From contig CAITFY010000074.1 of assembly GCA_903891755.1 (NCBI GenBank), forward strand, positions 1-50,980: a stretch of DNA of 50,980 nt, in the 5' to 3' direction. Every line of letters begins with the position of its first letter. Position 1 is the first letter of the stretch. The stretch comes from an uncultured Actinomycetes bacterium. GTDB lineage: Bacteria > Actinomycetota > Actinomycetes > Nanopelagicales > Nanopelagicaceae. Of the stretch, positions 1 to 50,980 are shown in pieces. The position numbers were made by a program, and so were the translations under genes. Below the pieces are notes generated by a model. It was not told the origin of the DNA. It worked only from the letters and a program-made list of their open reading frames with translations, and made no database searches.

Positions 1-1
1 C

Positions 2-448
2 GCCGAAGCACTTTCTCAAGTAGAACCTGCAGAGGTAGACCCTGTCGCAGTGTTAACGGCAGACCTACAAAGACTTCAAGCAGATTTTCAGAATTATCGT
101 AAGCGTGTTGATAAAGAGAGAATTGAATCTGCAGAGGTTGTAACTGGAATTGTCCTTACGCAATTACTAGGCGCGCTCGATGATATTGATCGCGCACAAG
201 AGCACGGTGAGTTAACCGGCGGATTTAAAGCGGTAGCCGACCAATTGGTTAACACGACGACAAAATTGGGACTTACCAAATTTGTTGATACTGGAGTTAC
301 CTTTGATCCGCACATTCACGAAGCGCTCATGCATGAGACATCCTTAGAGGTATCCGACACCCAAGTTACAAAAGTTTTACGTCCCGGATACAAATTCAAA
401 GAGCGCATTTTGCGCCCCGCTCAAGTAATCGTTACTGATCCTGAGTAA
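2..448 (+). CDS. grpE: Nucleotide exchange factor GrpE (5'-truncated by window edge)
   Basis: The reading frame is open from the window edge, with no stop upstream of the listed GTG at 50. The translation contains ADFQNYRKRVDKE and a GrpE-like C-terminal beta domain. It is followed by dnaJ-hspR, as in actinobacterial dnaK operons. Confidence 0.85.
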   Translation, partial: AEALSQVEPAEVDPVAVLTADLQRLQADFQNYRKRVDKERIESAEVVTGIVLTQLLGALDDIDRAQEHGELTGGFKAVADQLVNTTTKLGLTKFVDTGVTFDPHIHEALMHETSLEVSDTQVTKVLRPGYKFKERILRPAQVIVTDPE

Positions 449-464
449 GAAAGAAGTGAATTAA

Positions 465-1379
465 ATGGCCGCCAAGGACTTGTACGAGAAAGATCTCTAC
501 AAGATCCTTGGCGTTTCCAAAAACGATGATGCCGCTGCAATTAAGAAGGCCTATCGCAAGCTTGCAAAAGATTTACACCCAGATAAGACCAAGGGTGATA
601 AGAAGTTAGAAGATCGCTTTAAAGAAGTCTCTGAAGCTTACGAAGTTCTCTCGGATGATAAGAAGCGCGCCGAATATCAAGAGATGCGCGACGCATTTAC
701 AAATGGCAGAGTTCCTCGTGGAGGACAACAAGCACCTGGTGGAGGATTTGGCGGCGGTGGTTTCGAAGATATCTTCGGCGGCGGCTCGCAAAGCGATATC
801 TTTTCAACTCTCTTCGGCGGCGGGAATAGAGCGCCGCGTCGCGGGCAAGATTTACAAACCGAGACAACAATCTCCTTCCGTGATGCTATTTATGGGCGTG
901 AGATAACACTTCGAGTTAATGATCAAAGCATCACAACTCGAGTTCCGGCAGGAATCAAAGATGGCGGAAAAATCAAACTTAAAGGCCGAGGTGCTCCGGG
1001 CCAAGCAGGTCCAGGGGATCTCTTCATCATTATTAATGTGACAAAACATCCAGTCTTTACTCGCGACGGAAACAACCTCCTGATGTCTCTACCGGTGACA
1101 TTCACGGAAGCGGCGCTTGGTGCTGATATTTCAGTTCCGACTTTAAGTGGCGATGACGTCGTTGTTCGCTTGGCTCCAGGAACACCCAACGGCAAAGTAC
1201 TTCGCGTCAAAGAGCGCGGAGTTAAGAAGGATTTCCAATCAGGAGATCTGCTCATCACGGTTGAAGTTCAAGTTCCTCAACGCATTGATAGCAAAGCAAA
1301 GGCTGCTCTTGAAGAGTTCGCCGAACTTACAAAATCAGATTCTCCCCGCACTCATCTTAAAGAGAGGGCAGGGGCATGA
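465..1379 (+). CDS. dnaJ: DnaJ-family co-chaperone, class II/CbpA-like (J domain plus G/F linker, no zinc finger)
   Basis: J domain with HPD (LAKDLHPDK), a G/F-rich linker (GGGFGGGGFEDIFGGG), and C-terminal substrate-binding beta domains. The protein contains no cysteine, so CxxCxGxG repeats are absent. Confidence 0.85.
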   Translation: MAAKDLYEKDLYKILGVSKNDDAAAIKKAYRKLAKDLHPDKTKGDKKLEDRFKEVSEAYEVLSDDKKRAEYQEMRDAFTNGRVPRGGQQAPGGGFGGGGFEDIFGGGSQSDIFSTLFGGGNRAPRRGQDLQTETTISFRDAIYGREITLRVNDQSITTRVPAGIKDGGKIKLKGRGAPGQAGPGDLFIIINVTKHPVFTRDGNNLLMSLPVTFTEAALGADISVPTLSGDDVVVRLAPGTPNGKVLRVKERGVKKDFQSGDLLITVEVQVPQRIDSKAKAALEEFAELTKSDSPRTHLKERAGA

Positions 1380-1753
1380 ACTTAGAACTCCACCCCGATG
1401 ATGATCAAGCGGTATATGTAATTTCAGTTGCTGCCGAACTCTCCGGAATGCATCCACAGACTTTGCGCCAATACGATCGCATGGGTCTGGTCTCACCTGG
1501 ACGTGCATCGGGTCGCGGTCGCAGATATTCACTGCGCGACATTGCATCTCTTCGAAACATTCAACGTTTGGTTGGCGACGGCATAAATCTTGCAGGAATT
1601 AAGCGGATTATGGAGCTTGAATCTGCTGTGGCGAATATGGCACTTGAAGTAGCCAAGCTAAGAACAGAGGTTGACGCACTCATGGCATCAAATCCCGCGC
1701 TAGCAATCGAGAAGCGTTCAACCCCAACTGTCGTTATTTATAAAGAAGAGTAG
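1376..1753 (+). CDS. hspR: MerR-family heat-shock repressor HspR
   Basis: N-terminal MerR-type HTH (YVISVAAELSGMHPQTLRQYDRMGLV). An ATGA overlap couples it to the dnaJ stop. Its position after dnaJ matches HspR. Confidence 0.8.
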   Translation: MNLELHPDDDQAVYVISVAAELSGMHPQTLRQYDRMGLVSPGRASGRGRRYSLRDIASLRNIQRLVGDGINLAGIKRIMELESAVANMALEVAKLRTEVDALMASNPALAIEKRSTPTVVIYKEE

Positions 1754-1766
1754 ATAGGGTTTCGCC

Positions 1767-2300
1767 ATGAGTTCACGTGAATCACTTAAGTCAGAAATCC
1801 TTAATAAGGCTGTTGTCCATGGCAAAGTAATTCTCTCCTCGGGCAAAGAAGCTGATTACTACGTTGATCTGCGCCGCATCACTCTTGATTCAGTTGCCGC
1901 TCCCCTGGTTGGAGAGGTCATGCTTGAACTCACCAAAGATTGGGATTACGAAGCGGTTGGTGGATTAACACTGGGTGCAGATCCGGTCGCAACCGCGATG
2001 ATGCATGTTGCCGCAAGTAAAGGTCGCAAGCTAGATTCTTTTGTAGTTCGCAAGGCAGAGAAAGCTCATGGCTTACAACGACGTATCGAGGGTCCAGATG
2101 TTGTTGGTAAGAGAGTTCTTGCAGTCGAAGACACCTCGACGACCGGTGGTTCAGTGCTAACAGCAGTTGAAGCGCTTAAAGAGGCTGGAGCAATTGTCGT
2201 TGGAGTTGCGGTCATTGTTGAACGCGGTGCCAAAGAAACTGTTGAAGCCGCAGGACTGGAATATCGTGCGGCGTATCAGTTAGCAGATCTCGGTTTATAA
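1767..2300 (+). CDS. pyrE: Orotate phosphoribosyltransferase
   Basis: 177-aa type I PRTase with the PRPP-binding loop VLAVEDTSTTGGS and an OPRT-like N-terminus (GKEADYYVDLRR). Confidence 0.85.
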   Translation: MSSRESLKSEILNKAVVHGKVILSSGKEADYYVDLRRITLDSVAAPLVGEVMLELTKDWDYEAVGGLTLGADPVATAMMHVAASKGRKLDSFVVRKAEKAHGLQRRIEGPDVVGKRVLAVEDTSTTGGSVLTAVEALKEAGAIVVGVAVIVERGAKETVEAAGLEYRAAYQLADLGL

Positions 2301-2308
2301 ATTTTTAA

Positions 2309-2944
2309 TTAGGAGAGGTGCTTGCGACTGCGCCACTCTTTGAAGATCTCCCAGCCAAGCGGGATCACTGTGATACCAGCAATAACTAGAACAATATCTG
2401 TCAGATATTTCGAGATGGTATCTGCGAAAGTATTTCCAGCAGCGTATGCACCCCAAATGAGTACTTGGGTCCAGATGAGGGCACCAAAGACATTCCAGAA
2501 TGCGAAAGTTTTAAAAGGAACTCGAATAATTCCCGAGAGTGGGTTTATGAGTCCGCGAACTACAGGAATGAAGCGTCCAAGGACGATGGCGCGACCACGG
2601 CCATATTTGGTGATGTATTTTTCAGCAGACTTAATCTTGCCGGGATCGAAGAACTTTGAATTTGGACGGCTAAAGATTCTGATGCCGTAATGCCAGCCCA
2701 ACCAGTGGCCGAACTGAGAACCAATAATGGCGGCGATTGGCGCCCCAGCCGCGACAACCGCGATATTGAGGTGGTGTCCACTTGTGGAACCAATACCTGC
2801 GGCGAAGAGGCCGGCGGTGATGAGCAAGGTATCCCCAGGCAGACCGATGATGAGCGGCAAGCCAGTCTCAAGGGCCAAAATGGCAAAGATGATGACCAAC
2901 GAATAGTTGGAATTAAGGGCTGAGGTAACGCTTATAAAGCTCAT
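2309..2944 (-). CDS. DedA/SNARE-associated family membrane protein
   Basis: Multi-TM 211-aa protein with the DedA-like core GRFIPVVRGLINPLSGI. Confidence 0.75.
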   Translation of the reverse strand: MSFISVTSALNSNYSLVIIFAILALETGLPLIIGLPGDTLLITAGLFAAGIGSTSGHHLNIAVVAAGAPIAAIIGSQFGHWLGWHYGIRIFSRPNSKFFDPGKIKSAEKYITKYGRGRAIVLGRFIPVVRGLINPLSGIIRVPFKTFAFWNVFGALIWTQVLIWGAYAAGNTFADTISKYLTDIVLVIAGITVIPLGWEIFKEWRSRKHLS

Positions 2945-3064
2945 AGGGTTACAGGATACCGATTGATAGCGCGAAATCTGTCATAGACCTTATATATATG
3001 TGTAACCTTTCAACCCTTAGAAGGTCAGGAATGCCACCTATCCACTCAACGAGGAGTCAAAATA

Positions 3065-5323
3065 GTGTCGACAGCCGTTCAAGTAACCGGAACTAATCTG
3101 ATTTATGTTTATATCGTTCTTGGAGTTTCGCTTCTAGCCCTAGCTATTGCTTATGGGCTTCGGGCACAAGTTCTCGCTCAATCTGATGGAACAGAGAAGA
3201 TGAAGGAGATCGCTCTCGCAATTCAAGAGGGAGCGGCCGCCTATCTCAACCGCCAATTCAGAACACTCTCAGTCTTTGTAGCTATCGTCTTTGTGCTCCT
3301 TTTTGCACTCCCTGGCCATACCGATATCCGTATCGGTCGCTCAATATTCTTCTTACTTGGAGCTCTCTTCAGCGCCTCGGTCGGATACAACGGAATGTGG
3401 CTCGCCGTCCGCGCAAACGTTCGCGTCGCAGAGGCTGCCCGTCAACGCTCAGCTGAGAATGCCGTAAAGATCGCCTTCCGTACCGGCGGCGTCGTGGGCA
3501 TGACAACTGTTGGTCTTGGCCTTCTTGGTGCCTCACTTGTTGTAATTATCTATCGCGAAAATGCTCCAGAAGTTCTCGAAGGTTTCGGCTTTGGTGCCGC
3601 GATGCTCGCTATGTTTATGCGCGTTGGTGGCGGAATTTTCACCAAGGCAGCTGACGTTGGAGCTGACCTTGTAGGTAAGGTCGAACAAAACATTCCTGAA
3701 GATGACCCTCGTAACGCTGCAACAATCGCTGACAACGTTGGTGACAACGTTGGTGACTGTGCAGGTATGGCCGCTGACCTCTTTGAATCATATGCAGTTA
3801 CCTTGGTTGCAGCACTTATTCTCGGTAAAGCCGGCTTCGGTGATGCAGGTCTTATTTATCCACTGATCGTTCCCGCAATTGGAATTATCACCGCGATCAT
3901 CGGTGTATTTATTACTCGACTTCGCCCAACAGATCGCTCTGCCATGCAGGCAATCAATCGCTCATTCTTCTTATCAGCAGTCATCTCTGCAGTCTTGGTT
4001 GGTTTCGCGACATTTACATACCTACCAGGCTCAATGAAGTTGTTGACTGGACTTGATGCAGCTCATACAGCAAGCAATGTAAATCCACGCATCCTTACAT
4101 TCGGTGCAGTGCTGATTGGAATTGTTCTCGCCGCTGCAATCCAAATTCTCACCGGCTTCTTTACTGAAATTGGTCGCCGTCCAGTAAACGATGTATCTGC
4201 TTCATCTAATACGGGCTCAGCGACAGTAATTCTCGCTGGTATTGCAATCGGTTTTGAATCTGCTGTTTATTCCGCTCTTCTTATTGCAGCTGCTGTATTC
4301 GGTGCATTTGTACTTGGACACGGCTCCATCGTTCTTAGCCTCTTCGCAATTGCATTGGCTGGTACTGGTTTGCTAACAACTGTTGGTGTAATCGTTGCGA
4401 TGGATACCTTCGGACCAATTTCAGATAACGCGCAAGGCGTCGCTGAAATGTCTGGAGATGTTCATGGTGAAGGTGCTCAGATCCTGACATCCCTCGATGC
4501 GGTTGGTAACACCACAAAGGCGATTACCAAGGGAATTGCAATCGCAACAGCAGTACTCGCTGCAACTGCACTCTTTGGCGCATTCACAAATGCAATCCTG
4601 AAAGCAGTTGCTGATGCTGGAAAGACTGCAGCAAATCTCAACATTCAATTCCAAGGCATTCTAGATATTGCTAACCCACGTAACTTGGTTGGCCTCATCA
4701 TTGGTGCATCAGTTGTATTCCTATTCTCAGGTCTGGCAATTAACGCTGTCTCTCGCGCAGCTGGCGCAGTTGTCGTTGAAGTTCGCGAACAGTTCCGCTT
4801 GCACCCTGGAATCATGGATGGAACAGAGAAGCCTGAATACGGTCGCGTGGTAGATATCTGTACTCGTGATTCGTTGCGTGAACTTGTAGCTCCAGGATTA
4901 CTCGCAGTAATGGCTCCTATCGCAGTTGGTTTTGGTCTCGGCGTTGGAGCACTTGGTGCATACCTCGCAGGTGCAATTGGAACGGGAACTTTGATGGCGG
5001 TATTCCTTGCTAACGCAGGTGGAGCGTGGGATAACGCCAAGAAGATGGTTGAAGATGGTCACCATGGCGGTAAGGGTTCAGATGCTCACGTTGCAACAAT
5101 TGTTGGCGACACCGTTGGAGATCCATTTAAAGACACAGCAGGTCCAGCGATTAACCCATTGCTCAAGGTGATGAACCTTGTCGCTCTCTTGATTACACCA
5201 GCAATCGTCTCCTTCTCACTCAAAGGACATGCAGTTGCTAGTGGAGTTATCGCAGCGCTCGCTGTTGTAGTTATCATCTACGCTCTCATCAGAAGTGCAA
5301 AAGCCGGAACAGTTATCGCATAG
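3065..5323 (+). CDS. hppA: Membrane-bound H+-translocating pyrophosphatase, K+-independent type
   Basis: 752 aa and highly hydrophobic. Motifs include GGIFTKAADVGADLVGKVE, DNVGDNVGDCAGMAADLFESY and DTVGDPFKDTAGP. The GNTTKA motif has Lys where K+-dependent enzymes have Ala. GTG start with GAGGAG about 9 nt upstream. Confidence 0.95.
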   Translation: MSTAVQVTGTNLIYVYIVLGVSLLALAIAYGLRAQVLAQSDGTEKMKEIALAIQEGAAAYLNRQFRTLSVFVAIVFVLLFALPGHTDIRIGRSIFFLLGALFSASVGYNGMWLAVRANVRVAEAARQRSAENAVKIAFRTGGVVGMTTVGLGLLGASLVVIIYRENAPEVLEGFGFGAAMLAMFMRVGGGIFTKAADVGADLVGKVEQNIPEDDPRNAATIADNVGDNVGDCAGMAADLFESYAVTLVAALILGKAGFGDAGLIYPLIVPAIGIITAIIGVFITRLRPTDRSAMQAINRSFFLSAVISAVLVGFATFTYLPGSMKLLTGLDAAHTASNVNPRILTFGAVLIGIVLAAAIQILTGFFTEIGRRPVNDVSASSNTGSATVILAGIAIGFESAVYSALLIAAAVFGAFVLGHGSIVLSLFAIALAGTGLLTTVGVIVAMDTFGPISDNAQGVAEMSGDVHGEGAQILTSLDAVGNTTKAITKGIAIATAVLAATALFGAFTNAILKAVADAGKTAANLNIQFQGILDIANPRNLVGLIIGASVVFLFSGLAINAVSRAAGAVVVEVREQFRLHPGIMDGTEKPEYGRVVDICTRDSLRELVAPGLLAVMAPIAVGFGLGVGALGAYLAGAIGTGTLMAVFLANAGGAWDNAKKMVEDGHHGGKGSDAHVATIVGDTVGDPFKDTAGPAINPLLKVMNLVALLITPAIVSFSLKGHAVASGVIAALAVVVIIYALIRSAKAGTVIA

Positions 5324-5347
5324 TCGCGTAATAGTTCTGGTAACAGT

Positions 5348-5364
5348 GAGGGCGTAACGCTCTC
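5348..5364 (+). terminator. Weak hairpin downstream of hppA
   Basis: gagggcg-taa-cgctctc forms a 7-bp stem (one G-U pair) with a 3-nt loop. There is no clear U tract. Confidence 0.2.
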
Positions 5365-5396
5365 TCTTCCCTAAAGAGCTCGAGGAGTTAATTAAT

Positions 5397-8153
5397 TTGG
5401 GCATCAAGCTAGTTATCGTGGAGTCCCCTGCGAAGGCGCGCAAAATTGGCGCTTTCCTAGGGGATGACTACGTAGTTGAAGCCTCCGTTGGCCACATTAG
5501 AGATCTTCCTCAGCGCGCAGCAGATATCCCTGCTGAATATAAGAAAATTGCATGGGCTAAAGAGGGAGTCAATATTGAAGAGGATTTTGCTCCTCTCTAT
5601 GTAATTAACCCCGATAAGCGCGCCAAGGTCAATGAACTTAAAGCGCTTATGAAGGATGCAGACGAACTCATTCTGGCTACCGATGAGGACCGCGAGGGCG
5701 AAGCAATCGCTTGGCACCTCATTGAAGTCCTCCGCCCAAAAATTCCAATCAGCCGAATGGTCTTCCATGAAATTACAAAGGAGGCGATTCAGGAGGCTGC
5801 GAAAAATACCCGCGATCTTGATTATCGCTTGGTAGATGCGCAAGAGACCCGTCGCGTACTTGATCGCCTTTACGGCTACCGCCTCTCCCCAGTTCTTTGG
5901 AAGAAAGTTATGCCGCGCATTAGCGCTGGCCGTGTCCAATCAGTTGCTACACGATTAATCGTTGAGCGTGAACGCGAGCGAATGGCTTTCGTATCATCTT
6001 CTTGGTGGGATCTAAAGGCCGAAACAGATCAGAACTTCACCGCACGCCTTATCGCACTAGATTCAAAGCGCGTTGCGACAACAAATGACTTTGATGAACT
6101 TGGTGGCTTGAAAGAGAGATCCGCAAAGAACATTCTGCTTCTAGACGAAGCTGGCGCTCGCGAATTAACTCAGAGCCTGCTTGGAACTGCACTCACCGTC
6201 AAAAGCACGGAAGAGTCCCCACGCACCGAAAGACCGAAGGCGCCTTTCACAACATCAACAATGCAACAAGATGCAGGCTCTCGCTTAGGTTGGGGCGCCC
6301 AGCTCACAATGCGAGTTGCACAACGCCTTTATGAAAACGGGTACATCACCTATATGCGTACCGATTCTGTAACACTATCTGGGTCTGCAATTTCATCTGC
6401 GCGAGCCCAAGCCGCATCGCTCTATGGAAAAGAATATGTTCCTGCCTCCCCTCGCCTCTACGAAGGTAAGACAAAGAATGCGCAGGAAGCTCACGAAGCT
6501 ATCCGTCCCGCCGGTGATGTCTTTAAAACTCCTGGCGAGTTAGCACCCGAATTAAGCCGTGATGAATTTGCTCTTTATGATCTTATTTGGAAACGCACGA
6601 TTGCTTCTCAAATGGCGGATGCCAAGAAGATGCAGATGCGGGTGGACTTTGATGTCCAAACAAAAACTGGAAGCCTCGCAAATTTCCGAGCCAATGGTTC
6701 TGTCATTACATTCCCTGGATTCTTGGCTGCATATGAAAATATTCAAGAAGAGGGTGCGGTTGAGGCTGACGATGAGTCCCGTCGCCTTCCACTGATGTCA
6801 GTTGGAGATACGGTCAAGGTTAAGGAATACACCTCTGAAGGGCACGAAACAAAGCCCCCCGCTCGTTATACCGAGCCAACACTTGTTAAGAAACTAGAAG
6901 AGCTTGGAATTGGTCGCCCTTCAACATTCGCATCGATTATTTCAACTATTCAAGATCGTGGATATGTAGCAAAACGTGGACGCGCACTTGTTCCAACATT
7001 TCTCGCTTTTAGCGTCACTGGATTGCTCGAGCAACACTTTTCAAAGTTGGTGGATTACGAATTCACAGCTTCCATGGAGGAAGACCTCGACAAGATTGCT
7101 AATGGTGAAGCTGATCGCGTTGAATGGTTGACTCGTTTCTTCTATGGACATGATGATGTTCCAGGTCTTGAAGCGCTGGCATCTGATCTAGGTGCAATTG
7201 ATGCGCAACAAATTAACACCATGAAGATGGGTCAAGATATTGAAATTCGTGTTGGTCGTTTCGGTGCCTACATCCAGCAAGGCGAAGGCGATAATAGAAA
7301 ATTCGCAAACATTCCAGAGAATCTCGCTCCCGATGAATTAACACTTGCTGTAGCAATTGAACTTCTTGCAAAACCATCCGGTGAGCGCGAACTAGGTGTC
7401 GAACCTGCAACCGGTTTTCCACTTGTTGCAAAGTCAGGTCGCTTTGGTCCGTACGTCACCCAGATTCTTCCCGAGCCAGAACTTGTTGTTGATAAGAAGT
7501 CCGGCGAACTTAAGAAACCTCGCAAGAAGAAGGATGCGCCAAAACCAAAGACTGCATCACTACTTTCAACGATGAGCCTCGACACAATCTCACTTGATGA
7601 TGCGTTGAAGCTAATGTCCTTGCCTCGCACCTTGGGCGAATATGAGGGTGAGACCATCACTGTTCAAAATGGTCGCTACGGCCCTTACTTAACTAAAGGC
7701 GCGGATTCCAGAACTTTGACTTCAGAGGATCAACTCTTCTCAATCACCTTGGATGAAGCGACCGCGATTTATAAAGAACCAAAGGTGCGCAGACGCGGCG
7801 CTGCAAAACCTCCAGTGAAAGATCTGGGCCTTGATCCCGCTTCTGGATCTGCCGTACTAGTCAAAGATGGTCGCTTTGGTTTGTACGTTACTGACGGTGT
7901 CACAAATGCAACTTTGCGTCGCGGTGACAGTGTTGAATTCTTAACTTTGGAACGCGGTATGGAGCTCTTGGCGGGAAGACGTGCCTGGGAAGCGGAAAAC
8001 GGCGGTGCCGCTCGCCCCAAGAAGAAGAGCTCTCGCGCGAAGAAGAGCGCGCCAAGTTTGACCGCTAAAGTCGTAAAAGCAACAGGTGCACCAAAGGCGA
8101 AGAAGAAAGCAGCATCTGGACGGGGCAAAGCCACGACGGGCGTCAGCCTCTAG
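5397..8153 (+). CDS. topA: DNA topoisomerase I (actinobacterial type)
   Basis: Toprim N-terminus (KLVIVESPAKA, ATDEDREGEAI) and active-site Tyr region (YITYMRTDS). Four C-terminal GRFGxY repeats and a Lys-rich tail replace Cys4 zinc ribbons. TTG start with GAGGAG upstream. Confidence 0.95.
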   Translation: MGIKLVIVESPAKARKIGAFLGDDYVVEASVGHIRDLPQRAADIPAEYKKIAWAKEGVNIEEDFAPLYVINPDKRAKVNELKALMKDADELILATDEDREGEAIAWHLIEVLRPKIPISRMVFHEITKEAIQEAAKNTRDLDYRLVDAQETRRVLDRLYGYRLSPVLWKKVMPRISAGRVQSVATRLIVERERERMAFVSSSWWDLKAETDQNFTARLIALDSKRVATTNDFDELGGLKERSAKNILLLDEAGARELTQSLLGTALTVKSTEESPRTERPKAPFTTSTMQQDAGSRLGWGAQLTMRVAQRLYENGYITYMRTDSVTLSGSAISSARAQAASLYGKEYVPASPRLYEGKTKNAQEAHEAIRPAGDVFKTPGELAPELSRDEFALYDLIWKRTIASQMADAKKMQMRVDFDVQTKTGSLANFRANGSVITFPGFLAAYENIQEEGAVEADDESRRLPLMSVGDTVKVKEYTSEGHETKPPARYTEPTLVKKLEELGIGRPSTFASIISTIQDRGYVAKRGRALVPTFLAFSVTGLLEQHFSKLVDYEFTASMEEDLDKIANGEADRVEWLTRFFYGHDDVPGLEALASDLGAIDAQQINTMKMGQDIEIRVGRFGAYIQQGEGDNRKFANIPENLAPDELTLAVAIELLAKPSGERELGVEPATGFPLVAKSGRFGPYVTQILPEPELVVDKKSGELKKPRKKKDAPKPKTASLLSTMSLDTISLDDALKLMSLPRTLGEYEGETITVQNGRYGPYLTKGADSRTLTSEDQLFSITLDEATAIYKEPKVRRRGAAKPPVKDLGLDPASGSAVLVKDGRFGLYVTDGVTNATLRRGDSVEFLTLERGMELLAGRRAWEAENGGAARPKKKSSRAKKSAPSLTAKVVKATGAPKAKKKAASGRGKATTGVSL

Positions 8154-8162
8154 GCTTACCCC

Positions 8163-10196
8163 ATGTCCCAAGCGCTGCCATATCCCTCCGCCCCCGCGCA
8201 GTCGGAATCCCGCAGCGTCTTAGCGATCCCAGCATTCCGCAAACTCTGGAAGAGCATGGCCTTCTCCTCATTTGGAGATTGGCTCGGGCTTCTCGCCTCT
8301 ACTGCTCTCGCTCAAGAGCTCGCCGGAGGCAATTACCGTAAAGCCAACTTTGCTATTGCTGGTGTCTTCATCGTCCGCCTCCTCCCTGCCGTTTTATTAG
8401 GACCTCTTGCGGGGGTGATTGCAGATCGCTTTGATCGCAGACGGTTGATGATTGTCTGTGATGTTCTGAGGTTTGGTTTCTACCTATCAATCCCATTGGT
8501 GCATAGCTACATCTGGCTATATACCGCAACGGTAATTGTTGAAGCGGTCACGCTCTTCTGGTCTCCGGCCAAGGAAGCCTCAGTTCCTAATTTAGTTCCG
8601 AAAGAGAAGCTTGAATCGGCCAATCAGATGACCTTGCTCGCAAGTTATGGCAGCGCACCTGTAGCGGCTTTCGCCTTCACCTTTCTCGCGCTGATTGCAA
8701 AAACTTTTACATCTGCAGGTAATACTCGTTATACCTCAGCTGCTGATTTAGCACTTTATATCGATGCAATCTCATTCCTCTACACAGCGTGGATTGTCTA
8801 TCAATTACAAACTATTCCTAGGGGTTCGGCATCAAAGAGTGCAGTAAATGACAATCTCGGTAAATCACTTATAGATGGCTTTAAATTTGTCTCTCAATCA
8901 AAAGTTATCAGCGGATTAATCCTTGGCATGCTCGGTGCTTTCTTCGCTGCAGGTGCAGTCTTTGGATTAGCGAGAACATTTGCTGGAGATCTTAACGCGG
9001 GCGACTCCGCCTATGGAATTTTATTTGCTTCGGTATTTTCAGGTTTAGCACTCGGTGCTTGGCTTGGACCCAAAATCTTTGGGCAATTCTCTAGAAGGCG
9101 CATCTTTGGACTTTCACTCACGGCATCTTCATTGTTCTTGGCAATTCTTGCACTTTCAACAAATATCGTACTTGCCATATTAATGACTGTATTTGTAGGA
9201 GCTTTCGCTGGACTCTCACTTGTCACCGGACAAACTCTCCTGGGTATGGAAGTTGAAGATGATGTGCGCGGCAGAACTTTTGCCTTCGTGCAATCGCTGA
9301 TTCGCATCTCACTTATATTGGTTTTGGCAATTGCACCAATAATTGCGGCATCAATCGGAAGACATGAATTCACGATAGATAATATTCATCTGCGTTACAG
9401 CGGCGCTGAGTTCACAATGTTTGGGGCAGGTTTTATTGGTTTGGTTGTAGGAATCATCTCCTATAAACGCATGAAAGATCGTCCCAATGTTTCATTCTTC
9501 TCAGACATTATGGCCGCTTTCCGTGGAGAACTTGGTGGCATAACAGGCCACTCCCATAAGGGAATCTTTATCGCCTTCGAAGGCGGCGAAGGCTCAGGAA
9601 AGTCAACGCAGTCGCAACTTCTAAAGAAATACCTCACCAGTATTGGCGAGGAAGTAGTTGTAACTAGGGAACCCGGCGGCACAGTACTAGGTAAACAATT
9701 GCGGAAGATTTTGTTAGACCCTAAGACTGGCGAGATTTCACCGCGTGCAGAGGCTCTACTTTATGCAGCAGATAGAGCAAACCACGTTCACACAATCATC
9801 CAGCCAGCACTAGAGCGAGGCGAGATTGTTATTACAGATCGCTATTTGGATTCTTCGATTGCATACCAAGGTGCAGGGCGCGTTCTTCAACCCAATGAGG
9901 TAGCCAGAATTTCTCGCTGGGCGACTGAATCGCTAACCCCCAACCTGACAATCATCATGGATGTACCAGCAGAGATTGGGTTAAGCAGACTCGAGAGCGT
10001 CGACCGACTGGAACAAGAACCACTTGCCTTCCACGAAAGAGTTCGACGTGAATTCCTAAATTTGGCAAATCTTGATCCAGAACGTTACTTTGTTGTAAAC
10101 GCTACGCAAGACGTTGAAGTAATTGGCGCACAAATTCAAGAACGCGTCTCGAAACTTCCACACCTGAAGATTAACCGCGAAAAAACCAAGAAGTAG
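8163..10196 (+). CDS. tmk: Fusion protein: N-terminal MFS transporter-like domain plus C-terminal thymidylate kinase
   Basis: Residues 1 to about 440 are polytopic and MFS-like (FRKLWKSMAFSSFGDWLG...). From about nt 9558 there is a complete Tmk domain with P-loop FIAFEGGEGSGKST, a DRY-like motif (ITDRYLDSSIAYQG) and a lid region. Confidence 0.85.
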   Translation: MSQALPYPSAPAQSESRSVLAIPAFRKLWKSMAFSSFGDWLGLLASTALAQELAGGNYRKANFAIAGVFIVRLLPAVLLGPLAGVIADRFDRRRLMIVCDVLRFGFYLSIPLVHSYIWLYTATVIVEAVTLFWSPAKEASVPNLVPKEKLESANQMTLLASYGSAPVAAFAFTFLALIAKTFTSAGNTRYTSAADLALYIDAISFLYTAWIVYQLQTIPRGSASKSAVNDNLGKSLIDGFKFVSQSKVISGLILGMLGAFFAAGAVFGLARTFAGDLNAGDSAYGILFASVFSGLALGAWLGPKIFGQFSRRRIFGLSLTASSLFLAILALSTNIVLAILMTVFVGAFAGLSLVTGQTLLGMEVEDDVRGRTFAFVQSLIRISLILVLAIAPIIAASIGRHEFTIDNIHLRYSGAEFTMFGAGFIGLVVGIISYKRMKDRPNVSFFSDIMAAFRGELGGITGHSHKGIFIAFEGGEGSGKSTQSQLLKKYLTSIGEEVVVTREPGGTVLGKQLRKILLDPKTGEISPRAEALLYAADRANHVHTIIQPALERGEIVITDRYLDSSIAYQGAGRVLQPNEVARISRWATESLTPNLTIIMDVPAEIGLSRLESVDRLEQEPLAFHERVRREFLNLANLDPERYFVVNATQDVEVIGAQIQERVSKLPHLKINREKTKK

Positions 10197-10198
10197 CT

Positions 10199-11350
10199 AT
10201 GTCAGTTTTTGATTCACTGATAGATCAGAACGAGACCGTTGTAATTTTGAAAGATGCAGTAGCTGCTGCAAAGAATAATGAAGATGAATCCCAGAACATG
10301 ACTCATGCCTGGCTCTTTACGGGCCCACCAGGTTCGGGTCGAAGCAACACCGCTCTCGCATTTGCCGCAGCGCTTCTCTGCCCTGATTCAGGATGTAACT
10401 CCTGCGTCAATTGTGCGACTGCATTAAAAGGAACACATGCAGATGTCGAGCTGATTAGGACCGAAGGTCTTTCAATCAAGATCGACGAAATCCGTGAATT
10501 AATTACAAGAGCTTCATGGACTCCATCGGTTGCGCAATACCGTGTTGTAATTATTGAAGATGCTGATCGCCTTACTGAGTCCGCTGCGAATGCGCTGCTT
10601 AAAGCTATTGAAGAGCCAGGGCTGCGCACTGTTTGGTTACTCTGTGCCCCAACTCTGAGCGATGTCCTGCCAACGATTCGATCAAGGACACGTAACGTAA
10701 CCCTGCGGACTCCCTCAGTTGAAGCGGTTACAAAACTTCTCGAATCAGAATCGTTCTCTCCTCAGATTTCCGAACTTTCGGCAAAAGCATCTCAAGGACA
10801 CATTGGGCGTGCCAGATATCTTGCCAATAATCCAGAGGCACGGACTCGCAGAACCGACATCCTTAAGCTCCCACTCACGATCACCGATATCGCTTCTGCA
10901 TTCAAATGTGCTGGGCTTTTGGTTGATGCCGCTAAGCGTGAGGCCGAGGCAGACGCGTCCACACGGAATGACGCTGAAACGAGCGCCCTGAAAGAGGCCT
11001 GGGGTCAGCAAGGGAGTCGAGTGGTTCAAGGCGGGGCAAAGGCCGTTAAAGAGCTTGAAAAAGAGCAGAAATCGCGACAGACCAGAATGGTTCGGGATTA
11101 CTTAGATCGCGCCCTACTCGATATCGCCACCTTCTATCGAGATACCTTGCTGGTGCAGAACATGGATAATTTTCAGGCAAGTGAACTCATAAATACAGAT
11201 ATGGAACGTGAGATTAGAATTGTTGCCGCAGGAACTTCCCCCGAAGTAACTCTTAAGAAGTTAGAGGCAATTATGAAGACGCGGACAAACCTCGCGCGGA
11301 ACGCTGCACCTTTGCTGGCAGTTGAAGCGTTGATGGTGCAACTTCGATGA
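10199..11350 (+). CDS. holB: DNA polymerase III delta-prime subunit
   Basis: AAA+ clamp-loader features: Walker A GPPGSGRS, Cys module CPDSGCNSCVNC, Walker B IIEDADRL, and sensor SRTR. Confidence 0.85.
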   Translation: MSVFDSLIDQNETVVILKDAVAAAKNNEDESQNMTHAWLFTGPPGSGRSNTALAFAAALLCPDSGCNSCVNCATALKGTHADVELIRTEGLSIKIDEIRELITRASWTPSVAQYRVVIIEDADRLTESAANALLKAIEEPGLRTVWLLCAPTLSDVLPTIRSRTRNVTLRTPSVEAVTKLLESESFSPQISELSAKASQGHIGRARYLANNPEARTRRTDILKLPLTITDIASAFKCAGLLVDAAKREAEADASTRNDAETSALKEAWGQQGSRVVQGGAKAVKELEKEQKSRQTRMVRDYLDRALLDIATFYRDTLLVQNMDNFQASELINTDMEREIRIVAAGTSPEVTLKKLEAIMKTRTNLARNAAPLLAVEALMVQLR

Positions 11351-12837
11351 AGGTAAGAACCCTATTTATCTCGGCCCTTGCCCTCATTCTTCCCTCACTT
11401 CCAATTATTTCCACACCCGCAGATGCAACGCAAAATTGGACTCTCAAATCTTTACAGTCACAGACACTCAATTGGAGTGATTGCAACATAGGTTTTCTCT
11501 GCGCCAGTTTTAAAGTGCCAGTCGATTACAACCATATCGATAGCAACACAATAACTTTGCAAGCGATAAAGCACTCGGCGAATAATCCTTCAAAGCGAAT
11601 TGGCTCTCTCATCATGAATCCAGGTGGCCCCGGAGGCTCAGGAATTCAATATGTATTGAGCGCCGACTACATTGTTTCTAAGAGCATTGAGAATGTCTAT
11701 GACCTCATTGGTTTTGACCCTCGAGGTGTGAACCTCTCAGATCCCATCCGCTGTCTCACGGATAAAGAAGAAGATATCTTTCTTGGCGGAAACGGTTCGG
11801 TACAGAATTCCGCAGATTTAGCAGCCGGCATTTCATCAGCGAAGATGCTCGCTAATAACTGTGCAAGGGCGGCTGGTTCAAAGTTAGCTCATTACTCCAC
11901 TCTCGAAACAGCGAAAGATATGGAGCTCCTGCGAATCTTGCTGAAGGAACCAAAACTTAACTACATTGGAAAATCCTACGGGACGTTTCTTGGAGCCCTC
12001 TATGCAGCGCTCTATCCAAAAACCACTGGAAGAATTGTTTTGGATGGCGCAGTAGATCCCAATGTCTCGGTTGTAAATCAAAACATCGCCCAAGCGGTTG
12101 GATTTGATACCGCTCTTAAATCATATGTTGCGGCAAATCCCACGTATTCAATTCAAGAGATTAAAGCATTCATACAATTGAGCAGAACCAAACCACTTCA
12201 TACCAACGCCGGGCGAGAGCTGTCAGAATCTTTAGCTATAACAGGAATTGCCGCTGCGCTTTATGATCCCACCAATGGTTGGCCGGATTTAAAGTATGCA
12301 CTCTCTCAAGCCTTGGAAAAGAAAAACCCCAATGGATTTTTCTCGCTAGTCGATTCTTATAACGAGCGCGATGTAAATGGCCATTATGTAAGCAATCAGA
12401 CTGATATTTCAGAGATCACTTCCTGCCTCGATTTTAAGGATCCTCGTACCGTCGCCCAGATTCAGACTGACGCCGTTAAATTCGCGATCGCTGCACCTAT
12501 CTTTGGTCCATACCTGGCTTACTCTGGCTTGGCGTGTAAGTTTTGGAAGGTTGGTCCAGTCACGAGTCCAACCCTTACAAAATTGGCCACCAACCCACTC
12601 CTGGTGATCGGCACAACCAGAGACCCAGCGACCCCCTATCAGTGGGCTCAAGGCTTACATAAGGACCTATTGAACAGCACCCTAATCACCCTCAACGGTG
12701 ATGGGCATACTGGCGCAAATCGAGGCAGTAGCTGCGTCGACAAAGCCATGAACAAGTACCTACTCACTGGCGTGGTTCCAGCGCATGACCTCATCTGCGA
12801 CACAGATTCGGCGCTCTCCGCGGCCGTAGGTGCCTGA
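11347..12837 (+). CDS. Secreted alpha/beta hydrolase (tripeptidyl-aminopeptidase-like, S33)
   Basis: Signal peptide (LILPSLPIISTPADA), nucleophile elbow GKSYGT, and a C-terminal TAP-like region with GDGHTG. ATGA overlap with holB. Confidence 0.7.
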   Translation: MKVRTLFISALALILPSLPIISTPADATQNWTLKSLQSQTLNWSDCNIGFLCASFKVPVDYNHIDSNTITLQAIKHSANNPSKRIGSLIMNPGGPGGSGIQYVLSADYIVSKSIENVYDLIGFDPRGVNLSDPIRCLTDKEEDIFLGGNGSVQNSADLAAGISSAKMLANNCARAAGSKLAHYSTLETAKDMELLRILLKEPKLNYIGKSYGTFLGALYAALYPKTTGRIVLDGAVDPNVSVVNQNIAQAVGFDTALKSYVAANPTYSIQEIKAFIQLSRTKPLHTNAGRELSESLAITGIAAALYDPTNGWPDLKYALSQALEKKNPNGFFSLVDSYNERDVNGHYVSNQTDISEITSCLDFKDPRTVAQIQTDAVKFAIAAPIFGPYLAYSGLACKFWKVGPVTSPTLTKLATNPLLVIGTTRDPATPYQWAQGLHKDLLNSTLITLNGDGHTGANRGSSCVDKAMNKYLLTGVVPAHDLICDTDSALSAAVGA

Positions 12838-12897
12838 CGCATAACAGAAGTGGATGGATGGTAAAAAGCACCCTCGGGAATACGGCATTATTTCCCT

Positions 12898-13542
12898 ATG
12901 CGCCTCGACCATGTCTCATACGTAACCAGTCACGAACAACTCTCTGACACCGTACAACGTTTAGGCTCGACACTCGGCACCACATTTGTTGATGGTGGCA
13001 TTCACCCAAGATTCGGAACACGTAATTTCACTGCGCCACTTCATAACGGTCATTACCTTGAAGTTGTTTGCCCACTTGATCATCCAGCAACGGATAGCAA
13101 CCCATTTGGTCGCGCAGTTTCAAAACGCGCAAATGAAGGTGGCGGTTGGTTGACCTGGGTACTCTCAACAGATGACATCGCACCAATCGAAACCCGTATT
13201 GGTCGCCCAGCTGCTGAAGGCCATCGCATGAAGCCAGATGGAACTGATCTTCGTTGGAAGCAGATTGGCGTTTCAGATATTCTGCAAGATAAGCAACTTC
13301 CATTCTTTATCGAATGGCTTACAACTGAGCACCCATCAAAAGATGGAATTGCAACCGCATCAATTACTAAAGTTGAATTTTCTGGAGATAAAGAGAAGAT
13401 TCGCGAATATGCAGGCTCTGATGTTTCAGATGCAATTGGCGATGTAGAAATTATCTGGGTTGAACCAGAAACAAATGATGGAGATACCGGAATTGTCGCG
13501 GTCTACTTACAGACTCCAACTGGAGAAGTGCGCGTAGATTAA
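12898..13542 (+). CDS. Glyoxalase-like / VOC-superfamily protein
   Basis: 214-aa soluble protein. The N-terminus (RLDHVSYVT ... HYLEVVCP) resembles glyoxalase-like domain proteins. The family call is by eye only. Confidence 0.5.
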   Translation: MRLDHVSYVTSHEQLSDTVQRLGSTLGTTFVDGGIHPRFGTRNFTAPLHNGHYLEVVCPLDHPATDSNPFGRAVSKRANEGGGWLTWVLSTDDIAPIETRIGRPAAEGHRMKPDGTDLRWKQIGVSDILQDKQLPFFIEWLTTEHPSKDGIATASITKVEFSGDKEKIREYAGSDVSDAIGDVEIIWVEPETNDGDTGIVAVYLQTPTGEVRVD

Positions 13543-13979
13543 TTCGCTTGAATTACTTTAAATCTCGCGCGCTCTAACTCTTCACCATCAATTTCGCAGG
13601 TAAAAAGATAAGAACCCAGACGTGGCATAGGCAGCATTGGCATGTTAAATCCCAAATTAATAATCTGACCCTCACCAGGTTCTAGCCCTTCAGGGCGTCC
13701 AACTTGGAAATTCATCTCTGCTCTAAATGGTCCAAAGGTATCTGGCCCCGTTGGAAGTAAAACATCTTGGCCATCAATATCTTGCAATTTCATAAGTAAT
13801 TGATGATCTTTATTGGTTTCATTCCAGGGAACTTTTACTTGAACCGCCATTGCGATAGTGATTGGCCAAGGGGCTGGCACGCCTCCCGGCACATTAACTC
13901 GGTCAATTCCACCGCCAGAGATGTACATAAGGCCGTTTGGGGTTTCTACATGGTTACAAAGGATTGCAACAAGTTCCAT
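13539..13979 (-). CDS. Hypothetical cytosolic beta-rich protein
   Basis: I trimmed the ORF to the internal ATG (MELVAIL...) because the listed GTG start at 14036 overlaps the tRNA-Thr gene. I recognise no motif. Confidence 0.45.
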   Translation of the reverse strand: MELVAILCNHVETPNGLMYISGGGIDRVNVPGGVPAPWPITIAMAVQVKVPWNETNKDHQLLMKLQDIDGQDVLLPTGPDTFGPFRAEMNFQVGRPEGLEPGEGQIINLGFNMPMLPMPRLGSYLFTCEIDGEELERARFKVIQAN

Positions 13980-14005
13980 ATCGCACAGGGTACTCTTACG
14001 TCTCC

Positions 14006-14080
14006 GCCTCGGTGGCTCAGTGGTAGAGCAGCCCACTCGTAATGGGCAGGTCGCCGGTTCAATCCCGGCCCGAGGCTCCA
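14006..14080 (+). tRNA. tRNA-Thr (anticodon CGT), CCA encoded
   Basis: Manual cloverleaf: acceptor GCCTCGG/CCGAGGC, D arm GCTC-AGTGGTA-GAGC, anticodon arm GCCCA-CTCGTAA-TGGGC, variable AGGTC, T arm GCCGG-TTCAATC-CCGGC, discriminator T, then CCA. Confidence 0.9.
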
Positions 14081-14098
14081 GTCAAAAGAGGATAGCTC

Positions 14099-14830
14099 CT
14101 ACTTCGCTTTCACTCCCAGATAGAGGCGAGCCACTTCTGGGTCATCTAGCAAATCTGAACCTCGTCCGGTCAAAGCAACTTTTCCAGCTTCTAGAACAGC
14201 ACCCATAGATGAGACAGCCAGCCCTGAGCGGGCATTTTGCTCAACCAACAAGATAGTGCGTCCATCTTCGGCTAACGCTTTAACACTTTCAAAAACAAGT
14301 TTACGAGATTTAGGATCAAGTCCAATTGATGGTTCATCAAGCAAGATGAGCGCTGGATCTAACATTAAAGATCTAGCAACTTCAACTTGCTTCTGTTCTC
14401 CACCCGAAAGTGAGCCTGCGAGGGCGTTAGCTCTAACCTTAACAATTGGAAAAAGTTCAGCAGCTCGCTCCATTCGCTCTGCAATGAGCTTGTGATCGGT
14501 CAAAATAAACGCACCCATCATCATATTTTCATGAACGCTCATTCCCGGAAAGAGACTGCGATCTTGAGGGACATGAACAATCCCCAGATCTAAACGGCGA
14601 CGTGAAGTTAATTCACTGATTTCTTCACCGTTAAATCTCACGCTGCCGCTCTTGACTCCCAATAAGCCGCTCACAGTCTTAAGGACTGTTGACTTGCCGG
14701 ATCCATTTGGCCCAATTACGCAGACTATTTGACCTCTCTCAACGGTGAGATTTACACCTTTGAGTACCAGCCCAGCACCATATCCAGCAGTGACCTCTGT
14801 AAGTGAGAGTAAAGGTGTATTCGATGTCAT
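14099..14830 (-). CDS. livF: Branched-chain-amino-acid-type ABC transporter ATPase (LivF-like)
   Basis: Walker A GPNGSGKST, signature LSGGEQKQ, Walker B LILLDEPS. I chose the start at the internal ATG (MTSNTPLL), 1 nt after the livG stop. The longer listed ORF would overlap livG. Confidence 0.85.
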   Translation of the reverse strand: MTSNTPLLSLTEVTAGYGAGLVLKGVNLTVERGQIVCVIGPNGSGKSTVLKTVSGLLGVKSGSVRFNGEEISELTSRRRLDLGIVHVPQDRSLFPGMSVHENMMMGAFILTDHKLIAERMERAAELFPIVKVRANALAGSLSGGEQKQVEVARSLMLDPALILLDEPSIGLDPKSRKLVFESVKALAEDGRTILLVEQNARSGLAVSSMGAVLEAGKVALTGRGSDLLDDPEVARLYLGVKAK

Positions 14831-14831
14831 G

Positions 14832-15563
14832 TTAACTTCCCAAATATGCTTCGAGGACTTGTGGGTTTGATTGAATCTCTTCTGGTGCACCTTGAGCGAT
14901 CTTTGCTCCGTGATCTAAAACTATAACGGGATTGCAAAGTCGCATCACAAGTTGCATATCGTGTTCAACGACCAGGAAGGTAACTCCAGCCTTATTGCGA
15001 TCACGAATATGCTTTTCCATGGTTTCAATCATTACCGGATTTACGCCGGCCGTAGGTTCATCTAAAAGTACTAGCTTTGGATTACTCATCAGAACCGATG
15101 CAAATTCCAAGAGTTTGCGCTGCCCGTACGAAAGGTCGCCCGCCCGCAAGTCATGTAATTTATCGAGTTTGAACTCTTCCAAGGTTGTCATGGCGCGAAT
15201 TCGATCTTTTGCACTTACGCGCATACCTAATAGTTGCTTCCAATCAAAGCTGCTAGAAATAACAAGATTCTCCAGAACCGTTAATTCCGGGAAAATACGA
15301 GCTTGCTGGAATGTACGTGATAACCCCGCGCGATACAGTGAAGCAGGTGTGGGCTTTGTGATCTTTTTGCCATCAAATTCGATAGTGCCCGAATCTGCCT
15401 TGAGATATCCAGTGATGATATTAAAGGCGGTTGTCTTACCCGATCCATTTGGTCCAATGAGTGCAGTAATAGAGCCTTTCTCAACTTCAAAACTGCAACT
15501 ATTAACCGCGGTGATACCTCCGAATTTTTTGACAATATTTTCGACTCTTAGGAGTGCGCTCAT
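14832..15563 (-). CDS. livG: Branched-chain-amino-acid-type ABC transporter ATPase (LivG-like)
   Basis: Walker A GPNGSGKTT, signature LSYGQRKLLE, Walker B LVLLDEPTAG. 4-nt overlap with the upstream permease gene. Confidence 0.85.
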   Translation of the reverse strand: MSALLRVENIVKKFGGITAVNSCSFEVEKGSITALIGPNGSGKTTAFNIITGYLKADSGTIEFDGKKITKPTPASLYRAGLSRTFQQARIFPELTVLENLVISSSFDWKQLLGMRVSAKDRIRAMTTLEEFKLDKLHDLRAGDLSYGQRKLLEFASVLMSNPKLVLLDEPTAGVNPVMIETMEKHIRDRNKAGVTFLVVEHDMQLVMRLCNPVIVLDHGAKIAQGAPEEIQSNPQVLEAYLGS

Positions 15564-16528
15564 GCCAATGCCTCCTTCTGCTTCTTCTTTAATCGCAATT
15601 TGTCAGAGATGGTTGGCAAAATGCCTCGAGGTAAAATCAACATGGTTACAAGGAAAATTCCCGCGTACGCGAGAAGGTAGAACTGGTTAGCTCCAAGCTG
15701 ATACGAAAGATACTGCTGCGCTGGAACGAGAATAAATGCTCCAAGTACTGGACCCCATAGCGTTGCGCGACCACCAAGAAATGTCATCAAGACCATTCCA
15801 ATTGTTATGAGTGGATCTACAGCGAATTGTGGATACACAAATCCTTCGTAGTACGCCCAAATACCACCGACCATTGCAGTGAGGCCAACGCTTAATGCGA
15901 AAGCAACGACCTTGACCTTAGTAACTTGGACTCCAACCCCATGAGCCTTATCTTCATCGGAACGAATAGCTGATAACGAAAGTCCTATCTTGGATTGACG
16001 GAAGTACATCGATGAACCCATCGCCAGAGCTACAAGTGCCAACATGGCAAAGTAGAAAGGTCGACCATAGGTGCTTGAATCAAATGGAGGAACAGCTACC
16101 CCTTTACCCTGAGCACCACCAGTGACCGCATGTAAGTTAAATGCGAGAGATTGAGCCATAAATAGCACCGTGATGGTCACAATTGCAAAGACATCTGCCC
16201 GCGTCTTCATCGCTACATATCCGATTGGGATGCTTAAGAGAGCAGCAACGATTCCAACTACTGGCAGAAATATAAAAGGTGGCCAACCATTGCCCACGCT
16301 ATTTTGAAAGACGATAGCCGTGAAATATGCCCCGAAGCCAAAGAATGCGGCATGCCCCAGTGAAGGGTACCCGGCATAGCCTCCGACAAGATTCCAAGAG
16401 GATGAGAGCGCAACATACATCAAGGTGAAGATGAACATATTTGTAAGCCACTGTGATGTAGTGAGAAAGGGGAAAGAGATGAGTGAGGCAAAAAAGAGTC
16501 CGCCACGCAGTAATCCATTACGGCTCAC
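15560..16528 (-). CDS. livM: Liv-type ABC transporter permease (LivM-like)
   Basis: 322-aa polytopic protein of the BPD_transp_2 type, in an operon with livH/G/F. Confidence 0.8.
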   Translation of the reverse strand: MSRNGLLRGGLFFASLISFPFLTTSQWLTNMFIFTLMYVALSSSWNLVGGYAGYPSLGHAAFFGFGAYFTAIVFQNSVGNGWPPFIFLPVVGIVAALLSIPIGYVAMKTRADVFAIVTITVLFMAQSLAFNLHAVTGGAQGKGVAVPPFDSSTYGRPFYFAMLALVALAMGSSMYFRQSKIGLSLSAIRSDEDKAHGVGVQVTKVKVVAFALSVGLTAMVGGIWAYYEGFVYPQFAVDPLITIGMVLMTFLGGRATLWGPVLGAFILVPAQQYLSYQLGANQFYLLAYAGIFLVTMLILPRGILPTISDKLRLKKKQKEALA

Positions 16529-17403
16529 AAGGCACCTCTTACCTTCGCGCCAAACATTCCGCGAGGTCTAACCAAAAGAACGATGATCAAAACTGCAAAG
16601 AAGGTGAAGTCTGACCAGACTGGGGCTGAGAGCGCAGATACAAGAGCCGCTCCAACACCCATAACCATTGCCGCGATTACTGAGCCACCGATACTTCCAA
16701 GACCTCCGAGAATGACCACGGTAAGCAGTCGACTAATGAGGTCGTAGTGGCTTCCAGGATTAAATGGTGTGATTAATCCAAATACCGCTCCAGCAGCAGC
16801 GGATGTAGCCACGCCAAGACCGAATCCAAAAGCGGAAACTAAATTGGAATTAACTCCAAGCAACTGTGCAGACATGGGGTTCTGCACGGTGGCACGGATT
16901 GCGCGGCCAAATTTAGTCTTCTGCAAGATTAAATAAAGAATTACTAGCATCGCGATAGAGAGTAAGAATGCGTAGAAACGAACTTCATTTACTTGGTAGC
17001 CTGCAATCGTCCAGCTGTGATTTTCATAGCCCGGTTGAATGCTTCGCAACGTTGTCTTATACATAACAGACATAAGCCCTTCTAGCCCTAGAGCAACCGC
17101 AAAGGTAACCAAGAGTGAAAGCTCCGTGGCATCTGCAGGACGCAATGGCCGCAACAAGAACCATTGAGTTGCAGCTCCAACAAAAAAGAGAATAGGTGTC
17201 GTGAGAAGAATTAAGAGGAATGGATCAATATGTGTCCATTGGAAGAGACTCATTGTGAGATAAGCACCGAGGACGACATAAGCACCCTGGGCCAGATTGA
17301 TGACCTTCATAATTCCAAAGATCAGCGTCTGGCCGCTAGCCATCAGCGCATAAACGCCTCCGGTCAGGGTGCCTAATATCAACGCCTGAACTACTAAATG
17401 CAC
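16525..17403 (-). CDS. livH: Liv-type ABC transporter permease (LivH-like)
   Basis: 292-aa polytopic protein. Its N-terminus (QALILGTLTGGVYALMASGQTLIFG) is typical of LivH. Confidence 0.8.
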   Translation of the reverse strand: MHLVVQALILGTLTGGVYALMASGQTLIFGIMKVINLAQGAYVVLGAYLTMSLFQWTHIDPFLLILLTTPILFFVGAATQWFLLRPLRPADATELSLLVTFAVALGLEGLMSVMYKTTLRSIQPGYENHSWTIAGYQVNEVRFYAFLLSIAMLVILYLILQKTKFGRAIRATVQNPMSAQLLGVNSNLVSAFGFGLGVATSAAAGAVFGLITPFNPGSHYDLISRLLTVVILGGLGSIGGSVIAAMVMGVGAALVSALSAPVWSDFTFFAVLIIVLLVRPRGMFGAKVRGAL

Positions 17404-17470
17404 TTTAAATTAACTCCTTTACGAATAGTTGAACAAGCGTTTTACTGCAACTTTTTAATCTATTAGTGAA

Positions 17471-18712
17471 CTAGTTCTTCCAAGCTGGCTTAGGTGCTAC
17501 TGGCGCATGCTGCGCAGTAGCTTTTGGCCAGACAGTTGTAAGAGCTCCACCGATCCACTGGGTTAGAAGATAGGAACCTTGTGGCTCACCGTAGGCGTTC
17601 CACGAGAGATTTCCTTCAAGCGTTGGCCAAGAACCCTTGTGCAAAGTGGCGATAATAGTTTTGTTATCGATCTTGCCGGTCTTTGCAGCAACTTCTTCTA
17701 GCAACGTTCCCGCTGAATAAGCCTCTGTTGAAGTACTGTCGATGCTCGTTGCAGCTCCGCCGTACTTAGCCACATAAGCCTTGATGAAAGCTGCAGTTCC
17801 TGGAGCTGTTGATTTTGGATACCAGTCACTTGATGTGAAAACACCTTCGGTGTTGTTGGCACCTATTTGCTGAGGGAATTCAAGAGGAGAAGATGCTCCA
17901 TTTGAAAGGAAGAGCCACTTAGGGCTGAACTTCAGTTGGATCATCGCCTTAACTTGGGCAAAAGCATCGGCGCTTTGAGTACCTCCGACAACAACATCAG
18001 GATTCTTCGCTGCAAGAGCAGAGACGACAGGTGTCATATCAGCAGTTTCTGATGGGTATGTTTGATCGTAAACCGTCTTAATTCCTGCGGCTTCAAATCT
18101 AGCTTTGATGTTATCTGCGAGAGGGGCTGCAAATGGGTCATCCAGCTTTACATATCCCGCTGTCTTTGGACGCTGTGATGCAGGTAAGGAGAGAATGTAA
18201 TCTGCGAAGACATCTCCACCTTTGGTGGTAGCGGCTGGCTGTACGAAGAAGAGATTTGGGTTCTTCTCGGCGAAAACTTTTGGTCCTCCACCAGCAGGCT
18301 CGATAAATGAATATCCATATCTCTTGGCAACCCGAGAGGCCGGAATTGTTAGAAGGCTCGAGAAAGGTCCCATGACAATGTCGACCTTGTCCTTGGTAAT
18401 CAAGTTGGTGTAATTCGTAACGACTTGATCAGGGCTTGAGGCATCATTAACAATTTTGATGCTCACTGAGCGACCTAGAATTCCACCCTTCTTATTAACT
18501 TCCTGCTGCCAAAGGAGATAGCCGCGTTGGGCAGCCAGACCGGAGTCAGAAAAGTCGCCGGTGAGTGAGAGTGAGACGCCAATCTTGAGTGGGCTTGCGG
18601 CGTTCGCTGCTACACCAACTGTTGAAAGTAGAGAGGATGTTATGAGAGCGGCGGAAAGAACCCCAGCCGTGATCATCCCCCTCTTTGAAACCTTCGTATT
18701 GCTTAACTTCAT
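17471..18712 (-). CDS. Secreted type I periplasmic-binding-fold solute-binding protein (Leu/Ile/Val-binding family; ligand unknown)
   Basis: Signal peptide, then the LKIGVSLSLTGDFS... pattern typical of Peripla_BP_6 binding proteins. It is the first gene of the transporter operon. Confidence 0.8.
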   Translation of the reverse strand: MKLSNTKVSKRGMITAGVLSAALITSSLLSTVGVAANAASPLKIGVSLSLTGDFSDSGLAAQRGYLLWQQEVNKKGGILGRSVSIKIVNDASSPDQVVTNYTNLITKDKVDIVMGPFSSLLTIPASRVAKRYGYSFIEPAGGGPKVFAEKNPNLFFVQPAATTKGGDVFADYILSLPASQRPKTAGYVKLDDPFAAPLADNIKARFEAAGIKTVYDQTYPSETADMTPVVSALAAKNPDVVVGGTQSADAFAQVKAMIQLKFSPKWLFLSNGASSPLEFPQQIGANNTEGVFTSSDWYPKSTAPGTAAFIKAYVAKYGGAATSIDSTSTEAYSAGTLLEEVAAKTGKIDNKTIIATLHKGSWPTLEGNLSWNAYGEPQGSYLLTQWIGGALTTVWPKATAQHAPVAPKPAWKN

Positions 18713-18776
18713 TGTTAAACCCCCAAAAAGGTAATGAGTCGAATAGGGCTCGATCGAAGGGGTTCACAAGAGCCTC

Positions 18777-18790
18777 TGCAATCGTTTGCA
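18777..18790. promoter_or_regulatory. Candidate LacI-family operator (TGCAATCGTTTGCA) upstream of the ABC importer operon
   Basis: It matches the LacI/GalR half-site pattern TGnAAnCGnTTnCA and differs from the 19941 site at one position. On the minus strand it lies just downstream of TTGACA (18816-18821) plus a 17-nt spacer and CACTCT. Confidence 0.5.
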
Positions 18791-18853
18791 CTAGAGTGCT
18801 CTTCCCAAATTGCCTTGTCAAGGGTTTAGAGGTTTTCCTTTATAAAGAAAACT

Positions 18854-19873
18854 TTATATTTTCTTCGCCACTGCCGTTGAACCTCGGACTATCAAAGTAA
18901 CAGGAAGCATGATTTTGACGGGTGAAGATGCCTCACCCTCGATCTCGTTGAGAATTATCCGGGCAGCCTGCACACCCATTTCATAGTGTGGCGCATCAAT
19001 AGTGGTCAAAGGGGGCTGAAAGTCATTTGCAAAGGGCATATTGTTAAAGCCGATAACAGAGACGTCCTGTGGACACTTGAGTCCATGAGCCCGAAGCGAG
19101 TGGTAGACCCCAAGAGCCAAGAGATCGTTGCCTGCCACCACCCCTGTGATCGTATGCAGATTTTGATTCAAAAACTTATCCATCGCGCTCTGTCCCGCAT
19201 CAATGCTGTACGCCGAACATTTAATTATCTTTCCCTGTAGACCGTGATTCTTGCATGCCGCACTAAATGCTTGCGCGCGAGTTCTACTTGTAGAAGATTC
19301 CGCGGGCCCAGTTAAGTGAAGAAGTTTCTTATGGCCCAAAGCGGCTAAATGAGCCACCCCCAGGTTGATTCCAGAGGCATCATCTCCGACAACCGCAGGG
19401 TAAGGAGCGCCTGCCGCTTCACGATTGACCATAACAGCGGTGATGCCCTGGTTGTGATAATTAGCAAGAATGATTTTATCGGTGTGGCCAGTTGCAATGA
19501 TTAATCCATCAACTTGCCGGCGCATGAGCGACTCGAAATGATTACGTTCAGATTCAGGATCGTTGTCTGTGTTGACAACCAACACTGAATAACCTCGCGG
19601 CCCCAAGAAGCTGTCAATCCCTCGCACAATCGGAGGAAAAATAGGGTTGGTTAAATCAGGAACAATTACACCAATAGTTTGGGTGCGCTTTGTCCGCAAC
19701 CCTCGAGCCACTGTGTTGATTGTGTAGCCAAGATCGCGTGCAGCTTTACTAACTTTTTTCACAGTCTCAGGACTTATTTGTGCTGAAGTGGATTCGTTGA
19801 GTGCGCGAGATGCAGTACTGAGATGGACCCCTGCCGCTTTCGCGACATCAATAAGAGTCGGACGATTTCCCAT
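18854..19873 (-). CDS. LacI-family transcriptional regulator
   Basis: HTH PTLIDVAKAAGVHLSTASRALN followed by a sugar-binding-fold core. I chose the start at the internal ATG (MGNRPTL). The longer listed ORF would run through the divergent promoter. Confidence 0.85.
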   Translation of the reverse strand: MGNRPTLIDVAKAAGVHLSTASRALNESTSAQISPETVKKVSKAARDLGYTINTVARGLRTKRTQTIGVIVPDLTNPIFPPIVRGIDSFLGPRGYSVLVVNTDNDPESERNHFESLMRRQVDGLIIATGHTDKIILANYHNQGITAVMVNREAAGAPYPAVVGDDASGINLGVAHLAALGHKKLLHLTGPAESSTSRTRAQAFSAACKNHGLQGKIIKCSAYSIDAGQSAMDKFLNQNLHTITGVVAGNDLLALGVYHSLRAHGLKCPQDVSVIGFNNMPFANDFQPPLTTIDAPHYEMGVQAARIILNEIEGEASSPVKIMLPVTLIVRGSTAVAKKI

Positions 19874-19901
19874 CCCTAAAAGATAGCCCCACTCCAGACA
19901 C

Positions 19902-19930
19902 TTGACGAATAGTCTTTGCGGGTTGATAAT
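19902..19930 (+). promoter_or_regulatory. Candidate sigma-70-type promoter of the catabolic operon
   Basis: TTGACG (19902-19907), a 17-nt spacer, then GATAAT (19925-19930), located 46 nt upstream of the ATG at 19977. Confidence 0.4.
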
Positions 19931-19940
19931 TGCTAAATCC

Positions 19941-19954
19941 TGCAATCGATTGCA
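19941..19954. promoter_or_regulatory. Candidate LacI-family operator, perfect 14-bp palindrome TGCAATCGATTGCA
   Basis: Perfect dyad between the putative -10 box and the RBS (GGAGA) of the first catabolic gene. It lies in the divergent intergenic region shared with the LacI gene. Confidence 0.6.
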
Positions 19955-19976
19955 CAGATGTAGCGTTTGGAGAATC

Positions 19977-20924
19977 ATGTTAATTAATGAAAAGCCTTCA
20001 ATTGGTTGGATCGGTGCTGGCCGCATGGGATTTCAACTAGCTACACGGCTTCTAGAAGGCGGACATGACGTAACGGTCTACAACAGGACTCGGGCAAAAG
20101 CTGAACCGCTGGTGGCGAAGGGGGCCAAGGTTGTCGACCGGCCCAGTGATCTGGCTGGTCTTGATGTCGTTTTCATCATGGTTTCAGCGCCGAAGGACCT
20201 CGAAGAGGTAACCATGGGAGAGTTTGGCCTCCTTACAGTGGATGGAAAATCCCCCAAGGTCGTTATCGACTCCTCAACCGTTTCTACAGAGGTTTCTGAA
20301 AAAGTTCGAATCTATGCAAAGGGCAAAGGAACAGAGCTCCTTGCCGCACCAGTGAGCGGAAACCCAGCTGTAATTGCCGCTGGAAAACTCACCGTCGCCG
20401 TCTCTGGACCAAAAGATGTGTATGACCAGGTTGCTGGTTTGATTAACCTTTTCGGACGCAAGGTGACTTATGTTGGTGAAGGTGAAGTTGCTCGTTTGGT
20501 CAAGATCGCTCACAACATCATGCTTGGGGTAGTTACTCAGACACTTGCCGAAATTGTTACCTTGACAGAGAAAGCCGGAGTTGAACGCTCGGCCTTTCTG
20601 GAGTTTTTTAACGACTCAGTGATGGGATCTACCTTCACAAAGTACAAATCACCTTCGATTGTGAATCTGGACTTCACTCCGACATTCACAGTTCCTTTAC
20701 TTCTTAAAGATTTCGATCTTGGATTGGATGCCGCCCACACGCTCGAAGTTCCAATGCCAATCACCGCTGCCGCACAGCAGATCACTGCATCTGCAAGAGG
20801 CGCTGGTCATCTAGAAGAAGATTTCATGATTCTCTTGATCGAGCAGGCTAGACGTGCTGGAATGACACTGGTATCTGAGGAGAAGAAAGTTCTAAGCGGG
20901 CTAGAGGTAGATGCTGATGAGTAG
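19977..20924 (+). CDS. NAD(P)-dependent oxidoreductase, 3-hydroxyisobutyrate dehydrogenase / beta-hydroxyacid dehydrogenase family
   Basis: Rossmann motif IGWIGAGRMGFQ plus a HIBADH-like C-terminal helical domain. I trimmed the start to the ATG preceded by GGAGA. Confidence 0.8.
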   Translation: MLINEKPSIGWIGAGRMGFQLATRLLEGGHDVTVYNRTRAKAEPLVAKGAKVVDRPSDLAGLDVVFIMVSAPKDLEEVTMGEFGLLTVDGKSPKVVIDSSTVSTEVSEKVRIYAKGKGTELLAAPVSGNPAVIAAGKLTVAVSGPKDVYDQVAGLINLFGRKVTYVGEGEVARLVKIAHNIMLGVVTQTLAEIVTLTEKAGVERSAFLEFFNDSVMGSTFTKYKSPSIVNLDFTPTFTVPLLLKDFDLGLDAAHTLEVPMPITAAAQQITASARGAGHLEEDFMILLIEQARRAGMTLVSEEKKVLSGLEVDADE

Positions 20925-22161
20925 TAACACTCCACTCCAGGCCCCGGGACACATGGGCGTTGATTATGAAATGCGTGTTGACTTCGATCGACTTCGGAAA
21001 TATCGAATTGGGCGTGCGAAAGAATCACTCAACGCAAGTGAATGTGGAGCATTTCTACTCTTCGATTTTTACAATATTCGTTACACCACTCAATCTTGGG
21101 TAGGTGGAGCCCTAGGTGACAAGATGACTAGATACGCCTTGTTGACTCGTGACGGCGATCCCATGTTGTGGGATTTTGGCTCAGCGGTGCGCCATCACAA
21201 GTTGTACTCACCCTGGCTGAAACCTGAGAATAATCGACCTGGAATGTTAGGAATGCGTGGTGCTGTTGCCCCATCGGCCGGTCTTATGGAGTCCGCAGTC
21301 CGCGAAATAAAGGGTTTGCTCGAAGATGCCGGGGTGGCGCATCTTCCAGTCGGTATAGATATCGTCGAGCCCGCTTTTCTCTTTGAAATGCAACGACAGG
21401 GACTCATGGTCATTGACTGTCAGCAAAACATGCTGGATGCACGAGTCATAAAAAATTCAGATGAGATTATGTTGCTTAATCAAGCGGCAGCGATGGTTGA
21501 TGGTGTTTATCAAAATATTGTTGATGTATTGAAGCCAGGAATTCGTGAAAATGAAATTGTTGCGCTGGCAAATAAACGCTTATACGAGATGGGTTCTGAT
21601 CAAGTAGAAGCCATCAATGCGATCTCAGGAGAACGCTGTAATCCGCACCCACATAATTTTACCGATCGCATAATCCGTCCAGGTGATCAAGCATTCTTTG
21701 ACATCATTCATTCATTTAATGGTTATCGCACCTGTTACTACCGCACCTTTGCGGTGGGAAGTGCAACACCATCACAGCGTGATGCATACACGAAAGCTCG
21801 CGAATGGATGGATGCAGCGATTGATGCAGTTAAGGTGGGAACGGATACTGCGGCTATTGCTAAAGTATGGCCGAAGGCGGAAGAATTTGGTTTTGAGAAT
21901 GAGTTGGCAGCCTTTGGTTTGCAATTTGGACATGGACTTGGACTTGGCCTACATGAACGACCAATCATCTCTCGCCTCAATAGCCTCGAGAATCCCATTG
22001 AAATTCGCCCTGGGATGGTTTTCGCTTTGGAAACTTACTGCCCAGCTTCTGACGGCGTTTCCGCCGCACGAATAGAGGAAGAAGTTGTGGTCACAGAAAG
22101 CGGCGTGCATATTTTAACGAAATTCCCCGCCCAAGAACTCTTCGTCGCAAATCCATATTGA
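20911..22161 (+). CDS. M24-family pita-bread hydrolase with creatinase/prolidase N-domain
   Basis: Creatinase-like N-domain (FLLFDFYNIRYTT) and a C-domain with FFDIIHSFNGYRTCYYRTF, GHGLGLGLHE, FALETY and IEEEVVVTE. 14-nt overlap with the upstream gene. Confidence 0.75.
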   Translation: MLMSSNTPLQAPGHMGVDYEMRVDFDRLRKYRIGRAKESLNASECGAFLLFDFYNIRYTTQSWVGGALGDKMTRYALLTRDGDPMLWDFGSAVRHHKLYSPWLKPENNRPGMLGMRGAVAPSAGLMESAVREIKGLLEDAGVAHLPVGIDIVEPAFLFEMQRQGLMVIDCQQNMLDARVIKNSDEIMLLNQAAAMVDGVYQNIVDVLKPGIRENEIVALANKRLYEMGSDQVEAINAISGERCNPHPHNFTDRIIRPGDQAFFDIIHSFNGYRTCYYRTFAVGSATPSQRDAYTKAREWMDAAIDAVKVGTDTAAIAKVWPKAEEFGFENELAAFGLQFGHGLGLGLHERPIISRLNSLENPIEIRPGMVFALETYCPASDGVSAARIEEEVVVTESGVHILTKFPAQELFVANPY

Positions 22162-22165
22162 TGTT

Positions 22166-22693
22166 ATGAGCACTTCCAAGGGAATTCCAGGTCTGCAGCG
22201 TGTAGATCACATTGGGATAACAGTTCCCGATTTAGCGAAAGCTACTCGTTTCTTCATAGATGTTCTGGGTTGCGAATATATGTACACCCTAGGACCTTTT
22301 CAGAGTGAAGAAAATTGGATGAGTGAACATTTAAATGTTCATCCCCGCGCGGTAATGAAGGAACTACATTTCTTTAAGTTAAATGGAGTGGCGATATTTG
22401 AAGTCTTTGAATATTCAGCGCCCGATCAAGAACTTTCTCCCCCAAGAAATAGCGATATCGGCGGACATCATGTCGCTCTTTATGTTGATGACATGAGTGC
22501 GGCGGTCGCTCATCTCAAGTCACACAATATTCAACTTTTGGGTGATCCCACAGCCAGCAAAGGTCCAAGTGAAGGTCAGCAATGGCTTTACTTCTTATCG
22601 CCATGGGGAATGCAATTTGAATTGGTTTCTTATCCACATGGAAAAGCCTTTGATCATAATCCCGAGAAATTCATCAAGAAGGTAAGTGAATAG
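22166..22693 (+). CDS. VOC (glyoxalase/dioxygenase/epimerase-type) family protein
   Basis: VDHIGITVPDL ... GGHHVALYVDD, the paired beta-alpha-beta-beta-beta module pattern. Confidence 0.7.
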   Translation: MSTSKGIPGLQRVDHIGITVPDLAKATRFFIDVLGCEYMYTLGPFQSEENWMSEHLNVHPRAVMKELHFFKLNGVAIFEVFEYSAPDQELSPPRNSDIGGHHVALYVDDMSAAVAHLKSHNIQLLGDPTASKGPSEGQQWLYFLSPWGMQFELVSYPHGKAFDHNPEKFIKKVSE

Positions 22694-24892
22694 ATGCCAC
22701 TTCATCATAAGCACAAATCGACCGCCCCATGGCTCGAGGTTGCCGTCATGCCATCCGATTGGGATAACGCAGAACCTGCTCTCCTAAAGACGATGCTTGT
22801 TCAGATGGTGCTCATTCGAACTTTTGAAGAGTATTTACTTGAGCTCGCTGCAGCTTCATTGATCCACGGTCCGGTTCATTCAAGTATCGGACAAGAGGGT
22901 GGGGCAGTTGGGTCTGCCCTACCTCTTCGTAGTGAAGATAGCGTGAACGGTTCGCACCGTGGGCACCATCAATTCCTTGCGAAGGTTCTTTCGCACCTAC
23001 AACCTCAAGGTTTTGATCCGCTTGCCGAATTTTCAGCCGAAGTACGAAGCGCTGTTCTTCGTACCCTCGCCGAGATTGCTGGACTTGATCGGGGTTTTAG
23101 CCATGGCCGCGGTGGTTCTATGCACCTTCAGATGAAGGAAGCGGGCGCCATGGGTACAAATGCGATTGTTGGCGGCGGTGTTCCACTTGCAGCTGGATTC
23201 GCGTGGTCACACAAATTTGCAGGCACTGATGCGGTATCAGTTACCTACTTTGGAGATGGAGCAATAAATATCGGCTCTACTCTTGAGAGTTTCAATTTAG
23301 CCTCCGCATGGAAATTACCGATCTGTTTCTTCATAGAAAATAATATGTATGCGGTTTCTACTCATGTGATGGAGTCGACCGGTGAGCCAAGACTTTCGGC
23401 CCGCGGTCAAGGCTTTAATATTCCCAGCTGGAAAGTCGATGGCATGAATCCACTGGCTGTCCACATTGCGATGAGCGAAGCCGTCGCACATATGCGCGCT
23501 GGTAATGGTCCAACAATGATTGAAGCCGACGTCTACCGTTACTTCCACCAGAGTGGAACTTTTCCCGGAAGTGCATTCGGCTATCGTTCAAAAGAGGAAG
23601 AGGCGAGTTACAAGGCTCGCGACCCCATTTTGCAAGTTGCATCGCATTTGATCCGTCGGTCACTTATTACACAAACCGAAGTTGATGCATTGATCGCTCG
23701 TGGCAAAAAATTGATGGAAGAGTCCGGCAACATTTTGCTCGAACCAGTCCCAGAGTCAAACCCTCCAAAGCGCAAAATTAAAGATAGCGAATGGCCCGAT
23801 CCTGCGTTCGTGAACACTGGAGTACGTGGAGACTTATCTGAATTCCATGGTGCAAGATATTCAGAGCTTACGACTCACCAAGGTGAGATCGGTGATGCAA
23901 AATTTATCGACGCAGTAGCACGAGTTCTTGGGCGTCAGATGGAAAAAGATGGCTCGATAGTAATTATGGGAGAGGATATTCATCGCCTTGCTGGTGGAAC
24001 GAATGGAGCAACAAAAGGTTTGAAAGACCGCTTCCCTGATCGAATTCTTGGTACCCCCATTAGTGAAAACGCATTTACAGGTCTTGGTGGTGGAATCGCG
24101 ATCGACGGTCGATTTAAACCGGTCGTGGAATTCATGTATGCCGACTTCATGTGGGTTGCCGCAGATCAAATCTTCAATCAGATTGGAAAAATGCGCCACA
24201 TGTTTGGTGGAGATGGTTCAGTCCCATTTGTACTACGTAGCAAAGTGGCGATGGGAACTGGTTACGGCTCTCAACACTCCATGGATCCAGCTGGGGTGAT
24301 GGCAACCAATCCAGGTTGGAGAATAGTCGCGCCAACAACTCCATTCGACTATGTCGGTTTGATGAATAGCGCCTTGCTCTGCAAAGATCCCGTAATAGTC
24401 CTTGAGCATGTGGATCTCTATAACTCCACAGGACCAACACCATTAACGGATCTTGATTACTGTATTGAAGTAGGAAAAGCAGCAATTCGTCGCGCCGGGT
24501 CAGAACTTACGATATTGACCTATCTAGCTATGACTAATTATGTACTTGAAGCGGTATCTGAATACCCTGATGTTGATTCCGAAGTAATCGATCTTCGATG
24601 GTTGGATCGAGCCAGCATCGATTGGCAGACCATTGGGACATCTATCAAGAAGACAGGTCATGTTCTGATTGCCGAACAGGGGGCTATTGGCACCTCATAT
24701 GGTGGTTGGTTAGCGGATGAGATCCAACGGAGATATTTCTCGGATCTAAAAGGTCCAATTGAGCGCGTGACTGGTGGAGAGGCATCACCTTCAATCAGTA
24801 AGGTTCTTGAACGCGCTGCGATTGCCAAGAAGGAAGAAGTAGTAAGTAAGTTGCAATCATTGAAGACATCTGGACGATTTATCATTAACTAG
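22694..24892 (+). CDS. Fused 2-oxoacid dehydrogenase E1 alpha-beta (TPP-dependent)
   Basis: The N-half carries the TPP-binding motif YFGDGAINIGSTLESFNLASAWKLPICFFIENNMYA. The C-half is transketolase-like Pyr plus C-terminal domains (IVIMGEDI, EFMYADFMWVAADQI). The ATG directly abuts the VOC stop. Confidence 0.85.
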   Translation: MPLHHKHKSTAPWLEVAVMPSDWDNAEPALLKTMLVQMVLIRTFEEYLLELAAASLIHGPVHSSIGQEGGAVGSALPLRSEDSVNGSHRGHHQFLAKVLSHLQPQGFDPLAEFSAEVRSAVLRTLAEIAGLDRGFSHGRGGSMHLQMKEAGAMGTNAIVGGGVPLAAGFAWSHKFAGTDAVSVTYFGDGAINIGSTLESFNLASAWKLPICFFIENNMYAVSTHVMESTGEPRLSARGQGFNIPSWKVDGMNPLAVHIAMSEAVAHMRAGNGPTMIEADVYRYFHQSGTFPGSAFGYRSKEEEASYKARDPILQVASHLIRRSLITQTEVDALIARGKKLMEESGNILLEPVPESNPPKRKIKDSEWPDPAFVNTGVRGDLSEFHGARYSELTTHQGEIGDAKFIDAVARVLGRQMEKDGSIVIMGEDIHRLAGGTNGATKGLKDRFPDRILGTPISENAFTGLGGGIAIDGRFKPVVEFMYADFMWVAADQIFNQIGKMRHMFGGDGSVPFVLRSKVAMGTGYGSQHSMDPAGVMATNPGWRIVAPTTPFDYVGLMNSALLCKDPVIVLEHVDLYNSTGPTPLTDLDYCIEVGKAAIRRAGSELTILTYLAMTNYVLEAVSEYPDVDSEVIDLRWLDRASIDWQTIGTSIKKTGHVLIAEQGAIGTSYGGWLADEIQRRYFSDLKGPIERVTGGEASPSISKVLERAAIAKKEEVVSKLQSLKTSGRFIIN

Positions 24893-24921
24893 GAAGCTTG
24901 AGACAGGGGATACTCGTGGAT

Positions 24922-26346
24922 ATGCAGTTAAAGACGGATCTATTTATCAATGGTCAGTGGGTAAAGGGCGCTGGAGTTCTTCCTGTAATGAACCCAAGCA
25001 CTGGAACTCTGATCGCAGAAATTTCAACGGCAGATCAAGAACAATGCGATGCTGCAATAACAGCTGCGCACGACGCCTTTCCTGCATGGGCTAGAACACC
25101 CTCACGAGTCCGCTCAGAAATATTGCGTAAAGCATTCGAAATTATGACGGCAGAGTCTGATCAGATTGCCCGAATCATTTCAATGGAGAATGGCAAGACC
25201 TTTACGGATGCTAAGGGTGAGGTTAGTTATGCTGCCGAATTTTTCCGTTGGTTTGCAGAGGAGGCAGTTCGCACCCCTGGAGATTTTCGCCACTCACCAA
25301 GTGGTGATAAGCGAATTTTAGTTACACATCAACCAATAGGTGTTTCCCTACTCATAACTCCATGGAATTTTCCAGCAGCTATGGCAACTCGGAAAATTGG
25401 ACCGGCTCTTGCAGCGGGTTGTACCGTAATTTTGAAGGCAGCTTCAGAGACCCCTTTAACCGCAATTTGGATCGTTGACATCATGCACCGCGCTGGAGTT
25501 CCAGCAGGAGTTGTTAACTTTCTGATGCCAGAGAAGACGGGGTCAATGATCTCGCGAATGATGCACGATCCTCGGGTTCGCAATGTTTCGTTTACTGGTT
25601 CAACCGAGGTTGGACGGATCTTGATTAAGGAATCGGCCGATCTTGTACTTCGCACTTCGCTAGAACTGGGCGGAAATGCGCCATTTGTAGTTCTAGATGA
25701 TGCTGACATTGACGAAGCCGTTAAAGGCGCAATGGTGGCAAAGATGCGAAACGGTGGAGCGGCTTGCACTGCCGCAAATCGATTCTATGTTGCTAAGTCG
25801 GTGGCTTCGGAATTCACAACTAAATTTACGCGAGCAATGGCTGATCTAAAGATGGCAGATGGCTTAACTGAGGGTGCTCAGCTTGGTGCTAGTGTCTCAA
25901 TTCGCGAACGCGACAAGATTGCAGAACTAGTAAGTACATCTATATCAGCAGGCGGTGAATTACATCTTGGTGGAACAACCCCTGAAGGAGCCGGCGCTTT
26001 CTACCCGGCAACCGTCCTTACTGTCACAAAAGAGAATCCGATTTTGCAGCTGGAAGTATTTGGCCCAGTAGCTCCAATCGTTACCTTCGATAGCGATGCC
26101 GAAGCGATTGCCCTAGCAAACAGCACGGAGTATGGATTAATTGCATACGTTTACTCATCGGATCTCAAACGTGCGATCAGAACCGCAGAGGCGCTTGAGG
26201 CAGGAATGATTGCTATTAACCGTGGTGTAGTTTCAGACCCCGCAGCTCCATTTGGAGGGGTAAAGCAATCTGGGCTGGGCCGTGAAGGAGGTTTCGCGGG
26301 AATTCACGAGTTCTTAGAGACCAAGTACATCGGAGTAGAGATTTAA
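24922..26346 (+). CDS. gabD: NAD(P)+-dependent aldehyde dehydrogenase, succinate-semialdehyde dehydrogenase (GabD)-like
   Basis: ITPWNFPAAMATRKIGPALAAGC, ELGGNAP and the Cys region GGAACTAANRFYV closely parallel GabD. I chose the start at ATG (MQLKTDLFINGQW) rather than the listed TTG at 24898. Confidence 0.75.
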   Translation: MQLKTDLFINGQWVKGAGVLPVMNPSTGTLIAEISTADQEQCDAAITAAHDAFPAWARTPSRVRSEILRKAFEIMTAESDQIARIISMENGKTFTDAKGEVSYAAEFFRWFAEEAVRTPGDFRHSPSGDKRILVTHQPIGVSLLITPWNFPAAMATRKIGPALAAGCTVILKAASETPLTAIWIVDIMHRAGVPAGVVNFLMPEKTGSMISRMMHDPRVRNVSFTGSTEVGRILIKESADLVLRTSLELGGNAPFVVLDDADIDEAVKGAMVAKMRNGGAACTAANRFYVAKSVASEFTTKFTRAMADLKMADGLTEGAQLGASVSIRERDKIAELVSTSISAGGELHLGGTTPEGAGAFYPATVLTVTKENPILQLEVFGPVAPIVTFDSDAEAIALANSTEYGLIAYVYSSDLKRAIRTAEALEAGMIAINRGVVSDPAAPFGGVKQSGLGREGGFAGIHEFLETKYIGVEI

Positions 26347-26410
26347 TTTAGAAAAATTAGCACTCTTTGAAGGGGTAGGCTTTTAGGAAATCAAATAATA
26401 GGAGCCCTGC

Positions 26411-28147
26411 TTGCTTACTAAGATTCTGAAGAGATACCTGCGCCCTTACAAGAGGCAGGTCTACCTCATCATTTTGATGCTCTTAATCCAAGCAATCGCC
26501 AGCTTGTACCTGCCAAACCTCAACGCCGATCTCATCAACAACGGAGTAGCAAAGGGCAACATTGGTTACATCTGGCATATCGGAGAAATCATGTTGGCTT
26601 CCAGCGCCTTGGTTATGGGTGCCTCGATACTCCTTGCCTTCTTAGCGGCGAGAGTCGCGATGGCCTTTGGTCGAGATCTCCGCTCAGCAGTATTTGTTGC
26701 GGTGGAAGGATTTTCTGCCCGCGAATTGAGCAAATTTGGAGCCCCATCACTTATTACTCGAAACACAAATGATGTGCAGCAGGTACAACTCGTTCTCTTC
26801 ATGGGTTTCACGATGATGATTGGAGCACCAATCACCGGAATTGGCGCGATTATTATGGCGCTGCGTTCTAACCTCAAGCTATCTTCTTTATTGCTTGTCG
26901 TACTACCAATCATGTCCCTTTTGATAATTCTTCTCTTGCGAAGAATCGTCCCAGCATTCCGAGTCATGCAGGTAAAGATTGATCGAATTAATTTAGTGCT
27001 CCGCGAACAGATTTCTGGCGTTCGAGTAATTCGTGCCTTTGTTAAGACCCGCCAAGAAGAATCTCGATTCGAAGAGGCTTCTTTAGATCTCATGCGGTCA
27101 CAACTTCACGTAACTAGAACCTTTGCTGTTATGTTCCCAGCGTTATCAATGATCTTGAATCTTTCGTCGGTAGCCGTTATCTGGTTCGGTGCAAAACTCA
27201 TCGATTCCGGAAATCTACAAATCGGAAATATGACGGCATTTCTCAGCTACATCATGTTGATACTGAGTAGCGTCATGATGGCTATCTTTATGTCACTTCA
27301 AATTCCAAGGGCGGCAGCTTGTGCAGAGCGCATCCAAGAAGTGCTAGATACAAAATCATCGGTTGTTGAAAGTTTAAATCCTCAAGTTCCATTAATTCGC
27401 CAAGGAGTCATTGAATTTGTCGGTGCTGAATTCCGTTATCCGGGAGCTGAACATCCGATCTTGTCCGACATCTCATTTACCGCAAAACCAGGCCAATTCA
27501 CGGCAATTATTGGATCTACGGGATCTGGCAAAACAACACTTTTGAACCTTATTCCGCGTTTTATAGATGTTACCGGCGGCGAAGTTTTACTAGATGGCAT
27601 CGATGTTCGCAATCAATCGCTAGAAGCACTCTGGTCAGAACTTGGTCTAGTTCCACAACGCTCATTCCTCTTTGGTGGAACCGTTGCGCAGAATTTACGA
27701 TATGGAAAATCTGATGCCACAGACGAAGAGCTTTGGAATGCACTAGAGATCGCGCAAGCTCGCGATTTCATCGATGAATTGCCAGAGAAGTTAGAAGCTA
27801 GAGTCGCCCAAGGTGGCACCAATTTTTCAGGTGGACAGCGTCAGCGCCTCTCAATTGCGCGAGCACTTGTAAAAAAGCCCCAGGTTCTTATCTTTGATGA
27901 TTCGTTTAGCGCATTGGATTACACAACAGATTCCAAACTTCGTTCGGCACTTCACGAAGTAATGGGTCACACGACCATGATTGTGGTGGCGCAGCGAGTC
28001 TCGACAATTTTGAAGGCTGATCAAATTGTCGTTCTGGATCAGGGCCACGTCGTGGAAATTGGTACTCATTCGGAGTTGATGAAGAGCAGCGAGACCTATC
28101 AAGAAATTGTCTTATCTCAACTCAGTCCAGAGGAGGCAGCATCATGA
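26411..28147 (+). CDS. ABC exporter half-transporter (TMD-NBD), degenerate-site subunit
   Basis: Walker A GSTGSGKTT and signature FSGGQRQR. Walker B is followed by Asp rather than Glu (LIFDDSFSALD), and the H-loop His is replaced by Gln (VVAQRVST). Confidence 0.85.
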   Translation: MLTKILKRYLRPYKRQVYLIILMLLIQAIASLYLPNLNADLINNGVAKGNIGYIWHIGEIMLASSALVMGASILLAFLAARVAMAFGRDLRSAVFVAVEGFSARELSKFGAPSLITRNTNDVQQVQLVLFMGFTMMIGAPITGIGAIIMALRSNLKLSSLLLVVLPIMSLLIILLLRRIVPAFRVMQVKIDRINLVLREQISGVRVIRAFVKTRQEESRFEEASLDLMRSQLHVTRTFAVMFPALSMILNLSSVAVIWFGAKLIDSGNLQIGNMTAFLSYIMLILSSVMMAIFMSLQIPRAAACAERIQEVLDTKSSVVESLNPQVPLIRQGVIEFVGAEFRYPGAEHPILSDISFTAKPGQFTAIIGSTGSGKTTLLNLIPRFIDVTGGEVLLDGIDVRNQSLEALWSELGLVPQRSFLFGGTVAQNLRYGKSDATDEELWNALEIAQARDFIDELPEKLEARVAQGGTNFSGGQRQRLSIARALVKKPQVLIFDDSFSALDYTTDSKLRSALHEVMGHTTMIVVAQRVSTILKADQIVVLDQGHVVEIGTHSELMKSSETYQEIVLSQLSPEEAAS

Positions 28148-30111
28148 GCCAGCGTGCACCTCAAGGTGGCCGCCCACCGATGGCTGGACAAGTCGGCCGA
28201 GGTGGTCCGATGGCGGGAATGATGGGTGGTCCGCCGCAAAAGTCTAAAGATTTCAAGGGTTCGCTACGCCGATTACTCCGTGAAGTAGGCGAAGAACGTA
28301 AATCGCTCTACGCGGTATTTGTTCTTATTACTTCTGCCGTAACTATTGGTTCACTAGGGCCAAAGATTCTTGGCCACGCCACTAATGACATTTTCTACGG
28401 ATTCCTTGGCCACAAGTTGCCTGCAGGTCTTACAAAAGCTCAAGTGGTGGCAAATTTACGCGCAAAGGGAGAGGACACTCTTGCGGATGTTGTAAATAAG
28501 AGTGGGGTAATTCCGGGTAAAGGAATTGACTTCACTGCCGTCGCACATTGGATCTTCTTAGCGATTGGTTTATATGTAATTTCATCTCTCTTCCTTTGGC
28601 TACAGCAATACTTAATGGCTGGCGTTACACAGAAGACGGTATTTAGATTGCGCCGATTAGCGGAGGAGAAGATTGGCCGCCTCCCACTCAGTTACTTCGA
28701 TAAGACTTCAAGAGGAGATTTGCTCTCTCGAGTTACAAACGATGTAGATAACATCTCAACATCAATGCAACAGGGTCTTTCTCAAATCCTGAACTCTGTC
28801 CTAACCGTGCTCTCTGTGCTCATTATGATGATCTGGATTAGCCCACTTTTGGCACTGATCTCGCTCATTGCTATTCCATTATCAATGTTTGTTTCCATTC
28901 GCATCGCGAAAGCATCTCAGAAGCAATTTATTGCGCAATGGGATTGGACTGGAAAACTCAATGGACATGTTGAAGAGATGCACACGGGCGCAGCACTAGT
29001 AAAGGTATTTGGTCGTCGGAAACAAGCGATTACAGATTTTAAAGAGCTCAACGAAAACCTCAATCAATCTTCATTCAATGCGCAATTCATGTCGGGCATC
29101 ATCATGCCTTCAACAACTTTTATCTCGAATCTAATTTATGTCGGAATATCAGTTCTGGGCGGGTACCGAGTTGCAACCGGAACGATGTCACTCGGTGACG
29201 TGCAAGCATTTATTCAGTACTCACGCCAATTTGGAATGCCACTTGCTCAGATCGCGGGATTGATGAATACCGTGCAATCAGGCGTTGCTTCTGCAGAGAG
29301 ATTGTTTGAACTTCTCGATGCGCCGGAAGAGGAACCCGATCGCGCTTCCAGCGTATCCGTTGATCGCGCCATGGGAGCAATTTCATTCAAGAGCGTCTCA
29401 TTTAGATATCAAGAAGATCAACCGCTCATCGAAAACTTCAATCTTGAAGTCTCCCCAGGTCAGAGCGTCGCGATTGTTGGCCCCACGGGTGCGGGGAAGA
29501 CCACGCTGGTAAACCTAATTATGCGTTTCTATGAGATCAATGGTGGAGTGATCACCCTTGATGGTGTGAACACCCGGGAAATAAGTCGCGATGACTTACG
29601 CCACCAATTCGGAATGGTTCTTCAAGATACCTGGTTGTTCTCCGGAACCATCCGCGAGAACATCGCCTTCGGTTCCACCAACCCGAGCTTGGATGCAGTT
29701 ATTGAGGCGGCCAAGGCAGCGAATATTGACCACTTCATCCGAGGGTTGCCAGGCGGTTATGAGTCAGAGCTAACGGATGACAACTCCACCGTTTCAAATG
29801 GAGAGCGTCAATTGCTCACCATTGCACGCGCCTTTATGGCTGACCCTGCTGTTCTCATTCTTGATGAGGCAACCTCATCAGTGGATACCCGAACTGAGGT
29901 TCTCGTCCAGCACGCCATGTCGAAGTTGCGACAAGGCCGGACCAGCTTTGTCATCGCCCACCGGCTCTCGACGATCCGCGATGCTGACACCATCCTGGTG
30001 ATGGATAAAGGTGCCTTGGTAGAGCAAGGCAATCACGAGCAATTGATGGCGGCAAAGGGCTTCTATTACGACCTTTACGCTAGCCAGTTCGCCTCAGCAG
30101 CCTCAGAGTGA
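28144..30111 (+). CDS. ABC exporter half-transporter (TMD-NBD), consensus-site subunit
   Basis: Walker A GPTGAGKTT, canonical Walker B-Glu (LILDEATSSVD) and H-loop (IAHRLST), but a degenerate signature VSNGERQ. ATGA overlap with the upstream partner. Confidence 0.85.
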   Translation: MSQRAPQGGRPPMAGQVGRGGPMAGMMGGPPQKSKDFKGSLRRLLREVGEERKSLYAVFVLITSAVTIGSLGPKILGHATNDIFYGFLGHKLPAGLTKAQVVANLRAKGEDTLADVVNKSGVIPGKGIDFTAVAHWIFLAIGLYVISSLFLWLQQYLMAGVTQKTVFRLRRLAEEKIGRLPLSYFDKTSRGDLLSRVTNDVDNISTSMQQGLSQILNSVLTVLSVLIMMIWISPLLALISLIAIPLSMFVSIRIAKASQKQFIAQWDWTGKLNGHVEEMHTGAALVKVFGRRKQAITDFKELNENLNQSSFNAQFMSGIIMPSTTFISNLIYVGISVLGGYRVATGTMSLGDVQAFIQYSRQFGMPLAQIAGLMNTVQSGVASAERLFELLDAPEEEPDRASSVSVDRAMGAISFKSVSFRYQEDQPLIENFNLEVSPGQSVAIVGPTGAGKTTLVNLIMRFYEINGGVITLDGVNTREISRDDLRHQFGMVLQDTWLFSGTIRENIAFGSTNPSLDAVIEAAKAANIDHFIRGLPGGYESELTDDNSTVSNGERQLLTIARAFMADPAVLILDEATSSVDTRTEVLVQHAMSKLRQGRTSFVIAHRLSTIRDADTILVMDKGALVEQGNHEQLMAAKGFYYDLYASQFASAASE

Positions 30112-30159
30112 CAACGGTCAAACCTTTGATTTATGTTGTAAAACTCTCGCCTTGGGCGG

Positions 30160-30187
30160 GATAGAGGCTGTAAGGTCTGCCTCTATC
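30160..30187 (+). terminator. Strong hairpin between the ABC exporter and the permease gene (terminator or leader element)
   Basis: GATAGAGGC - 10-nt loop - GCCTCTATC gives a perfect 9-bp stem. No U tract follows. Confidence 0.3.
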
Positions 30188-30230
30188 TTGACCGCGCATC
30201 AATGGATGCTCTCTATTTGGAGGACTTTAC

Positions 30231-31727
30231 GTGGCGAATCCCGAACTAGAAGAGAACAAACCCCAAGAGAATAAGTTAGCTTCCAACGTTCTAGGTCTCT
30301 TCGAGTCCTCGATTATGGGCATCGCGGGTTCTGCTCCTGCGTATTCGATTGCGGCAACCACCGTAACTCTCGCAGTTACCGTTGGACTGTATGGACCAGG
30401 AGAGCTTCTTTACTCCGGCATCGCGATGTTTGGTGTTGTTATCGCTTTTCATTACATGGGCAAAGTTCGTCAGAACGCTGGAGCTACCTATGTATGGGTT
30501 CGTAACGCATTGCATCCAATTCTCGGATATTTAGCGGGATGGTCACTTGTTACCGCTTCAATCATTTTTGGTTTAGTTTCGACAGTTCCGGCTTCGACCG
30601 GGTTGCTCTCGCTCTTTAGCAGTAGCGAAAAAACGATTAGCAATGTTCACTGGACGACACTCGTTGGTGGACTCATCTTCGTATTTATGGTCGCGATTAT
30701 CGCTTACGGAATTGAGTTCACCGCCAAGGCTCAAGTGGTAATGACCGTTGTTGAATTGGGCTTGCTCTGGATTTTCGACATTATCGCCCTCTTGCACCAC
30801 CCTCACACCCACGCATTTAATTGGGGTTGGTTCTCCTTCAATCAAATTAAGGCCTATTCAACTCCCGATGCGGCTGCCTCTGGTGCAAATCCATTTGATC
30901 CTAAATTTGCAGTTGCTCATGGTCTAAGTGCGATTTTGATTGGCGCCGTTTCTGGCGCCTTCTTCTATTGGGGTTGGGATGTTACGGCTAATCTCAATGA
31001 AGAGACGAAGGATGGTCAGGACACAGCGGGAAGAGGCGGAATTGTAGGAATCTTCTTCGTCTTCTTTACATTCCTCTTAACTCTGATTGCAATCAACATG
31101 GTTCTAAGTGATGCAACACTTCACAACAGCAGCAGTATTCTGAGTGATTTTGCTGCGGTGCTAATTCCTGGATGGTTTGGAAAACTCATCATTGTCTCAG
31201 TTTTGCTCTCGACTGTGGCAACGATCGAGACTCAGATGATTCAAGTAACGCGAACTCTCTTCTCAATGGGACGAGATTTCACAATGCCTGGTTCATTTGG
31301 TCAAGTTCACAAGAAGTTCCGTACTCCTTTGAATGCCACCATATTTACCACAGTCTTTGTTCTTCTCTTCTTCATTGGATCACAATTCATTTCGAAGGTG
31401 AATGACATTGCACAAGCCGGCGTAGCCGCAATTGGTATCCAAATTTGCTTCTACTACGCTCTTGCTGCGATCTCTGTAATCGTTCTTTATCGCCATTACC
31501 TACTAAAGGATTTCCGCACCTTCCTTCTTGTCGGACTCTGGCCTGCACTTTCTGGTCTATTCCTTATTGCGGTTCTCTTTAAAGTCATTCCAACATTGAG
31601 TCACTTAGCTCTCTGGGTGGGCGTTGGAACTGTGGCAATCGGTGTTATTCCGATGACAATTTTCTGGAGACAGGGTTCTACTTACTTCAATAAAGTAACG
31701 AAGGAAGAACGTCGAGCAGTTCTGTAA
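30231..31727 (+). CDS. APC-superfamily amino acid/polyamine permease
   Basis: 498 aa with about 12 or more TM segments. N-terminal motif GIAGSAPAYSIAATT. GTG start with GGAGG 8 nt upstream. Confidence 0.8.
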   Translation: MANPELEENKPQENKLASNVLGLFESSIMGIAGSAPAYSIAATTVTLAVTVGLYGPGELLYSGIAMFGVVIAFHYMGKVRQNAGATYVWVRNALHPILGYLAGWSLVTASIIFGLVSTVPASTGLLSLFSSSEKTISNVHWTTLVGGLIFVFMVAIIAYGIEFTAKAQVVMTVVELGLLWIFDIIALLHHPHTHAFNWGWFSFNQIKAYSTPDAAASGANPFDPKFAVAHGLSAILIGAVSGAFFYWGWDVTANLNEETKDGQDTAGRGGIVGIFFVFFTFLLTLIAINMVLSDATLHNSSSILSDFAAVLIPGWFGKLIIVSVLLSTVATIETQMIQVTRTLFSMGRDFTMPGSFGQVHKKFRTPLNATIFTTVFVLLFFIGSQFISKVNDIAQAGVAAIGIQICFYYALAAISVIVLYRHYLLKDFRTFLLVGLWPALSGLFLIAVLFKVIPTLSHLALWVGVGTVAIGVIPMTIFWRQGSTYFNKVTKEERRAVL

Positions 31728-31794
31728 TACATCTATCAGCTTCCCTCTGCGTGGAATCCCCACTTTGAGCGGTTAGATTCGCGATAATGGCGGC

Positions 31795-33693
31795 GTGAGA
31801 AAGTTATTTCTAAGCGCCGCCATTGTCATGTCCGCCACCGCCTTCATCGCCTCTGAGGTGACTCCGGTAGCTGCGACGACGACCCAACTGGGATCACTCT
31901 CGATCATCCTGGTTCCCTTGGATCAGAAGACGATAACGGTGACTCCACCCGCTTCTAATTCACCAGGAGCTTGGAGCATTTCTCTGGACAACCCCGCTCT
32001 TGCCACCGTTAATGGCCTCAGCCTCACTTTGCTCACCGTTGGAAGTGGTCAGCTCACCTTCACGCAGGCGGCCAGTGGTGCTTACAACAGCGCCTCTCGT
32101 GCGACGGTATTTAGAATTACACCGGGTACTCCCGTCCTTGGCGCATGGCTGCCCATGAGCGCAGCGCTATCAACAGGCCAATACAAAATCACTCCGCCTA
32201 CCTCTACCTCATCAGGTCTTTGGACTTATACCCTCACCAACAATTTTTTTAATGGGTACCCCATCGCAAGTATCGCTGGCAATGTAGTAACTCTGTTGGA
32301 TGGCGGAACCGTGACAATCAATGCCACTCAACAAAGTACGAGTACATACTTATCTGCAAGTACTACCAACACTCTACAAATTACAGCACTTAAACCGGTG
32401 GTTGGCGCCTTCTCCGACATCACAGTTTCAGGTGACAGTGTCGGAACCTTCAACTTGAAAGCTCCAACTTCCACTTCACCTGGCCCATGGCAATTCACCT
32501 CTTCAACTCCAAGTGTTGCCTCTGTTAGCGGCACGTTGGTAACTCCAAATGGTGTTGGCACCACGATAATTACAGCCCATCAGCTTTCAATGAGTGGCTA
32601 CCAATCAACGACGCTCACAATGAACCTAACCATAACGGCGACGGCTCCAACCGTCGGCTCACTTACGCCGATCTCTTACACACTGGGTGCAATACCAAAT
32701 AACACCCTTCCAATTTCTGCTCCAACTTCGAATTCAACTGGCGCTTGGGTTTACACAGTTGCAGATCCAACTATCGCAACTGTTAATGGATCTCTGTTGG
32801 TGATTCTCAAAGCAGGAAGTACAACAGTTTCTGCAAAACAAAATCCCGCTGGTTCATTTGGATATTCAGCAACCTTGACTACGCCGCTTGTTGTCAGTCA
32901 AAAGGCAGTGATCACTCCACTTCCCAATTTGAGTCAAGTGGTAGGAGATCCTGCAATTGAAATTGCTCCACCCGTTACTCAATCGACTGGAACATGGACT
33001 CTGAGTTCAAGTGATTCAACAGTTGCTGCCGTCAATGGATTGGAGATTACAGTTGGAAATGCGGGAAGCGCAGTTATAACTCTTACTCAAGCCGCTCAAG
33101 GAACATGGCTTGCAAACTCCACCACCTTTACAGTGAGCGTAATCGGACTTGTTCCAACAATTGGTATTCTCTCGCCACTAGTTTTAACTGCCAGCGATTT
33201 ACCAACAAGCATTATTAATCCCACCTCCAATTCAAGTGGGGCATGGAGCTATACAGTTGGCAACCCTTCCATCGCAAAGATTGTTAGTGGCAAGTTAGTA
33301 CCTGTTGCTGCGGGAGTAACAACCCTTTCTGGAGTTCAGAAGCCAGCTGGTAAATACGGTCAATCAAATACCGTCAAAACAACAATAACAATCAAAGCTG
33401 CACCAGTTGTTACTCCAACGCCAACACCCACGGCTACTCCTAAACCAACAGTTACACCTACTCCATCGGTAACACCTACTCCTAAACCAACTAAGATTCC
33501 TGTAGTTCCTACCGTGACCGTGAAGGCGGTTGGAAGAACTCTTACTATTAGTGCAACAAATGGCGTAGTTGTTGCTTACATAAACGGCAAGATGGCGAAG
33601 ATCGGCAAGAACTTAGTCAAGCCGGGTAAAGATTTGGTGGTTATCGAATTTCAATCGCGCATCATTTATTCCAAAGTTTTCACTATTAAGTGA
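31795..33693 (+). CDS. Secreted surface protein with six tandem Ig-like (Big_2-like) repeats, a Pro/Thr linker and a small C-terminal domain
   Basis: Signal peptide, then six ~85-aa repeats that each open with P-[PT]-[ATV]-S/T-x-S-x-G-x-W. These are followed by a PT-rich linker (about nt 33406-33513) and a 59-aa C-terminal domain. There is no LPxTG motif and no TM anchor. Confidence 0.7.
   Translation: MRKLFLSAAIVMSATAFIASEVTPVAATTTQLGSLSIILVPLDQKTITVTPPASNSPGAWSISLDNPALATVNGLSLTLLTVGSGQLTFTQAASGAYNSASRATVFRITPGTPVLGAWLPMSAALSTGQYKITPPTSTSSGLWTYTLTNNFFNGYPIASIAGNVVTLLDGGTVTINATQQSTSTYLSASTTNTLQITALKPVVGAFSDITVSGDSVGTFNLKAPTSTSPGPWQFTSSTPSVASVSGTLVTPNGVGTTIITAHQLSMSGYQSTTLTMNLTITATAPTVGSLTPISYTLGAIPNNTLPISAPTSNSTGAWVYTVADPTIATVNGSLLVILKAGSTTVSAKQNPAGSFGYSATLTTPLVVSQKAVITPLPNLSQVVGDPAIEIAPPVTQSTGTWTLSSSDSTVAAVNGLEITVGNAGSAVITLTQAAQGTWLANSTTFTVSVIGLVPTIGILSPLVLTASDLPTSIINPTSNSSGAWSYTVGNPSIAKIVSGKLVPVAAGVTTLSGVQKPAGKYGQSNTVKTTITIKAAPVVTPTPTPTATPKPTVTPTPSVTPTPKPTKIPVVPTVTVKAVGRTLTISATNGVVVAYINGKMAKIGKNLVKPGKDLVVIEFQSRIIYSKVFTIK
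31939..33405 (+). repeat. Intragenic tandem array of six ~255-bp domain repeats
   Basis: The repeats are recognisable at protein level (PPASNSPGAW, PPTSTSSGLW, APTSTSPGPW, APTSNSTGAW, PPVTQSTGTW, NPTSNSSGAW). They are diverged at DNA level. Confidence 0.6.
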
Positions 33694-33720
33694 AGTTAAC
33701 ACTTTGGAAATAAGTTAGAA

Positions 33721-35103
33721 GTGAAAAGTTCTAGAGGTCGGCTAGAGATTGGCCCCGTAGCTTTTCTGGTTGCGGGTTTGATGTTTATGGAATTTCTGGA
33801 TGGTTCGATACTTCCAACAGCCGCTCCAACGATTGCAAAATCTTTTCATATCCTCTCTGCGCAAGTAGGGGTCTGTGTGACTACCTACATGGTCACGATT
33901 GTGGTTCTAATTCCAGTTTCCGCTTGGCTCGCAGATAAATTTGGGGTCAGGATTGTTCTCTTCTCGAGCATCTTCATTTTTACAATCGCCTCTCTGCTCT
34001 GTGCTCTTTCCACGAATCTTGTTGAGTTAACCATCATGCGGATATTGCAAGGAGTTGGCGCGGCAACGATGGTCCCTGTTGGAAGATTAATTCTGATGCG
34101 CAGCGTCGACAAGGGTGAAGTTATAAGAGTCATTTCATATTCCGTCTGGCCAGCGTTGGCGGCACCCGTTGTTGCACCAGTACTCGGCGGTTTTCTTATA
34201 AACCATGCTTCCTGGCATTGGATCTTCTTAGTAAATATTCCAATTGGATTCCTAGCTTTAGTCATTGGCGCGAAAATAGTTCCGAAAATTCCAGGTGGGC
34301 GGGTGGAGAAGCTCGACTGGTTTGGTTTTTCTGGAACAGCAATGAGCCTTGGGCTGCTGGTCTTCGCTGCCGCTAATTTAGGTGCTCCCAGAATAAATCT
34401 GCCCTCTACCTTGGCACTCTTTATCATCGGTGTAGCCGTTGGGATTCCGACCATTTATCATTTAAATCGAATAGCCAATCCGCTTATAGATCTCACCGTG
34501 CTAAAAATTCAAACTTTCCGCCTCAACACAACCAGTGGGTTGCTCTTCCGAGTTGCGCAGAACACTGCACCATTTGTTCTCCCCCTTCTCTTTCAAGATA
34601 AATTTGGATGGAGCGCAGAGCGGGCAGGTAGCGTTCTCTTCTTCTATATGGCTGGCAACTTAGGTTTTAAAATCTTTACAACTCCCCTCATGGAACGTTT
34701 TCCTTTTAAACCAATGATTCTTCTATCAACTCTGCTCAGCATTCCATTGACACTTTCTCTTGGGCTACTGAGCTCATCCATTCCATTTATGTGGACAGCG
34801 CTCTTGTTGCTTGTTACTGGTGGGGTCAGGTCGATTGGAATGACGCTTTACAACACCATCACCTTTGCAGATACCGAACAAGAATCAATGTCACATGCCA
34901 ACACAATCTCAAATATGGTCCAGCAGCTCTCGTCGGTAATCGCCGTTGCTACTGCTGTAATCGCTATCAGTATTGGCAGAAACGCTGTGGGTAGCCATAA
35001 TCAATTCTCTTTCGCCTTCATTTTTGCAATTGCCGCCCTACTTATCTCGCTCCCTAATGTGATCTCACTTCCAGCAACAGCCGGACAATCGCTGCGTAAA
35101 TAG
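33721..35103 (+). CDS. MFS transporter (drug:H+ antiporter-like)
   Basis: 460-aa polytopic protein with the MFS motif region LADKFGVRIVL and GVGAATMVPVGRLIL. Confidence 0.8.
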   Translation: MKSSRGRLEIGPVAFLVAGLMFMEFLDGSILPTAAPTIAKSFHILSAQVGVCVTTYMVTIVVLIPVSAWLADKFGVRIVLFSSIFIFTIASLLCALSTNLVELTIMRILQGVGAATMVPVGRLILMRSVDKGEVIRVISYSVWPALAAPVVAPVLGGFLINHASWHWIFLVNIPIGFLALVIGAKIVPKIPGGRVEKLDWFGFSGTAMSLGLLVFAAANLGAPRINLPSTLALFIIGVAVGIPTIYHLNRIANPLIDLTVLKIQTFRLNTTSGLLFRVAQNTAPFVLPLLFQDKFGWSAERAGSVLFFYMAGNLGFKIFTTPLMERFPFKPMILLSTLLSIPLTLSLGLLSSSIPFMWTALLLLVTGGVRSIGMTLYNTITFADTEQESMSHANTISNMVQQLSSVIAVATAVIAISIGRNAVGSHNQFSFAFIFAIAALLISLPNVISLPATAGQSLRK

Positions 35104-35118
35104 GCGTACTCTTAGCAA

Positions 35119-36240
35119 ATGCGTAGCCTCAAACTCCGTTTCGCAATAGCGGTTGCTAGAAGTGCCAGCGCCACCTCAAAACTTCTTGGACACAAGGGAG
35201 AAACTCTCCCAGGTCGAATTCTCCTAGCTATTGAGCCTGAAGCTATCTCCTTGCTGGCTCAGGGCAAAGAGGTAATTTTGGTTTCGGGAACAAATGGAAA
35301 GACCTCAACCACAAAAGCTCTGACAACGATTGTCTCTCAACTTGGACCTGTGGCAACTAGTGGATCGGGCTCAAATTTAGCGTGGGGCGCAGCAAACGCC
35401 TTAATGTCATCAGCCCCATACGCAGTCCTTGAAATTGATGAACTTCACCTTCCTTCAATTATTGCGCAGACAGATCCCACCATCGTCCTCCTTCTAAATC
35501 TGACCCGCGATCAACTCCATCGCATGCATGAGGTAAAGCGTGTGGCTGATCGTTGGCATGTTGAATGTTCTGAAGCGACAAACACAATATTTGTCGCCGA
35601 CATTGATGATCCTTACATCAACTACTCGATAGTCAATGCAATCAATGTGGTCAGAGTTTCATTTGGTGGAAGAACGCACCCTGATGGCGCCGTCTGTCCA
35701 CGCTGTGGAAGTTACTTAACATGGGTGAGAGGAAATTACTCCTGCACCTGTGGATTGAATAACAAGATTAATGAATTGAAATTTAAGAAAGGCTCTGCCT
35801 CATACCGCAATGCAATTCTCGCGAATATCGTTGGAGAGATTGTTGGCGCGGACCCTGTTGAGTTTACAGAGACCGCGCTGGAACGGAGCGTCACCAAGGA
35901 AATAGATGGCAAGAGCGCTCACTTCAGATTAACTAAGAACCCCGCTTCTTGGACCGAAGCGTTACAAGGCGATTTGCATCATGATGTAGTGCTTGTCCTC
36001 AACGCAAGACAGGTTGATGGAATCGATACTTCGTGGCTCTGGGATGTCTCATTTAAAGCCTTAAAAGGCCACCGGGTCTTTGTATGCGGTGAACGCGCGC
36101 TTGATATGGCTAACAGAATTCATGTTGAAGGTGTTACTCCAGAAGTTGTAGAGAGCGTTGATGTTGCACTATCGCTTGCTACAGGTTCTGAGATCAGCGT
36201 CTTATCTGCCTACACCGCCTTTTTTGAGTTGGTGATGTGA
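35119..36240 (+). CDS. murT: Lipid II isoglutaminyl synthase, Mur-ligase-like subunit MurT
   Basis: Mur ligase P-loop VSGTNGKTST, Cys4-type ribbon CPRCGSYLTWVRGNYSCTCG, and a C-terminal DUF1727-like region. It is coupled to gatD. Confidence 0.8.
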   Translation: MRSLKLRFAIAVARSASATSKLLGHKGETLPGRILLAIEPEAISLLAQGKEVILVSGTNGKTSTTKALTTIVSQLGPVATSGSGSNLAWGAANALMSSAPYAVLEIDELHLPSIIAQTDPTIVLLLNLTRDQLHRMHEVKRVADRWHVECSEATNTIFVADIDDPYINYSIVNAINVVRVSFGGRTHPDGAVCPRCGSYLTWVRGNYSCTCGLNNKINELKFKKGSASYRNAILANIVGEIVGADPVEFTETALERSVTKEIDGKSAHFRLTKNPASWTEALQGDLHHDVVLVLNARQVDGIDTSWLWDVSFKALKGHRVFVCGERALDMANRIHVEGVTPEVVESVDVALSLATGSEISVLSAYTAFFELVM

Positions 36241-36929
36241 TGTTAGAAATTATCCGCATTCATAATGAACTCTTAGGTACATATGGCGATCGCGGAAATA
36301 GCGACGTGCTGCAGTACCGAGCGGGGCTACGAAAAATCAAGGCACGCGTTACAGATATTTCATATCTCGATCCGCTTCCTCGGAGTGGAGATATATATCT
36401 TCTTGGTGGCGCGGAAGATGCTGCGCAATTATTATCACTAACCGCGCTCCGCAAAGGTTCCATATTGGCTCGCGCTGCCAATAAAGGAGCAGTAGTACTC
36501 GCCATATGCGCCGGCTTCCAACTTCTCGGAACGAAGTACACCACCCGCGATGAAGAGTTTGTGGGACTTGGACTTCTCGATGTATTTACGGCACCTGGAG
36601 ATAAGAGATTGGTTGGAGATATCGCAGTTAAATCCCCACTCTTTGAAGTTCCACTCACTGGATTTGAAAATCACAGAAGCGTAACCACGCTCGGTCCTGA
36701 TGCCACGCCATTTGCCAGCGTTATTTCAGGAAACGGAAATGGTGTTGCCGGCCTTGATGGAGCAATGAGCGAGAATGTTTTCGGAACCTATTTACATGGC
36801 CCAGTACTTGCGCGTAACCCAGAATTCGCTGATTTACTCCTTGAACGTGCGCTTGGAACCAGCATTAAACCGGTCGATGATGATCTCGCTACCGAATATG
36901 CGAAGTGGCGAAGAACTCTGATTAAGTAG
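36237..36929 (+). CDS. gatD: Lipid II isoglutaminyl synthase, glutaminase subunit GatD (CobB/CobQ-like GATase)
   Basis: Nucleophile Cys in LAICAGFQLLG and His in GTYLHGP. 4-nt overlap with murT. Confidence 0.8.
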   Translation: MMLEIIRIHNELLGTYGDRGNSDVLQYRAGLRKIKARVTDISYLDPLPRSGDIYLLGGAEDAAQLLSLTALRKGSILARAANKGAVVLAICAGFQLLGTKYTTRDEEFVGLGLLDVFTAPGDKRLVGDIAVKSPLFEVPLTGFENHRSVTTLGPDATPFASVISGNGNGVAGLDGAMSENVFGTYLHGPVLARNPEFADLLLERALGTSIKPVDDDLATEYAKWRRTLIK

Positions 36930-36940
36930 GTTACAATTGG

Positions 36941-36958
36941 GTGTTGCATCCGCAACAC
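36941..36958 (+). terminator. Hairpin after gatD
   Basis: GTGTTGC-atcc-GCAACAC gives a perfect 7-bp stem, 12 nt after the gatD stop. There is no U tract (an I-shaped terminator is possible). Confidence 0.3.
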
Positions 36959-37067
36959 AACTCACAGAACCTCTGTTTGTACACACAACAAGTTCGTTTG
37001 CGAGTCTTACGTCAGTCAATCTGATAAGCACCACGAGACACGCATCTATGTCTCGATTGGTATAGCT

Positions 37068-38825
37068 ATGTCTACGTTCCGCAATTTAGGTGTTACCCCT
37101 GCGCTCTGCGAGGCTCTTGAGGCCGAAGGCAAGACCGCTCCATTTCCTATTCAAACCGCAACCCTGCCTGACGCTATTAAGGGCCGCGATGTCCTTGGCC
37201 GCGGTCAGACTGGCTCCGGAAAAACCCTCGCCTTTGGTTTAGCGATGCTCACCCGCCTCAATGGCCGTACGGCAAAGCCTCACAAGCCACTAGGACTCAT
37301 CCTCTCTCCAACCCGCGAATTAGCGGTCCAGATCAATGATGTCGTCTCCCCACTTGCTCGCAAGATTGGGCTCTCCTCACAAGTTGTCGCTGGAGGCCTT
37401 TCATATATCGGCCAAATCCAAGCTCTTAAGCGTGGAGTGCCAGTAATCGTCGCAACCCCAGGTCGCTTGATGGATCTTCTCGAGAAGAAGCACATCGATC
37501 TATCAGATGTCATGATCACAGTTCTTGATGAAGCAGATCAGATGGCTGATATGGGATTCATGCCTGTCGTTAAAGAGATTCTCTCTCTTACTCAAGAGGG
37601 CGGACAACACCTGCTCTTCTCTGCAACTCTCGATCGCGATGTTGACTCACTCGTTAAGCGATTCCTTAAAGATCCAATTACTCACTCTCTTGAAAATGAG
37701 AAGTCGCGCGCAGTTGATATGACCCACCACTTGTTGCTCCTTGATCAACAACATAAAGATGAGATCTCATCTCAAATCGCAGCACGTGATGGCCGCACAA
37801 TCTTCTTCGTCCGCACTAAGCACGGCGCTGATAAGTTAGCTGAGAAGATGCTTCGCAGCGGTGTTCCAGTTGGCGTATTGCACGGCGGAAAATCTCAAGG
37901 TCAACGCACCCGCGTACTCAAAGCATTCAAAGATGGACGTGCTTCAGCACTCGTAGCAACAGATGTTGCCGCTCGTGGTATCCACGTAGATGATGTCTCA
38001 CTTGTTGTGCATGTTGATGCACCTGCGGATCATAAAGATTATCTACACCGCGCAGGTCGCACCGCTCGTGCTGGTGCAACCGGTACCGTCGTAACACTTG
38101 CAACACATAAGCAGAAGAAGGCGGTCTTTGGTATTACCAACCGCGCTGCTGTAAAGCTCATTGAAAATCAGGTTCGCCCTGGAGATGCAAAGCTTCAAGA
38201 AATTACTGGCGCACAAGAGCCATCAGGTATTCCAATTGAGGTAGAGGCTGAGAAGCCATCTCGCAACGATCGTAAGCCTGGTAGCCGCAGTCGCTCTAAT
38301 GATCGCGGTAATCGCGATGGCAACTTCAAGCCACGTAAATCTGGTGGAGGACGTTTTGAGAGCCCTTCAAAGGCTGAAGGCGCAGAAGTTCGCACCGAAC
38401 GCACCTTTAGTTCAGAGCGCACAGATCGCACCTTCCAAGCTCCTCGCGATGCTCGCGATTCTCGCCCAGCACGCGATGCTCGTGAAGTTCGTGAAGAGCG
38501 TCGCCCCAAGAGTGATCGTTCATTTAATTCCGATCGTCCTTTCCGCTCTGCACCAAAGAAGTGGGAAGAGAAGGCTCGTGAGTCACGTACTCGCGAAGAG
38601 AGCGCACCAGCTGCTGGAAATCGTGGACGCGTTGAAGGCGTTGCTCGTCCAGCAAAGAAAGCTCCTCGTATGCCACTTGAGAAGCGCATTGCACTTGAGA
38701 AGGCAGAGTCCCGCGCCCGCGCTGGCGGAAAGCCTGTCAAAGGTGGAGCTGGTCCAAAGAAATTTGGAAAAGCTGGCGGAAAGCCTTTTAAGGGTGGAAA
38801 GCCAAGCCAGGCTAAGCGAGGCTAA
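37068..38825 (+). CDS. DEAD-box ATP-dependent RNA helicase with a long basic low-complexity C-terminal tail
   Basis: Motifs GQTGSGKT, PTRELA, VLDEAD, SAT and HRAGRTARAG. The tail from about aa 385 is rich in R/K/D/E/S/G and has short repeats (ERTxRTF, RDAR). Confidence 0.9.
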   Translation: MSTFRNLGVTPALCEALEAEGKTAPFPIQTATLPDAIKGRDVLGRGQTGSGKTLAFGLAMLTRLNGRTAKPHKPLGLILSPTRELAVQINDVVSPLARKIGLSSQVVAGGLSYIGQIQALKRGVPVIVATPGRLMDLLEKKHIDLSDVMITVLDEADQMADMGFMPVVKEILSLTQEGGQHLLFSATLDRDVDSLVKRFLKDPITHSLENEKSRAVDMTHHLLLLDQQHKDEISSQIAARDGRTIFFVRTKHGADKLAEKMLRSGVPVGVLHGGKSQGQRTRVLKAFKDGRASALVATDVAARGIHVDDVSLVVHVDAPADHKDYLHRAGRTARAGATGTVVTLATHKQKKAVFGITNRAAVKLIENQVRPGDAKLQEITGAQEPSGIPIEVEAEKPSRNDRKPGSRSRSNDRGNRDGNFKPRKSGGGRFESPSKAEGAEVRTERTFSSERTDRTFQAPRDARDSRPARDAREVREERRPKSDRSFNSDRPFRSAPKKWEEKARESRTREESAPAAGNRGRVEGVARPAKKAPRMPLEKRIALEKAESRARAGGKPVKGGAGPKKFGKAGGKPFKGGKPSQAKRG

Positions 38826-39414
38826 TTTCTCTATCGAAGTATTGTGAGATGGCGTCCTGATTGTGAGAAATCACCAGGACGCCTTTCTCTTTTCGTAACT
38901 CAGAAATTATCTGCAGAATTCCCTCGATCGATTGTGAATCCTGCGCGCTAAATGGTTCATCAAGCAAGTAGTAATTAGCGCTCTGTGTAAGTGCGAGAGC
39001 CAAACTCACTCTCTCCTGCTGACCAATAGATACTTCGGTCACTTTACGAGATAAGAGATCATTCAAATTTAATTTCTCGATAATGGCTGCGCTATCTTTT
39101 ATGCGCGCCGCCTTTGGAAGAAAATTCAGAACTTCTTGCACTGTGAATGCCAGGGTAAATGATCTGCGTTGTGGCGCGATGGAGCGAAGTGCCGCTTGGC
39201 CCTTTGAATTGAGCGAAGCAATATCAACGCCATCAATTTCAATGTTGCCGGTTTGAGGTTTGAGCAATCCCCCAATCAGGGCAACCAGGGTGCTCTTTCC
39301 AGAACCATTGGGACCGGTGAAGAGAACGGACTCCCCTTGCGCCAACTCTGCACTGAAATCTGAATAGATGGGTGAACCCCCACGCGCAAAGGAGATGTTG
39401 TTAACTCTAATCAT
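38812..39414 (-). CDS. hmuV: Iron-chelate/heme-type ABC importer ATPase (compact, 200 aa)
   Basis: Walker A GPNGSGKST, Q-loop, variant signature VSIGQQERV, Walker B YYLLDEP, and H-loop ISHN. Confidence 0.7.
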   Translation of the reverse strand: MIRVNNISFARGGSPIYSDFSAELAQGESVLFTGPNGSGKSTLVALIGGLLKPQTGNIEIDGVDIASLNSKGQAALRSIAPQRRSFTLAFTVQEVLNFLPKAARIKDSAAIIEKLNLNDLLSRKVTEVSIGQQERVSLALALTQSANYYLLDEPFSAQDSQSIEGILQIISELRKEKGVLVISHNQDAISQYFDREISLA

Positions 39415-40387
39415 GACTCACCCATGATGCACGTTTTACTTTAAGCAAGATGATGAGTGCAGGTGCGCCTAGCAAGGATGTCAGTAGACCGAGCGGTATT
39501 TCATTTGGCTGAAAGAGAGTTCTTGCTAAGAGATCAGCCAACAAGAGAACGATTGCGCCCACTAAGGCGCTTAGAGAGAGCATCTTTCGGTGTGCGGGAC
39601 CAATTAAGAGCCGCACAATATGTGGAACAAGTAGACCGATAAATGCGATGGCTCCTACAGCACTTACTGAAGCGCCAATGAGAAATGCCAGGCCAATAAT
39701 TGCGTAGAGGCGCAATCTCTTGGGATTGACACCCATGTAATGCGAGGAGCTCTCGCCGAGTGAGTAGATATCCAAACGTCGGGATACAAAGAAAGAGATG
39801 ATGATGCCGATTTCAATATAGGGAGCGATCATCCCAACTGTCGCATTGTTAAGAAGAGTTAAAGATCCAAAGTCCCAGAAGGTAATCGATTGAATCCCGG
39901 GCTTAGGAGACATTGAAATGAGGAGGCCAGCAAAGGAGGTTAAAATCGCTGAAATTGCGATACCAGTAAGGAGAAATCCAAAACCTTTGCTTGGAGCGAG
40001 CCACTGGACTAAGAGCGCGGTGAGAGCGGATGCAAGTACAGCCGCACCAATATTTGATCTTGTCCCATACACAGAAGCCCCGGAGGCAATCAAAGTAATG
40101 GTTCCGAGCGTTGCTCCACTTGATAACCCAATGAGAGTTGGCTCAGCTAAGGGGTTTCTGAAAATACCTTGCGCTACTGATCCCGCCACGCCTAACCCAG
40201 CCCCAATGATTACTGCACCCAATGCGCGGGGAAATCTCACCTGCCAGACAGTTGTCGCATCAACGCCATCTTTGCCAATAAGTGAGAAGACCGAGCTGTG
40301 AAGTTTCAAAATACCGATGTCGAGTGAGAGCCAGAAGAGAAATAGGAGAACGGCTGAACCGCCAAGATAGATGGCTACCTTCTTCAT
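39407..40387 (-). CDS. hmuU: FecCD-family ABC importer permease
   Basis: 326-aa polytopic protein with FecCD-like regions (RFPRALGAVIIGAGLGVAGSVAQGIFRNPLAEP, LLGAPALIILL). Confidence 0.8.
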   Translation of the reverse strand: MKKVAIYLGGSAVLLFLFWLSLDIGILKLHSSVFSLIGKDGVDATTVWQVRFPRALGAVIIGAGLGVAGSVAQGIFRNPLAEPTLIGLSSGATLGTITLIASGASVYGTRSNIGAAVLASALTALLVQWLAPSKGFGFLLTGIAISAILTSFAGLLISMSPKPGIQSITFWDFGSLTLLNNATVGMIAPYIEIGIIISFFVSRRLDIYSLGESSSHYMGVNPKRLRLYAIIGLAFLIGASVSAVGAIAFIGLLVPHIVRLLIGPAHRKMLSLSALVGAIVLLLADLLARTLFQPNEIPLGLLTSLLGAPALIILLKVKRASWVSHD

Positions 40388-41286
40388 CTCTTGGATGCCG
40401 TCACAATCAATTGATGTAATTGCTTGGCCATCGGAATGGTACGAGGTCCAAAGGAAAGCAAGAGCGAGTCATCAACCGTAACTACACGCTTGTGAATTCC
40501 CGCCGGTGTTTGTGCAATACCCGGAAAGGCAACCAAGCCACTGATTCCGCCGACTGATTCCAACCCCTTTGTCATAAGGAGAAGTACGTCGGGTTGAAGC
40601 TTTATTAGTTCCTCTGCCGTAAGGGCGTTAAATGGATTCTTTAGATTCGTAGCGCCCACATCTATAAATCCATCTGCTTTCAGCAACGAATCAGCACCGG
40701 AACCTGGGCCGCCGATGAGATAGATCGAAGCAGTGCCTCGCATATACAAGAATGCCACCTTGATCGATTGCTTTGGGAAATGCAACAAACTTACTTGAGC
40801 GATCAGCGCTTTGCCGGCCTTGGGGACATGAAGCGCTTGAGAGATTACGCTCTCTTTCGCTTGAATATCCGCCAAGGTGAATGCACTTGGAACTAATACC
40901 ATTCGGATTTTTGCAGAGCGCAACGTGTTGAGAGCGCTAGCCGGAGTTGTATTTGAGTCAATGAAAACAATATCTGGGTGTTGTGAGAGGACTGCTTCTG
41001 CAGAGACTTGCATAGCTGATTCATCAATAGGAATTGATTTCAATTCCGGCATCGTTGATGCAATATCTCGACCAACCAAATATTTCCGGTATCCAAGGGC
41101 GGCAACAATTTCTGCAGAACCGTTAGCTAGCGCGACGATTCTCTTATATGCAGGTATCTCTCCCGAATTAATTATCGGCAATGAAATTTGCGATGCAGTT
41201 ATATCCGACACCGCCGCCTGAGCTGTAGGCAAAAATAGCGAAGAGAGGGCGACGGTGGAGCTAATAAGTATCGCCCGCAATCTCAT
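40384..41286 (-). CDS. hmuT: Peripla_BP_2 (heme/siderophore/cobalamin class) solute-binding protein, HmuT-like
   Basis: Signal peptide, then RIVALANGSAEIVAALG, PDIVFID, PDVLLLM and a C-terminal LLSFGPRT motif reminiscent of hemin-binding HmuT/ShuT proteins. The call is by eye. Confidence 0.65.
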   Translation of the reverse strand: MRLRAILISSTVALSSLFLPTAQAAVSDITASQISLPIINSGEIPAYKRIVALANGSAEIVAALGYRKYLVGRDIASTMPELKSIPIDESAMQVSAEAVLSQHPDIVFIDSNTTPASALNTLRSAKIRMVLVPSAFTLADIQAKESVISQALHVPKAGKALIAQVSLLHFPKQSIKVAFLYMRGTASIYLIGGPGSGADSLLKADGFIDVGATNLKNPFNALTAEELIKLQPDVLLLMTKGLESVGGISGLVAFPGIAQTPAGIHKRVVTVDDSLLLSFGPRTIPMAKQLHQLIVTASKR

Positions 41287-41369
41287 CTGCGTATTCTGAC
41301 ACTTACTTTTCCGACATGGGCGCCGAAGTTGTCGGAGCAGAATTAGAGACTATCTCTTAGATTTACCCC

Positions 41370-41846
41370 ATGAATAAGCGGTTTTTTGCGGCTCTCGCAC
41401 TCTGTCTCACATTAGGAATTAGCGTTGCAGATGCTGCCACCGGTCAACATGGTGAGGTTCTAACGGTTTCAAAGATTTCAGGGATAAAGAGCGGTGAAAC
41501 TTTAACGGTCTCCGGCAAAGGCTTTGACACGACTGTCGGAATATACGTGGAGCTCTGTCAAATAGTTCCAGCTGGAACTCTGCCTCAGGTATGTGGTGGA
41601 GGAGTGAATATGTCCGGCAGCGGAGCAGCTTCATTCTGGATCTCATCCAATCCACCTAGTTATGGAAAGCATTTAGCGATTCCATTTAAGACAGGTGGCA
41701 CTTTCTCGGTTGCGCTAAAAGTTCAACCGAAGATTGGCAAAGTTGATTGTAGAAAGAGGGCATGCGCAATCTACATCCGCGCAGATCACACTAGAACACA
41801 AGATCGCACTCACGATATAAAAATTCCAATCACTTTTTCAAAATAA
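41370..41846 (+). CDS. Small secreted 4-Cys beta-sandwich protein, neocarzinostatin-apoprotein-like (paralog 1)
   Basis: Sec signal peptide (…ISVADA/ATG). The mature part opens LTVSKISGIKSGETLTVSGKGFD..GIYVELC, and it has Cys pairs spaced like the two NCS disulfides (C-x11-C and DC-x4-C). It ends in IPITF. Confidence 0.55.
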   Translation: MNKRFFAALALCLTLGISVADAATGQHGEVLTVSKISGIKSGETLTVSGKGFDTTVGIYVELCQIVPAGTLPQVCGGGVNMSGSGAASFWISSNPPSYGKHLAIPFKTGGTFSVALKVQPKIGKVDCRKRACAIYIRADHTRTQDRTHDIKIPITFSK

Positions 41847-41888
41847 AACAGTTCACTACATCAAATACGAGAGAGCAGAGAGAAGAAT

Positions 41889-42329
41889 ATGAATAAGAAA
41901 ATAATCGCATCGTTAGCAGTAGCACTAGTTGTAGTTGCCGCCCCAATGGCAAGTGCAAAGGCGAAGGTCGTTGCATCACCAACCAAGAACTTGTCCCAAA
42001 AGACAGCGGTGGTCACATTTAAGTTCTCCGGTCTTCCAACCAAGAACGGCGTATATATTGAGGAATGCATGGCACCCGCCACAAAAGGCGCAGCTCCAAC
42101 AGTCTGCGATTCAGATCAGAGCGTTCAAGCATGGGTTTCCAATGTAAAGGCAGATATCGCTCAAGGTGCTACTTCAGGCGCAGGCAAAATAAAGTTCAAG
42201 CCAGTTCCTTATTTCACCAATGGTGATTGCGTCCACACAACGTGTGTCTTCTTTATTACTAATGACCACAATGCTGCTGGCGATAAGTCACAGAATCAGA
42301 CGATTCCATTTACCTTCTCAAATAAGTAA
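41889..42329 (+). CDS. Small secreted 4-Cys beta-sandwich protein, neocarzinostatin-apoprotein-like (paralog 2)
   Basis: Sec signal peptide (…PMASA/KAK). It shares GVYIEEC, P-VC, AWVSN, DCxxxxC, the DH motif and a C-terminal IPFTF with the upstream paralog. Confidence 0.55.
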   Translation: MNKKIIASLAVALVVVAAPMASAKAKVVASPTKNLSQKTAVVTFKFSGLPTKNGVYIEECMAPATKGAAPTVCDSDQSVQAWVSNVKADIAQGATSGAGKIKFKPVPYFTNGDCVHTTCVFFITNDHNAAGDKSQNQTIPFTFSNK

Positions 42330-42344
42330 ATATTTAATCGGTAA

Positions 42345-42932
42345 TTAATTAGTAGGTAGGGCTCGAAGTCCAGCAAGCGCGAAAGTTACAGCGCTTAGGA
42401 TTTCGAGCTCTGCGTCATTTCCGGCATCAATACGTATAGAAGCAGCATCCGTCACGCTTGCTAGTAGCGCCGCGGCTGCTCGAACATTTGAAATCCCCGC
42501 CTCGATCAACGAATCTTGAAGTGGCGCCATCATGCGACGGTGACCCATCAAAATCTCATCCTTGCGAGAAGTTGGAGTATTGATTGTGTTTAACGATTTC
42601 ACCAACATGTGGCGGCCATCAGCTACGTAGAGAAGGCTCTCGGTAATCCAGAGTTCGATACGGGTGAATGGATCGGTAGCACCGCTAATTGCCTGTGTTA
42701 AACGCTCGGTGTAATACTCAAGCTCCTCTAAAACAAGGTCAGCGACTAAATCTGCGCTGGAAGCAAAATATTCATAGATGGAACTTCGGGCTAATCCGGC
42801 TTTCGCCGCAACCGCCGCAACCGTGATTGATTCCGCGCCATTTGCTAAAGCCAGCTCCATCGCAGCATCAATCAGTTGCTGGCGACGAAGTTCTCGATGC
42901 AGCGCAACGGTCGGTGCTTGAATCTTTGGCAT
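42345..42932 (-). CDS. TetR-family transcriptional regulator
   Basis: N-terminal HTH ITVAAVAAKAGLARSSIYEYF. It is divergent from azoR. Confidence 0.85.
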   Translation of the reverse strand: MPKIQAPTVALHRELRRQQLIDAAMELALANGAESITVAAVAAKAGLARSSIYEYFASSADLVADLVLEELEYYTERLTQAISGATDPFTRIELWITESLLYVADGRHMLVKSLNTINTPTSRKDEILMGHRRMMAPLQDSLIEAGISNVRAAAALLASVTDAASIRIDAGNDAELEILSAVTFALAGLRALPTN

Positions 42933-42967
42933 AGGAGCAGAAGTATCTCACCCTTTGCTGAATGGCG

Positions 42968-42989
42968 AATTGTTGAATTTTCAACTATT
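42968..42989. promoter_or_regulatory. Candidate TetR operator in the tetR-azoR divergent region
   Basis: The core inverted repeat GTTGAA-tt-TTCAAC (42972-42985) extends imperfectly to AATtGTTGAA / TTCAACtATT. Confidence 0.4.
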
Positions 42990-43018
42990 CTGAACTTTCA
43001 TCTATTAGTGAGGTAAAA

Positions 43019-43627
43019 ATGTCCGATCTTCTACACCTAGAAGTTAGCCCTCTTGGGGAACGTTCGATTTCACGCTCAATTTCTAAAGAGTTTCTCTCAG
43101 CATTCAGCGCGCGGCACCCAGAAGCGCTCATTGTGAGCCGTGATTTGGCTACCGATCCCATTCCTCACCTTGATGGCGAAACCCTCATGGCTGGTCGTAT
43201 CCCTGAAGCTGAACGTAGTCCCACCACGCAATTGAAATTTGAGTTGCGTCAGGAACTGGCACGAGAAGTGAACGCGGCAAAACATATTTTGATCTCAACC
43301 CCCATGTGGAACTTCTCAGTACCCTCAGTATTGAAGGCATGGATAGATCAAATCCTTATCACCGGATTTACACATGTAACCGGCAAAGTAACAATCATCG
43401 TCTCCCAAGGTGGTTCTTATGCAGAGGGAGCGCCACGCGCAGGCTGGGATTGGGAAACCGGTTACCTCCGTCAAGTATTTAGCTCGATAGGTGCTACAGA
43501 TACTGAAATTATCTTGTCTGAATTTGGATTGGCTGGAGTTGTCCCCGCTATGGCAGATTTCGTCGACCGCAAAAATGAATCAATCAGTGCCGCTAAAGCA
43601 GCAGCCGCTATACGAGGCGGAGTTTAA
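43019..43627 (+). CDS. azoR: FMN-dependent NADH-azoreductase / quinone reductase
   Basis: 202-aa flavodoxin-like protein. Its N-terminus (LLHLEVSPLGERSISRSISKEF...DLATDPIPHLDGE) parallels AzoR/AcpD, and it contains STPMWNFSVPSVLKAWID. Confidence 0.75.
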   Translation: MSDLLHLEVSPLGERSISRSISKEFLSAFSARHPEALIVSRDLATDPIPHLDGETLMAGRIPEAERSPTTQLKFELRQELAREVNAAKHILISTPMWNFSVPSVLKAWIDQILITGFTHVTGKVTIIVSQGGSYAEGAPRAGWDWETGYLRQVFSSIGATDTEIILSEFGLAGVVPAMADFVDRKNESISAAKAAAAIRGGV

Positions 43628-44550
43628 ACCGAGAGCTGTTTACGAGAATTAAACAACCGTGAAGATATTACGGCGGTCAGCGTCATTAACGTACCGGTGA
43701 TGAGATAAGCGCTGACTTTGGTGTGAGCTGCTGGTGCTAGCCAATCAAATAAAATCGCACCGATGAGTTGTCCGCTCACACTGAAAGTGATGAAGTTAAG
43801 AAGTCCTATGTGTTTTAAAGTGTAGGCAGAGACAGCGATAAAAGTTAATCCGAATACTCCACCAAAATAGAGCCATGGATTCGTTGGGAGGCGGCCAATG
43901 CTGCCGCCACGCAACAAATTAATACCAAGAGCAATCAAAAGAAAAAATATACCGATTACGAAATTGAAAAAAGTGGTTGCGATGGGTCGTTCAGAGATCA
44001 GATTTACTCTGGCATTCACCGCCTGTTGAAAAGCCACCACAATCCCGGCGAAAATTGCCAATGCTATGGGAAGAAATTTGAATTTCGAATTGCTTAAATC
44101 GGGAAATACAGCAACCGAAACCGAGGTCAAAGTTGCGAGAGCGATGAAGATTCTGGAAATTGTTATCGGTTTCTTCCCGGAAGGGGTAATCCCAAGCTTG
44201 TCTACCAAGAGCGAAGAAAGCGTCTGCCCTCCAACTAAGGAGATAGTAAAAAGTGCAACACCTATCTCTGGAACGACAGCACCTTGGGTGCTTAAGAAGA
44301 TGGTGCCGCCTAAGCCTCCGAGCATCTCCCACCAAGCTAATTGCCCACTTTTAATGGCGGAGATAGTCTTGGAGATTCCTTCACGATCTTTTTTTATCAA
44401 TAATACGATCACGATGAGGATGACTGTTCCCACCGTATTTGAAATAAGTCCAGCCCCGATGCCATTGTGAATGTAATGTGAAAGTTCGCCATTTGCACGC
44501 GATTGCGCCGCAGTTAATGCGCCAACAAAAATGGCTAGGAATATAAACAT
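43624..44550 (-). CDS. DMT-superfamily membrane protein, duplicated DUF606 (YdcZ-like)
   Basis: 308 aa with about 10 TM segments and two homologous halves. The family call is by eye. Confidence 0.6.
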   Translation of the reverse strand: MFIFLAIFVGALTAAQSRANGELSHYIHNGIGAGLISNTVGTVILIVIVLLIKKDREGISKTISAIKSGQLAWWEMLGGLGGTIFLSTQGAVVPEIGVALFTISLVGGQTLSSLLVDKLGITPSGKKPITISRIFIALATLTSVSVAVFPDLSNSKFKFLPIALAIFAGIVVAFQQAVNARVNLISERPIATTFFNFVIGIFFLLIALGINLLRGGSIGRLPTNPWLYFGGVFGLTFIAVSAYTLKHIGLLNFITFSVSGQLIGAILFDWLAPAAHTKVSAYLITGTLMTLTAVISSRLFNSRKQLSV

Positions 44551-45707
44551 TAGTTAACGCAAGGGATGCCAGAACCAGCAACTGCGGTTCCGTTAGCCAG
44601 GTGCGCGAAATTGAATTTTGTAACCTTTGGTTTTGGCGTTGCACTTGCCTTAGTACTTGCTCCCGGTGTCGGTGAGGTTGTGACCTTAGGAGCTGGATAG
44701 AAGAGATCATGTACAAATTTGCGAACCGTAGGAATATCGATGAGATTTACAGATTGTGAATTTCGCATTGCATATCCTTCGATAGGCAAGGTGTGGAAGG
44801 TGATGTGCCCACCAGTGAGCGCCTTTGCTTGCGGCAAGAATCCGAGAACATCCCATCCAGCGTCGATAACAACATCTTTCTTGGCAACTGTGAGCAAGGA
44901 TTGCAACTTACCTAAATCTCCGAAGATGCCCTGACTGCGGAACTTGGTGATAACGCCGGTGATAAAAGCTTGTTGTCTGTGTGTTCTATCAAGATCTCCA
45001 TTTGGCAGACCGTGGCGTTGACGAACGAACTCGAGTGCTTGTACGCCAGAGATTGTTTGCAATCCTGCCGGGAACACTGCTCCAGAGTATTGAGAGTCGT
45101 TAACAGCGCGATTTAAGCAGACTTGAATTCCACCCAAAGCGGTAGCGATGTCATAGAAGCCCACCAGATTTACCTCGGCAAAGTGATCAATTGGAATTCC
45201 GAGCAGATTGCTGATTGTTGAGATGGTTGCAGCGCGGCCAGCATCGCGACTCTTCTGCTCACGGAGTGGATTTTGGACACCCTGCTTAATGAGTGCATTT
45301 TCAGAGGTGTACTTTGCAAGGCCATATGCCTCTTTAATCTTCTGCATCCCCCAACCAGCGACGGCGACATAATCATCGCGTGGGATAGAGATTGCGACCG
45401 CATTCTTTCCATTAGCTGGGATGTGAATGATGATCATCGTGTTGGTGTTGTAACCACCAATTGAGGAGCTTGAACCCACATGCATCAGATCAAGAAGCTT
45501 GCGAGGAAGGTTATTTCCATTGTTGTCGCGTCTGGAATCTAGGCCCAGGAGCAAGATATTGGTATCGCCTCCACCAGAGGTCTTTCCGCCATGCAAGACG
45601 TTGGAGCGCGGGATGGCGCTACCCGCAGTCTTATCAAAGAAGTAGAAGGAGAATGAGAGGAGAGTTATGGCGATAGAGATACCCGCCGTTACTTTCCTTA
45701 AGTGCAT
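44550..45707 (-). CDS. LytR-CpsA-Psr (LCP) family cell-wall glycopolymer transferase
   Basis: N-terminal TM anchor, then NILLLGLDSR ... NTMIIIHIP ... ISIPRDDYV. I chose the start at the internal ATG (MHLRKV). The listed GTG at 45746 would overlap the divergent gene's start. Confidence 0.8.
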   Translation of the reverse strand: MHLRKVTAGISIAITLLSFSFYFFDKTAGSAIPRSNVLHGGKTSGGGDTNILLLGLDSRRDNNGNNLPRKLLDLMHVGSSSSIGGYNTNTMIIIHIPANGKNAVAISIPRDDYVAVAGWGMQKIKEAYGLAKYTSENALIKQGVQNPLREQKSRDAGRAATISTISNLLGIPIDHFAEVNLVGFYDIATALGGIQVCLNRAVNDSQYSGAVFPAGLQTISGVQALEFVRQRHGLPNGDLDRTHRQQAFITGVITKFRSQGIFGDLGKLQSLLTVAKKDVVIDAGWDVLGFLPQAKALTGGHITFHTLPIEGYAMRNSQSVNLIDIPTVRKFVHDLFYPAPKVTTSPTPGASTKASATPKPKVTKFNFAHLANGTAVAGSGIPCVN

Positions 45708-45737
45708 GGCGCGAATCTTACCGACTAGAGTCTTGGC

Positions 45738-46496
45738 ATGGATCACCCAGCCATCGAACGACCTGGCCCGCTAGCCCTGGTGGGCTCTGGTGAATATCTG
45801 CCTGAAATGGCAGAACTTGAGGGTAGTTTGCTGAGAAGTGCCATGGAGCGAGGCAAACTCAATCGATTTGTTCAACTACCTCTCGCAGCAGGTGGCGAAA
45901 GCACCGAAAGACTTAAGTATTGGCAGGAGCTGGGCGCATCACAGGCGCAGCGTTTAGCAACAGAGCAAGTATTTCTTCCTATTTATACCCGAGAAGATGC
46001 GATGCGAAGTGATCTGGCAAAAGAGATCGATAACGCTGGATTGATCTATATCTCCGGCGGTGATCCTTCTTATTTAGCAACCTCGTTGGCAGGAACTCCT
46101 GTCTGGGAGGCTATCGAAAGAAATTGGCGCGCTGGCAGTGCGCTCGCCGGCTGCAGTGCAGGTGCAATGGCTCTCTCCGCTGATATTCCAAACTTTCGCA
46201 AACAGAGCGCTCCAGGAACGCCAGGGTTAAACGTGCTTCCAACCCTGCGAACCATTCCTCACTACAACAAATTCTTTGGTTGGATTCCAGATGGCGCGGC
46301 AAAGTTGATGGTTCGCGCACCCGAGGGAGTATCCGTAATTGGAGTTGATGAACTCACTGCCGCCGTTGCAGGTCTCGATGAAGTTACGACTATCTCTCCA
46401 CCAAAGTTCAAAGTCTTTGGCGTCGGCGCTGTGCATGTCCTAAGAGGTTCCGCGACTCATAAGTACCATCACGGGGAACTCGTAGAACTTCATTAA
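45738..46496 (+). CDS. Peptidase S51 / cyanophycinase-like (type 1 glutamine amidotransferase-like fold)
   Basis: LALVGSGEY..., IYISGGDPSYL and the nucleophile context GCSAGAMAL. Confidence 0.6.
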   Translation: MDHPAIERPGPLALVGSGEYLPEMAELEGSLLRSAMERGKLNRFVQLPLAAGGESTERLKYWQELGASQAQRLATEQVFLPIYTREDAMRSDLAKEIDNAGLIYISGGDPSYLATSLAGTPVWEAIERNWRAGSALAGCSAGAMALSADIPNFRKQSAPGTPGLNVLPTLRTIPHYNKFFGWIPDGAAKLMVRAPEGVSVIGVDELTAAVAGLDEVTTISPPKFKVFGVGAVHVLRGSATHKYHHGELVELH

Positions 46497-46505
46497 ACTT
46501 CTCTC

Positions 46506-46895
46506 ATGTTGAAGAAGATAAATTCGTTTAACACCTCGCTCGCCTCCAAGATCACTTCCGGAGTATCGACCATGTGGTGCGCATATATCTTTGCCGCGAT
46601 TGCACTTATTTCGCTCCCCTCTGCGATCAAGACGGGCGACCTCATCACTATTGTCGCCTGGGTAGCACAAACATTCCTACAGTTAGTTTTACTCTCCATC
46701 ATCATGGTGGGCCAGAGTGTCTCCTCTGCCTCAGTGGAGCAGAAGATTACCGAGACCCACACAGCTTCACTTGGAGAATTTGAATTGGCCAAGGAGGCTC
46801 GCGCACTAAATCAACAAGAGGTTACTGAACTAAAGGCAATAGCTGCTGATATTCATCGCGTGCTTAAGGATCTAGAACCTAAACTATCTAAATGA
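46506..46895 (+). CDS. Small two-TM membrane protein with C-terminal coiled coil (possibly DUF1003-like)
   Basis: Two hydrophobic helices (WCAYIFAAIALISL, AQTFLQLVLLSIIMVGQ) followed by a charged helical tail. ATGA overlap with the downstream MFS gene. Confidence 0.45.
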   Translation: MLKKINSFNTSLASKITSGVSTMWCAYIFAAIALISLPSAIKTGDLITIVAWVAQTFLQLVLLSIIMVGQSVSSASVEQKITETHTASLGEFELAKEARALNQQEVTELKAIAADIHRVLKDLEPKLSK

Positions 46896-48121
46896 CTGTC
46901 CGTAGCACCCTCTCTCATAAATATATAAAGAGGTTTTACTTAGCCCGCCTCATCTCCAATTTTGGTAGCGGTATGGGACCTATCGCCTTGGCATTTGGAA
47001 TCCTTCATCTTCCACGTGGAAGTGCGAAAGAGTTGGGCTTTGTTCTCGGCGCACAGATTGTTGCAATGCTCTGCATGCTTCCCTTTGGTGGTGTTATCGC
47101 AGATAAATATGGAAGATTAAGGATTTGCGCTCTCTCCGATATTGTAGGAGGAGCTTTTCTTCTAGTGCAGGTTTATTTCTTTACAACGGGAAACGTTCCA
47201 GTTGCAGCACTTCTCTTCTCACAAATCGGTTTTGGATTGATGTGGGGAATCTTCTGGCCCGCATTTTCCGGAGCGCTACCTGCGCTGCTTCCCGAGGCAG
47301 AACTACAACAGGGCAATGCCATCAACCAGTTTATTTCTAACTTTGCACTTATTACAGGTACCGCAATTGGCGGATATCTGATCAGTGCATTTGGAAGTAC
47401 TGCCGCACTATTTATTGATTCAATAACCTTCATCATTTCAGGTTCGCTTGTTATTAGTTTTAGGCACCTCACTCCAGCGCGTGCGGAAACTGGGGCATCA
47501 ATGCGCGAGGATCTGCGAGAGGGGTGGAGGGTCTTCTCCTCCTATCCCTGGATTGTCGTCACTGTCGCCGGATTTTCATTTGTTGTTATGGTCTGGGCGG
47601 GAGCACAAGATGTGCTGGGACCTGTCATCTCACTCAAACACTTTCATGGCGCAAAATCTTGGGCAATCGTGATTACCTGCGAATCCATTGGTTACGTGAT
47701 TGGTTCAATATTGGGTCTGCGGATAAAGGTTAAGTACCCAATGCGCTTTCTCACATCGCTATCTCTTACCCTCACGATCTATCTTCTTGTGCTTTCGAAA
47801 CCAATGGCGCTTCCAGCTATTTGTCTCGCCGCCTTCTTCTGGGGAATCACTCTCGATTTGTGGGGCTCCATGTGGGGAACCGCATTTCAGCGCACGATTC
47901 CGCGAGAGGCGCTATCTCGGGCCTCTGCCTTTGATGGAATGGGAACGATGCTGCTTAGGCCGGTCGGTCTAGCAATTGCCGCTCCACTTGCTGGCGTCTT
48001 TGGCATAAGCCAGACGATGTTGATTTTCGCGGGCACCTCATTCGTCGTAATCATTATCTTGCTCATGATTCCCGCAGTGTGGCGTATGGAGCTCGAGCCT
48101 TCATTCTCAGAGAATTCTTAG
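46892..48121 (+). CDS. MFS transporter (EntS/MFS_3-like)
   Basis: 409-aa polytopic protein with RFYLARLISNFGSGMGPIALAF and GGVIADKYGRLRI. Confidence 0.8.
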   Translation: MTVRSTLSHKYIKRFYLARLISNFGSGMGPIALAFGILHLPRGSAKELGFVLGAQIVAMLCMLPFGGVIADKYGRLRICALSDIVGGAFLLVQVYFFTTGNVPVAALLFSQIGFGLMWGIFWPAFSGALPALLPEAELQQGNAINQFISNFALITGTAIGGYLISAFGSTAALFIDSITFIISGSLVISFRHLTPARAETGASMREDLREGWRVFSSYPWIVVTVAGFSFVVMVWAGAQDVLGPVISLKHFHGAKSWAIVITCESIGYVIGSILGLRIKVKYPMRFLTSLSLTLTIYLLVLSKPMALPAICLAAFFWGITLDLWGSMWGTAFQRTIPREALSRASAFDGMGTMLLRPVGLAIAAPLAGVFGISQTMLIFAGTSFVVIIILLMIPAVWRMELEPSFSENS

Positions 48122-48195
48122 GAAGCATTGCGTATTCTTTAGGCTCTCAGAGGTTAACTATCACTATCTATTTTCATGGCGAAGGGATCAAAGCA

Positions 48196-49356
48196 GTGTC
48201 AATTTTCCAGAAGATAAATGGTTTGAGCACGATTTCAAAGCTCATCATTGGATTTGTAGCAGGAGCCACCATTATTGGCGGTGTTGCTACAGCGGCTAAT
48301 AGTTTGACCAGTTCCAGTGTGATCACAGCATGTGCCGATAACAGAACCGGTGCGCTTTATGCCAGCGCGACGGGAACATGCAGTAGCGGACGCACAGTTG
48401 TCAGCGTTGGAAACGGTTCACTTAAGAATATTGTCAACAAAGTCGAGCCAGCGGTCGTAACAGTTGATGTATCGGCGGCAGATGGTTCTGGCGATACCGG
48501 ATCAGGTTCCATCATTAAGTCGGATGCAACTGGTTCATACATCGTGACAAACAACCACGTAATCGATGCAATTACAGTTGCTGGAAACTCTTACACACTT
48601 TCAATTGATCTCAGCAATGGAACAAAGATTCCTGCAACGCTTGTTGGCCGGGATATTTCTTATGACCTTGCAGTCTTGCATGTAAATACTCCAAATCTTC
48701 CTGTCATCGCCCTCGGAGATTCATCTGCAATCTCTATCGGTGATCCAGTGATTGCATTCGGTTCACCTCTAGGGCTAAACGGAACTGTTACCGCAGGCAT
48801 TGTCTCTTCGCTCAATCGTCCGGTTACAACTCAGAGCACCAACTCCACCACTCAGTCATATGTCGATGCGATTCAGACCGATGCTGCAATCAATCCAGGT
48901 AACTCTGGTGGTCCACTGACTGATTCTCAAGGTCGCATGATTGGTATCAATAGTGCAATAGCTTCAACCGCCTCAACTGGAGCACAAGCCGGTTCTGTTG
49001 GTTTAGGTTTTGCGATTCCAATCAATGAAGCGCAGCGCACTATTAACGAGATTATTACCAGTCCAACTCATACCTCCACGCGTCCTCTACTCGGGGTTTA
49101 CTTCGATCAGAACTTCACCGGTGTGGGAGCAAAGGTTTCCCAACTTGTGGCAGGTGGCGCAGCAGAGAAGGCAGGTTTGGTAGTGGGATCGATTATTACT
49201 GATGTCTCCGGCTCCAGAATTCCAGATGCTGAAACAGCAATTGTGCGCATCCGTTCTTACGCCCCAGGAAGCACCGTACAGATCACGGCTACCCTTCCTA
49301 GTGGCGGAAGCAAGGTCTATAGCGTCACGTTGGGATCTGCGCCTTCAAATTCATGA
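48196..49356 (+). CDS. HtrA-like S1C serine protease with N-terminal membrane anchor and C-terminal PDZ domain
   Basis: Catalytic triad contexts TNNHVI, YDLAVLHV and GNSGGPL, with a PDZ-like C-terminus. I chose the GTG at 48196 (GAAGGGA upstream) because the listed start at 48079 overlaps the MFS gene by 43 nt. Confidence 0.8.
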   Translation: MSIFQKINGLSTISKLIIGFVAGATIIGGVATAANSLTSSSVITACADNRTGALYASATGTCSSGRTVVSVGNGSLKNIVNKVEPAVVTVDVSAADGSGDTGSGSIIKSDATGSYIVTNNHVIDAITVAGNSYTLSIDLSNGTKIPATLVGRDISYDLAVLHVNTPNLPVIALGDSSAISIGDPVIAFGSPLGLNGTVTAGIVSSLNRPVTTQSTNSTTQSYVDAIQTDAAINPGNSGGPLTDSQGRMIGINSAIASTASTGAQAGSVGLGFAIPINEAQRTINEIITSPTHTSTRPLLGVYFDQNFTGVGAKVSQLVAGGAAEKAGLVVGSIITDVSGSRIPDAETAIVRIRSYAPGSTVQITATLPSGGSKVYSVTLGSAPSNS

Positions 49357-49369
49357 CAGACTGTAAGTA

Positions 49370-50980
49370 GTGAATTTACTTAACTTAGAGTCGGTCTCAA
49401 AGGCCTTTGATATCCGCCCACTTCTGGACGGCGTCTCACTCGGCGTCGCTCAGGGCGAGCGGATTGGCATTGTTGGACGCAATGGCGATGGCAAGAGCAC
49501 CCTTCTCAAAATCATGGCCGGAACCCTGGAGACAGATTCTGGCCGTGTTTCCAAGTCCAACTCGGTGCACATTGGGATTCTGAGCCAGGCGGATAATGCC
49601 AGCGCTGGAGCGAGCGTTCGTGAGGTCGTTTTAGGAGATATCCCTGTCCATGAATGGGCGAGTAACAGTCGAGTCCGCGAGGTCCTGCAGGGACTCTTTG
49701 GAGGGCATAGCGATGATCTCTTAGATCGCGCCTTTCACTCACTCTCAGGTGGAGAGCGCCGTCGCGTGAATCTAGCCAAGCTACTGGTGGATGATCTTGA
49801 TCTGATTTTGCTTGATGAACCAACAAACCACCTTGATGTTGAAGGCGTTGCCTGGTTAGCAGCACATCTCAGGGATCGCGCCGGACTCTCAGTTGTGGTA
49901 ATTACCCACGATCGCTGGTTCCTCGATGAGATCTCTGAGAAAATTTGGGAGGTAGTTGATGGCAAGGTTTTGGAATATGAAGGCGGTTACAGCGCATTTG
50001 TACTTTCCAAAGCGGAGCGCTCGCGCCAAGCATCAGTAGAAGATACCAAGCGCAATATGTTGATCAGAAAAGAATTAGCTTGGCTTCGCCGCGGAGCACC
50101 CGCACGTACATCCAAACCAAAATTTAGAATTGATGCGGCAAATACGTTGATTGCCAATGAACCCCCACCTCGCAATGGGGCAGAGCTTCTTAACTTTGCT
50201 GCAAATAGATTGGGAAACACTGTTTACGAACTGCATCAAGCGACGATTAAAGCGGGAGATTTACTTCTGTTAGATGACATCTATTGGAATGTTGGCCCCG
50301 GCAATCGAATCGGAATCGTTGGCATGAATGGCGCGGGCAAGACGACGCTTATGAAAGTGTTGAGCGGCGAGGGGAAGATTTCTGCAGGAAAATTAGTTAC
50401 CGGTGTGACCGTAAAAGCGGCGTATCTCTCGCAGCATTTAGAGGAACTTGATCCAACCTGGCGGGTACTTGAAGCGGTTGAGAAAGTCGCAAACCGAGTT
50501 CAACTTGGTAACGGTAAAGAGTTGTCAGCAAGCCAACTCTGTGAGCGTTTAGGGTTTAATAAAGATCAACAATGGACACCGGTGGGAGATCTTTCTGGCG
50601 GTGAACGTCGTCGCCTACAACTCACAAGACTCCTCATGGATAGTCCGAACGTCCTACTACTTGACGAGCCAACAAACGATTTCGATGTAGAGACTTTGAC
50701 CGCACTTGAAGATCTCCTAGATTCATTTGGCGGAACTCTTCTTGTTATCTCACACGATAGATATTTCCTAGAACGAGTATGTGACACCTTTGTCGGGCTA
50801 GTGGGCGATAACTCCCTTCGCGATCTTCCACGTGGGATTGATGAGTATCTATCTCTACGTAGAGAAGCCGAATCCGCCGAGCAGAAGAGCGCTGGAGCAA
50901 AGAAAGAGTCATCAATCTTGGAGCAGAAAGCTCTGAAGAAGGAGATCTCTCGCATCGAAAAGCAGATGGAGCGTAGGCAA
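49370..50980 (+). CDS. ABC-F family ATPase (Uup/EttA-like), 3'-truncated by window edge; not in the supplied ORF track
   Basis: My manual translation from GTG 49370 (preceded by an in-frame TAA) stays open for 537 codons to the window end. It has two NBDs: GRNGDGKST / LSGGERRR / LILLDEPTNHLD and GMNGAGKTT / LSGGERRRLQL / VLLLDEPTNDFD, with a linker between them. Confidence 0.85.
   Translation, partial: MNLLNLESVSKAFDIRPLLDGVSLGVAQGERIGIVGRNGDGKSTLLKIMAGTLETDSGRVSKSNSVHIGILSQADNASAGASVREVVLGDIPVHEWASNSRVREVLQGLFGGHSDDLLDRAFHSLSGGERRRVNLAKLLVDDLDLILLDEPTNHLDVEGVAWLAAHLRDRAGLSVVVITHDRWFLDEISEKIWEVVDGKVLEYEGGYSAFVLSKAERSRQASVEDTKRNMLIRKELAWLRRGAPARTSKPKFRIDAANTLIANEPPPRNGAELLNFAANRLGNTVYELHQATIKAGDLLLLDDIYWNVGPGNRIGIVGMNGAGKTTLMKVLSGEGKISAGKLVTGVTVKAAYLSQHLEELDPTWRVLEAVEKVANRVQLGNGKELSASQLCERLGFNKDQQWTPVGDLSGGERRRLQLTRLLMDSPNVLLLDEPTNDFDVETLTALEDLLDSFGGTLLVISHDRYFLERVCDTFVGLVGDNSLRDLPRGIDEYLSLRREAESAEQKSAGAKKESSILEQKALKKEISRIEKQMERRQ

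Follow-up and report, generated by a model that had tools for sequence, protein, structure and literature searches.

Neocarzinostatin-like secreted proteins beside an HmuTUV-like importer as probable heme-relay proteins of a freshwater actinobacterium

In this study, we analysed a 50,980-nucleotide stretch of DNA (the window) from an uncultured member of the Nanopelagicaceae and found that two small secreted proteins encoded in it, P1 and P2, are members of a large, uncharacterised family whose genes are linked to heme uptake genes throughout the Actinobacteria. P1 and P2 probably relay heme outside the cytoplasm and would then form a new structural class of such proteins. Since the pair is secreted and its family is tied to heme uptake genes, the two proteins are promising candidates for heme capture by a protein of a new kind. 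An earlier note on this DNA knew of no description of such a system. We likewise found no published characterisation of such proteins in the literature, including of heme binding by any family member, although one paper notes, as an aside, a neocarzinostatin (NCS)-domain gene adjoining an HtaA gene (PMC13608877).

The locus, its importer and its regulation

The features of the locus, in window coordinates, are as follows.

41370–41846, + strand: P1, ORF of 158 aa; secreted protein of predicted NCS fold, mature domain residues 23–158
41889–42329, + strand: P2, ORF of 146 aa; secreted paralog of P1
40384–41286, − strand: binding protein (SBP) of the HmuT heme type, ORF of 300 aa; contains ...LLSFGPRT; Peripla_BP_2, 5e-18
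39407–40387, − strand: FecCD-family permease, HmuU-like, 326 aa; PF01032, 7e-77
38812–39414, − strand: ABC ATPase, HmuV-like, 200 aa, unusually short; ABC_tran PF00005, 1e-26
41287–41369: divergent promoter region, 83 bp, between P1 and the SBP gene
41311–41335, no strand: inverted repeat CCGACA-N13-TGTCGG, candidate operator in the divergent promoter region
42345–42932, − strand: TetR-family regulator, convergent with P2; PF00440, 2e-10

All ORFs lie where they had been placed before, with the two paralogs divergent from an SBP/FecCD/ATPase importer that is HmuTUV-like by homology. The start and stop codons of the permease gene overlap both of its neighbours. Heme-binding SBPs account for all nine of the best PDB matches of the SBP (E 5e-37 to 4e-24), among them 5gj3 (5e-37), CgHmuT 5az3 (5e-31), Y. 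pestis HmuT 3md9 (2e-26), ShuT 2r7a and 5b58. Heme in CgHmuT is ligated by the axial Tyr240, paired with Arg242 by a hydrogen bond, and both residues are kept in the window SBP, whose FLYMRGT aligns with FLYARGT of CgHmuT (PMC4926363); the residue aligned with the second axial ligand of CgHmuT, His141, is a Met. These ligand positions were taken from the mutant entries 5b50/5b51 (Y240A/R242A) and 5b4z (His141). The description of the binding protein as HmuT-like is thus well founded. The SBP is predicted to have a Sec signal peptide and no lipobox. The ATPase has as its best NCBIfam match the heme ABC transporter ATP-binding protein NF010068 (6e-35, under the cutoff), covering profile positions 5–213 of 261, and BtuC, FecC and FhuB models give the permease similar scores. 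The 42-nt gap from P1 to P2 contains a purine-rich RBS and no terminator, and the two genes are probably co-transcribed.

A search for the 19-bp iron box of IdeR/DtxR/DmdR (TTAGGTTAGGCTAACCTAA), a check that had been suggested for this locus, found none in the window, where the best intergenic match has 9/19 mismatches and the best match overall has 6. Such boxes, with 1–3 mismatches, lie up to ~270 bp upstream of the homologue in 11/11 Micromonosporaceae loci, and in relatives the family is co-regulated by iron or heme. The inverted repeat of the window is a candidate operator for some regulator. Of 65 related loci with divergent order, 49 carry CCGACA inverted repeats, with spacers of only 3 or 13–14 nt, and the repeats are 33-fold enriched relative to the remainder of those loci. 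The TetR gene is kept beside the locus across Nanopelagicales, down to 38–45% identity. Its product proved not to be HrtR-like on comparison, and the CCGACA motif was present upstream of the TetR gene in 0 of 57 loci.

Secretion, conserved residues and predicted fold

Predicted Sec signal peptides, which the earlier note had already recognised, span residues 1–22 of P1 (AxA site VADA/AT) and 1–23 of P2 (ASA/KA), and no lipobox, LPXTG motif or C-terminal transmembrane segment was seen in either sequence. The two proteins, with 27% identity in BLASTP (E 9e-11), are true paralogs by homology. Invariant in both subfamilies of a 37-sequence alignment are G57, Y59, C63, C75, W90 and S92, as well as C127, C132, D139, H140, D145 and F156. 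Retention is also high among 218 domains drawn from 149 clusters at 50% identity (Y59 in 190, W90 in 191, C127 in 208, C132 in 207, D139 in 187 and H140 in 177). The motifs noticed in both paralogs are therefore real and beyond chance, including the conserved Tyr and His, which correspond to Y59 and H140. P2 keeps the four Cys, Tyr, Trp and DH of P1 and lacks a GGG...WISSNPPSYG insert that is specific to P1. The Cys pairs of P1 are C63–C75 (C-x11-C) and C127–C132 (C-x4-C), compared to C-x12-C and C-x4-C in P2 and C-x9-C and C-x4-C in NCS, whose disulfides are Cys37–Cys47 and Cys88–Cys93. The proposed likeness of these pairs to those of NCS was borne out by the family profile alignment, in which C63 aligns with NCS position 37, C127 with Cys88 and C132 with Cys93, and two disulfides are predicted at NCS positions.

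The AF2 model of P1 (pLDDT 85.4, pTM 0.78) indicates an NCS-type Ig-like fold: enediyne apoproteins occupy all of ranks 1–14 in Foldseek (E 2e-6 to 1.6e-3, probability 1.0), with TM values of 0.61–0.74 normalised to the target. P1 also falls just under the threshold of PF00960 (22.8 bits, cutoff 25) and scores 38.1 bits against NF040680 (E 1.2e-9, cutoff 86), for which P2 reaches 27.7 bits (E 2e-6). P2 had no match to PF00960 in the Pfam search, and its model (pLDDT 87.3) returned generic Ig matches only in Foldseek, a result that we count against heme relay; its tie to NCS runs only via homology to P1. The NCS fold that had been proposed for the pair is supported for P1, and for P2 it is putative. 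More widely, PF00960 is matched at E ≤ 1e-3 by 44 of 130 representatives of the broader family, and a Micromonospora homologue exceeds its cutoff with 31 bits. In a weak profile alignment (E 0.27), Y59 and R137 fall on NCS positions 33 and 98, the cleft sites mutated for re-targeting NCS to testosterone, and H140 falls two residues beyond position 98, in the flanking loop.

No likeness of P1 and P2 was found to HtaA, from which the earlier note had already set them apart, or to NEAT or HasA. The Pfam search gave no match to PF04213 (HtaA) or to NEAT or HasA families at E ≤ 1, no HtaA chains were among the PDB matches of the family profile at E ≤ 10, and NEAT and HasA were found neither among the PDB sequence matches nor among the top 50 Foldseek matches of either model. 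This lack of likeness in sequence and fold is a further point against heme relay.

Linkage to heme uptake and possible roles

A P1 homologue adjoins the SBP, permease and ATPase genes in 74/74 informative loci (those with enough flanking sequence), demonstrating that the transporter linkage holds in related genomes. It outlasts a change in gene order: in Nanopelagicales the genes diverge, and in 11 Micromonosporaceae they run in the same direction. The order in one Micromonospora locus, L064, is iron boxes, P1 homologue, hmuT, hmuU, hmuV, heme oxygenase (PF01126, 6e-51) and DUF2470, and the divergent HtaA protein there (PF04213, 9e-42) carries a copy of the NCS-like domain. Four independent proteins are fusions of a signal peptide, an NCS-like domain and an HmuT-type SBP, with FLY[MIL]RG in 4/4. 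Because Micromonosporaceae have both the domain and HtaA, and even combine them in one protein, the two are partners and not equivalents, and the family does not merely stand in for HtaA. No HtaA or other heme-binding module was found in the Nanopelagicales loci examined. Relatives are mostly membrane- or wall-anchored, by a C-terminal transmembrane helix, LPXTG or lipid, and many are multi-domain, having 2–6 tandem copies with Ig/TIG or WxL modules. Of the two roles that the earlier note had offered, hemophore or relay, the anchoring of most relatives therefore lends better support to relay than to a free hemophore.

Nanopelagicales are heme auxotrophs: in culture, 10 pM hemin suffices for growth of the strain with a hemTUV-like cluster, and the strain without it requires at least 100 pM (bioRxiv 10.1101/2021.01.11.426183; PMC12817590); the freshwater host of the window probably makes no heme of its own. 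With a probability of roughly 0.6, we favour P1 and P2 being heme-capturing accessory proteins of the HmuTUV-type importer, which would hold heme in an NCS-type cleft and pass it to the SBP. We count for this the heme-type SBP, the linkage, the L064 locus, the iron boxes, the fusions, the carrier fold and the auxotrophy, from which we infer that heme is bound, by which residues, and in which direction it is passed on. Exported by Sec and folded as disulfide-stapled NCS-type Ig-like sandwiches, P1 and P2 would take up heme, or hemin present in the water or in the hemoproteins of lysed cells, seat it in the cleft that holds the chromophore in enediyne apoproteins and hand it to the HmuT-like SBP for import by HmuUV. 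The two paralogs would probably act one after the other or each draw on its own source of heme, like HtaA/HtaB or the Isd NEAT proteins. Being unanchored, they would be free hemophores or, more likely, would act within the wall zone; a free-diffusing hemophore would be costly to a planktonic ultramicrobacterium, which weighs against heme relay in that form.

Linkage and fusions prove association, not ligand binding, and P1 and P2 could conceivably serve the heme-uptake system without binding heme, as wall-spanning adaptors, docking partners of HmuT or HtaA, hemoprotein receptors or chaperones holding the SBP close to the membrane. An anchored, multi-domain layout with tandem copies, as many relatives have, is typical of stalks and adhesins. 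A genuine heme-binding HtaA domain is already present in the Micromonospora locus, and the window SBP, without a lipid anchor, might need a partner. We nevertheless think such a role unlikely, as the invariant Tyr, Trp, Asp-His and Arg across three subfamilies exceed what a spacer needs, the Nanopelagicales loci offer no heme module to adapt to, and ligand carriage is the known function of the NCS fold. Importers of the Peripla_BP_2/FecCD class also transport siderophores and B12. The pair might then carry a different ligand for the same importer, such as a corrinoid, a tetrapyrrole from chlorophyll or heme breakdown, a metal chelate or a metal ion held by Asp/His, and the even permease scores, the Met in place of His141, the window's want of an iron box and the conserved polar motif of the family, the acidic and His-rich DH-x4-DR-x2-D, would all agree with this. 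That motif could equally be metal-binding or structural, which we also set against heme relay. A non-heme ligand is nonetheless improbable in our estimation, given that the nine solved proteins closest to the SBP all bind heme and its Tyr/Arg pair is intact, that heme oxygenase, DUF2470 and HtaA occur in the operons of relatives, and that the host lineage depends on exogenous heme (bioRxiv 10.1101/2021.01.11.426183).

The closest studied relative, and the only family member observed experimentally, is ThiX, a lipoprotein that forms part of the cytochrome bcc-aa3 supercomplex of C. glutamicum (PDB 7QHM/7QHO), where it sits at the site that superoxide dismutase fills in the M. smegmatis counterpart (PMC8795186). 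In PDB sequence searches ThiX came first for P1 (E 1.8e-5), P2 (E 3.9e-6) and the family profile (E 1e-12), with the match covering residues 32–165 of 168 and every invariant family residue kept. P1 and P2 could accordingly be imagined as ThiX-like subunits of bcc-aa3 that handle heme, copper or reactive oxygen on the outer side of the membrane, their adjacency to hmuTUV reflecting a shared heme economy. We give this little credence, since thiX genes are orphans whose neighbours are not conserved whereas P1-type genes are always beside the importer, and ThiX is a lipoprotein whereas P1 and P2 are unanchored. That the sole observed member is an orphan on a supercomplex, outside heme-uptake loci, also counts against heme relay. 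The chance that P1 and P2 are true enediyne-type apoproteins, carrying or neutralising a secondary metabolite, is slight in the extreme. Fold and sub-threshold HMM likeness speak for it, and antiSMASH-type tools flag such genes (PMC13608877), but 38 against 86 bits is far under the equivalog cutoff, a heme importer lies beside the gene in every locus examined, the genomes of the lineage are streamlined (<1.5 Mb; PMC12817590), and the largest ORFs in the 51 kb of the window encode housekeeping or transport functions and no PKS.

Comparison with known systems

The enediyne apoproteins (neocarzinostatin, macromomycin, kedarcidin, C-1027 and actinoxanthin; PF00960, NF040680) resemble P1 in predicted fold (TM ~0.7) and the window proteins in disulfide positions and in the N-terminal strand motif TVS..SGL..G..V.V.G.G. 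In contrast to them, P1 has a ~30-residue insert past the first disulfide, Trp90, Asp139-His140 and the DR..D motif are specific to this family, and the window proteins score under the family thresholds and belong to heme-uptake loci without enediyne biosynthetic context. ThiX is homologous to the window proteins across the whole domain, including the invariant residues, although its soluble domain is not resolved in 7QHM/7QHO; it is lipid-anchored, an orphan and located on a respiratory complex, whereas P1 and P2 have AxA sites of the SPase-I type and no lipobox.

Parallels in role are potentially provided by two heme relays. In the HtaA/HtaB-HmuTUV system of Corynebacterium, as in this family, secreted or surface proteins are encoded beside hmuTUV, and the HmuT-type SBP with its Tyr/Arg heme site is common to both. 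The window proteins differ from HtaA/HtaB in predicted fold (an NCS-type sandwich), in being unanchored and in having no iron box, while the Micromonospora homologue occupies an htaA-like first slot in an iron-box-controlled hmuTUV operon and has a C-terminal transmembrane anchor of the same kind. The Isd NEAT relay of Firmicutes differs in that the window domain has two disulfides, no YxxxY motif and a heme role that is putative. Both, however, employ small Ig-like beta-sandwiches, commonly repeated in tandem and anchored to the wall, that feed or would feed a Peripla_BP_2/FecCD importer, and in this family too the candidate ligand is a conserved Tyr.

The importer and the paired secreted proteins

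In the 50,980-nt window, the earlier note had placed two tandem genes for small secreted proteins with four cysteines (P1 and P2) divergently from an HmuTUV-like importer, comprising a substrate-binding protein (SBP), a permease and an ATPase. Its coordinates and open reading frames (ORFs) for these five genes proved right, and the features of the locus are as follows:

38812-39414, minus strand: ATPase, 200 aa (Pfam ABC_tran, 1e-26)
39407-40387, minus strand: permease, 326 aa (Pfam FecCD, 7e-77)
40384-41286, minus strand: SBP, 300 aa (Pfam Peripla_BP_2, 5e-18)
41311-41335: inverted repeat CCGACA-N13-TGTCGG, within the 83-bp divergent SBP/P1 intergenic region (41287-41369)
41370-41846, plus strand: P1, 158-aa ORF
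41889-42329, plus strand: P2, 146-aa ORF
42345-42932, minus strand: TetR regulator, divergently paired with the flavodoxin-like gene
43019-43627, plus strand: Flavodoxin_2/azoreductase-like gene

The SBP, permease and ATPase genes form a compact operon with overlapping start and stop codons, and their product is, as judged from sequence, a heme importer. A PDB sequence search with the SBP gave heme-binding proteins as all of its nine best matches, among them 5gj3/5y8b, Corynebacterium glutamicum HmuT (CgHmuT) and its mutants, Yersinia pestis HmuT, ShuT and 5b58, the substrate-binding protein of a putative hemin transport system. Based on ligand positions taken from the CgHmuT mutant entries, Tyr240 and Arg242 are kept in the window SBP (FLYMRGT vs. 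FLYARGT) and His141 is replaced by Met. The HmuT-like character of this partner was borne out. The best NCBIfam match of the ATPase is a heme ABC transporter ATPase, below the cutoff. This HmuV-like protein is about 60 residues short of its model (profile positions 5-213 of 261 matched), a short form that is kept in related loci, and the 3' end of its gene runs 14 nt into a convergent DEAD-box helicase gene (37068-38825). The SBP signal peptide looks cleavable (…LPTAQA/AVSD) and has no lipobox Cys; its orthologue in L045, a related locus from another genome, has a classical LTGC lipobox.

P1 and P2, separated by 42 nt, share 27% identity (E 9e-11), which marks them as true paralogs, and both begin with Sec-type signal peptides having AxA sites (VADA/AT in P1, ASA/KA in P2, read from the sequence), in agreement with the earlier description. 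Inspection of both sequences found no lipobox, sortase motif or C-terminal transmembrane (TM) segment. No terminator-like site was seen between the two genes and a purine-rich ribosome-binding site precedes P2, and therefore they are probably co-transcribed. The G+C content of the window is ~48%, and the genomes most closely related to it are metagenome-assembled ones of the Nanopelagicaceae/acI.

Three other regions of the window drew attention. At 35119-36929, a Mur-ligase-like ORF (373 aa) and its neighbor (230 aa) resemble, from their translations, the MurT/GatD peptidoglycan amidation pair. In a single 677-aa ORF (8163-10196, plus strand), an MFS transporter domain (MFS_3/MFS_1, residues ~20-434) is followed by a thymidylate kinase domain at the C-terminal end (472-658); either the two are fused in an uncommon way or a gene boundary has been overlooked. 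Two ABC half-transporters (26411-30111) were considered as CydDC and rejected, as they had generic exporter matches only.

Relationship to the neocarzinostatin fold

The sequence motifs that the earlier note had read from two proteins are real features of a family. Across 37 aligned P1-type and P2-type sequences, G57, Y59, C63, C75, W90, S92, C127, C132, D139, H140, D145 and F156 (P1 numbering) did not vary. The G, Y, four Cys, W, D-H and final F remained invariant when corynebacterial ThiX, a lipoprotein of the C. glutamicum bcc-aa3 supercomplex, was added. The same positions are kept in 177-208 domains of a set of 218 (about 207 aligned) from 149 representative proteins at 50% clustering, in which a further conserved polar stretch (D145, R146, D149) defines the signature [AN]DH-x4-DR-x2-D.

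A relationship to neocarzinostatin (NCS) was found by profile and by predicted structure. P1 scored 22.8 bits on PF00960, the NCS family of Pfam (cutoff 25), and 38 bits (E 1.2e-9; cutoff 86) on the NCBIfam enediyne antibiotic chromoprotein model (NF040680), on which P2 had an E-value of 2e-6. The AlphaFold2 model of P1, made from the family alignment, was confident (pLDDT 85.4, pTM 0.78), with its lowest confidence in residues 71-90, a conserved insert specific to P1. Foldseek matched it best in the PDB to 14 entries that are exclusively enediyne apoproteins (macromomycin, neocarzinostatin and engineered variants, kedarcidin, C-1027 and actinoxanthin; E 2e-6 to 1.6e-3, probability 1.0, target-normalized TM 0.61-0.74), followed by generic Ig domains. 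The equally confident model of P2 (pLDDT 87.3) recovered generic Ig domains only, and therefore the NCS-type fold that had been proposed for both proteins is assigned directly for P1, on the strength of its model and sub-threshold profile matches, and only through homology for P2.

The family profile set C63, C127 and C132 on NCS positions 37, 88 and 93. Testosterone-binding NCS variants differ from the wild type at positions 33, 35, 37, 39, 45, 47, 52, 78, 94, 96 and 98, which we take to be the randomized ligand cleft. In this profile alignment to NCS, a weak one (E 0.27), Y59 falls on position 33, E61 on 35, A133 on 94, Y135 on 96 and the conserved R137 on 98, with D139 and H140 in the loop directly after R137; this alignment would thus place the Tyr and His highlighted in the earlier note at or beside the cleft. 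To our knowledge, the NCS-type fold is known only as an enediyne antibiotic carrier. That role was rejected for P1 and P2 because their gene context argues against it.

A search with the family profile over 1.84 billion representatives found 836 clusters (50% identity) at E ≤ 1e-3, 230 of them at E ≤ 1e-30. Most relatives are 250-480 aa long and consist of a signal peptide, one domain, a low-complexity linker and an anchor, either a C-terminal TM with an Arg-rich end or an LPXTG motif, and some have 2-6 tandem domains. PF00960 matched 44 of 130 proteins scanned, which included four fusions to Peripla_BP_2 and one each to HtaA, DUF2470 and WxL domains. All four SBP fusions have a signal peptide, NCS-like domain(s) and an HmuT-type SBP with the FLY[MIL]RG motif. 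No NCBIfam model names this family.

Genomic linkage and regulation

A genome scan with the P1-type alignment, taking one genome per GTDB species, revealed over 408 relatives, from which 80 loci were taken for examination. An SBP-permease-ATPase set adjoins the P1 homolog in 74 of them (tblastn with the window proteins), and in the other six the contig stops before the expected importer position; the linkage to the transporter is therefore conserved. Loci of the Nanopelagicales have the layout of the window: ATPase, permease and SBP are divergent from P1, which is followed by P2 or by a longer P2-like gene and, after that, by TetR. In two related loci of other Nanopelagicales, L026 (6478-7476) and L045 (6489-7466), the gene after P1 encodes a protein of 325-332 aa with a P2-like domain and a ~180-aa C-terminal extension; the first Cys pair is missing from the L026 protein. 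In 11 Micromonosporaceae isolates (including Micromonospora, Actinoplanes, Dactylosporangium, Phytohabitans and Catenuloplanes), the genes are instead co-directional, with the P1 homolog followed by SBP, permease and ATPase. That the linkage has been kept through rearrangement across orders argues for functional coupling of the P1 family to the importer.

The heme context is explicit in the locus of Micromonospora sp. NBC_01405 (L064). Its P1 homolog (282 aa) comprises a signal peptide, an NCS-like domain that exceeds the PF00960 cutoff (31 bits), a linker rich in Pro and Ala, and a C-terminal TM helix followed by RRWRRRK. Downstream are hmuT, hmuU, hmuV and a heme oxygenase gene (PF01126, 5.8e-51), followed by one for a DUF2470 protein. 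A divergent gene encodes a 502-aa protein in which an HtaA domain (PF04213, 9e-42) is combined with an internal P1-like domain and a C-terminus that resembles WxL. Upstream of this HtaA/NCS-like fusion, at 2144-5809 on the minus strand of L064, are genes of a surface complex of WxL and WxL-interacting (peptidoglycan-binding) proteins. A Phytohabitans locus (L050) has three more P1-like copies upstream (373-5197).

In all 11 Micromonosporaceae loci, the ~270 bp upstream of the P1 homolog contain one or two iron boxes that differ from TTAGGTTAGGCTAACCTAA at 1-3 positions. The IdeR/DtxR regulation raised by the earlier note was not found in the window, where the best match to an IdeR box has 9/19 mismatches in the SBP/P1 intergenic region and 6 anywhere, and such control was rejected for this locus. 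The CCGACA-N13-TGTCGG repeat between SBP and P1 is probably an operator that takes the place of those boxes. It is present in 49 of 65 comparable loci, 33-fold enriched relative to the remainder of those loci, with a spacer that is always 3 or 13-14 nt, a difference of about one helical turn. Its half-sites are invariant, with no compensatory changes, and its spacers vary freely, and therefore it fits a protein operator rather than an RNA stem. The repeat resembles the operator of HrtR, and we considered the adjacent TetR as an HrtR-like heme sensor acting on it. This regulator persists beside the heme locus, including in distant Nanopelagicales with no flavodoxin-like gene detected adjacent to it. 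It is nonetheless disfavored because HrtR-specific similarity is absent among its PDB matches, the repeat occurs upstream of the TetR gene in none of 57 loci, and the TetR/flavodoxin intergenic region (~42960-42990) holds a palindrome unlike this repeat, TTGTTGAATTTTCAACTATT, which relatives keep in the form TAGTTGAAAnTTCAACTA.

The Micromonosporaceae loci thus have iron boxes and heme oxygenase, whereas the window has a different operator and, in the stretch examined, no heme oxygenase gene. This contrast fits heme serving as an iron source in the Micromonosporaceae and as a required cofactor in the lineage of the window.

Proposed heme handling and comparison with known systems

We consider that P1 and P2 are involved in heme acquisition with a probability of roughly 0.8. 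Their most likely function would be to capture heme and relay it to HmuT, and direct binding of heme by the two proteins is somewhat better than an even prospect. The earlier note had proposed a hemophore or chelate-relay pair, and of these a relay is better supported than a diffusible hemophore because most relatives are anchored. The unanchored state of P1 and P2, common to the SBP of their lineage, is notable.

A rival reading, that family members are accessories of respiratory supercomplexes, arises from the best PDB sequence match of the family, chain M of 7QHM/7QHO, named thiamine biosynthesis protein X or ThiX (E 1.8e-5 for P1, 3.9e-6 for P2 and 1e-12 for the family profile). In C. glutamicum, ThiX is a supernumerary subunit of the cytochrome bcc-aa3 supercomplex, is attached by a lipid anchor and occupies the site of the superoxide dismutase in the Mycobacterium smegmatis complex; its soluble domain was not resolved and no activity was assigned (PMC8795186). 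Its presence there supports the rival and supplies no mechanism. ThiX genes (L081 8001-8576 and L083 8001-8558, two loci from other genomes) are orphans, located by isocitrate lyase in C. suranareeae and by dnaG in C. diphtheriae. The gene context in these two species gives no support to the thiamine biosynthesis name, and it was dropped as a functional clue since the neighbors are not conserved. As an orphan on a supercomplex, ThiX indicates that the family is not exclusively tied to import.

A broader reading would join these observations, with the NCS-type fold as the scaffold of a widespread actinobacterial family handling heme outside the cytoplasm, and we hold it tentatively, at slightly less than even odds. 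With unanchored members, the heme-auxotrophic freshwater Nanopelagicales would be able to scavenge heme at picomolar levels, anchored members would partner HtaA and HmuT in soil actinomycetes, ThiX would be the heme-handling representative on the respiratory supercomplex, and enediyne apoproteins would be a specialized offshoot of an ancestral heme or ligand-relay family.

The Nanopelagicales (acI) are the most abundant freshwater bacterioplankton. Cultured members lack heme biosynthesis, and all cultured strains studied need exogenous heme (PMC12817590; bioRxiv 10.1101/2021.01.11.426183). Strain IMCC25003, the only one in which a hemTUV-like cluster was detected, grows at 10 pM hemin, and strain IMCC26103 requires at least 100 pM; the same preprint asks for characterization of acI heme uptake systems and leaves picomolar capture an open question (bioRxiv 10.1101/2021.01.11.426183). 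A secreted heme-capture module beside the only HmuTUV-type importer of acI would make that question directly testable. If correct, our interpretation would also provide a function for hundreds of entries labeled "neocarzinostatin family" or "hypothetical", account for the erroneous labeling of such genes as biosynthetic by genome-mining tools, and suggest a possible role for ThiX, a so far unexplained subunit of the respiratory supercomplex in corynebacteria.

The earlier note knew of no such system. Our literature search for links of neocarzinostatin to heme, hemophores or HmuT found no characterization, although a single passing remark interprets an NCS-domain gene that neighbors an HtaA gene with a DmdR1 site as iron/heme acquisition, not biosynthesis (PMC13608877). 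The absence of any relation of P1 and P2 to HtaA holds. We rate the system as a probable surface heme relay of the Gram-positive kind that feeds an ABC importer and uses an unexpected fold; if this is true, heme-relay domains of Gram-positive bacteria would have a third structural class besides NEAT and HtaA.
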